A program made the position numbers and the translations under genes. Shown here one piece after another: positions 1 to 64,000 of a stretch of 64,000 nucleotides of DNA; position 1 is the stretch's first letter, and each line of letters begins with the position of its first letter. Source of the stretch: Candidatus Thorarchaeota archaeon (GTDB lineage Archaea; Asgardarchaeota; Thorarchaeia; Thorarchaeales; Thorarchaeaceae); contig PRDI01000129.1 of assembly GCA_003345595.1 (NCBI GenBank), positions 6,675-70,674 on the forward strand, written 5' to 3'. The notes under the pieces are model-generated. The model was not told the origin of the DNA and ran no database searches. It saw only the letters and a list, made by a program, of their open reading frames with translations.

Positions 1-1388
1 ACCTCTGCAGGGAATACCGAGTACGCCTTGTACTTGATGAGGTCCTTCTTCCGGTCGCCGATATACACGTAGCCGTCTGTGTCGAAACGGCCAATGTCAC
101 CGGTGTGCATCCAACCTCCTTTCAGCGTTTCGTCGGACTCCTTCTGCTTCCGCCAATAGCCAGCCATGACCTGGGGGCCTCGAATCAGGATTTCTCCCCA
201 TTCACCAATCGCCATTTCCTTGGAATCGTCCGTTGTGTCGACTATCTTGATGTGAGTGTTGAAGATTGGAAGACCTACACTGCCTGGTTTCAGAACTCCC
301 TCGGGAATCAGAGTCTGAATTGGCGAGGTTTCTGTCATTCCGTATCCTTCGACTATGTATATTCCAGTGAGCCGCTGAAATTGCTCCAGAATCTCGACAG
401 GGAGCGGCGCGGCGCCGGAGAAGGCATGCTTCAGGGACTGCAGCGCTTCCTTCTTGAGGTCAGGGCGCCCGAGCATTGAAACATACAATGTTGGCACTCC
501 AACCAGTACCGTTGCCCCATACTTCGGAATTACATGAAGAACCTCCTTTAGGTCCGGCCTTGGAATCATTATGATGCTGGCCGCTATGTACGAGGCCAGT
601 ACGAGTACACAAGACAGGCCAAACGCATGAAAGAATGGAAGGACGCCGACGAAACACTCCTTGCCCTCATTGACCTTGAACCACCTACGACCCGCTTCTG
701 CGTTGAACATCAGGTTGCGGTGTGTCAGCATAGCGCCCTTGGGCATACCAGTGGTCCCTCCCGTGTACAACAGAGTGGCAACATCGTCTGCACCAAGACT
801 GTTCTCAGGGGGTGTCATCGGCTGGTCAGACATCAAATCCCGAAAAAGACGAATCCCAGGCCCTACTGGTAGTGTTGGGTGTGCAATCTTGCCTGCAAGC
901 TTGCCCAGGACAGCCTTGGCTTTAGGCAAGTATTCACCTGTCCTCGTATAGACTACTGCTTGAACCTCTGTGTCCTTTCTCCCTTTCTCAGCAACCTCAT
1001 GGAACATGTCCAAGGCGACAAGGATCTTGGCGCCAGTATTCTCAAGTTGGTGGTGAAGCTCAAGTTCCTTGAGTAGTGGATTGACGGGTGAAACCATTGC
1101 CCCTGCTTTGAAAGCGCCGTAGAATGCAATAGGAAACTGCGGCAAGTTGGGAACCATGATCGCTACTCTATCACCCTTCTCGATGCCCAAGCCCAACAGA
1201 GCATGGGCAAACTGGTTACTCATCTCATCGATCTGCCTGTAGTTTATCGTCTTGCCCATGATGTAGAAAGCGGGATGACTGGGAAACCGCTTGGCAGTAC
1301 TCATGAGAGTTTCATGAATCGTTATCTTCGGAACCTCGATATCATATGGCAAGCCCTTTGGCCAGCTGTTCTGCCAGAACCTCTCCAT
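1..1388 (-). CDS. fadD: long-chain fatty acid--CoA ligase (AMP-binding), 3' end outside window
   Basis: Not in the ORF track. Manual translation from ATG at 1388: MERFWQNSWPKGLPYDIEVP...LLYTGGTTGMPKGAMLTH...EGYGMTETSP...GWMHTGDIGRFDTDGYVYIGDRKKDLIK, the adenylate-forming enzyme motifs. Confidence 0.93.
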   Translation of the reverse strand, partial: MERFWQNSWPKGLPYDIEVPKITIHETLMSTAKRFPSHPAFYIMGKTINYRQIDEMSNQFAHALLGLGIEKGDRVAIMVPNLPQFPIAFYGAFKAGAMVSPVNPLLKELELHHQLENTGAKILVALDMFHEVAEKGRKDTEVQAVVYTRTGEYLPKAKAVLGKLAGKIAHPTLPVGPGIRLFRDLMSDQPMTPPENSLGADDVATLLYTGGTTGMPKGAMLTHRNLMFNAEAGRRWFKVNEGKECFVGVLPFFHAFGLSCVLVLASYIAASIIMIPRPDLKEVLHVIPKYGATVLVGVPTLYVSMLGRPDLKKEALQSLKHAFSGAAPLPVEILEQFQRLTGIYIVEGYGMTETSPIQTLIPEGVLKPGSVGLPIFNTHIKIVDTTDDSKEMAIGEWGEILIRGPQVMAGYWRKQKESDETLKGGWMHTGDIGRFDTDGYVYIGDRKKDLIKYKAYSVFPAE

Positions 1389-1557
1389 TTTGCACACGTC
1401 CGGAATTAGCTAGATGAAACTATACTAATCTACAGACCGGGCATATAACAGCATTGCCCATTCAAGTGGAACAAAGGCAAGTTGGCCACCAGACAAAAAC
1501 GATTTGTGCCAGCAATACCATGCACCTGATTGCTGAAACGCGCTTGGAGAGGACTAC

Positions 1558-3543
1558 ATGAAGACAATCACCGTGATTGGCGCAGGCACGATGGGGCACG
1601 GAATAGCCCAGCTGGCAGCCAAGGCAGGTTATCAGGTATACCTGAATGATGTGAAGAAGGAGTTCATTGACAAGGGTCTTGAACGAATAAAGTGGAGCCT
1701 CGGGAAGTTCGCGAAGAAGAAGGATATCACTGAGGAGCAGGCCAAAGAGATCTTCGGAAGGATAACACCGGAGCTGGATCTTGCCAAGGCTGTGAGAGCA
1801 GCTGATATCATAATTGAGGCAATCATCGAGGACATGAGTGTGAAACAGGAACTTGGCCGCAGACTGGACAAGATCATGAAGAAGGGGGCCATATTCGCCA
1901 CGAACACAAGCACACTGCCCATCACAGAGATAGCCTCTGCTTTCTCGCATCCTGAGAATGTAATCGGGATGCACTTCTTCAACCCACCACAGCTAATGCC
2001 ACTGGTGGAGATAATCCGCGGCGAAAAGACTTCAGAGAGCACGCTGACGGTGATAGTCGAACTGTCACGCGAGATGGGAAAAGACATTGTCACTTGTAAG
2101 AAGGATGTCCCTGGCTTCATTGTGAACCGCATGCTCGGGCCTCTGCTCAACGAAGCCGCATGGATGGTCGAACGAGGTGAAGCAAGCATCACGGCCGTAG
2201 ACTCGGCAGCGAAGTACAGGCTTTCTCTGCCCATGGGTCTGTTCGAACTCGCGGACTACAGTGGTGTCGACGTGATCCACAATGCACAGAAGTACTTCGT
2301 CAGGAGAGGATTGGTTTCAAACCAGCCGCCCATTTGGGAGGAGAAGGTCAAGGCCCAAGAGTTCGGGATGAAGGTTGGAAAGGGCTTTTACACGTACAAG
2401 CAGGGTGCCCTCGGATGGGAGAGACCGGATATCCCGAGAGATGCAGGAAACAACGTAGACCTCGTCCGACTCTTCGCCCCGGCAATCAACTCAGGAGCAG
2501 AAGTGGTGCGACTGGAGATTGCCACCAGAGAGGATGTCGACAAGTCGGTGAAGATGGGACTAGGATTTCCGAAGGGCATTCTCGAGATGGCAGATGAGTT
2601 TGGCATAGACAAAGTGATGGATGCTCTGAAAGACCTTCGTAGCAAGCATGGTGAGTTCTACAAGCCAGACCCTCTGTTAGAACAGATGATGAGCGAGGGA
2701 CGCACAGGGAAGGAGGCCGGGAAGGGATTCTATGACTATGAGCAGAAGGCAACTGAGCTTGAAACACTCATCTTGAAGAAAGAACCCGAGAACAAGATTG
2801 CGTGGTTGGTCTTGAACAGGCCACACAGACTGAACACATTCACTCTTGAGTCCATAGCGGACTTCCGACGCGCATTTCTTGATGTTGCTGCTGACAAGAA
2901 CATCAGAGTACTCATAATCACCGGTGCAGGAGACAAGGCATTCTGCACAGGGGCAGACCTGACAGCGTTCTCAGGTGATATCAACCCCTCGGCAGCACGG
3001 GACCTTTCCGCGCAAGGTCATGATCTCTTCGCAATGATTGAGAAGCTGCCACAACCCGTCATCGCGGCCATAAACGGGTACGCCTATGGAGGTGGATGCG
3101 AACTGGCGTTGGCTTGTGATTTTCGGATTGCGGCCGAGCGTGCCAAGATCGGTCTCACAGAAATGCGATTGTCGTTGATTCCGGGTTGGGGCGGTACACA
3201 GAGACTGCCCAGAATCATAGGGCTTGCAAGGGCCAAGGAGGCCATCATGCTTGCACGGAGGTACACTGCCGAAGAGGCACTGACGATAGGTCTTGTTAAC
3301 AAGGTCGTTTCGAACGATAACTTCGAGAACGAAGTGAGGGCATTTGCACACGAGCTCGCCAAGCAGTCACCCATCGCAATCAAACTCGCCAAGCAATGCT
3401 TGAACCATGGCACTCAAGTGCCATTGGACGTGGGATTGGAGCTCGAGGCACAGGCATTCGGGGTCCTCTTCTCGACAGAGGATCTCTTCGAGGGGATTGC
3501 GGCATTCATGGAAAAGAGAGAGCCCGACTTCAAGGGCAAATAG
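1558..3543 (+). CDS. bifunctional 3-hydroxyacyl-CoA dehydrogenase / enoyl-CoA hydratase (archaeal HADH-ECH order)
   Basis: GAGTMGHG Rossmann motif, NTSTL, GMHFFNPP, PGFIVNR; C-terminal crotonase AFCTGADL, GGGCELALACD. Confidence 0.95.
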   Translation: MKTITVIGAGTMGHGIAQLAAKAGYQVYLNDVKKEFIDKGLERIKWSLGKFAKKKDITEEQAKEIFGRITPELDLAKAVRAADIIIEAIIEDMSVKQELGRRLDKIMKKGAIFATNTSTLPITEIASAFSHPENVIGMHFFNPPQLMPLVEIIRGEKTSESTLTVIVELSREMGKDIVTCKKDVPGFIVNRMLGPLLNEAAWMVERGEASITAVDSAAKYRLSLPMGLFELADYSGVDVIHNAQKYFVRRGLVSNQPPIWEEKVKAQEFGMKVGKGFYTYKQGALGWERPDIPRDAGNNVDLVRLFAPAINSGAEVVRLEIATREDVDKSVKMGLGFPKGILEMADEFGIDKVMDALKDLRSKHGEFYKPDPLLEQMMSEGRTGKEAGKGFYDYEQKATELETLILKKEPENKIAWLVLNRPHRLNTFTLESIADFRRAFLDVAADKNIRVLIITGAGDKAFCTGADLTAFSGDINPSAARDLSAQGHDLFAMIEKLPQPVIAAINGYAYGGGCELALACDFRIAAERAKIGLTEMRLSLIPGWGGTQRLPRIIGLARAKEAIMLARRYTAEEALTIGLVNKVVSNDNFENEVRAFAHELAKQSPIAIKLAKQCLNHGTQVPLDVGLELEAQAFGVLFSTEDLFEGIAAFMEKREPDFKGK

Positions 3544-3557
3544 AGGGAAGTATCAAT

Positions 3558-4733
3558 ATGCCAACGAAAAAAACCAGAGAAGCAGTCATAGTGGAAGCAG
3601 TCCGAACACCGATAGGCAAGAAGAATGGGAGCTTCGCCAATGTCAGGCCTGACGAACTTGCTTCCCATGTTCTTAGAGAAGTTGTCAAGCGCACCAAGAT
3701 TGATCCGGCAATTGTGGATGATGTCATCATGGGCTGCAACACGCAGACAGCACAACAAGCCGCCAACATAGGACGATTGTCTGTCCTGGGTGCCGGTTTC
3801 CCATACACTGTGCCGGCATGTACGCTCAACCGAGCATGTGGATCTTCACAACAGGCAGTCAATTTCGGTGCCCAATCGATAATCACTCAGAATGCTGATG
3901 TCGTGATTGGAGCAGGTGTTGAACACATGACACTCCTGCCCATCGGCGCTGACTTCGGTGAGGGGTATGCTTCTTTCAATCCGAAACTGGTCGAGAAGTA
4001 TCCACTAGTACCAATGACTATGAGCTCAGACATGATGGCTGAGAAGTACAGAATACCGAGGGAGGAACTTGACAAGTTCGCTCTCTGGAGCCACAAGAAG
4101 GCTGTTGCAGCGTGGGACGCGGGGAAGTTCGAGAAGGAAGTGGCACCGATGGAGGCGCCTCAGGCAGATGGCAGCACTGTGGTTGTAAAGAAGGACGACA
4201 GTCCCCGTCGTGAAACATCTCTTGAGAAGTTGGCCTCGCTACCAACACTTCACGGTGGGACCACGACAGCTGGTAATGCGTGTCCCATAAACGACGGAGC
4301 CGCAGCAGTCATGATGATGTCCAGAGAGAAAGCAGACGAACTTGGTCTCAGAGCCCGTGCTGTAATCCAGACCCAGGCTGTCCTTGGGGTTGAACCAGTA
4401 ATATGCCTTGAAGGGCCAATCTTTGTCATACCCAAATGCCTCAAACGCGCAGGACTGACGCTGAGTGATATTGACCTCATGGAGATCAACGAGGCATTTG
4501 CGTCGGTAGTCATAGCTACAGGCAAAACGCTTGGTTTTGATCCCCTGACTGACAGGCGCCTTGCTGTTCACGGAGGCTCGATTGCCTTGGGACATCCTCT
4601 CGGTGCTACCGGCGCCAGGCTGGTGACAACCTTGCTCCACGCCTTAGAAGACCGAAAGCTAAGATATGGATTGGTTTCCATGTGCATTGGACTCGGACTA
4701 GGAACTGCGACAATCATCGAACGTGTGAAATAG
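3558..4733 (+). CDS. fadA: acetyl-CoA C-acyltransferase (thiolase)
   Basis: Start re-set to MPTKKTREAVIVEAVRTPIG. NRACGSS, NEAFAS, GHPLGATG and MCIGLG thiolase motifs. Confidence 0.95.
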   Translation: MPTKKTREAVIVEAVRTPIGKKNGSFANVRPDELASHVLREVVKRTKIDPAIVDDVIMGCNTQTAQQAANIGRLSVLGAGFPYTVPACTLNRACGSSQQAVNFGAQSIITQNADVVIGAGVEHMTLLPIGADFGEGYASFNPKLVEKYPLVPMTMSSDMMAEKYRIPREELDKFALWSHKKAVAAWDAGKFEKEVAPMEAPQADGSTVVVKKDDSPRRETSLEKLASLPTLHGGTTTAGNACPINDGAAAVMMMSREKADELGLRARAVIQTQAVLGVEPVICLEGPIFVIPKCLKRAGLTLSDIDLMEINEAFASVVIATGKTLGFDPLTDRRLAVHGGSIALGHPLGATGARLVTTLLHALEDRKLRYGLVSMCIGLGLGTATIIERVK

Positions 4734-4798
4734 CAGAGTGTTCATGTGCGTATGTCCTCTATACGACATGCAAGTCGTAGTCGATAGGCGGCAATGGC

Positions 4799-5605
4799 AT
4801 GAACATCGAGAAAGCTGTTGCTTTCGTGACGGCCAGAGGCAATCCAATCGAGATTGCTCGAATGTCATCCATACTATGGAATCAGAAGAGCAGCCGTTCA
4901 GCGATGACTAGACTTTCCAGGATGCAGAATGAAGATGGAGGATACTCTCTGGAGCAAGGCGGCCCCAGCACAGTCTATGACACGATAAGTGTGATTCCGT
5001 GGCTGGACGACCTGCAACTACGCAGTGGCCCTCTTGTCGATATGGCATTCAGGTTTCTGCTGAAGTATAGACAGACGGACGGAGGTTGGGATGAGGTGGA
5101 TGATCTCAAGGGGACAAACGCTCCGCCGTTTCTGATTCTTGGAGAAACAGAAACTAGACCATGGCTGACCGCATGCTGTGCCCACTGGTTTGTTCGCTTT
5201 GGTCGTGCCCAGCCGCTTGATGCCAATGGACGCCCAATGGACTTCCTGCTCAAATCTTGGGAAACACCGGGAAGACTGAAAGGGCATCTTCGGGCAACTT
5301 GGCATGCTCTAGTCCTATTCGGATACCACCCGGGGCAGGATTCTGGCGAGTACAAGGAAACCTTGACCGCGATCGAAAGAGAGCTTGCCCCCGACATTTG
5401 GGAAGGGTCTAGCCTAGCATGCTTACTGTGTTGCTTCAGAGATGCGGGACTACTAGGGGACCACCCACTCGTGAAGAGAGCACTGGACGAACTAGCCAGA
5501 AAGCAGCGTCCCGACGGGAGCTGGTCTTCTGAAGGCGGCGAGAAGTTCGCTGTGAGCGCCACGATTGAAGCGCTACGCGTGCTCAAGCACTATGGCAGAG
5601 TCTAG
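4799..5605 (+). CDS. prenyltransferase/squalene-oxidase-repeat (alpha-alpha toroid) protein
   Basis: QW-like repeats QNEDGGY, QTDGGW, QRPDGSW. Confidence 0.75.
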   Translation: MNIEKAVAFVTARGNPIEIARMSSILWNQKSSRSAMTRLSRMQNEDGGYSLEQGGPSTVYDTISVIPWLDDLQLRSGPLVDMAFRFLLKYRQTDGGWDEVDDLKGTNAPPFLILGETETRPWLTACCAHWFVRFGRAQPLDANGRPMDFLLKSWETPGRLKGHLRATWHALVLFGYHPGQDSGEYKETLTAIERELAPDIWEGSSLACLLCCFRDAGLLGDHPLVKRALDELARKQRPDGSWSSEGGEKFAVSATIEALRVLKHYGRV

Positions 5606-5606
5606 A

Positions 5607-6170
5607 ATGCCGGCATTCGGCTTGACCGAGCCACAACTGACAAGTGCTAGTCATGTGCGGCAGAAACAGGGTGCTGACACGAGAGAACTCCGCAGAAAGG
5701 AGAAAGCAATTACAGATCGGAATGAAATGCTGTGGATTTTGGAGCACACACAGTACATCACGCTTGCAATGTGTGCTGACAACGAACCATACCTTGCGAC
5801 CCTGAGCCACGGCTATGACAGAGAGAGGAACTGCATCTACTTTCATTGTGCGAGGGAGGGCAAGAAGATCGACGTCCTGTCAGTCAACAATGTCGTCTGG
5901 GGTCAAGCTCTAATCGACAAGGGCTATGTTCAAGGCGCTTGTGACCATTTATACGCCACCGTGCATTTCAGAGGCAGGGTCACGTTTGTGGAGGATACGG
6001 AGGAGAAAGAACATGCACTCAGAATCATGATACGTGCATTGGATGACGACCCATCAACAGTCATCAAGAAACAGCTCACTCCCCAGTCAGTTACCCGCGT
6101 CAACATAGGCCGAATCGATATCGATTATATGACCGGAAAGAAGGCAGAGAAGGTAGTGATCTCACTATAG
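5607..6170 (+). CDS. pyridoxamine 5'-phosphate oxidase-like flavin-binding protein (NimA-like); start uncertain
   Basis: LRRKEKAI...LAMC..NEPY..LSHGYD...IYFHCAREGKKID...MTGK. Confidence 0.85.
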   Translation: MPAFGLTEPQLTSASHVRQKQGADTRELRRKEKAITDRNEMLWILEHTQYITLAMCADNEPYLATLSHGYDRERNCIYFHCAREGKKIDVLSVNNVVWGQALIDKGYVQGACDHLYATVHFRGRVTFVEDTEEKEHALRIMIRALDDDPSTVIKKQLTPQSVTRVNIGRIDIDYMTGKKAEKVVISL

Positions 6171-6284
6171 AGGACTGCTGTGAGTCTGTATCCACGGTCA
6201 GTCTTGTTCTGACATCGAGGTTCATGAACAGACCAAACAGGAGGGTCATGTTCATCTAGGTAAAGCAACTGACTTTGCTTGACT

Positions 6285-6908
6285 ATGTTGTTTCTTGTTT
6301 CTGTCCTAGGGATGATGGCCGCGGTCCCAATTCACTTCTTGTCGGTCGAACACTCGAAACTGGAGGAAAGGTACGGGCAAGAGAAGGGAAGAACGGCTGG
6401 GAACATACTGGGCATGATATCGGGATGGAGTTTCTTCAGTTTCTGGGTGGGAATATGGATATCCTCACAGCCGAGGTTTAGCATCCCGGTTCTTCCTGAA
6501 TTCGTTGTGATTATCTCGATTAGTGGCCTGGCAATCCCCGTGGTCCACATCGTCCTTGGGCTTCCTCTCCTCTTCGTTGGAGCTTGGTTCGGGATTGCAG
6601 GCGTCAAGGAGATCACGCTCAAAGCCTCCGAAACTCATAGATCCGAGATAATCATAAAGACAGGGGTCTACTCGAATGTCAGACACCCGCAATATCTAGG
6701 CGGCATTGTTTCTCACTTGGGAGTCACGCTCCTCCTGTGTGCTTGGTATGCTCTTCTTGTGACGCCACTGATTGTTTCACTGAACTATGCAGTTTCTTGG
6801 AAAGAAGAGAGGGAGCTTGCGAGGGAGTACGGCAACGAATACAGAGAGTACCAGAGGAGCGTGCCGATGATGGTGCCCCGAATCCGTGGTCACAAAGCAG
6901 GTCGCTGA
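6285..6908 (+). CDS. isoprenylcysteine carboxyl methyltransferase / PEMT-family membrane methyltransferase
   Basis: TGVYSNVRHPQYLG and EERELAREYGNEYREYQRSVP motifs with several TM segments. Confidence 0.88.
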   Translation: MLFLVSVLGMMAAVPIHFLSVEHSKLEERYGQEKGRTAGNILGMISGWSFFSFWVGIWISSQPRFSIPVLPEFVVIISISGLAIPVVHIVLGLPLLFVGAWFGIAGVKEITLKASETHRSEIIIKTGVYSNVRHPQYLGGIVSHLGVTLLLCAWYALLVTPLIVSLNYAVSWKEERELAREYGNEYREYQRSVPMMVPRIRGHKAGR

Positions 6909-7079
6909 CACATCAAAGCCACGGGTGAGTGCAGTCGGAATCGTTGGTTTCCCGAACCGCACCAACCTGTCTGATGCAGTGCTAGATTACATCATCCTAA
7001 AACCTTCTGGATGCCAAGACCGACCAAAGCGATTCTTGGGGGACTCCTGTCATCCCGATTCCAGTAGGATGTGCAGTGC

Positions 7080-7493
7080 CTACTGGATTCCAAACTTCGT
7101 TGTAAGCTTGACGATAAGGAATATGACAAATGCAATGATTATGAACGTGACAAGTTGGCCGAAGAAGTGACCTACGAGGAAAGGTCCAAAGGCTATATCC
7201 TCCCATTTCAAGCCCGGGGTGGCTATCGTGATTATCGGCATAACAAGGTCAGCAACCAGTGCCTGTACAAGAGCACCCAGATAGATGGCGAGTATGAATG
7301 CTGTGGCCAATCCCATGACCTTGTACGTCTTCAGGAAGTCTCTGAACTCTTCGAGAAGGTTCTTCTTCACTGGTGAGGGAGCAGGGGCTGCAGGTATGAA
7401 CTGTCGCTCAAGCAACGCGTGTATGCTCTTTAGCTCACCAAGAACGGTCTTATCGTCCATCATTTCATCGCCGGAAGCACTCTTGTGACTCAT
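7080..7493 (-). CDS. mscL: large-conductance mechanosensitive channel family protein; start uncertain
   Basis: LEEFRDFL...VMGLATAFIL...LVQALVADLVMPII...GHFFGQLVTFIIIAFVIFLIVK. Confidence 0.85.
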   Translation of the reverse strand: MSHKSASGDEMMDDKTVLGELKSIHALLERQFIPAAPAPSPVKKNLLEEFRDFLKTYKVMGLATAFILAIYLGALVQALVADLVMPIITIATPGLKWEDIAFGPFLVGHFFGQLVTFIIIAFVIFLIVKLTTKFGIQ

Positions 7494-7579
7494 CTTAAAC
7501 CACAAAAGGGGACCTGAATGAGCTTCAATATCAATCTAGCCGTATGTATCAATGGCTAGTTGAGGATAGAGAACCCGTC

Positions 7580-8368
7580 ATGACATTGCCTGTAGACCCT
7601 TGGTATCAGTCGATCTTTGTACGTCATTCAGAACGACTCTACTCGAGCAGACCTGTTGCGGAGAAGGATCTGTCCGAGCTGGACAAGCTGTGCGAAGAGT
7701 TCCGACCATTCGCGGGTTCGCGAGCGAAGCTCGTCAGAAACCCGCTAGATGATGTCTTCAAAGGGATTGTTGGCTCCTATGGCAAGGTCAGGAATGCCCC
7801 ACACTATGTCGCGTTCATTGGTGACACCAACTCGCCAACCGTGGAGGAGGCTCTCGGCTACATGGGTGAAGGCATTATCCTTGAGGCAACGGCCCTAGGT
7901 CTCAACACATGTTGGGTGGCTGGCTTCTTCCGTCCTGAAAGAGTGATGGAGGAGATCGACGTTTCTAAGGATGAAGTAGTAATGGCAGTCACTCCAATCG
8001 GCTACGCAGAGGAGGAACATGACCGCATTGAGTCGCTAAGATCTGGCCGTGAGAAGCCTCATAGACGTCATGAACTCGAAAGTCTGATCATGGAGAGTGG
8101 TCTTGCTCCGAAAGATTGGATGAGAACGGGGCTCGAGGCCGCGAGATTGGCGCCATCTGCAGCGAACAGGCAGCCGTGGCGGTTCCGCCTCGGAGAAGAT
8201 TCCGTGCTGATTGAGCATCTGAGGACCAAGAACTACTTTCGTGTACCTTACCGCCTAGACTGTGGCATCGCAATGCTTCATTTCGAACTAGGGGCACTTG
8301 TCGCTGGTGCATCAGGCAACTGGACAGTGCTACAATCGCCAAGTGTTGCAGAGTACAGAATCGCTTAG
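7580..8368 (+). CDS. nitroreductase family protein (TM1586-like)
   Basis: RHSER, ATALGLNTCWVAG, ARLAPSAANRQPW, DCGIAMLHFE. Confidence 0.88.
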   Translation: MTLPVDPWYQSIFVRHSERLYSSRPVAEKDLSELDKLCEEFRPFAGSRAKLVRNPLDDVFKGIVGSYGKVRNAPHYVAFIGDTNSPTVEEALGYMGEGIILEATALGLNTCWVAGFFRPERVMEEIDVSKDEVVMAVTPIGYAEEEHDRIESLRSGREKPHRRHELESLIMESGLAPKDWMRTGLEAARLAPSAANRQPWRFRLGEDSVLIEHLRTKNYFRVPYRLDCGIAMLHFELGALVAGASGNWTVLQSPSVAEYRIA

Positions 8369-8438
8369 TCAACGGGGTTCATATCAATTTTCTTATAAGC
8401 AATCGCAAGACGGCGATGGTTGTGGGGTGACTCAAGTC

Positions 8439-8720
8439 ATGTCACATGAGGTCGAGATGGAAACTAGTGCGAGAATCCTGTCCATTGCTTCTCGATATAT
8501 CATAGTCAGTGTGCTGGTGATTGCTATCGGCGCTATCTGCATAGTCTACGCAGCGCTCATCTTCCTAGTTTCGGGCTCGGCGGGCTTGATATTCGAGGTA
8601 GCCGCAGGCATCTTCATGGGTGTAGCGTTCATCGCAATTGGACTATTCATAGGGGCATGGGGACTCTTCTGGATGCGGACTGAAGGAAGGAGACTCCGCA
8701 AGATGCTTGAAGCTAAGTAA
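8439..8720 (+). CDS. small two-TM membrane protein (paralog A)
   Basis: Two hydrophobic helices ending WGLFW; upstream TTATAA near 8394. Confidence 0.7.
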   Translation: MSHEVEMETSARILSIASRYIIVSVLVIAIGAICIVYAALIFLVSGSAGLIFEVAAGIFMGVAFIAIGLFIGAWGLFWMRTEGRRLRKMLEAK

Positions 8721-8735
8721 CGGGAGGTTGCGATA

Positions 8736-9074
8736 ATGGCGAAAGATGATCGAGTGACACCGAGTGACGACAAGAAGACAGGACATGTGCCGAAACGCGA
8801 TATTCCCACTTGGGAGCAGATAACCCAGAACGTATATGACCGAATCGAATGGTATGCCACCCGGTTCATAGTGATCTCGACTGTGGGTGTAGTGATTGGG
8901 TTCATTGCTCTCGTCTATGGAGCATTGGCGGTCGTATACTTTGAGCAGAACTTACAGGTGGCCAGCGTCTTTCTGGCAGCATTCGTGGGAATCGGAGCGC
9001 TCGTCGCGTCGGCCGTCCTGCTTGTTTGGGGCGTGTTCTGGCGCAAGAAGGTCGAAACGAGAAGCATCTTCTAG
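8736..9074 (+). CDS. small two-TM membrane protein (paralog B)
   Basis: Two hydrophobic helices ending WGVFW; aligns with the preceding ORF. Confidence 0.72.
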   Translation: MAKDDRVTPSDDKKTGHVPKRDIPTWEQITQNVYDRIEWYATRFIVISTVGVVIGFIALVYGALAVVYFEQNLQVASVFLAAFVGIGALVASAVLLVWGVFWRKKVETRSIF

Positions 9075-9172
9075 TCTAACTCCATTTCAGTCAGGCATTG
9101 CTGAAGTGCCTGATTCCGACAAATGGGTGGTGGGGGCTACATAGCTCCCCGGTTTCTCTGTTTCGAATTCGT

Positions 9173-9964
9173 CTATGTCTTGGCTGCCCTGCGCCTACGA
9201 AGAAGAATCAGGGCGAAGAGAGAAACGACTACGGCTAGCGCGGCCGTAACAGCAGTCGTCAGTATCACCAGACTGGCCATCTGTTTGACCGCTACGCCGA
9301 CCACGGCCCAGACAAACACGAGGCCGAATGCGATGTCACTTCTCTTCATTATCATGAGGAGACTGATCACCAGAGCTACAACTATCACGACGGCGGTCCA
9401 GACCTCTTGAGTGGGCAATGGTATTCCAGGCACGAGTACGTTCAGCGCTGATGCAATATTGGCTATGATAGCCACCGAGATCCAGCCCAGATAGACGCTC
9501 ACAGGCAGATGCACTGCGAGCCTTTGCTTCAAGGGAACCTCCCTGATTCCTACCCCAAGTCGTACGTACATCATGAGCAATGACAATAAGAGTACCGTCA
9601 TTGGCAGAATAGAAAGGAGGAAGAGTGATGGTACACCGTAGGAGTAGTGGAACAGGACCAGCCAAGTGATGTTGGCGATTGCAGCCAGAAGATGCAGGAA
9701 GCCTATCTGTGCAAGGTAGCCCTGACCACGCTGGTTGGCCCTTGCCTGATAAATCATGAATGTCACTAGGAGCACATAGATGACGCCCCATATTGTAAAC
9801 ACATAGCCCGACGGCGTGAACAGGTTAGGATAGGAGTCGGAAACCTTACCAGTGAACACCCCATTCAAGGGAAGAATGTTTGCGAGCAGGTTGACAAGGA
9901 TTGTGGCGAATATCGCTAGCACGTTTGCAGCCTGCAAAACTACCGGACTTGTTCTGGATGCCAT
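9173..9964 (-). CDS. TspO/MBR-like (tryptophan-rich sensory-type) membrane protein
   Basis: NLLANILPLNG..TG.VSDSYPNLFTPSGYVFTIWGVIY, SVYLGWISVA..ANI; start re-set to MASRTS. Confidence 0.8.
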   Translation of the reverse strand: MASRTSPVVLQAANVLAIFATILVNLLANILPLNGVFTGKVSDSYPNLFTPSGYVFTIWGVIYVLLVTFMIYQARANQRGQGYLAQIGFLHLLAAIANITWLVLFHYSYGVPSLFLLSILPMTVLLLSLLMMYVRLGVGIREVPLKQRLAVHLPVSVYLGWISVAIIANIASALNVLVPGIPLPTQEVWTAVVIVVALVISLLMIMKRSDIAFGLVFVWAVVGVAVKQMASLVILTTAVTAALAVVVSLFALILLRRRRAAKT

Positions 9965-10164
9965 GATGTTAACAATTGTGAACAGTGTTATAAATCTTCC
10001 GCAATTCCTCTGTATTGGTGAACCCGATTCACACTGCACTCGTAGAATCTGACGTATTCACTAGACTGCCTTGATTGGCGCCCCACTGTCATCATCTTCA
10101 TCTTTGTATTCTCTGAAGCCGTGACGATGCCTTAGGATGTCTGTTCCTCCTCTGTTGTATCCGA

Positions 10165-11157
10165 TTACGACCTGTGGTACTTGAATGCAACAGCGGCAAT
10201 CAGCACTACTGTCAGCGCCAAACCAGTAGTCAGCAAGAAGCTAGTATCAAGAATACTGCCATCTGGTGTCGTGGTGGTTGTCGAGGAAGTGGTGCCGTCC
10301 GTGTTTTGTGGGACCCATCCACTCAGTGCCGCAACCATCCACCAGAATGCGCGGCCTTTCTGCTCGCAGCTGGTATACGTTGTGTGACCTGCTTGGTCGC
10401 CATGGAAGTCCTCATGCTCGACTGGGATGTAGTAGTCCCCGTAGACATAGGTACTCTGTTCACCGTCGCTCCAGGCATCGAGATCTTCGAAGTCAAACAG
10501 GACCTTGTCATTTGTCATGCAATACTGACGAATCTGCTCGTTCCTCAGCCACCTGTTGTAACCTTCATCTCCAGTGGACTGAGCGTTGCAGGTCATGTAC
10601 ACGAAAATCACATTGGGATTTGCCGTTTCCAGTGAAGACATCGCATCAAGATAGCTCTGGGTCTCAGCCTCACCATACCAGTACAGCTGAGTGCACCATG
10701 ACCATATGGAAACGGTTAGTGTGGGGTTCTCATCAAGTGTGTTCTGAGTGGTGGCAAGACCATCAGATGTTTCCCAGTACAGGTCTGGGGTGATGTAAGA
10801 CTCAGGGGGATTGCCGTCAAGCATGGACAGAGCACCGGACTCTATTGGCAAGTATCGATCGCCTTGAACCTGACTGAAAGTGGAGTTGGAATCCTCGATC
10901 AGATCAAGACCTGTGGTGATCTGACCGCCATGGCTTGTGTGCGCGTAGTGAACTTTCACATCTGACTTAGCAGCCTCTATCCACTCTGCAGGAATCGCAT
11001 TCAAGTCTGTGCAGGTGTGGTCTATGATGAGCCCACCCGACCAGTGAGCAGGAACCCTTCCCGACGTTGCACAGGGCACTTCAGAAGACACCGGGCAAAC
11101 CTGCAGAAGCAGAAGAAAGATGGAGAACAGTATGGCTAGATCAGCTTGGCGCGGCAT
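10165..11157 (-). CDS. secreted, C-terminally membrane-anchored protein of unknown function (possible hydrolase)
   Basis: Signal peptide; IIDHTCTDL..IP..WI..AK...HYAHTSHGGQI domain; Thr-rich linker, TM helix and basic tail. Confidence 0.8.
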   Translation of the reverse strand: MPRQADLAILFSIFLLLLQVCPVSSEVPCATSGRVPAHWSGGLIIDHTCTDLNAIPAEWIEAAKSDVKVHYAHTSHGGQITTGLDLIEDSNSTFSQVQGDRYLPIESGALSMLDGNPPESYITPDLYWETSDGLATTQNTLDENPTLTVSIWSWCTQLYWYGEAETQSYLDAMSSLETANPNVIFVYMTCNAQSTGDEGYNRWLRNEQIRQYCMTNDKVLFDFEDLDAWSDGEQSTYVYGDYYIPVEHEDFHGDQAGHTTYTSCEQKGRAFWWMVAALSGWVPQNTDGTTSSTTTTTPDGSILDTSFLLTTGLALTVVLIAAVAFKYHRS

Positions 11158-11274
11158 GTTTCATCCTCCAAGATTGCCGGCAATCTCTTTGGTCGAGAGT
11201 AAAAGCCTTTTCTCGCGCCAAGCTGCGACCCACACCGCTATAACGACAATCACATCATCCGTGTTCAAGAAGTC

Positions 11275-12093
11275 ATGGGTGAGCGGACTGAAACTGTGTT
11301 CGTATCATGCTCGACTATTGGCGGCATAAGATCAGGAGCAGTGCCAGAGCTGTTCCTCGTAGACCAAATCCGCACGCTGCTGAGAGTCCATGATGCCGGC
11401 TATCGTTACGTCGAAATGATCTATAACGACCAACCAGAATGGGTTGGCAAGACAATAGTGGAAGCGTTGAGTGAGCTCTCGCTTGAACCATATTCAATAC
11501 ACTTGCCGAAGTTCATCTTCTCCTACAGTGACGACGAGTTCACGGCGTTCAATGTCGCAGCCTACCCCTTTATCGAGAAGCTGGGAATCAAGGTCGCCGT
11601 CCTGCACCCGCCCGACCCATCACAGATCATGAACACAGACTGGTCGAAGAGATTCGACATGCTCCTAGAGCTTTCGGAGAAGGCTCACTGCAGACTGACA
11701 CTCGAGAACATGCCGTATCTTCCCAATGTGAATCAGTTCATCTTGGATCGCATATCGGAGAACAGCTCCACCTCCCTTGGTGTCACAGTTGACCTGGAGT
11801 ACATGAGATACAATCGGTCTGACATTGGCGAACTAATCAAGATGTTTGGAGAACGTCTGCTGAATGTTCACTTCCGTGACGGCGATGGTAATCTCGTGGA
11901 CGGTGAGGGCCACAGGAGATACCTGCTTCCGGGCTCAGGAGACATCGACCTGCTTGGTGTGCTCCGAATGCTCCATCGTTCTGGATATAATGGAGTACTG
12001 ACCATCGAGGTTTCCCACAGACAGAGGGACAACATCGTCAAGGCCAAGGCGTTTCTTGAAGACAGTCTCAGAGGCATTGGGGTCCAGTTGTAA
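11275..12093 (+). CDS. sugar phosphate isomerase/epimerase (AP-endonuclease-2-type TIM barrel)
   Basis: YSIHLP, VLHP, LENM, NVHFRD, PGSGDID, LTIEV. Confidence 0.85.
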   Translation: MGERTETVFVSCSTIGGIRSGAVPELFLVDQIRTLLRVHDAGYRYVEMIYNDQPEWVGKTIVEALSELSLEPYSIHLPKFIFSYSDDEFTAFNVAAYPFIEKLGIKVAVLHPPDPSQIMNTDWSKRFDMLLELSEKAHCRLTLENMPYLPNVNQFILDRISENSSTSLGVTVDLEYMRYNRSDIGELIKMFGERLLNVHFRDGDGNLVDGEGHRRYLLPGSGDIDLLGVLRMLHRSGYNGVLTIEVSHRQRDNIVKAKAFLEDSLRGIGVQL

Positions 12094-12406
12094 GGAAGCA
12101 ATTAGAAGTCCAATCCCTCTCAGGCGGACTGCCCCATGCGGTTGATTCGATTGAATACTGCAAGCAGGACAACGGCCGCACTGCCGCCTAGGAGCAGCGA
12201 ATTATACAGTATTGCCAGGATTCGGCAGCCGCCATCGCCAGAAGCCACGTCAGTGTTGATGAAGTTGATGCAGACCGGTATTCATCATACAAGACCCAAA
12301 GTAGGACGTCGGTCCGAAATCTCAGATCATGTGATAAGCAGCGAAAGCGATGCAAAAAGGGTAAATCACCGAACTCACAGGACCTTACTGGACAGAGACG
12401 ATTGAT

Positions 12407-12772
12407 GTGACAGAGGAAGTAACCGGGCAGCTATCCAAGGACGAACTTCGGCAGCTAAGAAGACTGAAAATGGTTAAGGAGTTCCTTGATGAGTTGAAGA
12501 GGAGGGGAATCTCTGCGGACTTGCCCGTGTGCCCTGTGTGCAAGAGCCCTCGTATTGTCGATATGACCTCGTTTCAAGACCTAGGGTACATTGGGAGCTT
12601 TCAGCCCGCCTATTATTGCCTTGATTGTGGTTGGTATGGAAGAACCTTGGCTGTCATGAGCAACCGGCCTGAGAATGATGCTGTATCCGAGGACCTCAGA
12701 GAGGCATTCCCGTCACTCCGAGAGGAAACTCCTGAAGAAGAATATCCCGAGGACGACGAGGAGCCTTCTTAG
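12407..12772 (+). CDS. zinc-ribbon protein with acidic tail
   Basis: CPVCKS...YYCLDCGWYG; C-terminus EEEYPEDDEEPS. Confidence 0.75.
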   Translation: MTEEVTGQLSKDELRQLRRLKMVKEFLDELKRRGISADLPVCPVCKSPRIVDMTSFQDLGYIGSFQPAYYCLDCGWYGRTLAVMSNRPENDAVSEDLREAFPSLREETPEEEYPEDDEEPS

Positions 12773-12840
12773 AAACTCCAGCAGCCTGTAGACCCAGACG
12801 ACGCCCATAGCAAGTTGGTGCTGTCAGGTATTCCATGATT

Positions 12841-13515
12841 CTACTTCCACGTTCCGCTTGCGTACCAATCACATAGAGTAGACAGGAAACACTCTGAGCA
12901 CAGAGGATTGCGGGCCCGACAGACTCGCCTCCCATGGAGAACTAGATTGTGGTTTAGGGAGCAGAGGCAATGCGCGGGTATGATGCTTTCAAGCATAGGC
13001 TGTGCATTCTCCCGCGAAACCTTGAGGGGGACCAGACCGAGTCGTCGTGTCACACGCCAGACGTGAGTGTCGACGGGCAGCGTGGGCCGTCCGAATGAGA
13101 AGAGTAGCACAATCGCTGCGGTCTTGGGTCCAACCCCGTGCAGTGATGTGAGCCATTGAGCCGCATCGTCAGTCGCCATATCACTCAACAACGAGAGATC
13201 CAGATCCCCCACTCTTCGCTGTATCTCTGAGAGAGCGGCCTTGATGCGTTTTGCCTTCAGCTTGTAGTACCCTGACGACCTTATCACCCGTGCCATTTCA
13301 TCCTCTGGTGCCGACATCACTTCTTCCCAAGTCGGGTAGGTCGTCCTTAGGTTGTCATACGCTCTCTGAGAATTCACGTCAGTCGTGTTTTGGCTCAAGA
13401 TTGTCATAACGAGCTCATCGATTGGCGGACTGGCCTGCTCTACAACTGTGTCGCCGTAGTTCTGCTGTAGCAGTCTGCATATGTGAGTAGCCTTCTTGCG
13501 GGCAGCATCATCCAA
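12841..13515 (-). CDS. nth: endonuclease III (HhH-GPD, 4Fe-4S)
   Basis: ILSQNTTD, LHGVGPKTA, PVDTHV, C-x6-C-x2-C-x5-C cluster. Confidence 0.93.
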   Translation of the reverse strand: MDDAARKKATHICRLLQQNYGDTVVEQASPPIDELVMTILSQNTTDVNSQRAYDNLRTTYPTWEEVMSAPEDEMARVIRSSGYYKLKAKRIKAALSEIQRRVGDLDLSLLSDMATDDAAQWLTSLHGVGPKTAAIVLLFSFGRPTLPVDTHVWRVTRRLGLVPLKVSRENAQPMLESIIPAHCLCSLNHNLVLHGRRVCRARNPLCSECFLSTLCDWYASGTWK

Positions 13516-13593
13516 GGCTCGTGAACCACCTGTTCCTTGGTTTGCGACTTGTTTGAGAACACTTTTCTGTTGGTTGGTCTAGCACTCCTGCAG

Positions 13594-14019
13594 ATGAATA
13601 TGCGCGTGGTTGTGATCTACGAGAGCACCATGGGACGGACAAGGGCCATGGCCCAAGCCATTGGTGAAGGCGCTCGTCTGGAAGGGGCGCAGTGTGACGT
13701 CATAGAAGCGGCTCAATTCGAGGAACTGGGTGAAGCATGTGCAATCGCCGTAGGCAGTTCCACACGCATGACCAGACCACTACCTAGAATCCGCCAGATT
13801 CTCTCCGAACTAAACAGCCTGAATGGTATCAGCGCTGCGAGCTTCGGCTCATACGGCTGGAGCGGTGAGGCTCCTGACGTGATTGCGAATCTTCTCAGTG
13901 GGCTGGGTGCCAAGCTCATAGATGGACAACCTCTGAAGGTGAAAGACTTCCCGAGCATTGAACAGCTTGAGAAATGCAGGGAACTCGGACGGAATCTCGC
14001 AAGGGCATGCACAAGATAG
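13594..14019 (+). CDS. flavodoxin-domain protein (FprA-type)
   Basis: YESTMGRTRAMAQAI, FGSYGWSGEAP. Confidence 0.85.
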   Translation: MNMRVVVIYESTMGRTRAMAQAIGEGARLEGAQCDVIEAAQFEELGEACAIAVGSSTRMTRPLPRIRQILSELNSLNGISAASFGSYGWSGEAPDVIANLLSGLGAKLIDGQPLKVKDFPSIEQLEKCRELGRNLARACTR

Positions 14020-14090
14020 TGTCGTGATCAAATAGGTAGCCTCCACAAGTCTTATCATATGAACCGCCGAGCCGCGTTCCGGCGCCAAGT

Positions 14091-16016
14091 GTGGGTTACA
14101 TGCTAAGACTCACAGGTTATGTCTTCAAACACCCAGGCCTCTTCATAGGTGCCATGGCTGCGGCCGGGACCGGTGTCGTGTTCAACACACTGTCACCTCT
14201 GGTCCTGGTGGTGATTATCGACTCAGTCATACCCACTGCCCAGTATGACCTTGTGTTGCCCTATGCGCTAGTATTCCTCACTCTTGGTGCATTGTATGCA
14301 GTATTCGACGTGGTCGGTCGATATGCGGCTGCCCTAGTGGGGCAACATGTTGTCTTTGACCTGAGGTCTGAGCTCTATGAGAGCCTGTTAGAGAAGGACT
14401 TGGCCTTCTATGATGAGAATGAAACTGGCCAACTGCTTGCCAGAGTCACCACAGATGTCACGACGATGAGAGAGTTTCTCGTCTGGGGCTATCGTGTCAT
14501 ATTCATAGGTGTGACTTCCCTGTTCGGGACATACTACGTGATGTGGTTGCTTAGCCCTCTGCTGACTACATACATGCTGTCTGCAGTTCCATTTCTTATC
14601 CTCTTTGTCTACCTCTATGCGAAGCGAGTGCGTCCTCTGTTCTTCTCATCTCGCACACAGTTCGGCGCACTCAGCAGTGTGTTGCAGGAGAACATTGTGG
14701 GGATGAGAGTCATCCGTTCGTACGCATCGGAAGACAGAGAACTTGAGAGAGTGAACAGAGAAAACAAGCGTTTCTTGGATATTGTTGTCCGTGCGTTCAG
14801 GCTTGATGCGCTGTACTCGCCTCTCATGACTGCGGTCTTGGGGGTTTCAACTGGAATCCTGATCTACGCAGGCGGCATGTTCTACACACTCCACAACCTC
14901 ACATATGGTGAGTTCGCAGGGTTCGTCAGTCTGGTTGGCATGCTAGCCCTCCCGGCTCGGTTCTTCAGTTGGGGACTCGGTATGTACCAGAGAGCCTCGG
15001 CAGCGGCTGAGAGAACTTTCTACATTCTTGACCAGCGTGACATAATGCTGGAGCCAGAGAACCCTGTACATGTGGAGCGGCTCAAGGGCACGGTGGAGTT
15101 CGACAGGGCCGATTTCAGCTACCACGGTGGAAGATGGGTACTTAGAGATGTGAGCCTCAAAGTTGACCCGGGACAGGTCGTTGCGCTTCTTGGTGGGACG
15201 GGTTCTGGAAAGACCAGCCTTGTGAACCTGATTCCAAGGTTCTATGATGTCGACTCAAGTCTTAGCGTTACATACAAGGGGCAGACGTTCAGAATCGATG
15301 AGAGAGGCAGGACGAGGATAGATGGCAAGGACTATGCCGTGTCTGATGGAGCGATAGTAGTCGACGGCGAGAAGATTCTAGTGAAGCAGCCCGGCGCAGT
15401 CCGCATTGATGGCGTCGATGTCCGTCAGTACTCCCTGACCGATCTGAGAAGGCAGATAGGCATGGTTCATCAGGACCCCTTTCTGTTTTCGGCTTCACTG
15501 CGTGAGAACATCGCTTTCGCACGACCGGACGCCACACAGGACGAGGTCGAAAGGGCCGCAAAAGCCGCGATGATACACGATTTCATTGTGACTCTCGAAC
15601 AGGGATATGATACTGTGATTGGGGAGAGAGGCGTGACACTCAGTGGCGGCCAGAAACAGAGAGTCGCAATCGCAAGAGCGATTCTTGCAGACCCCCGCAT
15701 CCTCATCTTAGATGATTCGACCAGCTCGGTCGACGCTAAGACAGAGGAACTCATCAAGCAAGCGCTCGAGAATCTGAAGGCGGGCCGGACCACCTTCATA
15801 ATAACACACCGTCTATCTACAATTCGCAATGCAGACCTCATCGTTATTATGGAAAGAGGGCGGATTGTTGAAACTGGTACACACGACCAGCTGCTCGCTC
15901 GAGGAGGTGTGTATGCTGGAATCCACACGACGCTGAGTCAGATGGGCTCAATCTCCTTGGAGTGGGGAGAGATGGCGGCGACTGCAGAAACAGGAGGAGG
16001 TGGCAGAGGCGGCTAG
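14091..16016 (+). CDS. ABC exporter TMD-NBD subunit 1 (heterodimeric, TM287/TmrB-like)
   Basis: Six TM; GGTGSGKT; LSGGQ; degenerate Walker B LDDS; insertion after Walker A. Confidence 0.93.
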   Translation: MGYMLRLTGYVFKHPGLFIGAMAAAGTGVVFNTLSPLVLVVIIDSVIPTAQYDLVLPYALVFLTLGALYAVFDVVGRYAAALVGQHVVFDLRSELYESLLEKDLAFYDENETGQLLARVTTDVTTMREFLVWGYRVIFIGVTSLFGTYYVMWLLSPLLTTYMLSAVPFLILFVYLYAKRVRPLFFSSRTQFGALSSVLQENIVGMRVIRSYASEDRELERVNRENKRFLDIVVRAFRLDALYSPLMTAVLGVSTGILIYAGGMFYTLHNLTYGEFAGFVSLVGMLALPARFFSWGLGMYQRASAAAERTFYILDQRDIMLEPENPVHVERLKGTVEFDRADFSYHGGRWVLRDVSLKVDPGQVVALLGGTGSGKTSLVNLIPRFYDVDSSLSVTYKGQTFRIDERGRTRIDGKDYAVSDGAIVVDGEKILVKQPGAVRIDGVDVRQYSLTDLRRQIGMVHQDPFLFSASLRENIAFARPDATQDEVERAAKAAMIHDFIVTLEQGYDTVIGERGVTLSGGQKQRVAIARAILADPRILILDDSTSSVDAKTEELIKQALENLKAGRTTFIITHRLSTIRNADLIVIMERGRIVETGTHDQLLARGGVYAGIHTTLSQMGSISLEWGEMAATAETGGGGRGG

Positions 16017-17811
16017 TCCAATCATTGAAGACGAGGAGGAGCGAACCCATGAGTATACGGACTCTTCGCTCCTGAAACGCCTAGTAGGCTACCTGCTTGC
16101 TTACAGGAAGCTCTTTGCCATAGATGTCATCCTAGTGGCGTCAGACATTGCTCTTGCGATAGCGGCGCCTTTTGTTCTCAGACAGGCCATAGATGTAGAC
16201 TTCCCGAGCGGCGACCTTCAAGCTCTTGGAGTCACTTCTTTGATCTATGCTGCCCTCCAGATACTCACCTGGCTCTCTGCCTATGGTTCGGGCTATGTCA
16301 TGAGCATGATGGGGCAGAGCGCGGTCTATAAGATGCGACAGGAGCTGTATCAGCATCTCCAGAGGATGTCACAGGACTTCTACGACCGAACTGCTAGCGG
16401 CAGGATTCTGTCCAGGCTGACCAACGACATTGACAAGATAAGCGAGTTCCTGGCTGGCGGCCTAGTAGATACATTTGCACAGTTGTTTGTGGTTGTAGCT
16501 GTAGGCATCGTGATTTTCACCGTTGATGTACAGCTAGCTTTTGTTTCACTGGCAGTGGTACCGATTCTTGCTGTCACAACTGTCCTCATCAGAATCAGAA
16601 TGAGAGCTGCCTACAGGCGGACCAGGAAGACTATCTCTAGTGTGACAGCAAATCTGGCGGAGAGCATTTCTGGCGCAAAAGTCACAAAGAGCTTCGCTAG
16701 GGAGGATGTGAGCGGTGAGAGGTTTGCAGAGCTGAACAAGGCAGACTACCAGTCGAATGTTGATGCCTCCAGACCGTCGTCCCTGTTCTTTCCTGTGGTG
16801 CGCTTCATTGGTGGTCTGGGCGTGTTCCTGATAATCTGGTTCGGGGGAGTGCGGCTGATTGGAGAAACCCTCACCATCGGAACACTCATCCTATTCATAC
16901 AGTTCAACGATCAGTTCTTCCGGCCTATGCTGATAATCACTAACTTCTACAACACAGTACAGAGCGCCTTTGCCGCGTCAGAGCGTGTGTTCAGCATAAT
17001 GGATACAGAACCAACGATAACAGATGCGACTGATGCAGTTGACATAGGAAACATCAAGGGTCACATCTCGTTCGATGACGTCACCTTCCAATACGTAGAG
17101 AACAGACCAGTACTTGTCAACTTCAGTCTTGACATAAGACCCGGAGAAACCGTTGCGATTGTAGGGGACACGGGTGCAGGGAAGACGACGATAGTGAATC
17201 TCCTCAACAGGTTCTACGACATCAACTCAGGCTCAATCAAGATTGACGATGTAGACATCCGCAGGGTCAGTCAGAAGTCGCTACACTCAGCGATTGGACT
17301 GGTACTGCAGGACCCATTTCTGTTTCAGGGCACTATCAAGGACAATATCAGGTACGGCCGATCAAATGCGACCGAGGAGGAGATAATCAGGGCCACTGAG
17401 GCCATTGGTGCACGAACTGTGTTCGAGAACCTAGAGCACGGCTTCGATACCCAGGTGGGTGAGCGAGGGCTAAGACTGTCTGAGGGAGAACGTCAGCTGG
17501 TGAGCTTCTCTAGGGCTCTGCTGGCCAACCCCAAGATACTCGTACTGGATGAGGCCACCAGTTCGATAGACATCTTCACCGAGCATATCATTCAGAGAGG
17601 TATGAAAGCGCTGATAAGAGGTAGGACATCGATTGTGGTTGCCCACAGACTATCTACCATACTGAGCGCAGACCGGATACTCGTGCTTGACAAAGGACGA
17701 ATCGTCGAGTCGGGCACACACCCGGAACTGATGGCAAAGGGCGGCGTCTATTACTCACTCTATGAACTGCAGATGAGGCCGAGAGTGGCCCACTCACCGA
17801 CAGCCGGGTAG
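16000..17811 (+). CDS. ABC exporter TMD-NBD subunit 2 (TM288/TmrA-like)
   Basis: GDTGAGKT; degenerate signature LSEGE; canonical LDEATS; overlaps subunit 1. Confidence 0.93.
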   Translation: MAEAASPIIEDEEERTHEYTDSSLLKRLVGYLLAYRKLFAIDVILVASDIALAIAAPFVLRQAIDVDFPSGDLQALGVTSLIYAALQILTWLSAYGSGYVMSMMGQSAVYKMRQELYQHLQRMSQDFYDRTASGRILSRLTNDIDKISEFLAGGLVDTFAQLFVVVAVGIVIFTVDVQLAFVSLAVVPILAVTTVLIRIRMRAAYRRTRKTISSVTANLAESISGAKVTKSFAREDVSGERFAELNKADYQSNVDASRPSSLFFPVVRFIGGLGVFLIIWFGGVRLIGETLTIGTLILFIQFNDQFFRPMLIITNFYNTVQSAFAASERVFSIMDTEPTITDATDAVDIGNIKGHISFDDVTFQYVENRPVLVNFSLDIRPGETVAIVGDTGAGKTTIVNLLNRFYDINSGSIKIDDVDIRRVSQKSLHSAIGLVLQDPFLFQGTIKDNIRYGRSNATEEEIIRATEAIGARTVFENLEHGFDTQVGERGLRLSEGERQLVSFSRALLANPKILVLDEATSSIDIFTEHIIQRGMKALIRGRTSIVVAHRLSTILSADRILVLDKGRIVESGTHPELMAKGGVYYSLYELQMRPRVAHSPTAG

Positions 17812-17877
17812 TACTGCCCAAGGTCGACAGACTAGTCTGCGACAAGTGAAAGCGCGCTCGTACCTAGAGCCACTCTA

Positions 17878-18633
17878 TTACAGCTCATCAGACTCGTCAT
17901 CATCGCAAGAACAGTGCGAGTGTTCTGCTGATGGCTCCCAATCATAGAAACCTCTGATATGACCTAATCCTCGCATGGCTCTTGACACTTTGTCGCTGAC
18001 CATGGGACCAATTTCTCGAAGCCATTCAAGATCCGGAATCTTATCACGCCCGAGCACAATTGCTCGGCCGTCCTGACGTCTGATAACTATCCCAGACTTG
18101 CTGACTGAAACAGAGCGACCTTCGCCGTCGATAAAGACTCTCTTGTCTTGCACGAAAGCAAGACTCTCTGGCTTAGTGGCGATGACCACAGACCTGTCGT
18201 CTTCTGTGGTTCCGAGAAGAACGGAACTGCTTCGGCCCTTGACCACAATCTTGTGACCGTCTTCGAGATGCTTCTCGACAACTGAACGCACTTCGTTCAG
18301 GAAAGCGGCTGCATCATTGTACCCAAACCTTCCAAGGAAGTCTGCGGTCGACGGCTGAGAAGCCTTCTCTACTTCCGTCTTTCCGAGATAGATCTGGACA
18401 CCCTTGAGGGCAGATGACTTGGTTTGTCCTACGGCTCCCTTTGAGGTCTCAACTATTGCATCAACGATGTAACGGGATGGACCTGCGAACGCAACTCCGA
18501 CCCGTTCGCCATTGTCTGTCAGATAGACCCACGCACAGCCTGCATCAAGCCTGACAACCGCTTTCTCATGGGAGAGAATGTCAAATGGTGCATTTGTGGT
18601 CATTACAGTTTCTTCAGGCTTTATGTTTCTCAC
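17878..18633 (-). CDS. hypothetical protein (beta-rich, His/Cys/acidic C-terminus)
   Basis: Long ORF coupled by a GTGA overlap to the upstream regulator. Confidence 0.75.
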   Translation of the reverse strand: MRNIKPEETVMTTNAPFDILSHEKAVVRLDAGCAWVYLTDNGERVGVAFAGPSRYIVDAIVETSKGAVGQTKSSALKGVQIYLGKTEVEKASQPSTADFLGRFGYNDAAAFLNEVRSVVEKHLEDGHKIVVKGRSSSVLLGTTEDDRSVVIATKPESLAFVQDKRVFIDGEGRSVSVSKSGIVIRRQDGRAIVLGRDKIPDLEWLREIGPMVSDKVSRAMRGLGHIRGFYDWEPSAEHSHCSCDDDESDEL

Positions 18634-19346
18634 TGTACATCAGCTCCTTCCTTGTTCTTGTCTGCTTCCTCATCAAAGGACACACTAACCTGGCCCTCTC
18701 CACTACTGCCAGTCCGAGACCGTTGCCACTCCACTCTGCTTGTCAACCACTGGGCAAGACGGTATGCTAGGCGACCTGCGACAGTGATATAGTATGTGCC
18801 TCTGACCTCACCCTTAATCACATATCCGGCATCCATCAATGGTGTCAGATGGTGGGTCAATGAGCTGCCAGTCTTCCCTGTGAGCGTTTCGAGCTCATTG
18901 AACGACTTGCCGCCGTCTTTCAGAATGTCAAGTATTCTGAGACGTTCTTCGCTGCCCAAAGGACTCACCGCTTGTGCAACGCGCTCGGCTGGGATGTTCT
19001 CGATTCTTCCCCGGCCATGCTTGCCCATTCTTCTGATCATGAATCGCGGTGACTCCAGACTGACTCCGATATCGCCTACCTCTCGGACAGCTTTGCGTAT
19101 CTGCTCTCCCAGTCCCTCCATCATCTCATCAAGACCATCAGTGATACTGCTCAAATCAACGAAGTGCGAATCTGGCGGAATGCAAGGCTCGGGAGGCCCG
19201 TGCGCTCTGTGACCTCCTCTGAAACGGCCTTCTTCGGCATAGGCTTCTCTTTCCTTGCGAAGACGTTCGACGTCTTCCTTCAGACTCTCTTTGAGCTTGC
19301 GCACTTCTTCGAGTTCTTTGCGAATATCGTCTAGGTTCTCGGTCAT
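18630..19346 (-). CDS. ArsR-type winged-helix regulator with N-terminal coiled coil
   Basis: LGSEERLRILDILKDGGKSFNELETLTGKTGSSLTHHLTPLMDAGYV...GTYYIT..G; SD GGTGAGG upstream. Confidence 0.88.
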   Translation of the reverse strand: MTENLDDIRKELEEVRKLKESLKEDVERLRKEREAYAEEGRFRGGHRAHGPPEPCIPPDSHFVDLSSITDGLDEMMEGLGEQIRKAVREVGDIGVSLESPRFMIRRMGKHGRGRIENIPAERVAQAVSPLGSEERLRILDILKDGGKSFNELETLTGKTGSSLTHHLTPLMDAGYVIKGEVRGTYYITVAGRLAYRLAQWLTSRVEWQRSRTGSSGEGQVSVSFDEEADKNKEGADVQ

Positions 19347-19426
19347 TATTCCTCACCATTTGTACAGTACAGTCATGCACCCGTAAGTCGTAGGTTTCGC
19401 TGGAGTTGTAAGAAATGGAGCCTCTC

Positions 19427-19573
19427 TCAGACTACAAGAGAGCCTCTGAATCGGCGCTCTTCTCCAGAGGTTTCTCTTTCCCTGTGGAGGCGTCTAATCT
19501 CCTCTCTCAGGGTTTGATTGAGTCTGCGCACTTCTTCCAGCTCTTTGCGAATGTCGTCTGAACTCGCGGTCAT
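19427..19573 (-). CDS. 48-aa coiled-coil mini-protein homologous to the N-terminus of the downstream regulator (or 5' gene remnant)
   Basis: Manual translation MTASSDDIRKELEEVRRLNQTLREEIRRLHRERETSGEERRFRGSLVV*; 27/44 identical to the regulator N-terminus; TTTATAAG box about 35 nt upstream. Confidence 0.65.
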   Translation of the reverse strand: MTASSDDIRKELEEVRRLNQTLREEIRRLHRERETSGEERRFRGSLVV

Positions 19574-19775
19574 TCTGGACACTGAGCCTACTGTACATTT
19601 CTACACTTATAAATCTTCGGTTCTATTACAGTCGGCAGAGGCAATCCTCACTCGTACCGAGAATGGCTACAAGAGACTCCCGACCTAATCCTAGTGTTTC
19701 GACCGGAATTGCGGTAAAGACGACGCTTATTATTCTCCATGGGGTGTACCTAATACTGGAAGTGAGCGTGCAAGC

Positions 19776-20048
19776 TTGTTCGAGGAGGACAGAGGCCCGG
19801 GGTACTGCTTGTGTTTTGTAATGAGCATGCTTCCGATACTCGGCTTGTTCCTGCTTGCTCTTCCTCAACTGCCAGTCAGTGAACTGCCCTCTGTTGCCGT
19901 GCTGCTATTCCTAGTCTTCGCGCCGCTCTATGGTTGTGGAGATCTATTCAAGGGGCGGCCAATGTTCCAGTGGCACTATCACGGTGTCGAAACCGAGGTC
20001 ATGGAAGAACTGGCCAAGGAAGTGGACAGCCGTTCCTCAGCCATTTGA
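19776..20048 (+). CDS. possible small two-TM membrane protein or fragment
   Basis: Two hydrophobic stretches; TTG start; no recognisable family. Confidence 0.35.
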   Translation: MFEEDRGPGYCLCFVMSMLPILGLFLLALPQLPVSELPSVAVLLFLVFAPLYGCGDLFKGRPMFQWHYHGVETEVMEELAKEVDSRSSAI

Positions 20049-20107
20049 CGGTATATTGAATGTCTGCCTGCTCTTCGGAACTGATGCTGCACAGCAGGCC
20101 TGCAGTT

Positions 20108-20626
20108 TCAGTGTAGCTGTTTCAGGCAACTGGGACAGAAAGTGCTTGGTTTTCGGTCTGTGTCATCCAAGCAGTTTGAGAAACGCATGACACAATGCTG
20201 TTTACAGTGGGAAAGACCAAACACATGGCCAACCTCATGTAGCGCCTCCTTCGCCACCCGCTCGAAGTGCAGTGCCTCATTCTCCGGCAGGCCATAGAAC
20301 ACGGGGCTGAGCCGGGGCAGAGCAACAAGAGCGTGCCCACCGTACTGCGCAAGACCGAATATGAAGTTCAGACTTGGAACAAAGAGGTCTAGGCTAACTA
20401 GACCAAGTCCGTGCTTGCCCGACGGAACGCGATGGCCAACTGTATCCAAGAAGGGGTCTGCGGAGTACTGCCGACGCGCCGGCACGTACGCGTTCACGGG
20501 CACTGGCAGCTCGACCGGGTCCACAGACACCTCCGCGAGATTACTGGGCAGCCCAGTGCTGAGCGCATCAGGAAGTCGATTCACTATGCTCTGTGGCGTT
20601 TTGGGAAAGACAAGGACGCGCAACAT
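20108..20626 (-). CDS. amzA: archaemetzincin-family Zn-dependent metalloprotease
   Basis: RRQYSAD, DLFVPSLNFIFGLA, KEALHEVGHVFGLSHC...CVMRFSN...DRK...FCPSC. Confidence 0.9.
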   Translation of the reverse strand: MLRVLVFPKTPQSIVNRLPDALSTGLPSNLAEVSVDPVELPVPVNAYVPARRQYSADPFLDTVGHRVPSGKHGLGLVSLDLFVPSLNFIFGLAQYGGHALVALPRLSPVFYGLPENEALHFERVAKEALHEVGHVFGLSHCKQHCVMRFSNCLDDTDRKPSTFCPSCLKQLH

Positions 20627-20926
20627 TGTCAATCGTGACACCCGATTTGGGATTGTGTTGACTACTATATGTATTCGTTCATGGACCTGATTGGCGTGCA
20701 ACAGCTGACTCAGTTGTCAATCAAGATCACGCTTGCAAGGGTCAATGACAATGTCACTCTGACGCTTTGGTGGTATTCTGGAACATGGATTAACGCATGC
20801 GGCCCCAACTGGCTCCTGTTGTCACCATTTGTGGTTCTGCCCGCTGTTGTAGGCCTCATACTGGTTGTTAACGGGCTGACTCGGGCCAAGGGAATTGACT
20901 CTGATGACCTTTCCTGACCCAAGGGC

Positions 20927-21085
20927 CCATCTCTCGGACTGCAGCTTCTTGCGCTCCTCTATGACTGCAGGCACGACCTCGAAGATACCTCCGACGACAC
21001 GGGAGTCTGGGATCCCAAAGATTGCACTCTCGCGTTCCAATTGGAAGTGACGATTGCCTAAGAGGGTCATCGAGCTCAGGAATCC
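20927..21085 (-). pseudogene. decayed copy of the etfA 3' end
   Basis: Translates ESAIFGIPDSRVVGGIFEVVPAVIEERKKLQSERW versus EtfA EAPIFEIADFGIVGDLFEVVPAVIEELKNLQSER*; DNA similar to about 23599-23750. Confidence 0.8.
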
Positions 21086-21132
21086 AACACCTCAGGCAAC
21101 GTGGGTCTCAACCTAGACACGGATGTTTGAGT

Positions 21133-23445
21133 TCAAAGTTCATGCATCTGTCTGGGTTCTCCATGAGGCCTTCTTCGAACCAGTAAGGCTTCTGGTCCCC
21201 TGTTGGCCGACCTTCGTATCAATGTTACGAGGACAGCCATCAAGGCTGCCATCCCCAGTCCGACTCCTGTCGCCACAATCAATAGTGAGAAGGCACCATC
21301 TTGGGTCGTAATGGTGGTGGTCGTAGTGGCATTCGTGAGCTTGAATACGAAACAGTCGCTCGGTCCACTCAGAGTGCCGTCGTAGGCTTTCACAGTGGGG
21401 AAGTCCCAGGAAACAGTGTACCCCGTGACGTAGGCATCACCTGTATTGACCACTGCTACGCCGTAGCCACCTTCTTCATCGCTTCCGCCCACAAAGGTTG
21501 AAAAGAGCAAGGTGTTGCCAGCAGACGAAAGCTTGAACACAAATGCATCCTTGTATCCACCAAAGGTGCTGTTATAGGCATTCACAGTGGGGAAGTCACT
21601 CGAAAAGGTTTCACCGGTAACATATGCATTACCATTACTGTCAACCGCTATCGCGCAGCCATACTCGTGATGCCCACCGCCCACAAAAGTCGAGTAGAGC
21701 AGAGTGTTGCCAGCGGATGAAATCTTGAACACGAAGACGTCTCCAGAACCTCCATAGGCATTGCCATGGTTGCTGTCGTATTCGTTCACAGTGGGGAAGT
21801 CACTCGAAAGGGTTTCACCGGTAATGTATGCATTGCCTGTGCTGTCAACTGCTATCGCACAGCCAGCATCGGTATCACTCCCGCCTACGAAAGTGGAGTA
21901 GAGCATACTGCCAGCGGATGAAAGTCTGAACACGAAAACATCGTCGGTTTCACTGGCGGTGCTGTTGTAGGCGTTGACAGTAGGAAAATCAGTGGAATCC
22001 GTGTATCCGGTGACAAAGGCACTACCCGTACTGTTAACTGCTATCGCACTACCACCATCTTGGCCATTCCCACCCACATAGGTGGAGTAGAGCAGGGCGT
22101 TCCCGCCAGACGAAAGCTTGAACACAAAGCAGTCAGCATACCCACCAAGGGCGCTGTCGTATGCGTTCAAGGCGGGAAAATCACTTGAAAGGGTTTCACC
22201 GGTAATGTATGCATTGCCTGTGCTGTCAACTGCTATCCCATAGCTACGATCCCAACTACTGCCACCTACATACGTTGAATAGAGCAGACTGTTGCCGGCC
22301 GAAGAGAGTTTGAACACGAAACAGTCGTAGACTGCACCATTGAACATGCTGTCGTAGGCGTTGACGGTGGGAAAATCAGTGGATTCAGTGTATCCGGTGA
22401 CATATGCATTGCCTGAATTGTCGACTGCTATCCCCCGAGCCCAATCGTTACCGCTTCCGCCCACGTACGTGGAATAGAGCAGAGTGTTGCCGGCGGATGA
22501 AACCTTGAACACAAATGCATCCTTGTATCCACCAAAGGTGCTGTTGTAAGCGTTCAGAGTTGGAAAATCCAGAGAATCAGTTACCCCGGTGATGTAGGCA
22601 TTACCTGCCCCGTCAACTGCGATTCCATAGCCATGTTCGCTGCCAGTTCCGCCCATATACGTGGAGTAGAGCAATGGGTCTAGCACCAGCGGCCTTGATT
22701 TATCGTAATCGCCTACTCTGAATCCAAATACATGGTAACCAAGCGAGATGAACTCACTCTCAACGGCATTCGTTCCTTGAAATGATCTCAAACCCTCATC
22801 TGTTAGCGTTCTACCGTCCTTCTCCAGACTCAAGGACGTACTTCCAATCACCACCGAATCAGTGCCATTACATCGGACTCTGATGTCTGTCGGGTCACCA
22901 CCGGGAGCCACGCGGAACTCATACTTTGCCCCATCTACCGTAGCCTCATAGAAGAGGCTGATTCCTAACCAGAGGTCATTGTATACGACACGAGCGAACC
23001 CCCTGATTCCAGTGAATGTCCCACGGTTTCCGAGAAGGTAGCTAATATTATGACTTACTCGATTGATTCCTTGCGGGATTACAGAACGCGCCGCATCAAA
23101 TGACATGACTATACCATTCTCGACCCCATCTATCCATACATAGACCTTGCTGTCTGCAAAACCAATTACCCCGCCTGGGATTCTCCCATAGAATCTCACA
23201 TCAGCGCAATCAACTTGACCGAGATTCTCGTAGAAGAAACTTCTGGACTCGGTCTGAACCGTTTCGACCAAAGCTTGCTGGTCGACTCCGTTCGTTTTCA
23301 AACGGGATGTCTCATCGCCTTCAACGAACTTCCAATCATTCAAACAGGGTGCCATGAATGCCACGGTTATCAGGATAATTATCAGCTCGGGCACAAAAAG
23401 CAAGTCTATCTTCGATGCACCCACGTATCGCCTCTCCTTAGCCAA
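21133..23445 (-). CDS. SBBP beta-propeller-repeat surface protein with C-terminal TM anchor
   Basis: FYENLGQ N-terminal domain, PLVLDP, seven repeats of LLYSTY/FVGG..D/E.G.GIAVDS.GNAYVTG.T.S.DFPT.NAY; Thr linker and TM. Confidence 0.92.
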   Translation of the reverse strand: MAKERRYVGASKIDLLFVPELIIILITVAFMAPCLNDWKFVEGDETSRLKTNGVDQQALVETVQTESRSFFYENLGQVDCADVRFYGRIPGGVIGFADSKVYVWIDGVENGIVMSFDAARSVIPQGINRVSHNISYLLGNRGTFTGIRGFARVVYNDLWLGISLFYEATVDGAKYEFRVAPGGDPTDIRVRCNGTDSVVIGSTSLSLEKDGRTLTDEGLRSFQGTNAVESEFISLGYHVFGFRVGDYDKSRPLVLDPLLYSTYMGGTGSEHGYGIAVDGAGNAYITGVTDSLDFPTLNAYNSTFGGYKDAFVFKVSSAGNTLLYSTYVGGSGNDWARGIAVDNSGNAYVTGYTESTDFPTVNAYDSMFNGAVYDCFVFKLSSAGNSLLYSTYVGGSSWDRSYGIAVDSTGNAYITGETLSSDFPALNAYDSALGGYADCFVFKLSSGGNALLYSTYVGGNGQDGGSAIAVNSTGSAFVTGYTDSTDFPTVNAYNSTASETDDVFVFRLSSAGSMLYSTFVGGSDTDAGCAIAVDSTGNAYITGETLSSDFPTVNEYDSNHGNAYGGSGDVFVFKISSAGNTLLYSTFVGGGHHEYGCAIAVDSNGNAYVTGETFSSDFPTVNAYNSTFGGYKDAFVFKLSSAGNTLLFSTFVGGSDEEGGYGVAVVNTGDAYVTGYTVSWDFPTVKAYDGTLSGPSDCFVFKLTNATTTTTITTQDGAFSLLIVATGVGLGMAALMAVLVTLIRRSANRGPEALLVRRRPHGEPRQMHEL
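21532..22545. repeat. exact DNA repeats inside the SBBP gene: 42 bp (21532-21573 = 22504-22545) and 51 bp (21806-21856 = 22187-22237)
   Basis: Base-by-base comparison. Confidence 0.85.
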
Positions 23446-23598
23446 GGTAATATTGCTAAGCTTAGAAACGCATGGTATTAAACCTGCTCAGTTTCCCTTT
23501 GCTTTTGCCGAAGCCATTCCATGGGACATAGACACGGACTTGACAAGGCAATCACCGACCTGGGAAGGGGTCATCAGGCACCTCCCAAGTTGTCCGAA

Positions 23599-24798
23599 TC
23601 ATCTCTCAGATTGTAGGTTCTTGAGTTCCTCTATGACTGCCGGCACAACCTCAAACAGGTCGCCGACTATTCCGAAGTCTGCAATCTCGAATATCGGCGC
23701 CTCGGGGTCCTTGTTTACTGCAACTATAACGTCACTTGAGCTCATGCCGATCCTATGCTGGATCGCCCCAGATATACCCAAGGCAAAGTAGAGCTTGGGG
23801 CATACCGTGCGTCCAGACTGCCCGACCTGTTGCGATGGGGGTAGCCAACCAGCGTCCACAACCGGCCTAGAGCCACCGACTGCCGCGTCGAGCAGCTTGG
23901 CCAATTCTGTGGGAAGTGTAAGGTTGGCCGGGTCTTTTATTCCCCGTCCGCTGCAGACAATGACATCGGCTGTGTCAATCGGCTTCATGCCTTCGGCAAG
24001 CTCTTTCACTCTATTCACGACCCTAGTCCGTATCTGAACTGGGTTGATCTTCACCTCAACCTTCTCAATGGTACCCTTCCGAGAAACGTCCCGCTCCCTC
24101 GGTTTGAAGACATTCGGCCGGACAGTTGACATCTGAGGTCTCGTGTATGGGCAGAGGATCTCGGCCATGATGTTCCCTCCGAATGCAGGGCGAATCTGCA
24201 CAAGCTGTCGCTTGTCATCGATTTCAAGACCAGTACAGTCCGCGGTGAGCCCAAGGCCAAGCCGAGCCGCCACGCGAGGAGCAAGGTCTCTTCCGTTGCC
24301 TGTCGCACCGAACAGTACGATTGCCGGCTTGCGAGGAGCAATCAAAGACGTGACTGCAATAGTGTACGCATCTGTCGTGTAATCAGCAAAGGCCTTGTCA
24401 TCCACTACGAGAACCTTGTCAGCTCCTTGCTGAATCAACGACTCCGCGTAACTGGATGTGTCTGATCCAATGAGCACAGCTACGACCTTCTCGCGGAGAT
24501 TGTCGGCAAGGACACGCGCCTTGGTCACTAGCTCATAGGCGACGCTCCGGACTCTTCCCTCAGCAGTCTCGCATACAACCCAGACGTCCTTGTACTGAGC
24601 AATCTTGTCCTTGTCCACAGCCTTCCTCTCGATCTTTATGGCATTCACAGGGCACACTTCTTGGCAGGAGCCACAGAGAACACACTTGTCAAAGTCGAAA
24701 CGTACCTTATTGCCGTCCTTGGTAATGGCCCCGAAGTTGCAGACCTTTGGGCACAGCATACAGCCAGTGCATTTCTCTTTGTCATAGATCAGTACCAT
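23599..24798 (-). CDS. etfA: electron transfer flavoprotein alpha subunit with N-terminal 2[4Fe-4S] ferredoxin domain
   Basis: CTGCMLCPKVC and CVLCGSCQEVCP; GLTADCT, RPAFGGN, QVGQSG, GISGAIQH. Confidence 0.95.
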   Translation of the reverse strand: MVLIYDKEKCTGCMLCPKVCNFGAITKDGNKVRFDFDKCVLCGSCQEVCPVNAIKIERKAVDKDKIAQYKDVWVVCETAEGRVRSVAYELVTKARVLADNLREKVVAVLIGSDTSSYAESLIQQGADKVLVVDDKAFADYTTDAYTIAVTSLIAPRKPAIVLFGATGNGRDLAPRVAARLGLGLTADCTGLEIDDKRQLVQIRPAFGGNIMAEILCPYTRPQMSTVRPNVFKPRERDVSRKGTIEKVEVKINPVQIRTRVVNRVKELAEGMKPIDTADVIVCSGRGIKDPANLTLPTELAKLLDAAVGGSRPVVDAGWLPPSQQVGQSGRTVCPKLYFALGISGAIQHRIGMSSSDVIVAVNKDPEAPIFEIADFGIVGDLFEVVPAVIEELKNLQSER

Positions 24799-24801
24799 TC
24801 T

Positions 24802-25590
24802 CTAGATCGCCCCCTTTGATGCAAGGAACTCAACAAGTTTCTTTGCTGCGGCCTTCGGGTCGGTTCCCTCTATCTTGATGCCGCCTTTCCTCCTCTCAGG
24901 TGCGAACACTTTCCTGACTGTCGTTGGTGACCCCTTGAGTCCAATTGAGTCTGGACTAATGCCCAGCGTCGTTACGGTCACTTCTTCGAGAGGCTTCTTC
25001 TTTGCCTTCATGATGCCCATGATGTTGGGGAGTCTGGGCTCGTTCAGACCCTTTGTGGCGGTCAGCAGTGCAGGCAGCTTCACTCTCACCACTTCATAGC
25101 CCTCATCAGTCCCGCGATGCACGACCACGAACTTACCGTCCTCCTCGACCTCAAGGTGGCGTACATAACAGACCTGAGGAATACCAAGGAGCTCAGCAAT
25201 CTCCGGACCCACCTGTGCGGTATCACCATCTATGGCTTGCTTTCCACATATGACCAAGTCATACTCCATCTTCTTGATCTGTTCAGATAGAGTGCGAGCG
25301 GTCGCCCAGGTGTCCGCACCTGCGAACGCTCTATCAGTGAGGAGAATCGCCTTGTCTGCGCCCATGGCCAGCGCCTTCAGCAGTACTTCCTTGGCTTGCG
25401 GGGGTCCCATCGTTACGACCGTGACCTCACCGCCGAGCTTCTCCTTAAGCTGAATCGCCGCCTCAACTGCGTACTCGTCGAATGGATTCAGAATGCTGGG
25501 CACTCCTTCTCGGATGAGCGTGCCGGTTTCAGGGTTGATACGAACCTCAGCAACCTCAGGAACTTGCTTGACAGGGACTATGACCTTCAT
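24802..25590 (-). CDS. etfB: electron transfer flavoprotein beta subunit
   Basis: MKVIVPVKQVPE, NPFDEYA, GKQAIDGDTAQVG. Confidence 0.95.
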   Translation of the reverse strand: MKVIVPVKQVPEVAEVRINPETGTLIREGVPSILNPFDEYAVEAAIQLKEKLGGEVTVVTMGPPQAKEVLLKALAMGADKAILLTDRAFAGADTWATARTLSEQIKKMEYDLVICGKQAIDGDTAQVGPEIAELLGIPQVCYVRHLEVEEDGKFVVVHRGTDEGYEVVRVKLPALLTATKGLNEPRLPNIMGIMKAKKKPLEEVTVTTLGISPDSIGLKGSPTTVRKVFAPERRKGGIKIEGTDPKAAAKKLVEFLASKGAI

Positions 25591-25690
25591 GAACGTACAC
25601 CCCGAGGTGTCCACGTTGTTCGGCTCGCACGGGTAGTTCGTATCATTATAAGCAATGCGTACGAGGAACTGTCAGCCGGCCAGTAGTGTC

Positions 25691-25741
25691 CCTTACGTAG
25701 GCGGACCCTTTCAAGGAGGTGCGAGAGCAGGCCTTACGTAA
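25691..25741. promoter_or_regulatory. direct repeat CCTTACGTA (x2) between the divergent etfB and DPM2-like promoters
   Basis: Copies at 25691 and 25732; TATA-like boxes near 25646 (-) and 25745 (+). Confidence 0.35.
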
Positions 25742-25803
25742 TCCTTTTATGAGAGCTTCGGCGGATAACCAGCCAATTGCTACTAAGAAGGTAGTGGACA
25801 CTA

Positions 25804-26181
25804 ATGGGCAAAGAGAAAGGTATTGGCATACTCATATTCATCCTCGCATTCCTCGTGTTGATTTACTACACGTGGGGTCTTGTAATCCTGCAGAACCCAT
25901 GGTTTGGACCAGCTGTTCAGAACTGGGTAGTTGCCACTTTTGGACCAGGGATATGGAGAGACATCTTCCTCCCGGACCCGATGTTCCTCATCATCCTTCC
26001 CGTCTGGCTTGCCGCCGTGCTGATTGCAGTCATCGCTATGTGGATTGGTTGGACTATGATCACCACACCAGCTCCTGAGCCACTCGAAGACTTCGATTTC
26101 GAAGAGGAGAAGGTGGCCGAGGGTAAGAAGGCTGAGGAGAAGAAGCCTGAAGAGAAGAAACCCGAGGAAAAGAAGAAGTAG
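25804..26181 (+). CDS. DPM2/PIG-P-like two-TM membrane protein with charged tail
   Basis: GIGILIFILAFLVLIYYTWGLVIL...IFLPDPMFLIILPVWLAAVLIAVIAMWIGWTM fits the DPM2 pattern (YYT, FLP, P) as recalled; TTPAP archaeal-type tail. Confidence 0.65.
   Translation: MGKEKGIGILIFILAFLVLIYYTWGLVILQNPWFGPAVQNWVVATFGPGIWRDIFLPDPMFLIILPVWLAAVLIAVIAMWIGWTMITTPAPEPLEDFDFEEEKVAEGKKAEEKKPEEKKPEEKKK
26125..26178 (+). repeat. imperfect 15-bp tandem repeat encoding KK(A/P)EE x3
   Basis: aagaaggctgaggag aagaagcctgaagag aagaaacccgaggaa aagaagaag. Confidence 0.8.
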
Positions 26182-26217
26182 AACGCTTCAAGAGAATAAC
26201 CCAAGTCACTACCACAG

Positions 26218-26252
26218 GAGAGCGGACCGCGTGGTCCCTCTCACCTTATTTT
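26218..26252 (+). terminator. stem-loop followed by a T-rich tract after the DPM2-like gene
   Basis: GAGAG-C-GGACC gcgt GGTCC-CTCTC, then accttatttt, between convergent genes. Confidence 0.5.
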
Positions 26253-26348
26253 CTGTTGCACAACAAGAAACTGCGATATCGCAGCCGCTCTATCTTGCTC
26301 GGATACAGCGTAAATCGCGCTTTGTATGGAACCTGTATGTCTACTGAC

Positions 26349-27707
26349 TCACACCTTGTCTACCGCTTCTAGAATCAACTTGACACCCATCTGGGATAGC
26401 TTGTCTGCCGTGTCTTGAGACCGCCCTTCTGCAAAACACCGCCACAGGGGCTCAGTACCTGATGGCCTCATGAGCACCCAACCTTCGTCATAGAGGAGCT
26501 TCACCCCGTCTAGTGTGACTCTGTTCTGCCCCTCGGTAAGGCGGAGCAGCGCATCAAGGATCTGATTCCTCTTCTCTGGAGGAACAGGGACCTTCGTCTT
26601 CGTGCTTGCATAGTGCGGGAGTTGTGAAACTAGCTCAGACAGCGTTTTGCCCTCCAAGGCCAGCATCTCAACGGTCTGTGCCGCGGTCATTGCTCCATCG
26701 CGAACAGGTTGATGTGGAGGATAGAAGACGCCCCCGTTCTCCTCACCCCCGAGTTCGCCACCTATCTCCTTCAGTTTGTGCGAAACCACGACGCTTCCCA
26801 CTTCAGTCCACACAATGCGGGCTCCAGCCTCTCGGGCAACATCCTCAATCAGCCTTCCACTGCTGACAGGCGTCACAAGTGTGGATCCTCTCTTCTTGGG
26901 CAGCACACGGGCGGCTATTAGTGCAAACGACTGGTCGCCCCAAAGAACCTGACCTTTCTCATCGACAAATGTTGCCCTGTCAGCATCGCCGTCATGTGCA
27001 ATCCCAACATCCGCTCCTATGGCGACCACTGCACGACGGAGAGATTCGAGATTCTCGGGGAGAGGCTCCGGGTTGCGACCAGGAAAAGCGCCATCCAGCT
27101 GCGCGTTGAGCGATATCACCTTGCATCCAAGCTCCCTCATGAGACGCGGTGTGACCAAGGAACCTACACTGTTCGCCCCGTCAACGACAACTGTAAGCTT
27201 CCTCTTCTGTATCGCTTCGACACCAACATGGGACTTCACTGCGTCTATGAACTGGTCTATTGCGGAGTCGTATGTTCTGACAGTCCCTATTCTATCCCAT
27301 CCAACATTCGTAAAGCGCCTTCCGAAGTAGACATCCTCTATGCGTAATTCGGTTTCTCTCGAAACCTCAATACCGTCTGGCCCCACGACCTTTATTCCGT
27401 TGAACTCCGGGGGATTATGCGAAGCTGTAACGACGACGCCAGCCGCGCATCCTAGTTTCGGCACGACGAACTGAAGAGTTGGAGTCGGTGCCATGCCCAC
27501 ATCAACCACTGAACAACCAGTGGCCAAAAGGGCAGAAGTCACGGCCCTCGTGAACATCTCGCCACCCATCCGGGAGTCTCGAGCAGTGGCAACCAGACCC
27601 GGCCCCGAGATTGTCCCGACAGCCTTGCCAAGATTGAGTGCCATGTCAACGGTCAGACTTTGGTTGATGAGACCCCGGATGCCATTGGTCCCGAAGAGAC
27701 GCCCCAT
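26349..27707 (-). CDS. glmM: phosphoglucosamine mutase / phosphomannomutase (alpha-D-phosphohexomutase)
   Basis: LFGTNGIRG, TASHNP, DGDADR, GGEENGG, RPSGTEP. Confidence 0.9.
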   Translation of the reverse strand: MGRLFGTNGIRGLINQSLTVDMALNLGKAVGTISGPGLVATARDSRMGGEMFTRAVTSALLATGCSVVDVGMAPTPTLQFVVPKLGCAAGVVVTASHNPPEFNGIKVVGPDGIEVSRETELRIEDVYFGRRFTNVGWDRIGTVRTYDSAIDQFIDAVKSHVGVEAIQKRKLTVVVDGANSVGSLVTPRLMRELGCKVISLNAQLDGAFPGRNPEPLPENLESLRRAVVAIGADVGIAHDGDADRATFVDEKGQVLWGDQSFALIAARVLPKKRGSTLVTPVSSGRLIEDVAREAGARIVWTEVGSVVVSHKLKEIGGELGGEENGGVFYPPHQPVRDGAMTAAQTVEMLALEGKTLSELVSQLPHYASTKTKVPVPPEKRNQILDALLRLTEGQNRVTLDGVKLLYDEGWVLMRPSGTEPLWRCFAEGRSQDTADKLSQMGVKLILEAVDKV

Positions 27708-27784
27708 CTGTGTTCACCAAATCAGATGTCCCCATAGGCGATGACTTAAGAGTATCGTCAGTTCCGTGTCGAGCTGAAGTCAAT

Positions 27785-28300
27785 ATGCCACTCTTTAGAC
27801 GTAAAGCAGACACTGAATATGAGCAGGCTGCAAAGCTGTTGATTGATGGAAATTCCCGCGAAGCCATTGACATGCTACGGCAGCTCATCTTGAAACACCC
27901 TAGGCATACTAACGCAATGGTGTCCCTGGCTGTTGCACTCATTGAACAGCAGGAAAGACCGGAAAAGGATAGCCCACTCACGAGGGAAGCCTTGGGTCTG
28001 CTCGATAAGGCCGCGACTCTAGCTCCTAAGGACGCTGTGCCACTTTTCAACAAGGGGGTATGTCTAAGAGATCTTGGCATGCTTGAGGATGCGTTAGTCT
28101 GCTTTCAAGCGGCGCTCGGTATTGAAAAGAAACTCCCATTGGCCATTCTCCACATGGCGGAAGTCAACTACGAACTCGGTAGATGGGAGAAATCAATCGA
28201 ACTCGCTAGGCTTGCGCTGATGAGAGACCCCGGTCTGGAAGGTTCCATGGAATGGGTGCGCGATGCAGTGAGCAAAGCCGCTGGTCAGAGCAGACCCTGA
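27785..28300 (+). CDS. tetratricopeptide repeat protein
   Basis: TPR patterns LFNKGVCLRDLGMLEDALVCFQAAL, HMAEVNYELGRWEKSI. Confidence 0.85.
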   Translation: MPLFRRKADTEYEQAAKLLIDGNSREAIDMLRQLILKHPRHTNAMVSLAVALIEQQERPEKDSPLTREALGLLDKAATLAPKDAVPLFNKGVCLRDLGMLEDALVCFQAALGIEKKLPLAILHMAEVNYELGRWEKSIELARLALMRDPGLEGSMEWVRDAVSKAAGQSRP

Positions 28301-28403
28301 AACGCATCTGTCACACGACCGTGACGAAACGTTTAAGTTAACACTCTAGTGGGTCACCCCAATCCGAGTGGTCACGGCCATCTCAACCTATTACGGTGAT
28401 TAC

Positions 28404-28814
28404 ATGTCACAGAAAGGAGTTCCGACATATCGCGGACACGAGCTCGAGGCCCTTGCCAAGATGAGCATGGACGAGCTGATAGAGCTTCTTCCATCACGCA
28501 GGAGAAGGACCCTGAAGCGAGGGCTGCCTCCCAGACAAAAGAAACTCTTGATCAAGCTCAGGAATGCACGAAAGGCTCAGAAGAAGGGCAAAGAACTCAT
28601 CGTGAAGACCCATTGCCGTGACATGGTTATACTTCCCGAGATGGTCGACCTGACAGTAGCCGTGCATAATGGTAAGGATTTCGCTAGGATCAAGATAATC
28701 CCGCAGATGATTGGACACGTCCTTGGAGAGTTTGCCCCTCCAACCAAGAAGGTTTCCCATGGCAACCCAGGCATTGGTGCAACCAAGTCATCATCATTCG
28801 TACCGCTGAAGTAA
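28404..28814 (+). CDS. rps19: 30S ribosomal protein uS19 (archaeal S19P)
   Basis: YRGHEL...LPSRRRRTLKRG...KTHCRDMVILPEMV...HNGK...MIGHVLGEF...HGNPGIGATKSSSFVPLK; TTTAAG box near 28332. Confidence 0.97.
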   Translation: MSQKGVPTYRGHELEALAKMSMDELIELLPSRRRRTLKRGLPPRQKKLLIKLRNARKAQKKGKELIVKTHCRDMVILPEMVDLTVAVHNGKDFARIKIIPQMIGHVLGEFAPPTKKVSHGNPGIGATKSSSFVPLK

Positions 28815-28960
28815 GTGCGCTTCTTTCCGAACATGCATACTCGTGACGCCTGCGTCAATCACAGTGCGTCCTTGTCCTGTTCTCTGTAGAGAAATCTTGT
28901 GTCAATTGTGGGAATGGTTCTTAGGAAAGACACCAACCAAGGACGGAACGGAGAGAGCAA

Positions 28961-29428
28961 GTGAAGACAGCTCTGATTGTATACGAAAACAAATATGGCA
29001 ACACGAAACGCTTGGCAGGTGCAATTGCTGAAGGCATTCGCCAGGCAGGAAACATCGAATGCAAGGTTGCGGCAGTTGGAGAGGTACAACCTGATGAGCT
29101 CCCCGAGTACGACACAGTTCTGTTTGGTTGTCCAAACCACATGCAGGGGCCTAGCCGCGGAATCATGAGTTTCATCGATCGCGCAGCTATTGTTGACCTG
29201 AGCGGCAAGACCGGAGCAGCTTTTGACACATACATGGGCGGCAACAAGGGAATAGCAGTGACTAAACTGGAGCAGAAGATACGGCAGAAACTTCCCGGCA
29301 TGCGGCTAGTTATCCCGGGCCTATCAGCAGAGGTCAGGAGCAGAACCGGGCCTTTGGTTGAAGAAGAGATCCCGAGGGCTAGTCAGTTTGGCAAGATCAT
29401 CGGCGAAGCACTGCTCAGACGAGCATAA
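28961..29428 (+). CDS. flavodoxin-family protein
   Basis: YENKYGNTKRLAGAIAEG, FGCPNH, AAFDTY. Confidence 0.88.
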   Translation: MKTALIVYENKYGNTKRLAGAIAEGIRQAGNIECKVAAVGEVQPDELPEYDTVLFGCPNHMQGPSRGIMSFIDRAAIVDLSGKTGAAFDTYMGGNKGIAVTKLEQKIRQKLPGMRLVIPGLSAEVRSRTGPLVEEEIPRASQFGKIIGEALLRRA

Positions 29429-29523
29429 CCGTTCGTGAAATCCTCCGTCATTATACTCATGCGGTTTGCACAGAGATAGCGTTCTGTTCGCAGGCACTGT
29501 GAGGCCCGTTTCGTCAGCGAAGT

Positions 29524-30708
29524 CTATATCTCGTAGCGGTCGGGTGCACGCGATAGTCGACTACAGCCTGCTTCTGTGACGGCAAAAGTGTCTTCAATGC
29601 CTAGTATCTTCTTACCCAAGAAGACGAGCTTTGGCTCGCATGCCACTACATTTCCTGGCTCGAGATCCGGCCCTCCTGAGTAGAACACAGGCAGATCATC
29701 TAGTTCCAGTCCGACACCGTGTCCGACAAATGACACCTTATCAGACCCATCCCCCATGAAGTGTTCTTCAATGCCGAGTTCTCTGCTCAGTGCAAGCACT
29801 CTGCCGTAAAGAGTCCCCAAGTTCATCCCTGGTTGAAGCCCTTTCTGGATGAGCAGGCGGATTTGATCCAGCGAGTCAAGCTGACTACGGGTTTCCGGGT
29901 CGAATCTGCCAAGCACGAAGGTTCGTGTAGTGTCGGATATGTAGCCTTGACAGTTGCCGCAGGTGTCCACCAAGAAGGGAGAGTCGCGTCCTATCTTCTG
30001 ATGAGATGGTCCGAATGGATATTTCAGAGACAGGCCTCCGCTTGAAACAGGAGTGAATTGGCTGTTCAGAGCTGACGCAGTGCTTGAAACAACGTAGGAG
30101 TATTGGGGCATGAGAAAGCCATAGGCCCGCGTTGTTATGAAACCCCCATGGCCATTCTCAAGCAACCAACAATCCAGTTGTGCCGCCAGCTCCACTTCGG
30201 TCATGTTCGGCTTTGCTATGCCCGTGCAGAAATCGAAAGAGCGATCTACGATGTTTGCGGCTTTCTCGATCAACTCAATCTCAGACTCGGACTTCACAGA
30301 GCGTTGATGCCGGAATATGAAACTGCCATCGACAAGCTGAGTCCGGCCTGCCTTGGACTGGAGAAACGACACAAGGGAAAATGGCAAAAGATCTGCTTCT
30401 ACGGCGATTCGTGTTTCTGATTTGATTCCTAGTGTTTCGAAGAGCTTTGACTGTTTCCCAAAGCTCTGAACTATCGGAATCGCTGAATGTAGGCGGGCGA
30501 GCGCGACGTTACGCTTTACGAGATGAACGGGCGCGCCGTCCACGGGAATGTATACCGCCCCTTCAAGTCCAATTCCTGAGTAGTAATAGAGTTCTGTTGC
30601 TGAAAGAAGCAGAGCGCCATCGATGCCTTGTTCATTCAACCTGCGACGCAGACTGCCTATTCTTGCTTCAATCTCTGATCGAGAGAAACTGCTGCTGCAA
30701 CTAGACAT
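29524..30708 (-). CDS. Xaa-Pro peptidase family (M24)
   Basis: Creatinase N-domain; DTCG...GYISDTTRT, GHGVGLELDD, CEPK, GIEDT. Confidence 0.9.
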   Translation of the reverse strand: MSSCSSSFSRSEIEARIGSLRRRLNEQGIDGALLLSATELYYYSGIGLEGAVYIPVDGAPVHLVKRNVALARLHSAIPIVQSFGKQSKLFETLGIKSETRIAVEADLLPFSLVSFLQSKAGRTQLVDGSFIFRHQRSVKSESEIELIEKAANIVDRSFDFCTGIAKPNMTEVELAAQLDCWLLENGHGGFITTRAYGFLMPQYSYVVSSTASALNSQFTPVSSGGLSLKYPFGPSHQKIGRDSPFLVDTCGNCQGYISDTTRTFVLGRFDPETRSQLDSLDQIRLLIQKGLQPGMNLGTLYGRVLALSRELGIEEHFMGDGSDKVSFVGHGVGLELDDLPVFYSGGPDLEPGNVVACEPKLVFLGKKILGIEDTFAVTEAGCSRLSRAPDRYEI

Positions 30709-30922
30709 GAATTAGTGACCAATTCTGATAATGAACGTGCATGTGAAAAACGTGACGAACTGAAACCAGCTCTGTCTGCTTCGCCTGCCCCCCCAGCACT
30801 TCTGAAACGAGGGAGTAGACGAGCCCGTCGTGTCGTCTGCGCCTTTGTTTGGAGAATGCACATTATCCTTATTAATCAGCACTAATATGATATAATATAT
30901 ACTACGGGAGGATAGTCTGAAC

Positions 30923-31330
30923 ATGGACTGCCTGCATTCGGCCTACAACTCTTCTATCATATCATGCGGCAGATCCAGCTGTATAATCCTCTACAGAGGG
31001 GAGGATTGCTTCTTTTGTGATGTTGCTAGCGAGATGCTGAACAGCATCATATCTCAGTATGGCGTGTCAAACGAAGTCATCCGTGAGATCGACATTGACT
31101 CATCAGAAGAGATTGACCCTGAAACTGCCATCGTAGCACTCCCCACCATAAGGATATGTGACTCCGTGATGTCGGGTCTTCCTGAAGAGGACCTCATAAG
31201 CGACGCCATCATCCGTGTGCTGATGAAAGACTGTTTCTCGGAGCATATTGTGAGTCACAATGTAGTATCTCAACCTCAAGCGCTAGAGAGTGTGCCTGGT
31301 TCTCTCGGCCAGCGGACAGAACAGGCCTAG
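30923..31330 (+). CDS. thioredoxin/glutaredoxin-like protein
   Basis: CFFC motif, EIDID, cis-Pro loop ALPTI, SGLP; AT-rich promoter 30862-30905 and GGAGG SD. Confidence 0.7.
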   Translation: MDCLHSAYNSSIISCGRSSCIILYRGEDCFFCDVASEMLNSIISQYGVSNEVIREIDIDSSEEIDPETAIVALPTIRICDSVMSGLPEEDLISDAIIRVLMKDCFSEHIVSHNVVSQPQALESVPGSLGQRTEQA

Positions 31331-31450
31331 TCAGCAACAAAGCCTTTGACAGCAGTAGCAGACTGCGAACTTCTGCGCAAGTGGCAGCAAGTCCAGGATG
31401 GTCGTGCGGCCCCGACTCTTGCGTCCTTTCACACATAGATTTCGGACGAG

Positions 31451-31906
31451 TTAGGAATCCATCTCTATTGTTTCCCAGCGGACTCTTCCCGCTTGAACGG
31501 CCTCCTTTATCTTCCGTTCAGTACGGTTGAGCTGAGCCTCCCCGGTCTTTATGTCTGCGATAACGACCTCGATTGAACCTTCTGACTTCCCGTCCTTGAT
31601 TGCTGTGTAGCCGTCAAAGATCACATAGTCGATTGGTGATCCTATGAAGCGGGCGTCCGAGAGCACATGCCTGAACTTCTCTTGGAGTAGAGGAACTATG
31701 TGTTCCCCAATTTTGCCCTTAATGACATAGCGGCTGCGCTCCGTCGCGTCCTTCCTTATGCCTGCCTCCTGCTCCGCCCATGTTCTTCTGAACTCTGCCT
31801 CCACCTTGGATATGCGGTATCTCAGCTTCATGTTGAGGACAAGATACACTGCAAACGCAATCAGAAGTCCTAGCGCAAGCCCGACAAGTGTGTCCTCCAG
31901 AGGCAT
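31451..31906 (-). CDS. membrane-anchored Holliday-junction-resolvase-like endonuclease (Endonuc_Holl)
   Basis: N-terminal TM; SRYVIKGKIGEHIVP, DARFIGSPIDYVIFDG, DIKTG. Confidence 0.88.
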   Translation of the reverse strand: MPLEDTLVGLALGLLIAFAVYLVLNMKLRYRISKVEAEFRRTWAEQEAGIRKDATERSRYVIKGKIGEHIVPLLQEKFRHVLSDARFIGSPIDYVIFDGYTAIKDGKSEGSIEVVIADIKTGEAQLNRTERKIKEAVQAGRVRWETIEMDS

Positions 31907-32080
31907 GTTGCCTGTTTCCCCTCCATCCAATATATACTCGGGTAATCGGTAGGGCATACAGCTGTGACCGATGGGTCTTGTGGTCATACGGCATCTGCCG
32001 ATGGAGTGTTCGGGGAAAGACTGATTAGTACCTAGAGAGCCCAAGCTCAGAAATTGCCCGAACCGGGGCTGAAACCGCCC

Positions 32081-32488
32081 ATGAGAATGCAGACTAAGAT
32101 TGCGGCATTCGGCGCACTCGTCTTGGTCGCTCTATCGACAGTGACCATCATGGCGCTATTCGACGACGTGGAAGGGCCGTTCATCTATGAGGTGGATATC
32201 TTACCTGTTACACCCAAGAGCGGCGACATGATAACCGTCAGCGCCTACTGCATTGACACCTCTGGAGTGTCCTCTGCGAGCATGTCATGGTCGGTTAACG
32301 AAACGGGGTGGGTCGAGCAGGACATGGTATTCTATGCGTGCCTGTGCCTAGCAGGAGGAAGATGGATTGCCAGCTTTGGTCCCGTCAACGCAGGTGACAT
32401 AGTGCACATGTATGTGACAGCGTTTGACAACACACCCGGTCACAACTCTGCAAACACCCAGACCTTTCAACTCCAGATAGCGACGTGA
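32081..32488 (+). CDS. secreted or membrane-anchored Ig-like protein with CxC motif
   Basis: N-terminal hydrophobic helix, beta-sandwich pattern, FYACLCLAGGRW. Confidence 0.7.
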   Translation: MRMQTKIAAFGALVLVALSTVTIMALFDDVEGPFIYEVDILPVTPKSGDMITVSAYCIDTSGVSSASMSWSVNETGWVEQDMVFYACLCLAGGRWIASFGPVNAGDIVHMYVTAFDNTPGHNSANTQTFQLQIAT

Positions 32489-32502
32489 AGTTGGTGACAA
32501 AC

Positions 32503-32697
32503 ATGAGAATCGAAGCAATCATCAACCTAGTGATACTTGTAGTCGGAGTGATTGTTGCTATTGCACCCTGGACCTTCGCACCAGTCTGTGTGAGCCAGAT
32601 GAGATGCTGGAATACTCGCGATGTGGAGACAGTCTTGGGTGCTTCTATTGCACTTCTTGCTCTTGTCAGCACGTACAGGCTTCTCGCTCACGGGTGA
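32503..32697 (+). CDS. small two-TM protein resembling the N-terminal half of DUF4418
   Basis: APWTFAPVC...MRCWNT between two TM helices. Confidence 0.6.
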   Translation: MRIEAIINLVILVVGVIVAIAPWTFAPVCVSQMRCWNTRDVETVLGASIALLALVSTYRLLAHG

Positions 32698-32725
32698 AGA
32701 GAAACGGTTTCTCGGGGGTCTGATA

Positions 32726-33196
32726 GTGAACCGGGAACAACGCAGGATGTTTGAAGTGGCCTTCGTCATTGTGGGATGCCTCGGTATCTACGCCTTCACA
32801 AGCACCCTCCAAGTTGTTCATTACTGCAGCTGGACCGGACTGCAGATCCGTGAACGCATTGGCCATGAGATCACATTCTACTTCGCAAACGGCACCCAGA
32901 AGTATTACTGCTGCGTGAGCGTATCGCTTTTGGCGTTTGATTATCTCATTAGCATCGGACAAGCCGATAACATCGTCAACATACGAGTTAGATGCCCGAT
33001 GTGCGGGATGTCAATGGATTGGGATGACCAGATGATTGTGTGGATTACTCAGCCTAGCTATCTATGCCCTACGACAGGCACGCCCACGATTGTCAGTGTG
33101 TGTCAGGACCTCCCGAATTCGGAGCTGTGCGAGAGCCACTTCTTACAGCTACACGGTGGCAACCTCACCACAAACCCCTACGTCTGGCCCCCATAG
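32726..33196 (+). CDS. NosL/MerB-fold-like Cys-rich membrane-anchored metal-binding protein
   Basis: TM anchor; HYCSWTG, NGTQKYYCCVS, CPMCGMSMDW, HFLQLHGG (compare the NosL C-terminal F..eHGG). Confidence 0.6.
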   Translation: MNREQRRMFEVAFVIVGCLGIYAFTSTLQVVHYCSWTGLQIRERIGHEITFYFANGTQKYYCCVSVSLLAFDYLISIGQADNIVNIRVRCPMCGMSMDWDDQMIVWITQPSYLCPTTGTPTIVSVCQDLPNSELCESHFLQLHGGNLTTNPYVWPP

Positions 33197-33207
33197 AGGT
33201 GGTATCC

Positions 33208-33615
33208 GTGCGGAAGCGAATAATACTCATTACTCTGGTAATATCAGTTTCATTCAACGTACTGGCGGCATTCGCCGTTAATGCATTTCCAAGAACTTCA
33301 CAAGCATGGCTGTTCCCGGATCTGGGGCCAGGAGTCTTGCAGGACTCATACTACAGCAGAGCGCCTGCACTTGAGAGCCTTTTTGGTGCAATCGGTGATG
33401 TGCCCGGGGGGTACTCACTCTATGCAGGAAGTCCGCTTCAAGGGGGTTTCAGCAACAATCTCAGTACTTGGATGGCGGGGTCGCTCCCTTGGAGCCTGTC
33501 CACGCTCAATCCACACGCAAGTGTGCCGCTCGCGGCCATCGTACTGGCTTTTGTTCCTCTCCTAGCAGCCTTCATCATCGGGAGGAGATCATACGGGTCT
33601 ACGAAGACACGCTAA
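33208..33615 (+). CDS. hypothetical protein with N- and C-terminal TM helices
   Basis: GTG start after a GAGGTGG SD; lies inside the operon. Confidence 0.65.
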   Translation: MRKRIILITLVISVSFNVLAAFAVNAFPRTSQAWLFPDLGPGVLQDSYYSRAPALESLFGAIGDVPGGYSLYAGSPLQGGFSNNLSTWMAGSLPWSLSTLNPHASVPLAAIVLAFVPLLAAFIIGRRSYGSTKTR

Positions 33616-33640
33616 TCTTGCTAGCTACTCTCTAGGCAAT

Positions 33641-34807
33641 GTGTTCAAGTATCGAACTAGGAGCGTCGCGATATTACTTGCTCTCACATTCTCAACAGCT
33701 CTGCTCTGTTCTGTCGAGTTCATCAGAGAAGGAGTCGTGTTGGATGTTGAGGCCTCACTTGGGGAGGGCCCGGACCTTATTGTTCAGAAGCTGATCGGAG
33801 GACGTCAAGTGCTCGTGCCACTGGACTGGGTCAACAATGTGTCTGAAACGTCAGGAATCAGACTGGTCACTCCTCGCGTTTGGGGATACTCTGATGCAGG
33901 CGACGGCAGACTGCTCACTATCATGGGTGTGAACGCAACAGAGTATGGCACCATATTCGGGGCAGTTGGTACTGACGTCTTGGCCGGCGGCAGATTCATC
34001 ATGGAGAACGACACAAGGAGAATGGTAGTGGGACAGGGTATCGTTGAGATGATGGCTGCGTCCGGTGCAGCAGTGACAATCAGTGTAGGCTCGGTGTTAT
34101 CACTCATAACATACAATGGCAGTCTGATTGAGTTTGTAATAGTCGGTGTCTTCAGTGCAGACTCGAAGATACAAAGCTACGACCTGATTATGACTGACAT
34201 CAGCAGTGCTCGCATGGTTCTAGGCGTTGACAATTCGTCATGCACGGACGTCGCTGTGTGGATCAACTACGGAAGTGACCTGAACGGTGTAGCATTCCAG
34301 CTCGACAGCTCGTTATCACAAGCACGTATTCTAACACGTGATGCGATGAAGAACACCATGCTGAGGACTTATGGAGGCCGCGCAGGTGTCGCTGCACTGC
34401 TTTGGGCCTGCGTGTTGGTCACAGTCCTGTTGCTTGTCTTCACTGCCTCATCTGCGGGCTCAGAAGAAGCTAGGAGAGAGGTTGGTCTCTTGAAGGCCCT
34501 CGGCTTCGACACAGTCGACATTCTGGAGATTAGGACGGTAGAAAGTGTGACCTTGGGAGCACTTGGTGCCAACTTCGGCATTTCGCTGGCGATAGTCTTT
34601 GACTTCATCTTGGGGGCACCGCTTCTGGCCGGATATCTCCTAGGGTGGAATCTTGTCCTTCTGAACGGGGGAATCCCCTTAGCTGTTTCTTCAGCCACCA
34701 TTCTCACGGTACTTGCAGCAGCCATTGTCCCCGTTATGGTTGCGACGGTCGTGCCTTCGTGGCGAAATGCCATCACCGAGCCAGACACGGTTCTGAGAGG
34801 TGTGTAG
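33641..34807 (+). CDS. ABC transporter permease, FtsX/MacB/LolE type
   Basis: PDLIVQKLIGGRQ, PRVWGY, RREVGLLKALGF, VPSWRNAITEP. Confidence 0.9.
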   Translation: MFKYRTRSVAILLALTFSTALLCSVEFIREGVVLDVEASLGEGPDLIVQKLIGGRQVLVPLDWVNNVSETSGIRLVTPRVWGYSDAGDGRLLTIMGVNATEYGTIFGAVGTDVLAGGRFIMENDTRRMVVGQGIVEMMAASGAAVTISVGSVLSLITYNGSLIEFVIVGVFSADSKIQSYDLIMTDISSARMVLGVDNSSCTDVAVWINYGSDLNGVAFQLDSSLSQARILTRDAMKNTMLRTYGGRAGVAALLWACVLVTVLLLVFTASSAGSEEARREVGLLKALGFDTVDILEIRTVESVTLGALGANFGISLAIVFDFILGAPLLAGYLLGWNLVLLNGGIPLAVSSATILTVLAAAIVPVMVATVVPSWRNAITEPDTVLRGV

Positions 34808-34808
34808 T

Positions 34809-35486
34809 ATGACGGTCACAGTCAGAACGGAAAACCTGTGGAAGACATACGGCGGAGGTGGACCACATCAAGTTGATGCCGTGAGAGATGTCACGATAGA
34901 GATTGAAAGAGGAGAGATCACAGCCATTGGAGGCCCTAGTGGTTCTGGGAAGACCACGCTCTTGAGTCTAGTTGGTCTACTCACAAGACCGACCAAAGGA
35001 AAGGTCCTGTACGGTGACCAAGACTTCTCAGGGCTCTCGGAAGTGTTTAGGACAAGAGCACGACGTCAACGGATTGGGTTCATCTTCCAAGCTCAATACC
35101 TTATCCCACAGCTCACTGCTGTGGAGAACGTTGCACTCCCAATGCTCTGCTTAGATGTTCCCCGTTCTGAGGCAGAGAAGCTGGCAGCTATCAGGCTGTC
35201 AAGCCTCGGTATGAATCATCGGCTAGACTTCAGAGTCGCCGAATTGAGCGGCGGCGAACAACAACGTGTTTCCATAGCAAGGTCGCTGATGAACGCACCA
35301 GAGATACTGATAGCAGATGAGCCCAATGCATCAATCGACGAAAAGTCTGCTGAGGAGCTGCATTTTGTCCTAAGGGAAATGGTTGAGAGAAACAAACTGA
35401 CCGTCCTATTGGCATCACACGATGCGCAGGTCTTGAATTGGGCAGATAGACGACTCAACATGCGCGATGGCAAGATTGTAGACTAA
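34809..35486 (+). CDS. ABC transporter ATP-binding protein (LolD/MacB type)
   Basis: GPSGSGKT, IGFIFQ, LSGGEQQRV, ADEP. Confidence 0.93.
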   Translation: MTVTVRTENLWKTYGGGGPHQVDAVRDVTIEIERGEITAIGGPSGSGKTTLLSLVGLLTRPTKGKVLYGDQDFSGLSEVFRTRARRQRIGFIFQAQYLIPQLTAVENVALPMLCLDVPRSEAEKLAAIRLSSLGMNHRLDFRVAELSGGEQQRVSIARSLMNAPEILIADEPNASIDEKSAEELHFVLREMVERNKLTVLLASHDAQVLNWADRRLNMRDGKIVD

Positions 35487-35524
35487 CACCATCGAGTCCC
35501 GCATAGCTCAGGCTACTGGCAGAT

Positions 35525-36505
35525 CTACAGAACGAGCAAGAGATGGGATACCAGAGATGCCATGCTGAAGAGAATCGCTACAGAGGACACCTTTCTCAAT
35601 ATGCTTGTCGACGGGCGGATATCATCCAAGGCGAGCTGCCTCGCCTTCCACGTCGCCTGCAAAGCAATACGCCAACCGACGGTGGCAATTCCTAGCCAAA
35701 AGAGCCCTGAGAAGAAGGCGGTGTCCGGGAACTCCTGAAAGAGGCAATAGGGACAATGATGGGTCGGAATGCCCAGTAGCAGAGGAGCATAACTGTCATG
35801 CAACATGATTACGTAGAAGATAGCAGCCAGACCACACGTGACCGCAGTCAGAATGTCCATCAGGTCACTGGCGCGAGGTACCCACTGTATCAGGACGAGT
35901 ATGATTGAAACAGCAACCGTCAATGCCGTTAGAGCAGCACCGAACCCCGATCCGAAGATGTATGAAGGTGAGAAGGGAGGATTCACGTCATAGATGCTGG
36001 AGCAGCACGGAACATACACTGGCTTGATAGAAGCGACGAACAGGATGTCCATCGCACTGTCTAGAATCACCAACGGCAGCAATACGAATAGGAAAGACCT
36101 AGCTAGCTGGCGCGCAAAGGGCAGCCGCGCCTGACTGCGGTTGGCGAACTCCATAACGAGCCACATGCCATAGGCGAAAGGAAGAAGCAGTTTCAGTACA
36201 ACGTCAATAACAGAATACGGCGCAGCTGCATTGACCACGCCATATGCACACATGGCGCCAGGGCAATAAGGAACAAGCGATTGCAGCATCCAGAAGAAGA
36301 GAGGCACATCGAACAGACGCGCGATCAAGACAACCATGCCAATCATGCCGAGGAGATAGTATCTCTGTTCGGAAGTGTGTCGTGATTCTTCGTCACCCTT
36401 GAACCCCTCAACAATCGCTGAGGAAACGTATCCACCATATAGGGCGAGACCAAGCGAAAGTAGTCCAATGACCAGTACAACAACCGTGGTCACAGTGACA
36501 ATCAT
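35525..36505 (-). CDS. polytopic membrane protein with extracytoplasmic Cys/His motifs
   Basis: About 7 TM; YCPGAMCAYGV, PCCSSIY, THHCPYCL. Confidence 0.8.
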   Translation of the reverse strand: MIVTVTTVVVLVIGLLSLGLALYGGYVSSAIVEGFKGDEESRHTSEQRYYLLGMIGMVVLIARLFDVPLFFWMLQSLVPYCPGAMCAYGVVNAAAPYSVIDVVLKLLLPFAYGMWLVMEFANRSQARLPFARQLARSFLFVLLPLVILDSAMDILFVASIKPVYVPCCSSIYDVNPPFSPSYIFGSGFGAALTALTVAVSIILVLIQWVPRASDLMDILTAVTCGLAAIFYVIMLHDSYAPLLLGIPTHHCPYCLFQEFPDTAFFSGLFWLGIATVGWRIALQATWKARQLALDDIRPSTSILRKVSSVAILFSMASLVSHLLLVL

Positions 36506-36662
36506 TTCGCAGCGCTCCAAGTTGCACTAGATTGTACTGTCCATCACTAAAGCGTTTGGTAGGACATTCGGCCTTCCAGGCATGCGCCCCGAACATGCAT
36601 TACATACAGCCAAATGAAGCAGTGATGATTGCAGTGACTGGAAGCCAGACAGACCCCTGCGC

Positions 36663-37058
36663 TCAAGACTCCAAGGGGCTCACTACCACTCTCAGACTAT
36701 CTCGCGACAGAATTCGTACTTGAGCACCTGGAAGAATCTGGCCATCGCCACAGCGTGCGTCCCATATCTCACCACCCACTCGAATCTTGCCTGACTTGGG
36801 GGTCACGGTCTCTGTTACCACGCCAGTCATACCCTTGAGATCATAGAGGCCATACGAGCCAGTGTCAACAAGCGAGGGGTAGACCAGATAATACTTCACT
36901 ATGACGAATATAGCAGTGCCAGGAATCGCTACAATCAGGGTGAGCAAGAGATACTCTGGAGCCCAGAAGTAGACTACCACTATTACGAAAAGCACAATGA
37001 AGATCTCGTCAATCGTAATTGCTACGAACTTGACCATAGGCGAGAAAGTACGTGTCAT
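36663..37058 (-). CDS. NfeD-like protein (TM + OB fold)
   Basis: GMTGVVTETVTP.SGKIRVGGEIWDA...GAQVRIL...LRVVV. Confidence 0.85.
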   Translation of the reverse strand: MTRTFSPMVKFVAITIDEIFIVLFVIVVVYFWAPEYLLLTLIVAIPGTAIFVIVKYYLVYPSLVDTGSYGLYDLKGMTGVVTETVTPKSGKIRVGGEIWDARCGDGQILPGAQVRILSRDSLRVVVSPLES

Positions 37059-37167
37059 CTAATGCTCATCCGTGCACCAATAGTGAACCTGCAGAGAAAT
37101 ACTTTCGCAATGGCTCGATAGCACGATTCAAAAGGAGCATGACTCGCGCGACTTATGTGACTCACAA

Positions 37168-38313
37168 TTGAAGACCGCGATGATACAGATCATGGCCGGC
37201 GCAGCCATGCTCTCCTCTTCCACATACGTCCCCATACTTGCCCGTGACACTCTGGGAGCGGATGATCTGTATATCTCTCTGATTGTTGCACTGTTTGCGA
37301 TCACTTCCTTTGTGGCGACTTATGTCTTCGGAAGGGCGGGCGACATCTATGGACGCAGGCTGATACTACGCGCTGGACTTCTCGCGGCCCTTGTGAGCTT
37401 CTCGCTCCTGATTGTCGTTGACACCCTTGAGGGGCTGCTCATTGTACGCTTGATCAATGGCTTTTGCATCGGCATATACCCAGGCGCGCTCACGGCCTAT
37501 GCCTACGAAACAAAGATGCCTATGGGCAAGTTCGCCGCATTTGGTGCGCTCGGCTGGGGCGGCGGTACCCTACTCTCGGGTTTCGCAGCCACGTTCGAGA
37601 TTCATCAAGCATTCCTTGTGTCCACCTTGTTCTTGGTGGGCGCGCTCGCAAGCGCCATCACTCTTCCGCCACTCCCAGGGCTTCACATGAGAATACCTCT
37701 GTTCCCGGTCGAAACCATAAAACAGAACATGCCGATTTTTCTGGCGATGCTGATTCGACAAGGCAGTGCCTCGGCAGTCTGGACCCTTTGGCCGCTGTTC
37801 CTAGCCGACTTAGGAGGGGACGACTTGGCAATAGGGGCCATTCAGGCACTCAACTCTGTGGTTCAGGTTCTATTCATGGCAGGCCTCACAGACCGTTTCA
37901 CGTATAGACCCCTAATCGTAGCTGGCCTTGTCGGCTCTGCTGTGACATTTGGGTGGCTTATGTTAGTAAGCAACATTATTGAAGTCCTGCCCACTCAGAT
38001 AGTCTTGGGCTTTGCTTGGTCGTGTTTCTACGTCGGCTCACTCAAGTATGTCACCGACAAGAATGTAGAGAAATCTACTGCCTCCGGTCTGCTCCAGTCC
38101 GTGATTGCCATATCTGGCATCATTGGCCCTGTTATTGCTGCAGTTCTCTACACCCTCTGGCCCGGCTACCACCCGATTCTCTTTACTGCCTTCGCGATGT
38201 CAATCGTTGCCCTTGTCGCGTTTAGAGCGTCCGACGCAAGAAACCAGAAACAAGAGCAATCTCCTGATGTGGTTGCAGTGCAGGACTTCCTGTCTCGACC
38301 TGTGGCCAAGTAG
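37168..38313 (+). CDS. MFS transporter
   Basis: GRAGDIYGRR motif A; about 12 TM. Confidence 0.9.
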   Translation: MKTAMIQIMAGAAMLSSSTYVPILARDTLGADDLYISLIVALFAITSFVATYVFGRAGDIYGRRLILRAGLLAALVSFSLLIVVDTLEGLLIVRLINGFCIGIYPGALTAYAYETKMPMGKFAAFGALGWGGGTLLSGFAATFEIHQAFLVSTLFLVGALASAITLPPLPGLHMRIPLFPVETIKQNMPIFLAMLIRQGSASAVWTLWPLFLADLGGDDLAIGAIQALNSVVQVLFMAGLTDRFTYRPLIVAGLVGSAVTFGWLMLVSNIIEVLPTQIVLGFAWSCFYVGSLKYVTDKNVEKSTASGLLQSVIAISGIIGPVIAAVLYTLWPGYHPILFTAFAMSIVALVAFRASDARNQKQEQSPDVVAVQDFLSRPVAK

Positions 38314-38417
38314 ACTATGGCATAGACTAGCCACAATTGCTACCTCGTAGGAGAGCCTGGAAGGGCAATGATCAAACATTGGTGTCGGGCCTAATTGTAG
38401 TCCCTCGGGGAAAGGGT

Positions 38418-38442
38418 ACGAGAGGGAGAAACTCCCTCCCGT
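38418..38442. terminator. stem-loop between convergent MFS genes
   Basis: ACGAGAGGGAG aaa CTCCCTCCCGT, just past the stop codon at 38448. Confidence 0.5.
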
Positions 38443-38447
38443 GTCAT

Positions 38448-39782
38448 CTATTGGGCAACCTCAGACTTTGCCTCGTCACCCACTTCGCCGGATTTCACCA
38501 AGAGCATGAGAATGAGTGCAATGACGAAGAACACAATTGAAACCGGAAAGAGGACCTTGATGGAAGTCAAGTCAAAGATCATTCCGGTCAGAAGCGGCCC
38601 GAGAATTGCTGCAGTCATACTGAAAGCATAGTATAGCCCAGTCCCAGCTCCAAGACGAGCCTTACCAAGCTGTTCCCACACCATGACTATGCTGTTTACA
38701 TTCACGAGAGCCCACCCGAACCCTGCGACTGCGAGGATGCCCAGAATCATCGTAGGATTCGTCAGATAGAACAGGACAACCAGCGACGCAATCATCACAA
38801 GTAGGCCGATCAAGATGGTGTTGCGCCGACCTATCTTACCTGCTATGAAGCCTGCGGGTATCGCGAATACGACAAAGGACAACGCGATTCCGTTCAGGAG
38901 GAAGGACGCATCGGCAGTTTCGAAGAGGAGGACTTCTTTGCCATACTTCGTGAACCATGTTTCGATTGCATTGTATCCAAAGAACCAGAACAGTATCGCG
39001 CCAAGCAACGCTATGGCGGACTTGTCCTTTGCGAAGGAAACCTCCCTGAAAGCTCCTACAATGCCAATCTCCTTTGGTTTTGCCGTATCTACAGGCGGTA
39101 GTGGTGGCTCTCTGACAATCAGATAAAGGAATGTGAGCGCAATGATCATGATCACTGATGTGGTCAGAAATGCCAAAATGGGACCAATCTTGTTGAGCGG
39201 CACCCCAAACAAGGCCGCTATGCCCGGGTCCTGAATCTTGTATATTCGCGATGCAATGAGGAATGCATAGATGGCTCCAATGCCGCCCATAAGATTGATG
39301 ACACCATTCGCATTGCTCCTGTGCTTTGATGGCACTAAGTCGGGCATGAGTGCTACCACTGGCGCGCGATAGTATGCCATTGACACATTGAAGAGAGTCA
39401 GGAATGCGAACATCATCCAGAAATTGAAGGACGCCCAACCATATGCTGTCAGCATAAAGAATATGGCTGCAGCAGGAGTACCCATCAAGATGAACGGCAT
39501 TCTGCGCCCGAGTCTGGACCGTACTTTGTCTGACCTTGCACCGATATACGGTTGCATGAACAGAGCAAGCACATTGTCAAGGACCATTATAGCCCCAATT
39601 ATCGTGTTCTCCAGACTCCCTGAGATGAATGTTGGGAGGAAGTCTGCAGGTAGGTAGCTGTTGTAGACGCTCCAAGAAACCCCGGTCGTGAAGAAGCCAA
39701 GGCCTATGGCGAATACATACAGCCAACGCATCTTCTCCGGTGCTGCCTGCGCGCCGCTAGCAGCCTCTGTGTCTGTTGCCAT
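38448..39782 (-). CDS. MFS transporter, SLC45/GPH (maltose/sucrose permease)-like
   Basis: QPYIGARSDK.RSRLGRRMPF, PVVALMPDL, GTGLYY. Confidence 0.88.
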   Translation of the reverse strand: MATDTEAASGAQAAPEKMRWLYVFAIGLGFFTTGVSWSVYNSYLPADFLPTFISGSLENTIIGAIMVLDNVLALFMQPYIGARSDKVRSRLGRRMPFILMGTPAAAIFFMLTAYGWASFNFWMMFAFLTLFNVSMAYYRAPVVALMPDLVPSKHRSNANGVINLMGGIGAIYAFLIASRIYKIQDPGIAALFGVPLNKIGPILAFLTTSVIMIIALTFLYLIVREPPLPPVDTAKPKEIGIVGAFREVSFAKDKSAIALLGAILFWFFGYNAIETWFTKYGKEVLLFETADASFLLNGIALSFVVFAIPAGFIAGKIGRRNTILIGLLVMIASLVVLFYLTNPTMILGILAVAGFGWALVNVNSIVMVWEQLGKARLGAGTGLYYAFSMTAAILGPLLTGMIFDLTSIKVLFPVSIVFFVIALILMLLVKSGEVGDEAKSEVAQ

Positions 39783-39888
39783 TCTTCTCTCTCACTCCGC
39801 GCAACTGTCAAAGCTCGTTTCCTTACAAAATGCAGAACCGATATAATAGACTGCTGCATTCACTTCTGTGCGGACTCCTGTGGGTACT

Positions 39889-41868
39889 CTAGTGCTTTCT
39901 GAAGAGCAAGCCATCAAGGAGCTGTTCGATCGAGCATGCGCAGTCAGTGAAGACCAGATTGCGGATGGAGTCGTCGAATGTTTCAAGATAGATGACCTTC
40001 ACCACATGGCGAATCTGTGGCTCATCGCGACTCCGCACAGGTCGTCCATCTTTCCACTGGCCGGTGAATACGACCTTCTTGATACGCGGGAGCAGGACTT
40101 CTTCGAACGAACTGTCCTTCTCAACGAGAATGTACTTCCTCCGCCCCCCGTCTCTTCTGTTCTGCTCAATCGTTGCGTGAGCAGTTGTGCCCGATCCCGC
40201 AAAGAAGTCCAGGACAAGGTCGTTCATTGAGGTCGAGAGAAGGAGGATTCTCTCGACAAGGCCAACGGGCTTTGGATTGGTATAAACCAACTGTCCAAAG
40301 AGCGCTTTCAGAGTTCGAGTACCATCCGTCGTTGTCCCAACATCATCCCACCAAGTACTGACTGCGCGGCCTCTGGCATCTTTGAGGTAGTGCTTCCGTT
40401 GAATGTTTCCGCCAGTGACCTTGAGCTCTCCTTTGTCATGGAGTTTCTGCATAGTTTCCTTGGAATATCGGAAGTGACCGGCCGCGCCCATGAACTCATA
40501 GTAGGGATTTCCTTTGCGCGCGCCGCCGGGACCGTCTGTAGGAACCCACTTGTAGGGGCCTCTGCCATCGCCATCGTCATTCTTGAACTCGGCCGCTGCA
40601 ATGTCATCGATAGGCACCCTGAAAGAGAATCGCTTCTCAAAGACTGATTGTTTGTTCTTTGCATAGAGGAGTATCGCATTGTGGTTGGCTGAGATGATGA
40701 GGTCATTCGAAACAGACTTCCGATGCTGGTGACATATCATCGAAACGCTGTTCTCGGGTCCAAACACCATATCCATCAGCAACTTCAGATGAAAGAGCTG
40801 GTTGTCATCGATACTCACGAAGACAAGACCGTCTTCTGTCAACCACTCTCGGGCCAAGCGCAACCTATCCGCCATCATTGACAACCAGTGAGAAGGTTTG
40901 TATCTGTCCTTGTAGACGAAGCTCTTGCTCCGAGTATTGTAGGGGGGATCGATGTAGATGCATTTCACGCGCCCATGGTATATCTCTAAGAGAGCATTTA
41001 GCGCTTGTAGGTTGTCGCTCTTGACTACAACGCCATCGATGTGTTTATCCAAGTCATCAAGCGAGTTCAGTAGCCTATTCTTGAAGTCCTCTGGAAAATG
41101 CCTCGTGTCAACGACGAGGGAGCCATTGTGACGCAGAAAGTCATGATTAAGAATGGTCCCCTCACTCGAAGAATCCTGAAGCATGTACAGGCGACGCCAC
41201 TCCTTAATCTGAGAAGCGTTACCAACGACCTCGTCCCACATTTCCTCGGGAATCCAGTTTATGGTGAGGCAATATTCTGTTCTGAGTACGAGTTTCTTCT
41301 TCTCAAAGAGAGTCTTGTACAGTTCTTCGACTTGGGCCACACGGTCGATTAATCTTGAGCATATATCCCGAGTAATCCCACAGCGAGTGATAGCATCCAC
41401 GAGAGGAAAAGAGGAGTCCGTTCGGCTTCCGAAACTTGATAGATTCTTTCCAATGAAGACGTCTAGCTCCTGAAGAAGAGCCGCCTTCAAGCATTTGTGA
41501 ATCATTGACTCTGTCGCATCGTCAACGTAATACTGGTCCCTGTCACGCCAGGTGAATCTGACACCTTCGCTGTCTGCATGCGTGCTGATTGATTCCAGTT
41601 CCATTGGAGGAACAAGAACGCCATCATGATAGAAGAGTGAGAAGAACCTGAGGACATCATTGAGAATCGCGTCGCTGAGCTCAGTGGAGAGAGATGGACA
41701 CGTAGCAAACGCATTGGACAGTATACTTGGCAAATCCTCTGCAAGAAGTCTGTCAAGCAGACCGTATCTTGACTCATCAAGGCAAGATACATCAGCAGTG
41801 GAACCAGTCCTGTCACGCTGGAACAGGCGCATGAATGACTGCTGAAAACGTGTGGTTGATTTGTCCAC
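39889..41868 (-). CDS. site-specific DNA amino-methyltransferase (beta class, Type III Mod-like), no Res partner nearby
   Basis: DNLQALN, IYIDPPYNT, FVSIDDN, NPKPVGL, LDFFAGSGTT. Confidence 0.88.
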   Translation of the reverse strand: MDKSTTRFQQSFMRLFQRDRTGSTADVSCLDESRYGLLDRLLAEDLPSILSNAFATCPSLSTELSDAILNDVLRFFSLFYHDGVLVPPMELESISTHADSEGVRFTWRDRDQYYVDDATESMIHKCLKAALLQELDVFIGKNLSSFGSRTDSSFPLVDAITRCGITRDICSRLIDRVAQVEELYKTLFEKKKLVLRTEYCLTINWIPEEMWDEVVGNASQIKEWRRLYMLQDSSSEGTILNHDFLRHNGSLVVDTRHFPEDFKNRLLNSLDDLDKHIDGVVVKSDNLQALNALLEIYHGRVKCIYIDPPYNTRSKSFVYKDRYKPSHWLSMMADRLRLAREWLTEDGLVFVSIDDNQLFHLKLLMDMVFGPENSVSMICHQHRKSVSNDLIISANHNAILLYAKNKQSVFEKRFSFRVPIDDIAAAEFKNDDGDGRGPYKWVPTDGPGGARKGNPYYEFMGAAGHFRYSKETMQKLHDKGELKVTGGNIQRKHYLKDARGRAVSTWWDDVGTTTDGTRTLKALFGQLVYTNPKPVGLVERILLLSTSMNDLVLDFFAGSGTTAHATIEQNRRDGGRRKYILVEKDSSFEEVLLPRIKKVVFTGQWKDGRPVRSRDEPQIRHVVKVIYLETFDDSIRNLVFTDCACSIEQLLDGLLFRKH

Positions 41869-41973
41869 TACTTTGTCACCAGCAACGTAATGACCGAGAG
41901 TCTACTAAGTTCGACAGCCGCTATTAACACTGCGGGTAAACCCTGATTGCACTAACAGCTGGGGTTGGCAGCA

Positions 41974-42813
41974 ATGATTGTCAGGAAAATGAGCATTGAC
42001 GACACCGACTTCGCCCTAAGCCTGACCTCAGGAGAAGGATGGTCCGACATCAAGAGTGATTTCGAGAGCTTGATTTCATACTCGCCAGCTGCAGCGTTTG
42101 TGGGCGAAGAAGATGGCAGAAGAATCGGGATGATCAGCGCGGTTTCCTATGGCAATCTCGGTTTCATCGGCTCGCTCATTGTTGTCAGGGACTGTAGGAA
42201 CAAGGGCCATGGCACAAATCTCATGAAGCACGCAATTGAACACCTCTCAGGGCTGGGAGTCAAGACACTGATGCTGGATGCCGTCGAAGCAGCTATTCCA
42301 GTGTATAGGAAACTTGGTTTCAGTACCGTGTGCCGTTCTCTCAGGATGAAGGGCGTGGTTGAAGCAAGGAGGACAGATAATGTGCGGCCGATGACGAGAA
42401 GAGATCTGCCTACTGTCTTGACAATCGATCAAGCACACTTTGGTGCGGATCGATCACACTTCCTGAAGCGGACATGGAGCCTATTCCCGGAGTTCTGCAA
42501 GACGCTTGACATCGGCAAGAGTGTCCAAGGATATGTGATGGGCAGCCCGGGGAACGACTTCATCAGAATCGCACCGTGGATTGTGAACGGAGGTGTCCAT
42601 CGAGGAGAGGATCTTCTGCGAGAGCTGGCAGCTCAATCGGGTGGAAAGGCCCTCAGAATGGGAGTCCTTGAGCGGGACACAACGACGGTTGAGTTGCTGA
42701 AGACACTCGGCTTTGAGGAAGTGTCTTCTTCATACCGCATGATTCATGGAGATTCATCGATTGTCGGGCTTTCGCAGGGGATTCATGCCATAGGCTCTCC
42801 TGCGAAAGGGTAG
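41974..42813 (+). CDS. GNAT acetyltransferase (two-domain, YitH-like)
   Basis: FIGSLIV...RNKGHG, LDA...PVYRKLGF; FGADR second domain. Confidence 0.88.
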   Translation: MIVRKMSIDDTDFALSLTSGEGWSDIKSDFESLISYSPAAAFVGEEDGRRIGMISAVSYGNLGFIGSLIVVRDCRNKGHGTNLMKHAIEHLSGLGVKTLMLDAVEAAIPVYRKLGFSTVCRSLRMKGVVEARRTDNVRPMTRRDLPTVLTIDQAHFGADRSHFLKRTWSLFPEFCKTLDIGKSVQGYVMGSPGNDFIRIAPWIVNGGVHRGEDLLRELAAQSGGKALRMGVLERDTTTVELLKTLGFEEVSSSYRMIHGDSSIVGLSQGIHAIGSPAKG

Positions 42814-42868
42814 CTTTGTGCTTTTCCGCGCTGAACCATGTTTTCCCACATTGGCATCCAGTACAATA

Positions 42869-44353
42869 TCATTTCTCTGGGCGACGAGCCACAGTCAGCC
42901 CGAGCCCCAAGATAGCGAATAGCGTCAAAACCACGATTGGAATCGCTATGTCGATGAGTGTTGCGCCAAAGAACACCACAGCCTTGACTGCCATCACGTA
43001 GTATGTCAGTGGAAACAGATACGGCAGGAAGCTAAGATAGGAAGGCAGTAGAGAAGCCGGGAAAAAGATCCCACAGAGAAATATCTGAGGAATGACGTAG
43101 ATTGGTATCATCTGTATGACTTGGAGCTCAGTCCTCATCCTATAAGATGCTGCGATTGCCAATGTCACGGACCCCATGACCAACAAGAGCACCAATGGAA
43201 TTAGGAGCCCCATCGCAGACAACATGCTTGGCGAGAAGTAGACTATGACGACGCTGATGATTGTTGTTTGAACGAAGGAAACGGCAATAAACGCGATGAC
43301 ATAGCCTATCACTATCTCTGTTTCATTGAGAGGTGAAGCACGCATTCTCTCAAGAGTGCCCTGTTGCCTTTCTCGCAAGAAGAAGACTCCAGAGATGATG
43401 AAGCCAAAGAAGAGGGCGAAGAAGCCAATAACCGACGGCCCCGCCAGCTCAATCATGGACATTCCGGCACTGCCATAGACATAGGTGACGGTGACTTCAG
43501 TGCCCTTGCCAACCGCAGACTTGGTGGCATCTGCAAGAGCCTTTTGAATAGCCGACAGAGCGATGCTTGCGTCTGTGCTCTCAATCCCGTTTACAAAGAG
43601 CTCAATGGTCGGCTCTCCACCAGTGAGTATCATGGTGGTAAAGTCCCCAGCAACGTAAACACCTGCAATGCTTCTTTCTTGACGAATGGATTCGATTACT
43701 GCTTCACGGCTTGCGCAGGAAATCAAAGACACGTTCCCATCAGCGGCTAGGTTCTCTTCGACCAGTGACCCAATCACGGTGCTGAAACCTTCGTCTTCAT
43801 TCACGAGTGAAATATTGAAGGAGAGATCTCCACCAATGGGTGGTGAAGGAAACTGGACAGTGACATTACGATTAATCGCGAGACCGCTTCTGCCGAGGAG
43901 TTGGGACAGTCCGTCACTAGTTGCGTTGGCCACCACCCCCATTATGAAAGTGGCCCGAGGCTGGACAGTGACATTGATATGTAGACCTAGACTGACATTC
44001 TCGCCTCTGATGATGGCTGATGTGAGAGTAGGCGGCATTATCAAGACGGCCTGCACGTCATTGCCAAAGCCATCGAAAGCATTGGCCCTAGATCTCTGGA
44101 TGACCGACACGTTCTGATTCTCATCTAGCTGTGCATTGATAGCGTCCCCCAGTGTTATCCCCCACGGCTGGTCCAGTATGCATGCTGCTGTGGGCACATT
44201 TGTCACTTCGCCAGTGAACATGAGTGCAAAGATGAAAGTGACAATGAGTGGGGCAACTATCATCAGCCCTAGAGTACGCCGGTCTCGCCGTATCTGGCGA
44301 GCAATTCGTTGCACCATAGTGCGAATCCTGTGCGCGTCGAAACTTCTACTCAT
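42869..44353 (-). CDS. ABC-2 type permease with duplicated extracellular domain
   Basis: RQIRRDRRTL, LRERQQGTLER...SP, PQIFLCGIFFP. Confidence 0.9.
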   Translation of the reverse strand: MSRSFDAHRIRTMVQRIARQIRRDRRTLGLMIVAPLIVTFIFALMFTGEVTNVPTAACILDQPWGITLGDAINAQLDENQNVSVIQRSRANAFDGFGNDVQAVLIMPPTLTSAIIRGENVSLGLHINVTVQPRATFIMGVVANATSDGLSQLLGRSGLAINRNVTVQFPSPPIGGDLSFNISLVNEDEGFSTVIGSLVEENLAADGNVSLISCASREAVIESIRQERSIAGVYVAGDFTTMILTGGEPTIELFVNGIESTDASIALSAIQKALADATKSAVGKGTEVTVTYVYGSAGMSMIELAGPSVIGFFALFFGFIISGVFFLRERQQGTLERMRASPLNETEIVIGYVIAFIAVSFVQTTIISVVIVYFSPSMLSAMGLLIPLVLLLVMGSVTLAIAASYRMRTELQVIQMIPIYVIPQIFLCGIFFPASLLPSYLSFLPYLFPLTYYVMAVKAVVFFGATLIDIAIPIVVLTLFAILGLGLTVARRPEK

Positions 44354-45267
44354 TGACCCGCCCTCCTTGCAAGGTACGAGAACGCCTCTTCGAGACCCGG
44401 CTGCTGAACCATTATCTTTCGGGCATGCACCCCTGACGCAGATATGGCTCCAAAGGCACGGAGAAGCATTTCATCGCTCTGCGTTCTGATTCTGAAGTGG
44501 CTCCCAGTGAATTCATTTTCTGCAATCCCATCTAGAGCTTGCTTGAGGCGAGGCGAGTCTTCAGGGCTCACCTCACCGGAGATGGTGCGCTCAAGCGGCA
44601 TAGAAGAGGTGAGTTCATTTGGAGACCCAAGTCCTATCAATCGGCCTTGAAGTATCATGGCCACGGTGTCACAACGAGAGGCCTCCTCAAGGTAGTGAGT
44701 TGTCATGATAATCGTCCGTCCCTGGCGGGCGAGCCCTTGGAAGTAGTCCCAGAACTCAGCACGCAGGTGGGGACTGATACCAACTGTGGGCTCGTCGAGG
44801 AAGATTAGCTCGGGATCATGGACAATCGTGCAGGCTAGGCTGAGTCTTTGCACAGTGCCCCCACTCAAGACCTCAACGGGACGATCAAGGTAGTCTGTGA
44901 TGCGAGTGAGCTCTGCCACTCTGGTGACGGCTTCGCCTCTCTTGTGCAAGTCTGACACACCATATGTATCAGCAAAGAACTCAAGGTTCTCCCTTGCAGT
45001 CAGGTCAGGATAGAGAGCCTTCTGTTGGGTCATGTACCCGAGCTTGGCCCTTTCTTCAGGAGACAGCAAGTCCGACCTTCGGTCCCCAATGTAGCACGCA
45101 CCTGAGGTGGGCTTCAGTATGCCAACCATCATTCGCACCAGTGTCGTCTTGCCTGCCCCATTCGGACCAATCATACCAAGGATGGTCCCGGGTGGAATCT
45201 CAAGACTGACATTGTCCACAGCCAAGACATCCCCGAAACGCTTGGAAACATTCGCGGCTCTAATCAA
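44350..45267 (-). CDS. ABC-2 type ATP-binding protein
   Basis: GPNGAGKT, LSGG, LDEPTVG, TTHYLEEA. Confidence 0.93.
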   Translation of the reverse strand: MIRAANVSKRFGDVLAVDNVSLEIPPGTILGMIGPNGAGKTTLVRMMVGILKPTSGACYIGDRRSDLLSPEERAKLGYMTQQKALYPDLTARENLEFFADTYGVSDLHKRGEAVTRVAELTRITDYLDRPVEVLSGGTVQRLSLACTIVHDPELIFLDEPTVGISPHLRAEFWDYFQGLARQGRTIIMTTHYLEEASRCDTVAMILQGRLIGLGSPNELTSSMPLERTISGEVSPEDSPRLKQALDGIAENEFTGSHFRIRTQSDEMLLRAFGAISASGVHARKIMVQQPGLEEAFSYLARRAGQ

Positions 45268-45572
45268 TGGTCATGTCACCACCAAATCCTGCCTCTTCCT
45301 CGTCCAGAGGGCGTCTGGACCAGTGCTGCTCTCTATGGCCCATCCAAATGATAAAGGAGTGGTGTTACTCTAGAGGTTACAGGGAAGGTTGACGATGGAT
45401 TCGGAGAACCTCAACGACTGTCATAATGATGTGGTTTGCGGGAACAGTGCATCGTGACCATGGTCACGTTTAGCCTTCAGAACCGCGAGGGCTGACAGAT
45501 TCCTGTTACCCCAAAAGTGACAAGAACTTGAAGAGTTTCTACGTATGCTGTCAGTCGGCCCGAAGTGATCAC

Positions 45573-46400
45573 ATGAGTAGCGATGACGTTGTGTCCGAGC
45601 TGATGCACCTAGGTCTGAACAGGAGCGAAGCAAGGGCCTACAAGGTGCTGGCTTCTGTTGGCCAATCTACGGCGCGTGCAGTCGCAGATTCTTCAGGAGT
45701 GCCGAGGAGCAAGGTCTACGAAGTCCTCTATTCCCTTGAACAGAGAGGCCTTGTCAGGAGAGCAGTTGGCACGAGTCCCACGGAGTTCAGAGCATACGAA
45801 CCGCGCAACGCGATACCGTATCTGATAGAGAAACTGCAGAACTCGGGCAAGTCCGTACTAGCCGAGCTTGAGAGTCTCGCCATGCAAAAGAAGGCTGCAT
45901 CAGAAGAGTTCGTGTGGACTGAGGCGGGCAGTGACCAAATCAAACTGGGCACGAGAGAGGCAATCGCAAGGGCAACAAAGGAAGTCTTCATTGCAACAAG
46001 GGACCCGGGCCTTCTGAGTTCGCTGAGGCCTGCGTTGGCTGACGCGAAGAAAAGAGGAGTCGAGATAAAGCTGGTATCAGGGGGACTCAGCGATCAGAAT
46101 CTGGAGGAGTTCAAACATTACGCAACCATCGTCGATGTGACAGAATTGAGCTCTCGAGTTCTCATTGACCAGCTGCAGAAGGTCCTTGCTGATGAAACGA
46201 TTGAAACTGCCGGTTGGGACCCGAATCAGATCTCTATGGTTCTGATTGACAACTCAGAGAGTGTTGCTGTCTTCAAGCCATTGCAGGATTCGGCACGGCC
46301 GTGGTGCTTACACGTTAGAAGTCCACTCATAGCCATCTTCCAGCGACAAGTGATTGTTGCCCTTCTTGGAGCAGTCGAACGTCTGCTTTCAGGAAAGTAA
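45573..46400 (+). CDS. TrmB-family transcriptional regulator
   Basis: LGLNRSEARAY...SGVPRSKVYEVL.SLE.RGLV, followed by an effector-binding domain. Confidence 0.92.
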   Translation: MSSDDVVSELMHLGLNRSEARAYKVLASVGQSTARAVADSSGVPRSKVYEVLYSLEQRGLVRRAVGTSPTEFRAYEPRNAIPYLIEKLQNSGKSVLAELESLAMQKKAASEEFVWTEAGSDQIKLGTREAIARATKEVFIATRDPGLLSSLRPALADAKKRGVEIKLVSGGLSDQNLEEFKHYATIVDVTELSSRVLIDQLQKVLADETIETAGWDPNQISMVLIDNSESVAVFKPLQDSARPWCLHVRSPLIAIFQRQVIVALLGAVERLLSGK

Positions 46401-46564
46401 TCAGAATCCCGCCAAGGTCTGAAATGATTGGCGGACTCGAGTATCCTACCCACCAACTCACGGGGACAGATTGATATTCAGGCTCAGGAATCGGCTGGTC
46501 AAGGGAGCCTGTGAATAAGCTCTCAGGAGCGAAGTCGGGTTTGAAGGAGTCCCATTTGAAAGCC

Positions 46565-47350
46565 ATGAGATGCCCTTCATGTCACAAGGCACTTCGCCTT
46601 TCCGAGAGATATCCGGAAGGTGATGAGATTGAGAGTGGAAAAATCGTGTGTGAGAAAGGGCACAGATGGGCTATAGACGAAGGCATCCCAACGATGATCT
46701 ACCCCAAGGTGAACGAGAAAGACGAGGCTTGGATCAGACAGTACGACGACTTGGCCGAGAACTATGACGAATTCCTGAAAACATATGATAAATGGCTTGG
46801 TGTCGACATGATGAAGGAGAGGGAGAGAGCAGGACTTTATGTTACAATGGAGGGTCCTGTCAAGGTACTTGATATCAGCGTAGGGACAGGCGCGAACTTC
46901 GTTGCCCTGTTCAATGCGTTCAGGAACGAGATGGGCAGGTTCAATCTCCATGGTCTCGATCTATCACGTGGAATGCTGAGAGTTGCGAAAAGGAAGTTCA
47001 AGGAACTGGATATCACTGTGGGCCTTGTCAACGCAAGTGTCTTCAACACACCATTCCAAGACAACTACTTCAGCCTAGTGCTCCACAGCGGCGGCATCAA
47101 TACGTTCTCGGACAAAGGCCGCGCACTCGAAGAGATGTGGCGTGTGGCGAAACCTGGTGGTGTCGTCTTGGTCAGTGACGAAGGGCTGTCTCCGGAGGTG
47201 AGAGGCTCGGAGAGAGGAAGAGAGATACTCAAGACCAACGCGTTATTTGGATCAAAACCGCCGCTGCAGTATGTCCCGCAAGGAGCACGGAACCTCGAAG
47301 TCACCTACGTCATGAATGGGACTTTCTATCAGATGGCCTTCGGCAAATGA
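46565..47350 (+). CDS. class I SAM methyltransferase with N-terminal Trm112-like Zn domain
   Basis: CPSC...CEKGH.W.I.EGIP; VLDISVGTG, GLDLS.GML, GGINTF. Confidence 0.85.
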   Translation: MRCPSCHKALRLSERYPEGDEIESGKIVCEKGHRWAIDEGIPTMIYPKVNEKDEAWIRQYDDLAENYDEFLKTYDKWLGVDMMKERERAGLYVTMEGPVKVLDISVGTGANFVALFNAFRNEMGRFNLHGLDLSRGMLRVAKRKFKELDITVGLVNASVFNTPFQDNYFSLVLHSGGINTFSDKGRALEEMWRVAKPGGVVLVSDEGLSPEVRGSERGREILKTNALFGSKPPLQYVPQGARNLEVTYVMNGTFYQMAFGK

Positions 47351-47601
47351 TCCGGGTTTCCGAATTGAAGTTATACTCAAGAATTAGGAGAAAGCAGTAG
47401 GGACAGCTCGTCCTCTCCAACCAGTCCTAGGAAAAATAGAACGGTGCTTACGTGGCTTCCCACATAAGCACATCTTCAAGCGTCAAGGAGCGACACGTGT
47501 TATTCTGATTGCCCTTGTCAGCGCTCTTTGCGGTATGTAGAAATGCTCTTGTCCTGCGAGCAACTTGGCGGATTCCCTGGTCTTGCATTGCTAGCTCTTC
47601 C

Positions 47602-47709
47602 CTATCTCCTGTAAACATAGGCGTAGTAGAGAGCGCTAGTGCTCATCACAGTTCGAGGGTGCTTGCTAGCAGTCGTGTTCGGCTTCTGAGAATCGGTTTC
47701 GTGTGCCAT
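47602..47709 (-). CDS. putative 35-aa small protein
   Basis: MAHETDSQKPNTTASKHPRTVMSTSALYYAYVYRR*; SD GGTGA about 6 nt upstream; TTTATATA box at about 47770-47777. Confidence 0.45.
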   Translation of the reverse strand: MAHETDSQKPNTTASKHPRTVMSTSALYYAYVYRR

Positions 47710-47717
47710 AGTCTTTC

Positions 47718-47850
47718 ACCATTGGTTTGTGTTGGAAACTATTCGATGGTTTTGGTGTGTACTCGAAAGTATATAAAGGTTTGGTCACCCAACCATTATG
47801 ATGGACATTATGTCAGTGACCAATGGTTCATAGAACAAAACTTTAATACG
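47718..47850. promoter_or_regulatory. divergent promoter region with two ACCAWTGGT palindromes
   Basis: accattggt 47718-47726 and accaatggt 47819-47827; TATA boxes TTTATATA (-) and TTTAATA (+, about 47842). Confidence 0.45.
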
Positions 47851-47869
47851 CAAACTTTCAAAGAGGCCC

Positions 47870-48652
47870 ATGAACATGGAAAATGCCTCTAAGGTAGGAC
47901 TTGGTGATACGGAAATGTCCGAGGAACTGACTGACACACTGACCGGGATTGTAGTGACGCAGGAAGGCAAGAAACCTCAGAGGGAACTGGAATTCGTGAC
48001 AGACGAAAAGAAAGCCAGCGTTCTTCTTGAACCCGTCCGGCGTCATATTGTCAACGTTCTCAGAAAAGGCATCGATGACGAAGTGACTTCGGAGGAGTTC
48101 AACAAGGAAACCAGTGAGAGAATCATCCGCAAGAGAGCAGTGAAGCGCTATACGATGTCAGTAGTTGAGATTGTAAAGGCATCGACCTGTGACAAGAGTG
48201 CCCAGGGATTCACAAAGAACCAAGTCTACCATCACCTGCCGACATTGATTGAGGCAGGGTTTGTTATCAAGTATGGCACAGTCACTACTGGCAAGCGCAC
48301 TACAGACTACTACCGAAGGACAGCAAGGGGATTCGTAATAGCGGTCAAGCCGGCTGCAAAGGATGAGAAGGTCGTTCGAAAAGAGGTTTCTGAAAAGATT
48401 GGGAGGATATTGAGCACGTTCCAACTGGACGTGCAAGACGACCGCAAGCAAGAACTTGTGGATCTTGCGACCCGTCTGTCAGTGATGGAAACATCTTGGC
48501 GGGCAAAGATAGGCAAGCTAGTCAGAGACGACATCGCTGATCCTGACATAATCGACATCTTTGCGTCGCTGGTGGACATATATGGCGAAGGTTCGGAAGA
48601 GTACAGAAACCTGAAACTGAGAATGCGTGAGATACTGTTCCCCTCGGGCTGA
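47870..48652 (+). CDS. ArsR-like winged-helix regulator with helical C-terminal domain
   Basis: LLEPVRRHIVNVLR...MSVVEI...KNQVYHHLPTLIEAGFV...TDYYRRTA. Confidence 0.8.
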   Translation: MNMENASKVGLGDTEMSEELTDTLTGIVVTQEGKKPQRELEFVTDEKKASVLLEPVRRHIVNVLRKGIDDEVTSEEFNKETSERIIRKRAVKRYTMSVVEIVKASTCDKSAQGFTKNQVYHHLPTLIEAGFVIKYGTVTTGKRTTDYYRRTARGFVIAVKPAAKDEKVVRKEVSEKIGRILSTFQLDVQDDRKQELVDLATRLSVMETSWRAKIGKLVRDDIADPDIIDIFASLVDIYGEGSEEYRNLKLRMREILFPSG

Positions 48653-49330
48653 TCGTACATCATTCGAAGTGAGTCTACACCTCAAGACCTCAGAACGCTT
48701 GCAGTAAGCACAAGTCCGGACCTTACTGGGACGCCCAAGACCAGCGACAGATCTTAAGCTACAGGCAGTTACGTCACGGCTGCTCAGTACACGAAAAAGC
48801 GCTTCATCCTTCTGTTGGTCGCTCAACAGTCCTTGTTCTGGGTAAAGGTGATGGTGGGTCAGGAATTGGACTGAACACGATGGCCAAGCTAGTTGCACGA
48901 GGCGCGTAAGGGCTCGACATAGGTCCTCTGTCTTGTATCATCACAGCTTCAATCGCGGCCACGTCAGTCGATAACACATTGACCGTTTTGCTCGTCTTCG
49001 TCCTTCATGATCGTTTCTATGCCGCAGCGCTCTGGTGCTGACGAGCTGGCTTGATCACAGGTTTCATCTGAAGAGCAAGGACTTGATCCTGGTCACCTTG
49101 GTATTCATTTGTGCCCACCCAGTCTTCAGGATCGCCATCCTTGTTGACAATAGTGTCCTTCCCTTGCCCTTTCTGCTACTGGCCCTGCAAGAGGAAACTC
49201 AGCGGCGCCGGCCGCAGATGACTGGCTTCCTACTCTGATTGGCGTCATGCTTTCACATACAGCCTATCTTCCTTATCGCCAAGTGCTCCTGTGAGTTCGG
49301 CCACGCCGGAGTAGAGGACTGTTTCCATGC

Positions 49331-49702
49331 TCAGAGTCGGCCGATGAGTTTGAGCGCGGTCCTGGAAACGTCAATGGCGGCTAGCTCGGGAACAGAATCG
49401 GCAGTAGCCCACGCCATCAACCATGTCTTCCCCTCAACTAGCGCCATGAGAAAGTGCCCATTGTTCTGTGACGTCGCTACATAAGACCCGGGACTAGACG
49501 CAATCCTGCTGTACTTCACACCATTGGCAAGGATAGAGGCTGCAGCGGTTTCGGCCGCAGTCGTGAGCTCACGTCCATCCTCAACCAGTGACCAGTTGCT
49601 CGTCTGCCACAATATGGTACCGTCTCTGCACACTGCAAACGCCTGAATCTTTGGGTTGTTCTGGAACAGGTTCTTCCACTCTTCATCAATGACCGTTGAC
49701 AT
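49331..49702 (-). CDS. Asgard-type profilin (copy 2)
   Basis: AFAVCRDGTILWQTSNWSL...ANGVKYSRI...ATSQNNGHFLM, matching the Loki-profilin pattern (QTENW, GIKY, GH) as recalled; 123 aa. Confidence 0.8.
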   Translation of the reverse strand: MSTVIDEEWKNLFQNNPKIQAFAVCRDGTILWQTSNWSLVEDGRELTTAAETAAASILANGVKYSRIASSPGSYVATSQNNGHFLMALVEGKTWLMAWATADSVPELAAIDVSRTALKLIGRL

Positions 49703-49756
49703 GGGTGAGGCCGCCTAAGAGCTAGCCAGTCAGACGTAACGCCGCCTGCCGCTCAA

Positions 49757-50149
49757 TCACGCTCGAATCTTACCCTTCAGGAACTTCGCCGAGCGGTCTA
49801 CGTCGACGTATATCCCGTCAGGAGTAGCACTTGCGTTCGCCCAAGCAACGACCCACTTATCGCCTTCAATCCTGACGAGCACAAGAGTGCCGTTGCCTGC
49901 GGCACTTCGCGCAACAAGACTGTCAGGGTTCGATCTCATGGTGCTGTACTTTACTTGGTTCTGGATCACGCTCGCCGCCTTCTGGGCCACAGCCGAAACG
50001 AGAGCCTTAGCATCCTTAGACAGGTCCCAGTTGTTGGTCTGCCAGAGGACCTGTCCATTAGCATTGACCACACCAAAGGCCTGAATCATGTGTCCTGAGT
50101 CATTATAGGCCCGGGTGTAAGCTTCCATCACGACTTGATTGTATGACAC
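49757..50149 (-). CDS. Asgard-type profilin (copy 1)
   Basis: AFGVVNANGQVLWQTNNWDLSKD...NQVKYSTMR...GNGTLVL...WVVAWA; 130 aa; TTTAAG/TTAAAT box at about 50205. Confidence 0.8.
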   Translation of the reverse strand: MSYNQVVMEAYTRAYNDSGHMIQAFGVVNANGQVLWQTNNWDLSKDAKALVSAVAQKAASVIQNQVKYSTMRSNPDSLVARSAAGNGTLVLVRIEGDKWVVAWANASATPDGIYVDVDRSAKFLKGKIRA

Positions 50150-50278
50150 TCTGCATTCACCCCGTTGGACTCTGTGTTCTGTGAAGCAGTTAGCAGGATA
50201 CCTGATTTAAGATAATCTTGATGGTCCTCCACAGAGCCTTGGAGCATGCTCTTATGCAGGGACATACACGCCCTCATT

Positions 50279-50590
50279 GTGACTGACAAGGCAATCTGGG
50301 AAACGAGTGAGGGCATCATGATTAGAGTGCTTGTCAAGCCCAGAAGCAGAACGATTAGACTCATTGAAGAGATAAGCGAAGCAGGGGTGCTCGTTAACCT
50401 GAAAGAACCCGCGAGGGAGGGCAAGGCCAATTCTGAGCTTGTCAAACGGCTCGCAAAGGCGCTGAGTGTTTCGTCCAGTGATGTAGCCATCGTTGCTGGA
50501 TACGGAACAAGAGAGAAAATTGTGCGTATTAGAGGGCAAAGTCAGGCAGAGGTGCAAGAGCTTCTTCTCAAGGCCACGAGGAGTCAATGA
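50279..50590 (+). CDS. DUF167 (YggU/UPF0235) protein
   Basis: VLVKPRS...EPAREGKANSELVKRLAKAL.V....V.IVAG..TREK. Confidence 0.9.
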   Translation: MTDKAIWETSEGIMIRVLVKPRSRTIRLIEEISEAGVLVNLKEPAREGKANSELVKRLAKALSVSSSDVAIVAGYGTREKIVRIRGQSQAEVQELLLKATRSQ

Positions 50591-50688
50591 ACCATGAAAT
50601 ATGGTGCCTGCCGCCCCGATTATTCCAACATCTATATCACACTGCTTTTTGTGCCCGATGTTGTTGGAATGACCTCGGAGGCCAAGCC

Positions 50689-52947
50689 TTGATCGCTGAC
50701 CACAAAACTACGAGAATACTTCTCACGGCCCTATTCTCTGCAGGGCTGTTCTACTGTGGGCTAGTCATTTCCAGCAGTCGTTTCGATATATGGATTGGCG
50801 CCTCGATAGTCGTGGGACTGCTACTTGTTTGCCTGTCCCTCTTCATGGGGCCTCCGACCAACAAGGGACTCATCTCGCTGGCTGTTGTGGGACTTGCCCT
50901 TTTCCTTGCTGCATTCATCCTTGGGCCTCCATCAGAGGTGCCCCTGATAACGACAGCAGAGATTGCCGTCTATATCATGGCAATGACAGAGTCGAAGTTT
51001 CCCCTCACTAAGCGGGCATTGGTCACGGGGATTGTCGTTGGAGTGATCATGACCTTTCTTGGTGTGTACCTGATGCTCAAGCTTGGCGTGGTCTATTTCA
51101 TAGGTGCAGAGATGATGGGGGCAATCATTCTCAGCACTCGGGGTAAATACACCAAGGAAGAGAACACGATCGTCGTCGCAATCGCTAATGGTTCCTCAAT
51201 GATATGCGCAGGGATTCTCATCACGCTGCCCGCGTTAGTCATCTACGAAACCCAGTACAAGCCCCCACTTGAACCCTCTATTGCTCCCGCTCTCCTCACA
51301 CTTCCGTTTATCGCCTTTCTCATAGGCACAAGTGCACTCTTCGGCATCATGCTTCTTGTGCCATTCAGGAGTCACTTCGAGAAGCAACCTTGGCCTCAGC
51401 TCAGACCACAGGCAGAAATCATAATCTCAATGGGAGCTGATAAGACTGCGAAGAAGGACGTATTGGTTGGTCTAGGGGGTTCTGCTTCGTATGTAGGGGC
51501 GACAAAGATTGTAGAGCAGGCCACAGGAGCAGCTCTGGGATCTGTCCCAACTGCGTTCAGGACCCTCGTCCCGGCCACGGGGTTAATCCCTGATTGGATT
51601 GGCTTGAGTAACTCACCTCTTATCGCTGCCATTGGATTCTTTGTCGGATGGAAACGAGCACTTGTCCTCCTTCTAGGTAGCACAATCTCGCTCACAGTCT
51701 GGCTAATCTTAGAATTCGCCCCCCTTGAAGGCATCGGCGCACACCTGCAGCGCCCTGAGATTCTCTACCTAGTCTTTGGCGTGTTCGCGGCAGTCATCGT
51801 TTCCGGAATCACATCAGCTAGGCAGAAGAAGACAGCTATTCAGGAACCAAGATCAACCGTCAGAGATGAAGAAACACGCGAAACAGGAGCCGAATCAGAG
51901 GAGCCATCGAAAGAGATGCCATCAAAGCGCGTTGAGGTGCCGAAGCTCATGCGTCTGAAAGAAGAACTCATGTCTGTTGACACGATTCTGCATGACATTA
52001 GAGAGATAGCCGCAGATCCGCAGGGGTTCTTGAAGAGCAGACGAGGACAAGTACCTCCATGGATTGCACTGGTTTCGATGCTCATGTACATGGCAATCGG
52101 CATCGTATTCTTCTGGGTCATCACTCCCTTCGCAGGACTTCAGATCCAGTGGGCTCTCACCATGCTTGGTCCGCCAGTGGCCCTACTCTCCGTCTATTTC
52201 ACGGCAAGGGCCATCAGTGAAACCGGAATGTTGGCAGGCTACATATCTGACGTGATGGCAATACCTGCGATTCTCTTGTTTCGAGTGTCATTCGCAGCTA
52301 TCACGACCTTCATGACAATGATAGGTGCGTTTCAGGACGCGGCCATAGCGTTTCTCGTTCATCTCAGGTTAGGAACTTTCACCGGCGTGAGGGGTAGGGA
52401 CATATTCAAGGCCATATCTGTGGCAGCCATACTTGGGACATCCGTCGGTTCCTTCATCATCTTTGGAGTCTACAAGATCTATGGTTTCGGCGGTACTGAG
52501 TTCCCTTGTCCTATAGCGCAATTGTTCGTCATACTTGTGACAAGCTTGATGGGTCTAGGCAACCTTCAACTCCCTTACGTTGACAGGCTTGTGCAATTGC
52601 ACCCCGCCTTGGCAAATCCCGAACTGGCCCTCATCTACGTGTTGGCCTTCACCATGTTTGGATACCTTCTGAGCAGGCAGCTCTTAAGGGTCGGACTAAG
52701 CCCCATTACTCTGGCAGTGGGTCTTCTGATTCCCCCCGCGACAACTGCAACGATGATGATTGGTGCTTTGATAGACTACAAAGCCAAGAAGCGTCAACAG
52801 CAACCAGAGAAAGTAGACATGATGCAGATAACAACTCAGAGCCCTGAGTACAACAAGACGTCTCGCCTACTGAGCGGTGTTGTGTCTGGCGAGGCGATAG
52901 TGATAGCACTCTGGGCGCTGAGCAGCGCCATGCTCTTGTTCATCTAG
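50689..52947 (+). CDS. OPT (oligopeptide transporter / YSL) family membrane protein
   Basis: LTKRALVTG, YLMLKLG, EENTIV..IA, ARAISETG, FPCPIAQ, AVGLLIP, SGVVSGEA. Confidence 0.8.
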   Translation: MIADHKTTRILLTALFSAGLFYCGLVISSSRFDIWIGASIVVGLLLVCLSLFMGPPTNKGLISLAVVGLALFLAAFILGPPSEVPLITTAEIAVYIMAMTESKFPLTKRALVTGIVVGVIMTFLGVYLMLKLGVVYFIGAEMMGAIILSTRGKYTKEENTIVVAIANGSSMICAGILITLPALVIYETQYKPPLEPSIAPALLTLPFIAFLIGTSALFGIMLLVPFRSHFEKQPWPQLRPQAEIIISMGADKTAKKDVLVGLGGSASYVGATKIVEQATGAALGSVPTAFRTLVPATGLIPDWIGLSNSPLIAAIGFFVGWKRALVLLLGSTISLTVWLILEFAPLEGIGAHLQRPEILYLVFGVFAAVIVSGITSARQKKTAIQEPRSTVRDEETRETGAESEEPSKEMPSKRVEVPKLMRLKEELMSVDTILHDIREIAADPQGFLKSRRGQVPPWIALVSMLMYMAIGIVFFWVITPFAGLQIQWALTMLGPPVALLSVYFTARAISETGMLAGYISDVMAIPAILLFRVSFAAITTFMTMIGAFQDAAIAFLVHLRLGTFTGVRGRDIFKAISVAAILGTSVGSFIIFGVYKIYGFGGTEFPCPIAQLFVILVTSLMGLGNLQLPYVDRLVQLHPALANPELALIYVLAFTMFGYLLSRQLLRVGLSPITLAVGLLIPPATTATMMIGALIDYKAKKRQQQPEKVDMMQITTQSPEYNKTSRLLSGVVSGEAIVIALWALSSAMLLFI

Positions 52948-53039
52948 TTTGCCTGTCCAATACACTGTGCCAGTTTCCACAGGAACTAGGAGTCCATGCC
53001 AACCGCCCATTCGGGTGAACGGACAGTCTGTTGGGTTTG

Positions 53040-54422
53040 TCACTCCCGGGCCACGTCTTCAATGGCCCGATCCCATTCGTCTTTTTCTTCGGACTCTCCG
53101 CGACGCTTCCTACGAACATGCGTCCGTTCCCTTCTCGCTTTCTCTGCTTTCTTCTTCTTCTGCTTCATCTCTCGCTTTTCCCGTTTCAGCTCCTGTTTCT
53201 GCTCCTTGGTCAGATTCCCTTCTATTTCGACTTCTCTCTTGACAATACTTCCAATCAGCATCGCAGCGAAAGGAAACAAGGCCACTACGGGAACCAAGAA
53301 CAGAAGCATGAACTCCGGCTGCAAGAGCTCCACACTATTGGCTATCCCCGTAGGAAGGTTAAGTAATGCCACAAAGACCCACGGGTTCATCAACAGAAAG
53401 GAAACACCGACTACTGCCATGAGACGGATTGCCGAACCAGTTACAGCCGATCTGATGACATAGCTCTCTGACGGCGCAGCCGCCTTGGCTGTCAGTTCAT
53501 CCTTGGCTGCAGGGTCATTACGAAGCAGTTCGTCAACAAAATGCTGCAGGCGTCGCACATCTGCTACAGCATCCATATTCTCAAGAGCATCTTTGGTGCC
53601 GACGACCTTCCTTTCAATCGCTTCACGGAGAAACGAAAAGGCCGTCGCTCCAGAGGACCGACTCATGGCGGTTGTGCTGACTTTCTCGCCCCTCTCCATC
53701 CTGTCTTGCTTTCGAGTGGCCATGCGCAGCGCCAAGAGCTGCTTCTTCAGAGTCTCTTCCCTTTCCTCTATGGGCTTGCCAACGGAGTGACTGTATATCA
53801 TCTGGTAGCTCGATTCCAGATAGGCGAATGATACAAGTGCAAGTATCTGTGCCTTGCTGACTAGGAACTCGTAGAAGTCGGTTGGAAAAACCTCGTAGTT
53901 GGGAATAGCTACGTCCCTGAAAGCAGCTATGACCAGTATCAACTGAATAGATATGAAAGCGCCAATCACGAACTTGTGGTCCATCCGGACAAGCGACTGT
54001 AGGAACAAGGCAATACCTACTGCGGCACATAGGAAATAGAGAAACGTGAAGGTCTGGTTCCAGAGGGTCATTAGTATCCCAATGAAGTCATTCATGAATG
54101 ATGTGAACACCTCATTCACATTCATCATGGGGCCTGAAACACCGTAGGGCTGCATGTACCAGAAACGAAGAATGAGTGTGTTGTACAGGCCCCCCACAAG
54201 GTTGTTCAGAACCTGACCACCGAGAAGAGGGGACGCGACACCATTCACAATCATGATTGCTAGAAAGAACATGATCAGCGAAAGGAGTCTGAATACGGTC
54301 ACTATGTATTCATAGGGTATGCCCCAGTCCCACCTCCCAGACATTATGCTATAGACTGTGTACGACAGGTAAACGAAGGTCGCCACAGAAACAACACGCA
54401 GAATCCAAGTGACGACTCTCAA
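53040..54422 (-). CDS. polytopic membrane protein, last gene of the MoxR operon
   Basis: TTG start overlapping the DUF58 stop; about 7 TM, cytoplasmic helical insert, Lys/Arg/Glu-rich tail. Confidence 0.8.
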   Translation of the reverse strand: MRVVTWILRVVSVATFVYLSYTVYSIMSGRWDWGIPYEYIVTVFRLLSLIMFFLAIMIVNGVASPLLGGQVLNNLVGGLYNTLILRFWYMQPYGVSGPMMNVNEVFTSFMNDFIGILMTLWNQTFTFLYFLCAAVGIALFLQSLVRMDHKFVIGAFISIQLILVIAAFRDVAIPNYEVFPTDFYEFLVSKAQILALVSFAYLESSYQMIYSHSVGKPIEEREETLKKQLLALRMATRKQDRMERGEKVSTTAMSRSSGATAFSFLREAIERKVVGTKDALENMDAVADVRRLQHFVDELLRNDPAAKDELTAKAAAPSESYVIRSAVTGSAIRLMAVVGVSFLLMNPWVFVALLNLPTGIANSVELLQPEFMLLFLVPVVALFPFAAMLIGSIVKREVEIEGNLTKEQKQELKREKREMKQKKKKAEKARRERTHVRRKRRGESEEKDEWDRAIEDVARE

Positions 54423-55741
54423 TGAAGTGCCACACCCCTCTGCTTTGCAGCATTGTACTGATGGATGATTGCTGGGAGGAAGTCTTCTGGACCCACATTG
54501 ACAACTTCGATGCCAAACCGTGAAAGTGCTCGAGAAATCTTGACGCGCCGCTCCCACAGCTCCTCTGAAACGGCCTCCGAGAGGACTCTCTCAACCGGTC
54601 CAAACTGTCCTACTGGTGCTTCAAACCAGGGACCGAACGGACTGATGACCACGGCCCTGTGTCCGTTTGCCACGACTGCCTTCATTGCATTCAGCAATGG
54701 ACCGGGCGATTCTTCTAAGTCTGTAAGAAAGAAGAAGAGGGATCGTTTCCTAGTCTGACTAGTCACGTGTGACACGGCCGTTTCGTAGTCGCTCCAACCC
54801 ATTGGCTCGGCCATCGCTAGAGCATCAAGCACCTCGTACATGTGGTCAGGCTTTGTGTTTGGTGGGACGTAGTTGTGAACAACGTCTGAGAACACACACA
54901 CCCCCACTAGGTCCTTCCTCTCAAGCCCCATGTATGTGAGTAAGACCGCTGCTCTGATGCCGTATTCAAGCTTGGTGTTTTCTGGGTAGCCATTGCCCAT
55001 GCTCCCAGATGAGTCAACCATGCAGATGAACTGAACATTCTTCTCTTCCTCATACTGCTTGACCATCATCTCTCCTCGCTTTGCAGTCGTCTTCCAGTCA
55101 ATGAGCTTGAACGGATCACCGGGCACGTACTCTCTGAACCCAGCGAACTCAGTGCCCATTCCGACAACCTTAGTCTTGTGAGAGCCGAACATGAGCCCGA
55201 GCTGACGTTGTTTGCCTATGGTTTCCAAGCGGCGCACATCTTTCCAGGTCGGATAGACTAAGATCTCGGTCCTAGCCTTCACGGTTCGCTTGTAGTAGTG
55301 GAGTCCAAGCCGGTCACGCATGATGACCTCTGTGGGACCGAGATAGTAGCGACCTCGCATCCTGGCCTGCAAGATGTAAGAGAATGCGATACTGCTGCCG
55401 GCTTCAATGCGGGAGGCCATGAAGTTCTCGCCTATAGCCAGTATCCATGTTTCGGGGTATTGATCCCAGACTTCGATGAAGTCGAAGTTGCGGCGCGAGG
55501 TATTACGGATAGTCACACGCACCCGGAGGAAATCACCAGAGAAGACCTTGGTCTTGTCAATCTTCCGATCAACCTCGATGCCAGAGAGGTTGGCAGTCAC
55601 TGCAAACAGGGGAAGTGTGACCACTAGACCTACTATCAGATATACGCCAAGAAGAATGAGATAGAAGTTGAAAAAGGAAAAACCACTTGTCAGAAACAGT
55701 ATTCCCGCGAACAGGACAGTAAATCCTCTCTGAGTTATCAA
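54419..55741 (-). CDS. DUF58 (vWA-like) protein
   Basis: N-terminal TMs; RGRYYLGP, DRLGL, VYP, EFAGFREYVPGD..KLIDWKTTA, DSSGSM. Confidence 0.93.
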   Translation of the reverse strand: MITQRGFTVLFAGILFLTSGFSFFNFYLILLGVYLIVGLVVTLPLFAVTANLSGIEVDRKIDKTKVFSGDFLRVRVTIRNTSRRNFDFIEVWDQYPETWILAIGENFMASRIEAGSSIAFSYILQARMRGRYYLGPTEVIMRDRLGLHYYKRTVKARTEILVYPTWKDVRRLETIGKQRQLGLMFGSHKTKVVGMGTEFAGFREYVPGDPFKLIDWKTTAKRGEMMVKQYEEEKNVQFICMVDSSGSMGNGYPENTKLEYGIRAAVLLTYMGLERKDLVGVCVFSDVVHNYVPPNTKPDHMYEVLDALAMAEPMGWSDYETAVSHVTSQTRKRSLFFFLTDLEESPGPLLNAMKAVVANGHRAVVISPFGPWFEAPVGQFGPVERVLSEAVSEELWERRVKISRALSRFGIEVVNVGPEDFLPAIIHQYNAAKQRGVALH

Positions 55742-55778
55742 TCTCAGTCTTCTCCAGTGTTGTTCCTTTCAGATCTGT

Positions 55779-56768
55779 CTATTTCGGACAATCCACTTCT
55801 CCGAGTATCTTCGAGACAATACGATCTACGCTCAGTCCCTCGAGCTCGGCCTCCGGTTTCATGACGAGTCTGTGATTCAGGGCTTGAACACAGAGCTTCC
55901 GTACGTCCTCTGGGATCACATAATCACGCCCCAACATTGCCGCTCTCGTCTTTGATGCACCCATAAGAACGAGAGAAGCACGAGGAGAGCCACCAAGGAG
56001 TATCTGAGGGTCATTACGGGTACGAACTACGATGTCCCGGATGTAGTTGATTACATCCTCATCCAGGTACACCGTTTTACATGCATTCTGCATCCGGACG
56101 ATGACTGAGGGGTCAGCAAGCACTCTCAGATCTGTCGCCTCACCTTGATGCTTCCTCCGAATCACCTCAGCCTCTTCACTGGGCGTTGGATAGTCCAGTA
56201 CCAGTCGGAACATGAAACGGTCAAGCTGTGCTTCTGGCAGAGGATAGGTACCCTCTTGCTCGACCGGGTTTTGAGTGGCAATTATGAGAAACGGCAGGGG
56301 GAGTTTCCTTGTCACGCCCTCAGTCGAAACCTGTCGTTCCTCCATAACCTCCAACAATGCACTCTGAGACTTCGGGGGACACCGGTTGATTTCATCTGCG
56401 AGCACGAGGTTGGCAAAGACAGGACCCTTGCGGAACCAGAACTCTCCGCTCTTCTGATTGAAGACGTTGCTTCCGAGAATGTCACTCGGGAGAGTATCGA
56501 CGGTCAACTGAATCCGCTTAAAGGCACAACCCAGAATCGATGCGAAAGTACGGGCCATGTAGGTCTTCGCAAGGCCGGGGACTCCCTCCAACACGACATG
56601 TCCATTGGAGAGGAATGCAACCATCGTGTCTCGTAGGATTTCAATCTTGCCAACGATCACTCTTTGACACTCGCGTATTATCTCTGAAGTCAGGTCATGA
56701 ACCTCTGCTATGCTCATGGCCTGTGAAGTGTCGACTTGACTCACTTCCGTTGTTTCTTCTACAGTCAT
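55779..56768 (-). CDS. moxR: MoxR-family AAA+ ATPase
   Basis: LEGVPGLAKT, RIQLTVDTLPSD, DEINR, ATQNPVEQEGTYPLPEAQLDRF, SPRA. Confidence 0.96.
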   Translation of the reverse strand: MTVEETTEVSQVDTSQAMSIAEVHDLTSEIIRECQRVIVGKIEILRDTMVAFLSNGHVVLEGVPGLAKTYMARTFASILGCAFKRIQLTVDTLPSDILGSNVFNQKSGEFWFRKGPVFANLVLADEINRCPPKSQSALLEVMEERQVSTEGVTRKLPLPFLIIATQNPVEQEGTYPLPEAQLDRFMFRLVLDYPTPSEEAEVIRRKHQGEATDLRVLADPSVIVRMQNACKTVYLDEDVINYIRDIVVRTRNDPQILLGGSPRASLVLMGASKTRAAMLGRDYVIPEDVRKLCVQALNHRLVMKPEAELEGLSVDRIVSKILGEVDCPK

Positions 56769-56778
56769 TACTTCTATC

Positions 56779-58185
56779 TCACCTTCTTGATTCAACTAAG
56801 AGCGATGATATATTGTGCATCCAGAAGAAGAGAGTCATCAGCTCGCTCTCTCTGATCTTCATCTTGGGTCTCGAGGATATCTCCTCTATCCTCTCAATCG
56901 TCTTGAAGAACTTGGTTTCATCTAGGCTCGGGTCCTTGTAGCGCATGAGTTCCCACAGCTTCCTTGCATCGTATTCTGACCACATGTGTTTGCGTTTCAG
57001 ATCGCGCTTGAGCTTCCTGTACAGCATCTTCACCACACGTGCATAGTTGCCCTCTGTCCGATAGTAAGTCATGCGCTCGCTGAAGTATGTCTGTCCGCGC
57101 CTTAGGAATACGTCAGACACACTCCTGACCTCTGGCTTCTTCATGTCTGGCAGATACTTCTTGAGACCTATAACAGTCAGTAAGGGATACAACGGAGCAA
57201 AGAAGGGCATCGTACTAAGCCATAGAGCGCGCCCTAGATAGAACCCATAGAAGAACTCTGGTGACTGCCAAGGCACGGCAAGCAGGTTCTCGCAGAAGAC
57301 AACGGGCCATGATGCGTTATATTGAGCCAACCAGTTGATTACATTCGTGCCGAACTGGCGGTTTTGACCGAGGGAGAACATGGTGTTGATGAACACACTT
57401 GGGTCGCTCATCGCGACCAGTCTTCCAGTCGGAGAACCCTGACCACCGAAAGACAGGTCCAGCGCTCCAACGACTGGCATTGAGCCATTCCACTCGTCGC
57501 CATTCGGGTAGGGATTCGGATCTGTTATGTTCGTTTCACACCAAGACCGGGTTGTGGTCCAGGCCACACCTGCCTGACCAAGGACACATAGGGGGTTGAT
57601 CGCCGTTGCCCAGTTCAAATAGAGCTCGTTCACTCCGGCAGTGAGTGCACCCCCATCTAGACCAGTCCTGAAACCACCATTTGCCCTCTTGATCACAGGC
57701 AGCTTCGGGCTCTTAGCATACGAATCTAGGTCGAGGATGACGCCGCCCGTAAAGGAAAGAAACCCTTGCGTCGGAATCGGACCCCCTGACCATGAGCCGG
57801 TGATGAGACTGTTCAATACTTGGAAAGAAGTGTTGGCAGTGCCGAAGTCATCGGCGATGAGAACCCCTCCCCCTGCCATCAGGTGATCGAACAGAGTGAG
57901 CACTGCATCTAATGTGAAGTAGCTGACAGGACCCATGACTACTAGAATTGCAGCACCTTCATACCTCGATATGACGCTCATTGACGACTGGATGGCTAGA
58001 GTGGTGTATCCAGTGTTCTCGATTTCCAGCCGGAAGTCGCTCATCCCGTTCCATTGCTCATTGTAGATGCTGAAATCCTGCGTGTAGGTCTCGCTCACAC
58101 CGAAGACCGTTCCGCCCGCCAGAATGGCAACTGGAAACCAGCTTGCGAAGAACAACAGGATTTGAGCCCATTCCTTCCAGCCCAT
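56779..58185 (-). CDS. DUF4350-like membrane-anchored protein
   Basis: FSIYNEQWNGMSDF, GGGVLIADDFG, SDPSVFINTM, N.QF..N; TM and C-terminal helical domain. Confidence 0.8.
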   Translation of the reverse strand: MGWKEWAQILLFFASWFPVAILAGGTVFGVSETYTQDFSIYNEQWNGMSDFRLEIENTGYTTLAIQSSMSVISRYEGAAILVVMGPVSYFTLDAVLTLFDHLMAGGGVLIADDFGTANTSFQVLNSLITGSWSGGPIPTQGFLSFTGGVILDLDSYAKSPKLPVIKRANGGFRTGLDGGALTAGVNELYLNWATAINPLCVLGQAGVAWTTTRSWCETNITDPNPYPNGDEWNGSMPVVGALDLSFGGQGSPTGRLVAMSDPSVFINTMFSLGQNRQFGTNVINWLAQYNASWPVVFCENLLAVPWQSPEFFYGFYLGRALWLSTMPFFAPLYPLLTVIGLKKYLPDMKKPEVRSVSDVFLRRGQTYFSERMTYYRTEGNYARVVKMLYRKLKRDLKRKHMWSEYDARKLWELMRYKDPSLDETKFFKTIERIEEISSRPKMKIRESELMTLFFWMHNISSLLVESRR

Positions 58186-58209
58186 CTTAGTTCCACCTTG
58201 TGCCTGCGC

Positions 58210-58665
58210 CTAGACAGCCGTTGTGATTGGACTGCCCTCAATCTTGGGGTAAAGGTCAGTGAAGACCCTGATCGCAGACTCATAGCGCTCGCGTGTCATT
58301 TCGTGTTTCGAGAACCGAGCCTCCTCATAGATGGTTGCGAACTCCTCCGCGGCAGTACTGTCCAGAGGCATTATCTTAAGAACGCGCTCAAGATACTCAC
58401 GTGCGGTTTCTGACACCAGACGTTCAGAGCCTGTCTTCGAACCACACATCTGCTCAAATGTGCGATAGGCAAGGGTGATGGCGGCAGCATATTTGCCTGC
58501 ATCAGCCAGCTTCTTTATGTTACGCAGCTTACTAGGGATGTCAACTGCTTTTGTTCCCTCCGGGCGGCGGAACCTGCCTTTGACAAGATAGAGATACAGG
58601 AACACGACAATGATCGCGCCGGTCAGTGCGACACCCGGTAGAATGATGTCAATCAGTCCTTGCAT
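58210..58665 (-). CDS. DUF4129 protein
   Basis: N-terminal TM; AITLAY, SETAREY, IYEEARFSKH. Confidence 0.85.
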   Translation of the reverse strand: MQGLIDIILPGVALTGAIIVVFLYLYLVKGRFRRPEGTKAVDIPSKLRNIKKLADAGKYAAAITLAYRTFEQMCGSKTGSERLVSETAREYLERVLKIMPLDSTAAEEFATIYEEARFSKHEMTRERYESAIRVFTDLYPKIEGSPITTAV

Positions 58666-58668
58666 TGG

Positions 58669-61600
58669 TCACCACCTGTTAGTAACATGAGAGTACGATG
58701 TTCTGATTCTCAAATGAAATCTAGACCACCTCGAGGTACTTCCATTGTGTGGTCTGTATCGTCGTATGACTATGATACCTATGATCGCTTCAGCCACGAT
58801 TGCGCCTGCCCATACCATGATCAGAATCAAGCTCAGAGAAGGGCCAGTCGCCATCTGTATAGCAACCGTGAATCTGCTCGACTCAATACTGGAAGTTTCA
58901 AATGAAACAAGCGTGAAATAGTACTCGTAGAACCCCTCGGGAGCTGACTCCAGAGCAATGTACGTGATACGGCCATTGTCATCAGTGATGCGAGTCTCGG
59001 TGGAGGTGCCGTTCAAATGGATGATGACGTCCCTGCCCACAATCGGATAGTGAGTCGCCGAATCATCAGTCAGCACACAGATGATAGTCAGTGAGTCCCC
59101 GGGGTTTATGCGCGTTGGAGTCCCAGGATTGAAGACCACGTTCGTGAACACGTGGATGGAATCGGTCACATTTCGAGTAGAACCGTCAACATAGCCGTAA
59201 CCCGCGTATGAAACGGAGAGCGTGAATAGACCACTGCCTAGACTCCAGTCGAGTGGAATCTCTCGTTCGAACGTGTTTCCATCTGGCGAATTGACCAGTA
59301 GCGTATCGATATTGATGCTTCCGAGGCTGAGGACCACTGACCCGACGATCACGCCTCCTTCTGTGTCTTCAAGGCGAATGAACACTGTGAAGGTTTCTCC
59401 GGGCATGATGTCACCCTGCGGAGTCACTTGAACCAGAACTCGCGTGCCCAAGTGAACTTCAATCGTCCATGAGCTGGGCGTCCCTTCTACAACATAGTTG
59501 CCATAATCAATGCCAAGTGTTAGTATGTGTTGACCCAACGACCAACTTGAGGGGACTTCGAGACTGACAGAGAACCTACCATTCAACCCTGTGGATACGG
59601 TATCCCAGGTCCCCGTCGGGTCGACAATTATCGCCAAAGGCACGCCTGGTGCGTTCCCGCCACCGTGGGTGACGTAGCCGCTTACTGTCAGGTAGCTGCC
59701 TCTTGTCACAATGACCACTGCCTGAGGGTCCAAGTGCAGTGTCACTCGGTCGAATACAGCCACCTGCTGCTGGGCTGATACCGGATTCTCGAAACGGTCG
59801 GGACGTGTAAGAAACGCGACATAGTAGGGTACAGTGCCCAGGCGTTGCGTCCAAGGGACTGTGTAGACAAACTGGAAGCTGCCTGTCGGATTTGTGATGG
59901 TCAGGTTGTACAGAATACGCCCATCCCAGATAATTGTCACATCATAGCCAACCATACCGGTGCCATTTCCGAAAGTCAGGTTGCCAGAAATAGTGATGTC
60001 ATCGCCCAAGTAGACTATTGAAACGTCACCAATCGCGGAAAGTGAAACCGGTATGAGCCTGACGTCCACTGTTCTTGTCATGGATTGGCCCGGTGATATG
60101 GACAGGTCAGATGGCGTACAGTTGGCCCAGAACTCGAGGACACCCACGGGAGCAGTCAATTCCACTCCCAGCCCAAACCAACCTGTGTCATCCGTAAGAA
60201 TGGGATAGGGATATACTAGGAAAGTCGCCATGTTGAGGCTGTGCCGGGCCCAGAGAAACACGGGAGCTCCTGCATACGGAGAGCCGTTGTCCAGCGTCAA
60301 TGTGCCAGTGACTGTTATGATACCTTCGATATAGAGCACACTGGGTGTGACATCAAATGACGACCAGACAAGCGACAGCCCACTGACGTTGATGGTTATG
60401 GGGGCAGTGGCAGAGTCTGCGATCCAGGTGACTCCAGATGCATAAAATGCCACGATGTCATGGTCACCAATCGTTGTTGATTGAAGAACAGTCCAGTTGT
60501 AGAGAAAAGAACCATCGGAGGTGGTCTGTGCAGAACCTACAGGAGAGCCATCTATCAGAATTTCAATCCATGCTCCGATCAGAGGCACGTCGGGACCCGT
60601 GAGCTCGTAGTACAAGACTCCTGTGAGCGTGATAATCTGACCGATACTGCAGTTGATCACTCCACCACTGTTGAATCCAATGATTACTGTGATCCATTGC
60701 TGCAGTGTGAGCATCTGATGCACAGACTCTGTACTGGCAATGAGAAGAGAGCCAGAGTAGGTGCCGTACACCTCGATCCCAGTCCAGATGCTGTCACCAG
60801 ACATGCCAGAGTAGGCATATTCGGCGCCACCTGTGGAGTTGGTGGTCACAGTTGCTATCGAGATGTCGGACCCATTGAACCACCAGATTGACACCTGAGC
60901 GTTGTTCACAGGTGTGGAGTTGTGCCCAAATGAGAGCACTACGTAAATCACGACCGTTTCGTTCAGATAAGCTGGGTTTGGGCTCACAGTGACAACAAGA
61001 TCAACTGGATATCTCTGTACAGAAATGGAAAACACAGTGCTTGCATCGCCGGTCAGTGGGTCGACTGTGGTGTAATTGCACTTGAACCAGTACGTGCCAG
61101 CATTGTCAGGCGGAACAGTCAACCAGTAGACGTAACTGAAACCCCCGGTTGAATTTGTGACAATACTTCCTATGAGACTCCAGGTCAGACCCACCTGACG
61201 ATAAATCATGACCGAGCCCCCGACAATGACAGGCGATCCGCCAGTATAAGCGAGAACACCCTGCATACGGATGCTCTGGTCAAGATACACTGAAGATGGG
61301 TAGTACATGGTGAACTTAGTGGTGTACAGGACCAAGTCAATCTCGATGCCGGGCGCAGAAGTTGCATTGCTCCACAGCGGCACACTATTGATGAACTCGG
61401 CCCAGATGGTGACGTTGGCTACTCTGTCTTTGTCTACCGAACAAACGTAGTAGAAATCGAAGTAACCAGATGCGTTCGTGAAATAGCCATTGAACACATC
61501 GATGGTCCCATTATTCCAGTCCCAATGTACAGAAACCTGTTGCCCTATCAGGGGAGTGCCATTGTCCTGATATGTCAGACGCCCCCATACCCAGACGGTT

Positions 61601-64000
61601 TCGTTGAGATGATAAGAGGTACTGTTCGTAGCTGTCGTAAGTACGAACTGGTAGAGTATGAGTGTGGCGGTCCTATTCGCGGACTCCGCGTCGCTCCAGA
61701 GAGGATTCGAACTGGTGTAGCTCGCCCATACATAGACTGCTCCCAGCGCATCCCTCATTGAGTAATTGTACCGGAAAGCGAACGAACCTCCGCTGTCTGT
61801 TGTCTTGGGATAGAAATAGGTACTCGTGCTGTTCCTATAGGCCACAGTGACATTGGCCCCGGTGAGTGGGATTGTGCCATCCTCGAAGTAGAGAATCCCC
61901 GAGAACACCATTACGTCGTTCAAGTGATACTCTGGTGCATCAGTTGCGGCTAAGAGTATGACTTGGTATATCTGGAGTGTCAATGATGGCGTGAGGCCTG
62001 CAGTCGCATTATCATAAAGCCGCGTAGGAGACGTGAAGGCGACTTGAACATCGACAATGCCTGTATCGTCAGAGAGCACCGAGCAGTCGTAGTAGAAGCT
62101 ATACCAACCAGTGATGTTCGTTGTCACAGGGAACGTGGGCACAGGAAGAGTGCCATTAGTCCAGTACAAATAGACCAAGCGACCAGACCAAGGACTCCCA
62201 TTCTCAAACTGTAGGCGGCCCCAGATGTGGACTGTTTCGTTCAGATAGTAGCTTGTGCCATTGGAGAAGATAGTGAGAGTCGTATTGTAGTTGATGACTT
62301 GGACGATCAGTTGGACGGACACGTTGCTGGCAAGTGCTGGATCGGTGGAAACAAATTCCGTCCATACTGGGACACTACCCAGCTCGTGCCCAAAGGGTAT
62401 GGTCATACTGTACTCGTAGAGAAAGGTCGTTGGACTGGTCATAACCACACTGAGGTTGTGCGGTCCTGTGCTGTTATCCCACCAGACCGTGACGGGAGCG
62501 TCCGTCAGATTCAAACCCAACTCAGGCAACGAAACGGTACCCGAAATGGTCAAGGACTCCAGCAGATGCACTGGATTTGGAACCACTTGAATTGATACTT
62601 CGACAATCCAACGTTGCACCATGATAGTCATGTTCACCGATCGAGAGCTGGCGTAACTCGGGGAGAGTGACTCGAACTCGGTCCAGTAGGTGACCATGCC
62701 CTCAAACCCCACAGGCACTGTATAGACAAACTCGTAATACCCGTCCGATTCTGTGATGCTGCTCCCTATCAGTACCGCCGAGATCCCATTGTACCACCAG
62801 ACATCTATCGTCTGGTCAGCAATCCCGGTAGTGTTTGCAGTGTCAATCAGATAGCCACTGATGACAATGTCTTGGAGCATGTGTACAACGTCGGGTGTCT
62901 TGGGCAAGGAGTCTATACTCAATGAGGTTTGTCCGGTCCGTATCGTGATTGGCACGGCTTGACTCCAGTTCCCGGACACCAATGCCATACCCGACGTCCA
63001 ATTGACTTGAGCATAAACGACACCGGGTGGAAAATCGTTGGGGATGGAGTAGGTGGAGCGAAAACCGCCAGTAGAGTTGGTTGCTGCGGTGTTCACAAGA
63101 GTACCGTTGAGAAAGACACCAATGGTTTCACCGACGATCAATGTGCCGTTGAGCAACTGGGCCACACCATCATAGGTGAGTGTCCAACCACGATATGCAA
63201 TAGTTGGATAGACGGTCAGTGTGAACCCTACTGTACCCCACACGGTCACAGTGGAATTGTCTGCCGATCGCGCCGGTAGCAGGACTGGAAACCCACTATC
63301 CCACTCCCCTGCATACTGGCACCATATCTTATGGTTCCCGGTGGTCATTCTCACGAGGTCGAGCGGGTCCACGGTGATATTGAGATTGTAGCGGCCGTCG
63401 GCCCCAATGGTGGCGTTCCCAATCCACCCTTCGTCCCACATTATCTGCATCTGATCATTGTTCAGTCTGGTCCCATTGACCGGACTCCCTCCAACCGTCA
63501 TCACTCCATGAACATGGAGCGTGTCCTGCCAGTGCGTAGTGTAGTTGTCAAGACCAAGTTTCATGTCCAAATCGATTGTTTCACTCGGAAGGAAATCCGA
63601 TAGGACCGCTTTCTCGGGTGAAGTTGAGGGAGTCGGCACAGCAACAGCGTAGACAGAAGTGTAGTTGGAAACAGCGAAGCCTGGCCCGATCCATGTTGCA
63701 GAGATAATGTGGAGCCCAGTCACTGATCCGTCAGGAAAGGCGTAAGTTATGTTGGCTAGGGGTAAGGAGGAACCCATCTCTATCGTGGAGTTGCCCATGT
63801 ACAGACTAGCTGTTTCGTCGCGAAAGTAGACGACCTCTGGAGTTGTGACAGGTATGCCTTCATACAGCAGAAGAGCGCTCAAATTGAAATCCACACCTAT
63901 CATAGCCCACTGAGGAGGTCCTACATAGAGCTGGACGCTGCCTTGGCTTGTGTTTTCGGGTATCTCTCCACCACCCATGTTTCCGGGTAGAGGCATGGGA
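58669..64000 (-). CDS. giant Ig-like-repeat cell-surface glycoprotein with C-terminal TM anchor (5' end outside window)
   Basis: More than 1775 aa open to the window edge; repeats of about 100-110 aa (P..VHL.E.V.I.G.L...G.P..G..V.+.W.N...T...G.F...Y); many NxS/T sequons. Confidence 0.9.
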   Translation of the reverse strand, partial: PMPLPGNMGGGEIPENTSQGSVQLYVGPPQWAMIGVDFNLSALLLYEGIPVTTPEVVYFRDETASLYMGNSTIEMGSSLPLANITYAFPDGSVTGLHIISATWIGPGFAVSNYTSVYAVAVPTPSTSPEKAVLSDFLPSETIDLDMKLGLDNYTTHWQDTLHVHGVMTVGGSPVNGTRLNNDQMQIMWDEGWIGNATIGADGRYNLNITVDPLDLVRMTTGNHKIWCQYAGEWDSGFPVLLPARSADNSTVTVWGTVGFTLTVYPTIAYRGWTLTYDGVAQLLNGTLIVGETIGVFLNGTLVNTAATNSTGGFRSTYSIPNDFPPGVVYAQVNWTSGMALVSGNWSQAVPITIRTGQTSLSIDSLPKTPDVVHMLQDIVISGYLIDTANTTGIADQTIDVWWYNGISAVLIGSSITESDGYYEFVYTVPVGFEGMVTYWTEFESLSPSYASSRSVNMTIMVQRWIVEVSIQVVPNPVHLLESLTISGTVSLPELGLNLTDAPVTVWWDNSTGPHNLSVVMTSPTTFLYEYSMTIPFGHELGSVPVWTEFVSTDPALASNVSVQLIVQVINYNTTLTIFSNGTSYYLNETVHIWGRLQFENGSPWSGRLVYLYWTNGTLPVPTFPVTTNITGWYSFYYDCSVLSDDTGIVDVQVAFTSPTRLYDNATAGLTPSLTLQIYQVILLAATDAPEYHLNDVMVFSGILYFEDGTIPLTGANVTVAYRNSTSTYFYPKTTDSGGSFAFRYNYSMRDALGAVYVWASYTSSNPLWSDAESANRTATLILYQFVLTTATNSTSYHLNETVWVWGRLTYQDNGTPLIGQQVSVHWDWNNGTIDVFNGYFTNASGYFDFYYVCSVDKDRVANVTIWAEFINSVPLWSNATSAPGIEIDLVLYTTKFTMYYPSSVYLDQSIRMQGVLAYTGGSPVIVGGSVMIYRQVGLTWSLIGSIVTNSTGGFSYVYWLTVPPDNAGTYWFKCNYTTVDPLTGDASTVFSISVQRYPVDLVVTVSPNPAYLNETVVIYVVLSFGHNSTPVNNAQVSIWWFNGSDISIATVTTNSTGGAEYAYSGMSGDSIWTGIEVYGTYSGSLLIASTESVHQMLTLQQWITVIIGFNSGGVINCSIGQIITLTGVLYYELTGPDVPLIGAWIEILIDGSPVGSAQTTSDGSFLYNWTVLQSTTIGDHDIVAFYASGVTWIADSATAPITINVSGLSLVWSSFDVTPSVLYIEGIITVTGTLTLDNGSPYAGAPVFLWARHSLNMATFLVYPYPILTDDTGWFGLGVELTAPVGVLEFWANCTPSDLSISPGQSMTRTVDVRLIPVSLSAIGDVSIVYLGDDITISGNLTFGNGTGMVGYDVTIIWDGRILYNLTITNPTGSFQFVYTVPWTQRLGTVPYYVAFLTRPDRFENPVSAQQQVAVFDRVTLHLDPQAVVIVTRGSYLTVSGYVTHGGGNAPGVPLAIIVDPTGTWDTVSTGLNGRFSVSLEVPSSWSLGQHILTLGIDYGNYVVEGTPSSWTIEVHLGTRVLVQVTPQGDIMPGETFTVFIRLEDTEGGVIVGSVVLSLGSINIDTLLVNSPDGNTFEREIPLDWSLGSGLFTLSVSYAGYGYVDGSTRNVTDSIHVFTNVVFNPGTPTRINPGDSLTIICVLTDDSATHYPIVGRDVIIHLNGTSTETRITDDNGRITYIALESAPEGFYEYYFTLVSFETSSIESSRFTVAIQMATGPSLSLILIMVWAGAIVAEAIIGIIVIRRYRPHNGSTSRWSRFHLRIRTSYSHVTNRW

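Follow-up and report, generated by a model that had tools for sequence, protein, structure and literature searches.

An upstream copy of the promoter and N-terminal helix of an ArsR-type regulator in Thorarchaeota: origin by tandem duplication and a candidate microprotein

In this study, we show by aligning the locus with itself that a tandem duplication of about 230 bp took in the promoter and operator together with codons 1-45 of the gene for an ArsR-type regulator, and that the upstream copy holds the TATA box and the palindrome at their usual distance whereas the downstream, full-length regulator has lost both and carries a GGTGAGG motif. The short open reading frame (ORF) in the upstream copy may encode an antagonist that pairs with the regulator and tunes the operon, a reading which as a whole we hold at a probability of roughly 0.45. 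The evolutionary anatomy of the locus is unusually clean and the clade that carries it is small; the function proposed for the peptide is drawn from analogy. The window is the whole stretch of DNA that was analysed, 64,000 nucleotides in length, and the features that concern us are the following.

19573..19427, minus strand: short ORF of 48 codons and a stop, a free-standing duplicate of the amphipathic helix at the N-terminus of the regulator
19606..19613, minus strand: TATA box TTTATAAG of the canonical promoter of the family, at -40 of the short ORF
19591..19606, minus strand: palindromic operator-like site (G)TGTAGAAATGTACA(G), of the TGTA-N6-TACA type, at -32 of the short ORF
19442..19676, minus strand: duplication unit 1, about 103 nt of upstream DNA and codons 1-44 of the short ORF
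19212..19441, minus strand: duplication unit 2, from the junction TCTCTTGTAG through the decayed promoter copy to codon 45 of the regulator
19381..19388, minus strand: decayed TATA copy ACTTACGG, in the spacer, aligning with TTTATAAG of unit 1
19351..19357, minus strand: Shine-Dalgarno-like GGTGAGG, 4 nt before the ATG of the regulator, present in G000 (the genome of the window) and in its sister species G001
19346..18630, minus strand: regulator, 238 aa; from the N-terminus, one helix at about 5-35 and another conserved one at 64-85, then a basic linker, the winged helix of ArsR type at about 125-205 and, last, an acidic tail
17878..18633, minus strand: partner gene, 251 aa, of no known family, its GTG start overlapping the stop of the regulator by 4 nt

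The limits of the duplication emerge from the alignment of its two units. The coding DNA of the short ORF is identical to that of the regulator at 98 of 135 bases (z = 31.6 against shuffles), and the upstream parts of the units share 62 identical columns (z 3.9; 2 of 500 shuffles scored as high), while past codon 45 no similarity to the regulator was detected (40 of 500 shuffles scored as high). Moreover, the 10-mer TCTCTTGTAG at 19676..19667 recurs at 19441..19432, where the similarity to regulator coding DNA stops. The limits of the upstream and coding alignments and the recurring junction 10-mer thus define a unit of about 227-235 bp, reaching from about -103 to +132. The short ORF reads past the junction for five codons, and the last three of these (L-V-V) and the stop are former upstream DNA. 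The original prediction had named, as the alternative to a decoy, a 5' remnant of a replaced paralog. This alternative is removed, because the duplication took the promoter and the 5' coding end and the HTH was never in the copy, which also explains why no decayed HTH is seen; a search for one behind the short ORF found the spacer to align with the upstream promoter region. The unduplicated state is represented by a metagenomic contig, L025, in which the promoter stands directly before the regulator, there is no short ORF, and the gene order (M54 peptidase, regulator, 251-aa gene, ABC transporter) is that of the window. The short copy and the regulator are separated by a dS of 0.65-1.0, and the duplication therefore predates the split of the G000 and G001 species.

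It had been predicted from the letters of the window that a minus-strand ORF, the first behind a promoter box, encodes a gap-free likeness of the N-terminus of the regulator. The ORF is real: it opens at the ATG at 19573, behind TTTATAAG at 19613..19606, and its product (MTASS...RFRGSLVV) has 48 aa, or 51 aa if translation begins at a GTG at 19582. In a BLASTP comparison with the 238-aa protein, the 48-mer aligned without gaps to residues 1-45 of the regulator with 27/45 identities and 35/45 positives (E 7e-16), in keeping with the many conservative substitutions described at the outset, and the nine identical residues said to use synonymous codons were counted again as nine (9/27). The spacer between the stop of the short ORF and the ATG of the regulator measures 80 nt, as claimed. 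The resemblance ends at codon 45, and the regulator residues beyond 1-45 are matched by no second copy. The absence of a DNA-binding domain was likewise confirmed, since a Pfam scan returned an HTH_5 match in the regulator and none in the 48-mer, for which the scan gave sub-threshold coiled-coil matches to Rootletin and Mis12 alone and no SinI. The exact 48-aa sequence is absent from a collection of 15 billion proteins, in which a 48-aa cluster 90% identical to it is present. The claim that a TGTACA hexamer precedes both starts held in part: the hexamers lie at 19597..19592 and 19366..19361, but the second is missing in G001, so that the pair does not stand as a conserved feature.

The hydrophobic heptad positions were said to be preserved, and the core positions and most family-conserved residues were indeed found unchanged. 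The 48-mer forms one amphipathic helix that retains the hydrophobic positions 8, 12, 15, 18, 22, 26 and 29, and with them 7/8 of the family-conserved hydrophobic positions. Of the residues conserved in the family, D6, I8, E11, L12, E13, E14, V15, R16, L18, L22, E25, I26 and L29 are kept, as are the flanking charges R9, E11, R16, K/R23, E25 and E32. Descriptively, and as far as its sequence goes, the 48-mer resembles a microProtein, being small, related to part of a larger regulator and devoid of a DNA-binding domain. Judged from the heptad-like pattern alone, residues 1-45 of the regulator would be the interaction domain.

The regulator belongs to a family that is conserved in Thorarchaeota, as indicated by orthologues in 23 of the 24 other genomes of the family that were searched (the source genome of the window has 2.7 Mb and is 83% complete). 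Its residues 133-178 match the ArsR family HTH_5 (PF01022) in Pfam with 31.8 bits against a cut-off of 22; the NCBIfam cut-off for ArsR/SmtB (NF033788) was missed, at 30 bits versus 55. Solved structures gave weak matches confined to the winged helix, and no solved ArsR protein matches the 120-residue N-terminal extension with its two conserved helices. ArsR-type domains usually dimerise via their own helices, which weighs against the N-terminal helix as the element of oligomerisation. In an alignment of 24 full-length regulators, the N-terminal helix is strongly conserved, with the consensus (M)SDDID-IRKELEEVRRLKE-LK-E-E-VR, and is followed by a variable linker rich in proline and arginine, by the second conserved helix (DL-GLTDSLE-MM-GLGEQI), and then by a basic stretch, the winged helix and the acidic tail; R16 and L22 are invariant, and D6, I8, E11, L12, E14 and E25 nearly so. 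In a separate alignment of the N-terminal module, which comprises 24 sequences, 22 of them regulators, E11, L12, E14, R16 and L22 are invariant, and the regulators carry large hydrophobic residues at positions 8, 12, 15, 18, 22 and 26 in 22/22 cases, at position 29 in 95% and at position 5 in 86%.

Conservation of this degree bears on the partner of the peptide. The conservation of the motif D-IRKELEEVRRLKE-L goes far beyond the needs of a generic coiled coil, and the motif might dock another protein, for instance the 251-aa protein, for which the peptide would then compete. The gene for the latter is paired with that of the regulator, stop and start overlapping, and it follows the regulator directly in 12 of 13 loci searched, the exception being L026, which ends at the regulator. 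However, nothing supports a contact of this kind, and for the 251-aa protein neither Pfam nor NCBIfam gave a match, its ESM Atlas model being poor (pLDDT 0.36). We regard competition for a third protein as improbable.

The promoter region offers the clearest view of what the duplication did to the regulator. Ahead of most orthologues the layout is AACCGAA-TTTATA-(a few nt)-CTGTAC-ATTAT-TACAGT-(10-15 nt)-ATG, the promoter standing directly ahead of the start with no Shine-Dalgarno-like site. Of 24 loci, 19 have a TGTA-N6-TACA palindrome in the 120 nt that precede the regulator start, for the most part at -27 to -32, and a TATA box lies 40-44 nt ahead of the start in 10 of the 14 orthologous loci in which a regular expression for TATA found a match. 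This layout appears to be that of a short-leader, autoregulated gene whose product would bind the palindrome. In many orthologues (L005, L006, L017, L018, L023, L027, L028 and others) there is a pair of TGTA-N6-TACA sites, one at about -64 to -67 and one at about -27 to -31, with the TATA box between them, an arrangement which suggests cooperative binding by a higher-order oligomer. At the duplicated locus, TTATAAG and the palindrome that follows it form one unbroken stretch identical between G000 and G001, while nearby intergenic DNA differs by 10-15%. Across the window, the operator motif was matched twice against 1.3 matches expected, and only the match at this locus is meaningful.

In the 80-nt spacer, a search by regular expression found neither a TATA-like element nor a TGTA-N6-TACA palindrome, and a T-run terminator candidate is also absent. 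Because the spacer lacks both TATA box and palindrome, the short ORF, the regulator and the 251-aa gene are probably read in this order as a single transcript from the captured promoter. The short ORF begins at exactly the usual start position of the family and is probably translated, and GGTGAGG presumably serves for ribosome binding at the regulator. Contigs of one RNA library (X6), in which DNA may be present, cover only 17900-19229 and hence no part of the short ORF, and contigs of the DNA runs likewise leave 19454-19749 uncovered; such gaps carry no information. It could be argued that translation of the first cistron on so long a leader is what sets the output of the regulator, in cis, the peptide itself having no partner. 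The start of the regulator has come to lie 227 nt away from the canonical position, and the regulator relies on a Shine-Dalgarno site that it has acquired; in the congeneric genome G002 an 18-codon ORF occupies the same canonical position, both of which agree with such a role. Against it, the gap of 80 nt between stop and restart means that there is no direct translational coupling, the fold of the leader RNA is unremarkable (z -2.3), and a role of position only does not predict selection at the amino-acid level, for which the 8:4 ratio described below speaks, if from only 12 changes. We therefore consider a purely cis-acting ORF very unlikely.

The reading that we favour, that of an antagonist pairing with the regulator, would work as follows. 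The regulator would repress the captured promoter through the palindrome, so that the peptide would be made together with its target and under the control of that target. The peptide would then, and this step is less certain, pair with the N-terminal helix of the regulator; in a parallel pair, as projected from the heptad pattern, the retained charges would attract one another alike in homo- and hetero-pairs. Hetero-oligomers would carry fewer DNA-binding domains and would lower the valency of the regulator at palindromes flanking the TATA box, and the weaker cooperative binding would loosen repression and raise the set point of the operon. SinI affects SinR in this manner (PMC3917956), and H-NST affects H-NS likewise (PMC6936261).

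How widely the free-standing copy occurs was examined with several queries. It was found in 2 of the 87 genomes of the order (G000 and G001) and in one metagenomic protein cluster. With the regulator as query against 41 genomes, only G000 and G001 gave a separate match confined to the N-terminus; the second matches obtained from G003, G007 and G012 fall in the regulator's own frame, that of G003 in a frameshifted piece of it, and an in-frame tandem repeat of the coil in G012 was set aside as merely a longer coiled coil. The 48-mer as query matched in 27 of the 87 genomes, twice only in G000 and G001, and its remaining matches lie in frames of 229-344 aa, save the 78-aa piece of G003. A search of 5.8 billion protein clusters found a single one made up of 48-aa proteins; its 3 members lie on 8 contigs. 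When the N-terminal module was run as a profile against 1.84 billion representatives, 18 matches were obtained, of which nine of 44-162 aa were examined. P0001 is the 48-aa copy itself. As free-standing copies, P0005 was rejected since it is the frameshift piece of G003 (72 aa), P0004 since it matches a frameshifted reading of a full-length regulator (L030), and P0006 and P0010 since they end inside the HTH and are partial. P0007, P0008, P0009, P0012 and P0016 carry linker sequence and odd tails and may or may not be free-standing copies; a scan for the context of P0007 found nothing. Public sets thus hold several proteins of 44-94 aa (P0004, P0007, P0008, P0009, P0012 and P0016) in which the N-terminal module is followed by unrelated tails, and the low-complexity linker of the regulator may be prone to frameshifts or sequencing errors. 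The recurrence of a syntenic short ORF in relatives, which had been proposed as a check, was seen, among the genomes of the order, in G001 alone, the total staying at 2/87 genomes, and the very close relative L025 is without it. The distribution is narrow, and the free-standing copy is therefore a young trait of one lineage within one genus.

Two further members of that genus have unusual arrangements at this place. In G003 (L008:1280-1560), the regulator is split by an apparent single extra T into an ORF of 72-78 aa, which runs from the coil through the linker into the beginning of the second helix, and an ORF of 165 aa beginning MMEGLGEQ, which holds the winged helix; this could be an assembly error or a natural division into a coil protein and a DNA-binding protein. 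The leader ahead of the G003 regulator is about 65 nt long. In G002 (L004, minus strand), about 85 nt separate the canonical promoter and palindrome from the regulator, GGTGA precedes the regulator, and the 18-codon ORF mentioned above, which begins ATGACCGCA, overlaps the regulator start. It may be that the leaders of G002 and G003 are what is left, after decay, of this 5' duplication or of one like it.

This distribution is also what one would expect if the short ORF were a neutral by-product, a half-copy without a function of its own, its peptide untranslated or harmless, which has stayed intact since it is young and short. The narrow distribution, the close relative that lives without the short ORF, and the leaders of 65-85 nt with no coil ORF, if decayed, all fit such a by-product. 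The pattern of substitutions points the other way. Five distinct variants are known (G000, G001 and three metagenomic), all intact and of 48 aa, and no stop or frameshift, the fate that the original prediction had named as a test, was met in any of them. Between G000 and G001 the short ORF has 12 differences, 8 synonymous and 4 non-synonymous, so that dN/dS, the other test named, came to 0.13, and its dS of 0.287 equals that of regulator codons 46-238. In a neutral simulation of 12 random substitutions, four or fewer non-synonymous changes had a P of 0.0034-0.0064 for kappa 2-4 (the ts/tv ratio of the locus is 1.4), which makes the 8:4 ratio unlikely for a by-product, although the signal consists of 12 substitutions in one species pair. 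Moreover, a paralog dS of 0.65-1.0 is too high for a very young copy, and its frame and hydrophobic pattern have nevertheless been retained. The same simulation left the frame free of stops in 56-69% of runs; intactness alone therefore says little, and on this count the by-product loses nothing. When all six frames were compared, the sense frame alone was both fully open and low in dN/dS. An antisense gene was considered and rejected: the plus-strand ORF 19415..19561 has 2 synonymous and 9 non-synonymous changes, and the other antisense frame of low dN/dS has a stop. On these comparisons, the short ORF looks conserved as a protein.

Where the short copies have departed from the regulators, the changes are less easily read. 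At 13 codons both short copies differ from all three close regulators, and 8 of these differences are non-synonymous. They include L5S, K19N and E27R, at family positions where the regulators have a hydrophobic residue in 19/22 cases (position 5), K or R in 22/22 (position 19) and E or D in 22/22 (position 27), and the paralog-specific changes shift the net charge from -2 to 0/+1. The metagenomic variants alter E14, which is invariant in the family, and D32. The non-conservative replacement of three residues conserved in the family, together with a share of 8/13 non-synonymous codons, favours a neutral by-product, and the paralog-specific changes would fit early relaxed constraint as well as adaptation to a new function. 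With both kinds of evidence in hand, we judge a neutral by-product rather unlikely. The regulator has changed in the same region: between G000 and G001, its codons 1-45 (window 19212-19346) have a dN of 0.10 versus 0.044 for the remaining protein, and codons 36-45 of the G000 regulator are strongly derived (Y36, A37, G40 and G45). This fast change of the N-terminal helix may reflect co-evolution with the peptide or relaxed constraint. The G001 regulator resembles the short ORF at codons 36-45, and gene conversion was considered as the source of the coding-like pattern; it is unneeded, because the unduplicated L025 shares these states and it is the G000 regulator that is derived there.

The duplicated module has also been exchanged by recombination. 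Across the 251-aa gene and the ABC transporter, G001 shares 97-99% identity with L025 (dS 0.07-0.10), with G000 as the outlier (dS 0.44-0.47). Over about 1.3 kb, from about 20110 to 18770, a stretch that takes in the intergenic DNA upstream, the short ORF and the regulator as far as codon 190, the tree pattern is reversed: for regulator codons 46-190, dS is 0.18-0.37 between G000 and G001, 0.38-0.72 between G000 and L025 and 0.34-0.54 between G001 and L025, and inside the tract G001 and L025 are 69-88% identical (window 18770-20110 compared with L022 and L025). From codon 191 on, the dS between G001 and L025 falls to 0.03, and to the left of the tract the peptidase gene shows a third pattern, with a dS of 0.31-0.51 for all pairs. 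By the reversal of the tree, a module of the promoter, the short ORF and the 5' four-fifths of the regulator is one that has been exchanged by homologous recombination, and by the dS values its import into the G001 lineage, with a donor resembling G000, is somewhat the likelier direction, the reverse being possible. The tree of the tract agrees with the presence and absence of the duplication, so that one origin suffices. The L025 genome, with flanks almost identical to those of G001, carries a different regulator allele and no short ORF, which is therefore dispensable in at least one background. As to the neighbourhood, the position of the upstream peptidase (20108-20701, minus strand; M54, archaemetzincin-type) and that of a convergent downstream ABC exporter with fused membrane domain (16000-17811, plus strand) are kept in close relatives; further upstream, a 770-aa protein (21136-23445, minus strand) with a DUF7948 domain, SBBP beta-propeller repeats in five matched stretches and a hydrophobic end segment is probably a surface protein.

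If the pieces are put together, the locus might hold a newborn archaeal microprotein, made in one step by a 230-bp duplication that let a repressor control its own antagonist, as in a circuit of the SinI kind but in an Asgard archaeon, and moved between related species, with the promoter and the matching 5' part of the regulator, as a co-adapted unit, a fuller picture that we put forward tentatively. Should the peptide be active, an antagonist can arise by a single mutation that also captures the promoter; should it be inert, what remains is a clean and dated example of a 5' tandem duplication by which both the transcription and the translation of a regulator were rewired. The natural alleles with and without the short ORF, in nearly identical backgrounds, are a ready comparison for experiments, and 48-codon genes beside regulators in uncultured archaea are recognisable from sequence alone.

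Transcription factors that are poisoned or tuned by truncated paralogs are known from plants and animals, and bacteria offer a few cases (SinI and H-NST). A full-text search of a limited literature collection returned no archaeal antagonist of this sort and no paper on the regulator family. The regulator itself is like the ArsR/SmtB autoregulators in having an HTH_5 winged helix above the Pfam cut-off and a palindrome over its own promoter; it differs from them in falling below the NCBIfam cut-off and in its N-terminal extension of 120 residues with two conserved helices. Id and LITTLE ZIPPER are eukaryotic microProteins. These and miP1a/b have been shown experimentally and usually come from gene duplication and domain loss or from alternative splicing, whereas the peptide described here is known from sequence and came from a single 230-bp tandem duplication, in one step and within a prokaryotic operon. 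MicroProteins are described as short single-domain proteins which resemble the interaction domain of larger, multi-domain transcription factors and sequester them (PMC4807768, PMC7584889). In pathogenic E. coli, the truncated H-NS derivative H-NST is reported to counteract H-NS (PMC6936261); its gene lies at another place, on DNA gained by horizontal transfer, and its target is a nucleoid protein, in contrast to our short ORF, which is young and stands in tandem with its regulator. The closest likeness in arrangement is to SinI/SinR of Bacillus subtilis (and SlrA), where a small protein related to the oligomerisation helices of a repressor is encoded upstream of it on a partly common mRNA. SinI is described as the product of the cistron just ahead of sinR on a bicistronic mRNA and as blocking SinR tetramers, its 1:1 complex keeping SinR from assembling into the DNA-binding oligomer (PMC3917956). 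The 48-mer has no sequence relationship to SinI and no SinI or other Pfam domain, and its pairing is predicted by analogy; here, in an archaeon, the copied module is the N-terminal end of an ArsR-type winged-helix protein, and the short ORF took over the regulator's own, putatively autoregulated promoter.

Follow-up and report, generated by a model that had tools for sequence, protein, structure and literature searches.

A stretch of 64,000 nucleotides from contig PRDI01000129.1 of Candidatus Thorarchaeota archaeon (assembly GCA_003345595.1), referred to below as the window, encodes a small membrane protein that a first-pass annotation had described as a DPM2-like candidate glycosylation subunit (Table 1). 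DPM2 is the regulatory subunit of dolichol-phosphate-mannose (Dol-P-Man) synthase and is also associated with the GPI GlcNAc transferase (GPI-GnT), of which PIG-P is an essential hairpin subunit. The Thorarchaeota protein begins with MGKEK, followed by a first helix that closes with IYYTWGLVIL, a loop with IFLPDP as its last residues, a second helix (FLIILPVWLAAVLIAVIAMWIGWTM), the segment TTPAPEPLEDFDFEEE and a Lys/Glu-rich tail. All the sequence elements listed in that annotation are present, but the spacings assigned to them were off by one in places (five residues separate L73 from M79, not four).

Table 1. Features of the hairpin gene and its neighborhood (window coordinates).
Feature	Position	Strand	Basis
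EtfA (N-terminal 2x[4Fe-4S] domain) and EtfB, divergent upstream neighbors	23599..25614	-	Pfam; context
TTTTAT, possible archaeal TATA-like box, 54-59 nt 5' of ATG	25745..25750	+	Direct reading
DPM2/PIG-P-like hairpin gene, 125 aa	25804..26181	+	ORF translation; stop codon 26179-26181
Transmembrane helix 1, residues 7-28	25822..25887	+	Hydropathy, charge count, AlphaFold2, conservation
Loop, residues 29-58, two short helices	25888..25977	+	AlphaFold2, alignments
Transmembrane helix 2, residues 59-86, with the family signature MWIGWTM at its end	25978..26061	+	AlphaFold2, conservation
Juxtamembrane motif TTPAPEPLEDFDF, residues 87-99, invariant	26062..26100	+	Thorarchaeota alignment
Low-complexity Glu/Lys/Pro tail, residues 100-125	26101..26178	+	Low AlphaFold2 confidence, columns variable among relatives
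T-rich stretch TTATTTTCTGTTG 3' of the stop codon, possible archaeal terminator	26247..26259	+	Direct reading
Archaeal phosphoglucosamine mutase GlmM, 452 aa, convergent neighbor	26349..27707	-	TIGR03990, Pfam; context
TPR protein and ribosomal protein uS19, in conserved Thorarchaeota synteny block	27710..28814	+	Pfam; context

Two charge-free hydrophobic segments were evident from hydropathy and charge counts, and an AlphaFold2 model based on 56 relatives placed helices at residues 3-28 and 59-87 and short loop helices at residues 35-45 and 50-55 (mean pLDDT 84.7; >90 for residues 1-90 and 53-64 for residues 91-125). The predicted architecture is one two-helix transmembrane hairpin, as in DPM2. 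The loop, which probably lies on the extracellular side, differs in length across the family and has almost disappeared in short-loop members, and residues 87-125 contain 10 K+R and 14 D+E. Protein clusters matching the hairpin protein at E ≤ 0.01 amounted to 133, evidencing conservation across Thorarchaeota, and 28 columns were invariant among 56 aligned Thorarchaeota members, including T87, T88, P89, A90, P91, E92, P93, L94, E95, D96, and F97; for these reasons the ORF is a real gene, beyond a chance ORF. In helix 1, G8 and Y21 are invariant and Y22, T23, and W24 nearly so, while in helix 2 of 85 diverse family members G82 never varies and W80 and I81 hardly do. RNA genes were detected neither by an Rfam scan of positions 24500-29500 nor by a tRNA scan of the entire window.

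The convergent neighbor was rightly read as a phosphohexomutase and can be specified as the archaeal phosphoglucosamine mutase GlmM: residues 3-444 matched TIGR03990 with 554.1 bits, above the NCBIfam equivalog cut-off of 439, and PGM_PMM domains I to IV were all present and significant in Pfam. Since GlmM is convergent to the hairpin ORF, a one-operon arrangement is excluded. The conservation of this neighborhood was assessed in 79 loci, comprising 25 from Thorarchaeota and 54 others (L026-L079). Within the Thorarchaeota loci, EtfB adjoins the hairpin gene in 20, a GlmM homolog is found nearby in 19 (and also in the sister locus L028), the TPR gene in 22 and the S19 gene in 21 (the last two reaching totals of 23 and 25 when the non-Thorarchaeota loci are counted). 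The recurrence of GlmM could be explained by a functional pair, in which the hairpin protein would anchor hexosamine-phosphate metabolism at the membrane of Thorarchaeota; this is very improbable, considering that the arrangement is variable (convergent in the window, on the same strand in L028), that GlmM is missing from this position in six loci (L012, L017, L021, L022, L024, and L025) and that the two genes are often 1.5-3.8 kb apart with unrelated genes inserted between them, such as a PAS/GAF histidine kinase of 1085 aa in L001 and an acyltransferase in L006. Moreover, conservation extends to the entire EtfAB-hairpin-GlmM-TPR-uS19 block, as would be expected of plain synteny. GlmM beside the hairpin gene is a conserved synteny within Thorarchaeota only.

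Sequon-rich surface proteins had also been attributed to the window. One ORF matches that description (58672..63996, minus strand): its 1775 residues include 56 N-X-S/T sites, a density of 3.15 per 100 aa compared with 0.67 across all 66 window ORFs. Glycosyltransferases (GTs) of any kind, including GT2 and GT4, were absent from the 64-kb window according to Pfam, as were DPM1-like and DPM3-like genes. Likewise, no DPM3-like small partner was found among the conserved small neighbors, clusters 8, 18, and 23 being zinc-ribbon or other proteins.

Judged by its sequence marks, the hairpin protein is the Thorarchaeota version of a wider, unnamed archaeal family, which can be designated the "WIGWTM-TTPxP" hairpin family. 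The marks of this family, all of them present in the window protein, are an N-terminal M-x-K-[DE]-[KQ]-x-x-G, two helices, the motif W-I-G-[WYF]-T-[ML]-x-T-T-P-x-P and an acidic tail; the family-wide consensus over the end of helix 2 and the motif is WIGWTMxTTPPPxPxE, the motif itself taking the form TTPPPxP[IL]E. An hhalign comparison of the Thorarchaeota alignment with that of the short-loop archaeal proteins (probability 99.9%, E = 3e-33) confirmed membership of the small archaeal family that the first-pass annotation had described as often labeled "transcriptional regulator", and some family clusters do carry the automatic label "transcriptional regulator family protein"; NCBIfam holds no model for the hairpin. 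A genome scan yielded 369 relatives and a profile search 191 matches at E ≤ 1e-3. The family occurs in Asgard archaea and just as commonly in Bathyarchaeia and Thermoproteota/Methanomethylicia, as well as in one Nitrososphaerota bin, so that it is not an Asgard signature. Its neighbors in the ESM Atlas were archaeal clusters alone (scores 0.81-0.87) and are taken as a lead only.

An archaeal origin of the DPM2/PIGP duplication was stated in a 2025 Nature paper, in which DPM2 and PIGP are treated as products of one duplication that preceded LECA (PMC12872463); the archaeal ancestry of DPM2/PIG-P is already in print and hence is not new. In a tree of 73 family members, Thorarchaeota, Hermod-like archaea, Bathyarchaeia, and Methanomethylicia formed lineage-wise clades, a grouping that fits vertical descent. 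The preferred explanation is an old archaeal family, passed on vertically and related to the ancestral protein behind eukaryotic DPM2 and PIG-P alike.

The relationship with these eukaryotic proteins was examined with Pfam-A (24,736 models), in which the two best families of the window protein were DPM2 (PF07297; 17.5 bits, E = 0.0051; curated gathering cut-off 27.3) and then PIG-P (PF08510; 15.3 bits, E = 0.018; cut-off 39.3). Neither cut-off was reached, and the best stretch for the DPM2 model comprised residues 55-87. At E ≤ 0.01, 41 of the 56 Thorarchaeota members matched DPM2 (best E = 4.5e-7) and 15 matched PIG-P, other Pfam families numbering two, once each. DPM2 and/or PIG-P were also matched at this threshold by 66 of 111 distant archaeal members (counted from the table), nine of which reached a curated cut-off: eight passed that of DPM2 (P0125, P0127, P0135, P0142, P0160, P0163, P0226, and P0240) and three that of PIG-P (P0125, 39.8 bits; P0127, 40.8; P0172, 40.1). 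Together with three of eight further members taken from the loci, which passed the DPM2 cut-off (L048, 33.4 bits; L073, 32.8; L044, 30.3), this makes 12 family members above curated cut-offs. The coverage of the models was often almost complete among distant members (e.g., DPM2 positions 2-71 of 75), the DPM2 matches often taking in the D-[KQ]-x-x-G region that precedes helix 1. In the wider archaeal family PIG-P matches were as frequent as DPM2 matches, and many of them extended beyond helix 2 into the tail (in P0125, residues 5-108 aligned with positions 3-101 of 121). A precomputed PF07297 or PF08510 label was present on seven of the 120 clusters listed among the 133 matching ones.

As a control, 54 other small ORFs with two or three hydrophobic segments, drawn from these loci and from the window, were scanned, and none of them matched DPM2 or PIG-P. 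The resemblance proposed in the first-pass annotation is therefore systematic at the family level and goes beyond generic transmembrane similarity, and the curated cut-offs of the Pfam models that it had suggested for a check were passed by some family members but not by the window protein itself. Because the latter stays below the cut-offs while the family-level link holds, the sequence comparisons indicate that the archaeal family is a relative of DPM2 and PIG-P and a strict member of neither. This homology rests on the Pfam models and not on direct alignment with eukaryotic sequences, and the invariant tail motif does not appear to be tied to any DPM2 feature.

It could also be argued that the likeness is convergent, that the family has a function unrelated to DPM2/PIG-P and that a similar score would be obtained by whatever short hairpin combines aromatic-rich helices with a charged tail. 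In this sense, sub-threshold matches to Phage_holin_3_6 were counted in 59 of the 111 distant members (top score 28.0 bits vs a cut-off of 28.4), and therefore part of the DPM2/PIG-P signal may stem from the hairpin architecture. The sub-cut-off scores of the window protein would agree with convergence as well, as would the exclusively archaeal Atlas neighbors with scores below 0.9 and the fact that a profile search of 1.84 billion proteins returned no eukaryotic protein among 150 matches listed of 191. Searches of PDB sequences with the window protein, two family profiles and P0127 retrieved no DPM2, PIG-P or PfDPMS chain, and gave weak matches to V-ATPase subunit e, ACIII, DHHC20 (phmmer E = 0.1), integrin and viral fusion proteins; a PDB fold search with the AlphaFold2 model returned three matches, all meaningless (E > 5). 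The V-ATPase subunit e lead (phmmer E = 0.016-0.026) was dropped because the profile of 56 relatives failed to reproduce the match. Against convergence stand the clean control set, the 12 members above the cut-offs, the extension of the matches over almost the entire DPM2 model including its N-terminal region and the fact that the two families matched are the published pair of archaeal origin (PMC12872463). Based on this evidence, convergence is regarded as improbable, and a kinship with DPM2 and PIG-P is preferred.

Of the 54 loci outside Thorarchaeota, 17 encode a sugar-1-phosphate nucleotidyltransferase adjacent to the hairpin gene or not far from it. In Hermod-like archaea an NTP_transferase+LbH gene adjoins the hairpin gene (L027, L038, L046, L048, and L050), and four of these loci (L038, L046, L048, and L050) are the only ones to encode a GT4 with BshA and MshA as its best sub-threshold names, at a distance of about 3 to 4.5 kb to the hairpin homolog. 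DUF1616 ORFs were found in L038, L046, and L048 (L050 was left out of that scan), and L038 also contains a UDP-GlcNAc 2-epimerase. In locus L058, which belongs to Nitrososphaerota, a DPM1-like GT2 of 244 aa is encoded convergently to the hairpin gene and only 31 nt from it. This GT2 is named polyprenol monophosphomannose synthase by NCBI and is devoid of hydrophobic segments (highest 19-residue Kyte-Doolittle mean 1.19); a DegT aminotransferase gene comes after it. A complex prediction for this GT2 and the hairpin protein of the same locus gave a score of 0.00 in two runs without controls, which speaks neither for nor against binding. The commonest neighbor in the remaining loci, S-adenosylhomocysteine hydrolase (34 of 54), has no evident link to glycosylation. 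These neighborhood counts are non-independent events and correspond to some four or five lineage-level associations.

From the architecture, the family membership, the profile similarity, the gene neighborhoods in separate lineages and the analogy with the eukaryotic proteins we infer, with a probability of about 0.5, that the hairpin protein is an accessory or tethering membrane subunit for a peripheral glycosyltransferase, related to DPM2 and PIG-P. The two helices would cross the membrane, leaving the N-terminus and the conserved acidic C-terminal tail in the cytoplasm. This putative topology is based on the Lys-rich N-terminus and on the helix-hairpin-helix (HhH) domains, which are cytoplasmic modules, found at the C-terminus of some members. 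By analogy with PIG-P and with DPM2, itself non-catalytic, the hairpin protein most likely has no catalytic activity; rather, it would hold, orient or stabilize in the membrane an enzyme lacking transmembrane helices that uses a nucleotide sugar to glycosylate a lipid of the membrane. Plausible partners are a DPM1-like GT2, leading to polyprenyl-phosphate sugars, or a PIG-A/MshA-like GT4 using UDP-GlcNAc, and the TTP(A/P)PxP(L/I)E motif located just after helix 2 is a probable docking site. The multi-subunit Dol-P-sugar synthase that had been proposed for Asgard archaea is a putative complex. The broader version, in which the hairpin would tether GT2 or GT4 enzymes without transmembrane helices across TACK and Asgard archaea with the proline-acidic tail acting as a docking peptide, is put forward only tentatively and is judged doubtful.

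A different role can be considered for a relative of DPM2/PIG-P: instead of being a glycosyltransferase subunit, it could serve in archaea to anchor to the membrane, or to regulate, a variety of other modules in the cytoplasm, such as nucleic-acid-binding HhH/DUF4332 domains. C-terminal HHH_5/HHH domains are present on P0216, P0223, and P0268, and DUF4332 plus HHH_5 on P0179, and such fusions may point toward other partners; they were seen in only four of the 111 members scanned. Longer fused forms were not retrieved by the family-profile search, a result of little weight since the fused P0179 (289 aa) exists. A DUF4332 ORF was observed directly 5' of the hairpin gene in the Thorarchaeota locus L012, which lies on the complete chromosome CP070761.1, this being one case in 79 loci. 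The "regulator" names and the frequency of S-adenosylhomocysteine hydrolase next to the gene would also be compatible with an anchoring or regulatory function, but the former are automatic annotations, and sugar-nucleotide and glycosyltransferase neighbors recur in several lineages. This alternative is thus considered unlikely, and the role as a glycosyltransferase subunit is favored.

DPM2 and PIG-P are small, poorly understood subunits of two enzymes, which stand at the beginning of the mannose-donor and GPI-anchor pathways of eukaryotes. Their archaeal relative would offer an easier system in which to address the function of the hairpin, with simple gene neighborhoods and, in one case (L058), a hairpin gene right beside that of a DPM1-like enzyme without membrane helices, and it may tell whether the multi-subunit architecture predates eukaryotes. 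If the broader tethering role is true, eukaryotes inherited the split, multi-subunit design of Dol-P-Man synthase and of the GPI-GlcNAc transferase from archaea, and this design did not arise together with the endoplasmic reticulum. The significance is more limited than first proposed, considering that the family extends beyond Asgard archaea, that the ancestry was already published and that any partner is a putative one.

Among known systems, Phage_holin_3_6 (PF07332) is also a two-helix hairpin with charged ends; it differs in that it was matched by a single one of the 56 Thorarchaeota members, that no cut-off was reached and that nothing phage- or lysis-like is seen in the neighborhoods of the hairpin gene. 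DPM2, the best Pfam family of the window protein, shares with it the small size and the two-helix hairpin, but the window protein is longer (125 aa vs a model of 75 positions), with a loop of 30 residues and, after the second helix, the invariant TTPAPEPLEDFDF motif in a charged tail. Human DPM1, itself devoid of transmembrane helices, requires DPM2 and DPM3 (PMC5526996), and in yeast Yil102c-A was reported to bind both Dpm1 and GPI-GnT (PMC7728079). An AlphaFold3 model of human GPI-GnT shows PIGP, PIGY and DPM2 as V-shaped hairpins of two helices in contact with PIGA, the peripheral GT4 of the complex (PMC12182360). PIG-P resembles the archaeal hairpin in having a part after the hairpin, which in PIG-P is cytoplasmic (PMC12182360), and the neighbors of the archaeal gene in several lineages make UDP-GlcNAc precursors; the window differs from that system in that it has no PIG-A-like GT4. 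The predicted hairpin and conserved tail of the window protein fit a PIG-P-like architecture, the contact with a PIG-A-like enzyme being putative.

In the type-III Dol-P-Man synthase of Pyrococcus furiosus (PfDPMS) the GT2 is fused to two transmembrane hairpins. The free-standing family profiles match no PfDPMS chain in PDB even at E ≤ 10, and a later paper from the same group states that the transmembrane domains of type-III and eukaryotic enzymes share limited sequence similarity (PMC12992685). Nevertheless, the topology of PfDPMS was called equivalent to the assembled DPM1/DPM2/DPM3 complex by its authors, who reported that TMH1 and TMH3 are similar to human DPM2 (PMC5526996); it can therefore be regarded as a fused version of what is proposed here as a split arrangement.

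The segment 25804..27707 of this Thorarchaeota DNA contains two convergent genes, the first of which is a real gene encoding a membrane protein of 125 residues with two helices (the hairpin protein); its parts are listed in the table. Every element named by the first-pass annotation was recovered in the translation, with spacing slips of one residue. The two long helices contain no charged residues and, in an AlphaFold2 model computed from an alignment of 56 relatives, span residues 3-28 and 59-87, with short helices in the loop (35-45 and 50-55); the mean pLDDT was 84.7 and the tail was modeled with low confidence. Twenty-eight columns of the 56-member alignment are invariant, including T87-F97 in its entirety. 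At E<=0.01 the protein matched 133 protein clusters; for 21 of these the source name points to an organism or sample, namely 18 Thorarchaeota, one "Lokiarchaeota archaeon," one Promethearchaeia and one sediment metagenome. No RNA family was detected by Rfam in 24500-29500, and no tRNA in the whole window.

Features of the window, and of clusters in related loci (L-numbers, loci carrying a hairpin homolog)
Feature	Position	Strand or orientation	Basis or remark
Prenyltransferase/squalene-cyclase-repeat protein and PEMT/ICMT-like membrane methyltransferase	4799..5602, 6279..6905		
EtfA with N-terminal double [4Fe-4S] ferredoxin domain	23599..24798	-	Pfam
EtfB	24802..25614		Follows EtfA; pair kept beside the hairpin gene in about 20/25 Thorarchaeota loci
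Possible archaeal promoter element, TTTTAT	25745-25750		Sequence reading only
Hairpin gene, 125 residues	25804..26181	+	ORF translation
N-terminus, MGKEK, Lys-rich	Start of the protein		Translation
Helix 1, hydrophobic, C-terminal end IYYTWGLVIL			Translation
Loop, 30 residues, last residues IFLPDP	Between helices 1 and 2		Translation
Helix 2, hydrophobic, last residues MWIGWTM			Translation
Juxtamembrane motif TTPAPEPLEDFDF	Directly after helix 2		Translation
Tail rich in Glu/Lys/Pro	C-terminal to TTPAPEPLEDFDF		Translation
Possible archaeal terminator element, T-rich run	26247-26259		Sequence reading only
GlmM, archaeal phosphoglucosamine mutase	26349..27707	-	TIGR03990, 554 bits (cut-off 439); four PGM_PMM domains
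MoxR-type AAA ATPase (AAA_3), DUF4350 protein, DUF4129 protein	55782..58665	-	Directly downstream of the giant ORF, same strand
Giant ORF, 1775 residues within the window, running past its end	58672..63996	-	56 N-X-S/T sequons
Hermod-like clusters	L038:2365-7830, L048:3835-7843, L050:3816-7812, L046:1-3093, L027:45-1046	Divergent from the hairpin gene	

Profile comparisons suggest, with a probability of about 80%, that the hairpin family is truly but distantly related to eukaryotic DPM2 and PIG-P. These were the top two Pfam families for the window protein scanned alone, both under their curated cut-offs (DPM2, E = 0.0051, 17.5 bits, cut-off 27.3; PIG-P, E = 0.018, 15.3 bits, cut-off 39.3), and the protein should not be classed in either; the homology proposed by the first-pass annotation is supported at the family level. 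At E<=0.01, DPM2 was matched by 41 of the 56 Thorarchaeota members and PIG-P by 15; just two further Pfam families appeared, once each. When 1.84 billion representative proteins were searched with a profile of the Thorarchaeota alignment, 191 matched at E<=1e-3; 111 of 148 distant members were scanned with Pfam, fragments being omitted, and by our own count 66 of them matched DPM2 and/or PIG-P, nine reaching a curated cut-off and the model often being covered almost completely. The DPM2 cut-off was also passed by three of eight further members read from the loci, and a precomputed PF07297 or PF08510 label was already attached to 7 of the 120 listed clusters matching the hairpin protein. Neither family was matched by any of 54 control ORFs, small and with 2-3 hydrophobic segments (51 of them taken from the loci, three from the window). 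The less probable alternative, that the likeness is convergent, draws on holin-like and other weak matches: Phage_holin_3_6 was matched by 59 of the 111 distant members, always under the cut-off, and by one control. Also counting against the link, no eukaryotic protein occurs among the 150 of the 191 profile matches listed, and the PDB, searched by sequence and by fold, gave no related entry for the family. The Pfam DPM2 and PIG-P models were presumably built from eukaryotic proteins. Within the preferred reading of distant common ancestry, the family seems to us about equally close to DPM2 and PIG-P, Thorarchaeota members leaning to the former and the others to the latter, as expected of a relative older than the duplication that separated the two.

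Of the 148 newly fetched sequences, all except P0228, a repetitive protein of 606 aa, show the hairpin plan or a fragment of it: M-x-K-D-[KQ]-x-x-G followed by two helices, then W-I-G-W-T-M-x-T-T-P-P-P-x-P-[IL]-E with an acidic tail behind it. The loop varies greatly in length across the family; hhalign of the Thorarchaeota alignment against that of short-loop members gave a probability of 99.9% (E = 3e-33). Scanning a single genome for each species brought up 369 relatives. The 79 loci retained from these belong to Thorarchaeota, to further Asgard bins (Atabeyarchaeia, Jordarchaeum, Hermodarchaeota), to numerous Bathyarchaeia, to Thermoproteota/Methanomethylicia and to a single Nitrososphaerota bin. 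In a quick maximum-likelihood tree built from 73 members the sequences group by lineage, as expected under vertical descent, although the tree has 99 usable columns, many unresolved forks and two rows, L009 and L025, that are clearly wrong ORF picks. Based on this grouping and on the lineages of the kept loci, the family is archaeal and has no Asgard specificity; the proposed framing as an Asgard eukaryotic signature is not supported, as relatives also occur in Bathyarchaeia, Thermoproteota/Methanomethylicia and the Nitrososphaerota bin. The label "transcriptional regulator," mentioned in the first pass, does occur, as "transcriptional regulator family protein," among the names assigned automatically to ESM Atlas clusters close to the family. 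Helix-hairpin-helix (HhH) or DUF4332 domains are fused behind the acidic tail in P0216, P0223, P0268, and P0179, and on one Thorarchaeota chromosome a separate DUF4332 ORF lies immediately upstream of the hairpin gene (L012:7611-7913).

The convergent neighbor, previously described as a phosphohexomutase, is identified by TIGR03990 and its PGM_PMM domains as GlmM. A block EtfA-EtfB/hairpin/GlmM/TPR protein/uS19 recurs in Thorarchaeota bins (across the loci L001-L025, EtfB was found in 20, GlmM in 19, the TPR gene in 22 and uS19 in 21). A specific pairing of hairpin and GlmM is a further possible reading, but an unlikely one given their variable spacing and orientation. Several Thorarchaeota loci carry 1.5-3.8 kb of unrelated genes between the two, including a PAS/GAF histidine kinase (L001) and an acyltransferase (L006), GlmM is missing at that position in L012, L017, L021, L022, L024, and L025, and in L028, sister to the Thorarchaeota clade in the tree, it is nearby in a different orientation. 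By itself, the GlmM neighborhood is ordinary lineage-level synteny. No glycosyltransferase was found among the 66 ORFs of the window. The giant ORF, with 3.15 sequons per 100 aa vs 0.67 over all 66 ORFs and only weak CarboxypepD_reg and DUF6795 matches in Pfam, probably encodes a heavily N-glycosylated surface protein. An Rce1-like CAAX protease and a PEMT-like gene are close to the hairpin gene in L012 (L012:4009-5478).

The remaining 54 loci (L026-L079) lack the Thorarchaeota block. Their commonest neighbor is S-adenosylhomocysteine hydrolase, whose gene immediately precedes the hairpin gene, in the same orientation, in 34 of the 54 loci, nearly all of them Bathyarchaeia (e.g., L053:6519-7772); the arrangement looks operon-like, its functional logic not being obvious. 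The gap is usually about 65-85 nt, but a few loci have up to about 230 nt. A sugar-1-phosphate nucleotidyltransferase adjoins or is near the hairpin gene in 17 of 54 loci. Throughout a Hermod-like clade (L027, L038, L046, L048, L050) the hairpin gene and an NTP_transferase+LbH gene are transcribed divergently, the latter being the only cluster gene seen in L027; the other four loci add a GT4 whose sub-threshold matches are led by BshA and MshA. Of these four, the three scanned for DUF1616 membrane proteins (L038, L046, and L048) also have them, and L038 has a UDP-GlcNAc 2-epimerase. A polysaccharide deacetylase lies upstream in L036 (Jordarchaeum). In the Nitrososphaerota locus (L058:3741-5940), 31 nt separate the end of the hairpin gene from that of a convergent GT2 of 244 aa without hydrophobic segments, named polyprenol monophosphomannose synthase by NCBI, with relatives named dolichol-phosphate mannosyltransferase by JGI; its best sub-threshold NCBIfam names (PgfS, ArnC, PpgS, AglJ) are all polyprenyl-phosphate sugar synthases, and a DegT/PseC-like aminotransferase follows. 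Altogether, the hairpin gene is associated with enzymes of nucleotide-sugar or glycolipid metabolism in about 4-5 independent cases at the level of lineages, which is suggestive, not proof. Other observations in these loci were a Roadblock/LC7 protein and a eukaryotic-type topoisomerase IB (Topoisom_I_N, Topoisom_I, Topo_C_assoc) less than 4 kb from the hairpin gene on an Atabeyarchaeia chromosome (L026:7116-7517, L026:10688-12199), and an IS605 OrfB/TnpB-type gene (OrfB_IS605, Cas12f1-like TNB) between NIP7-like and ribosomal stalk genes (L046:5647-6873), an insertion missing from the sister loci L048 and L050.

Both the membrane hairpin and its juxtamembrane tail are conserved, and the protein is related to DPM2 and PIG-P; it can be hypothesized that it is a non-catalytic subunit that would tether or orient a peripheral, lipid-directed glycosyltransferase. 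Both termini would be cytoplasmic, given the Lys-rich N-terminus and the C-terminal HhH fusions of relatives, and TTPxPxP[LI]E would be a candidate docking site. The partner may be a DPM1-like GT2, as favored by the L058 pair, or a PIG-A-like GT4, as slightly favored by the UDP-GlcNAc-related neighbors. This accessory role is put forward tentatively, at somewhat less than even odds, and the multi-subunit synthase proposed in the first pass is likewise hypothetical. A family sharing ancestry with DPM2/PIG-P could also serve another purpose, anchoring HhH/DUF4332 modules, consistent with fusions in 4 of the 111 scanned members and the DUF4332 neighbor in one Thorarchaeota locus.

The original observation is confirmed, and the family-level homology was already hinted at in databases and stated in one paper, where "DPM2 and PIGP" appear as a pre-LECA duplication "of archaeal origin" (Nature 2025, PMC12872463). 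A proteoarchaeal origin has been argued for Dpm1, whose form lacking a transmembrane helix could be the ancestral one (Lombard, 2016, PMC4973528). Other work reports the dependence of DPM1, which has no membrane helix, on DPM3 and DPM2 (PMC5526996), and binding of the yeast DPM2 homolog to Dpm1 and GPI-GnT (PMC7728079). The four-helix domain fused to Pyrococcus DPMS was described as topologically like DPM2+DPM3, with TMH1 and TMH3 resembling DPM2 (Gandini, 2017, PMC5526996), a likeness played down by the same group in 2026 (PMC12992685). Among the papers listed for DPM2, PIG-P, DPM or GPI together with archaea or Asgard, none was found to describe this free-standing family, the motif in its tail or any partner; "dpm2" in one Asgard paper is only an instrument name. 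In a published AlphaFold3 model, PIGP, PIGY, and DPM2 are V-shaped hairpins contacting the peripheral GT4 PIGA, whose orientation was altered when PIGP was taken out (PMC12182360). Its invariant tail, variable loop and neighborhoods make the hairpin family an archaeal version of the DPM2/PIG-P kind not yet described, and it offers a simple system for testing what such hairpins do.
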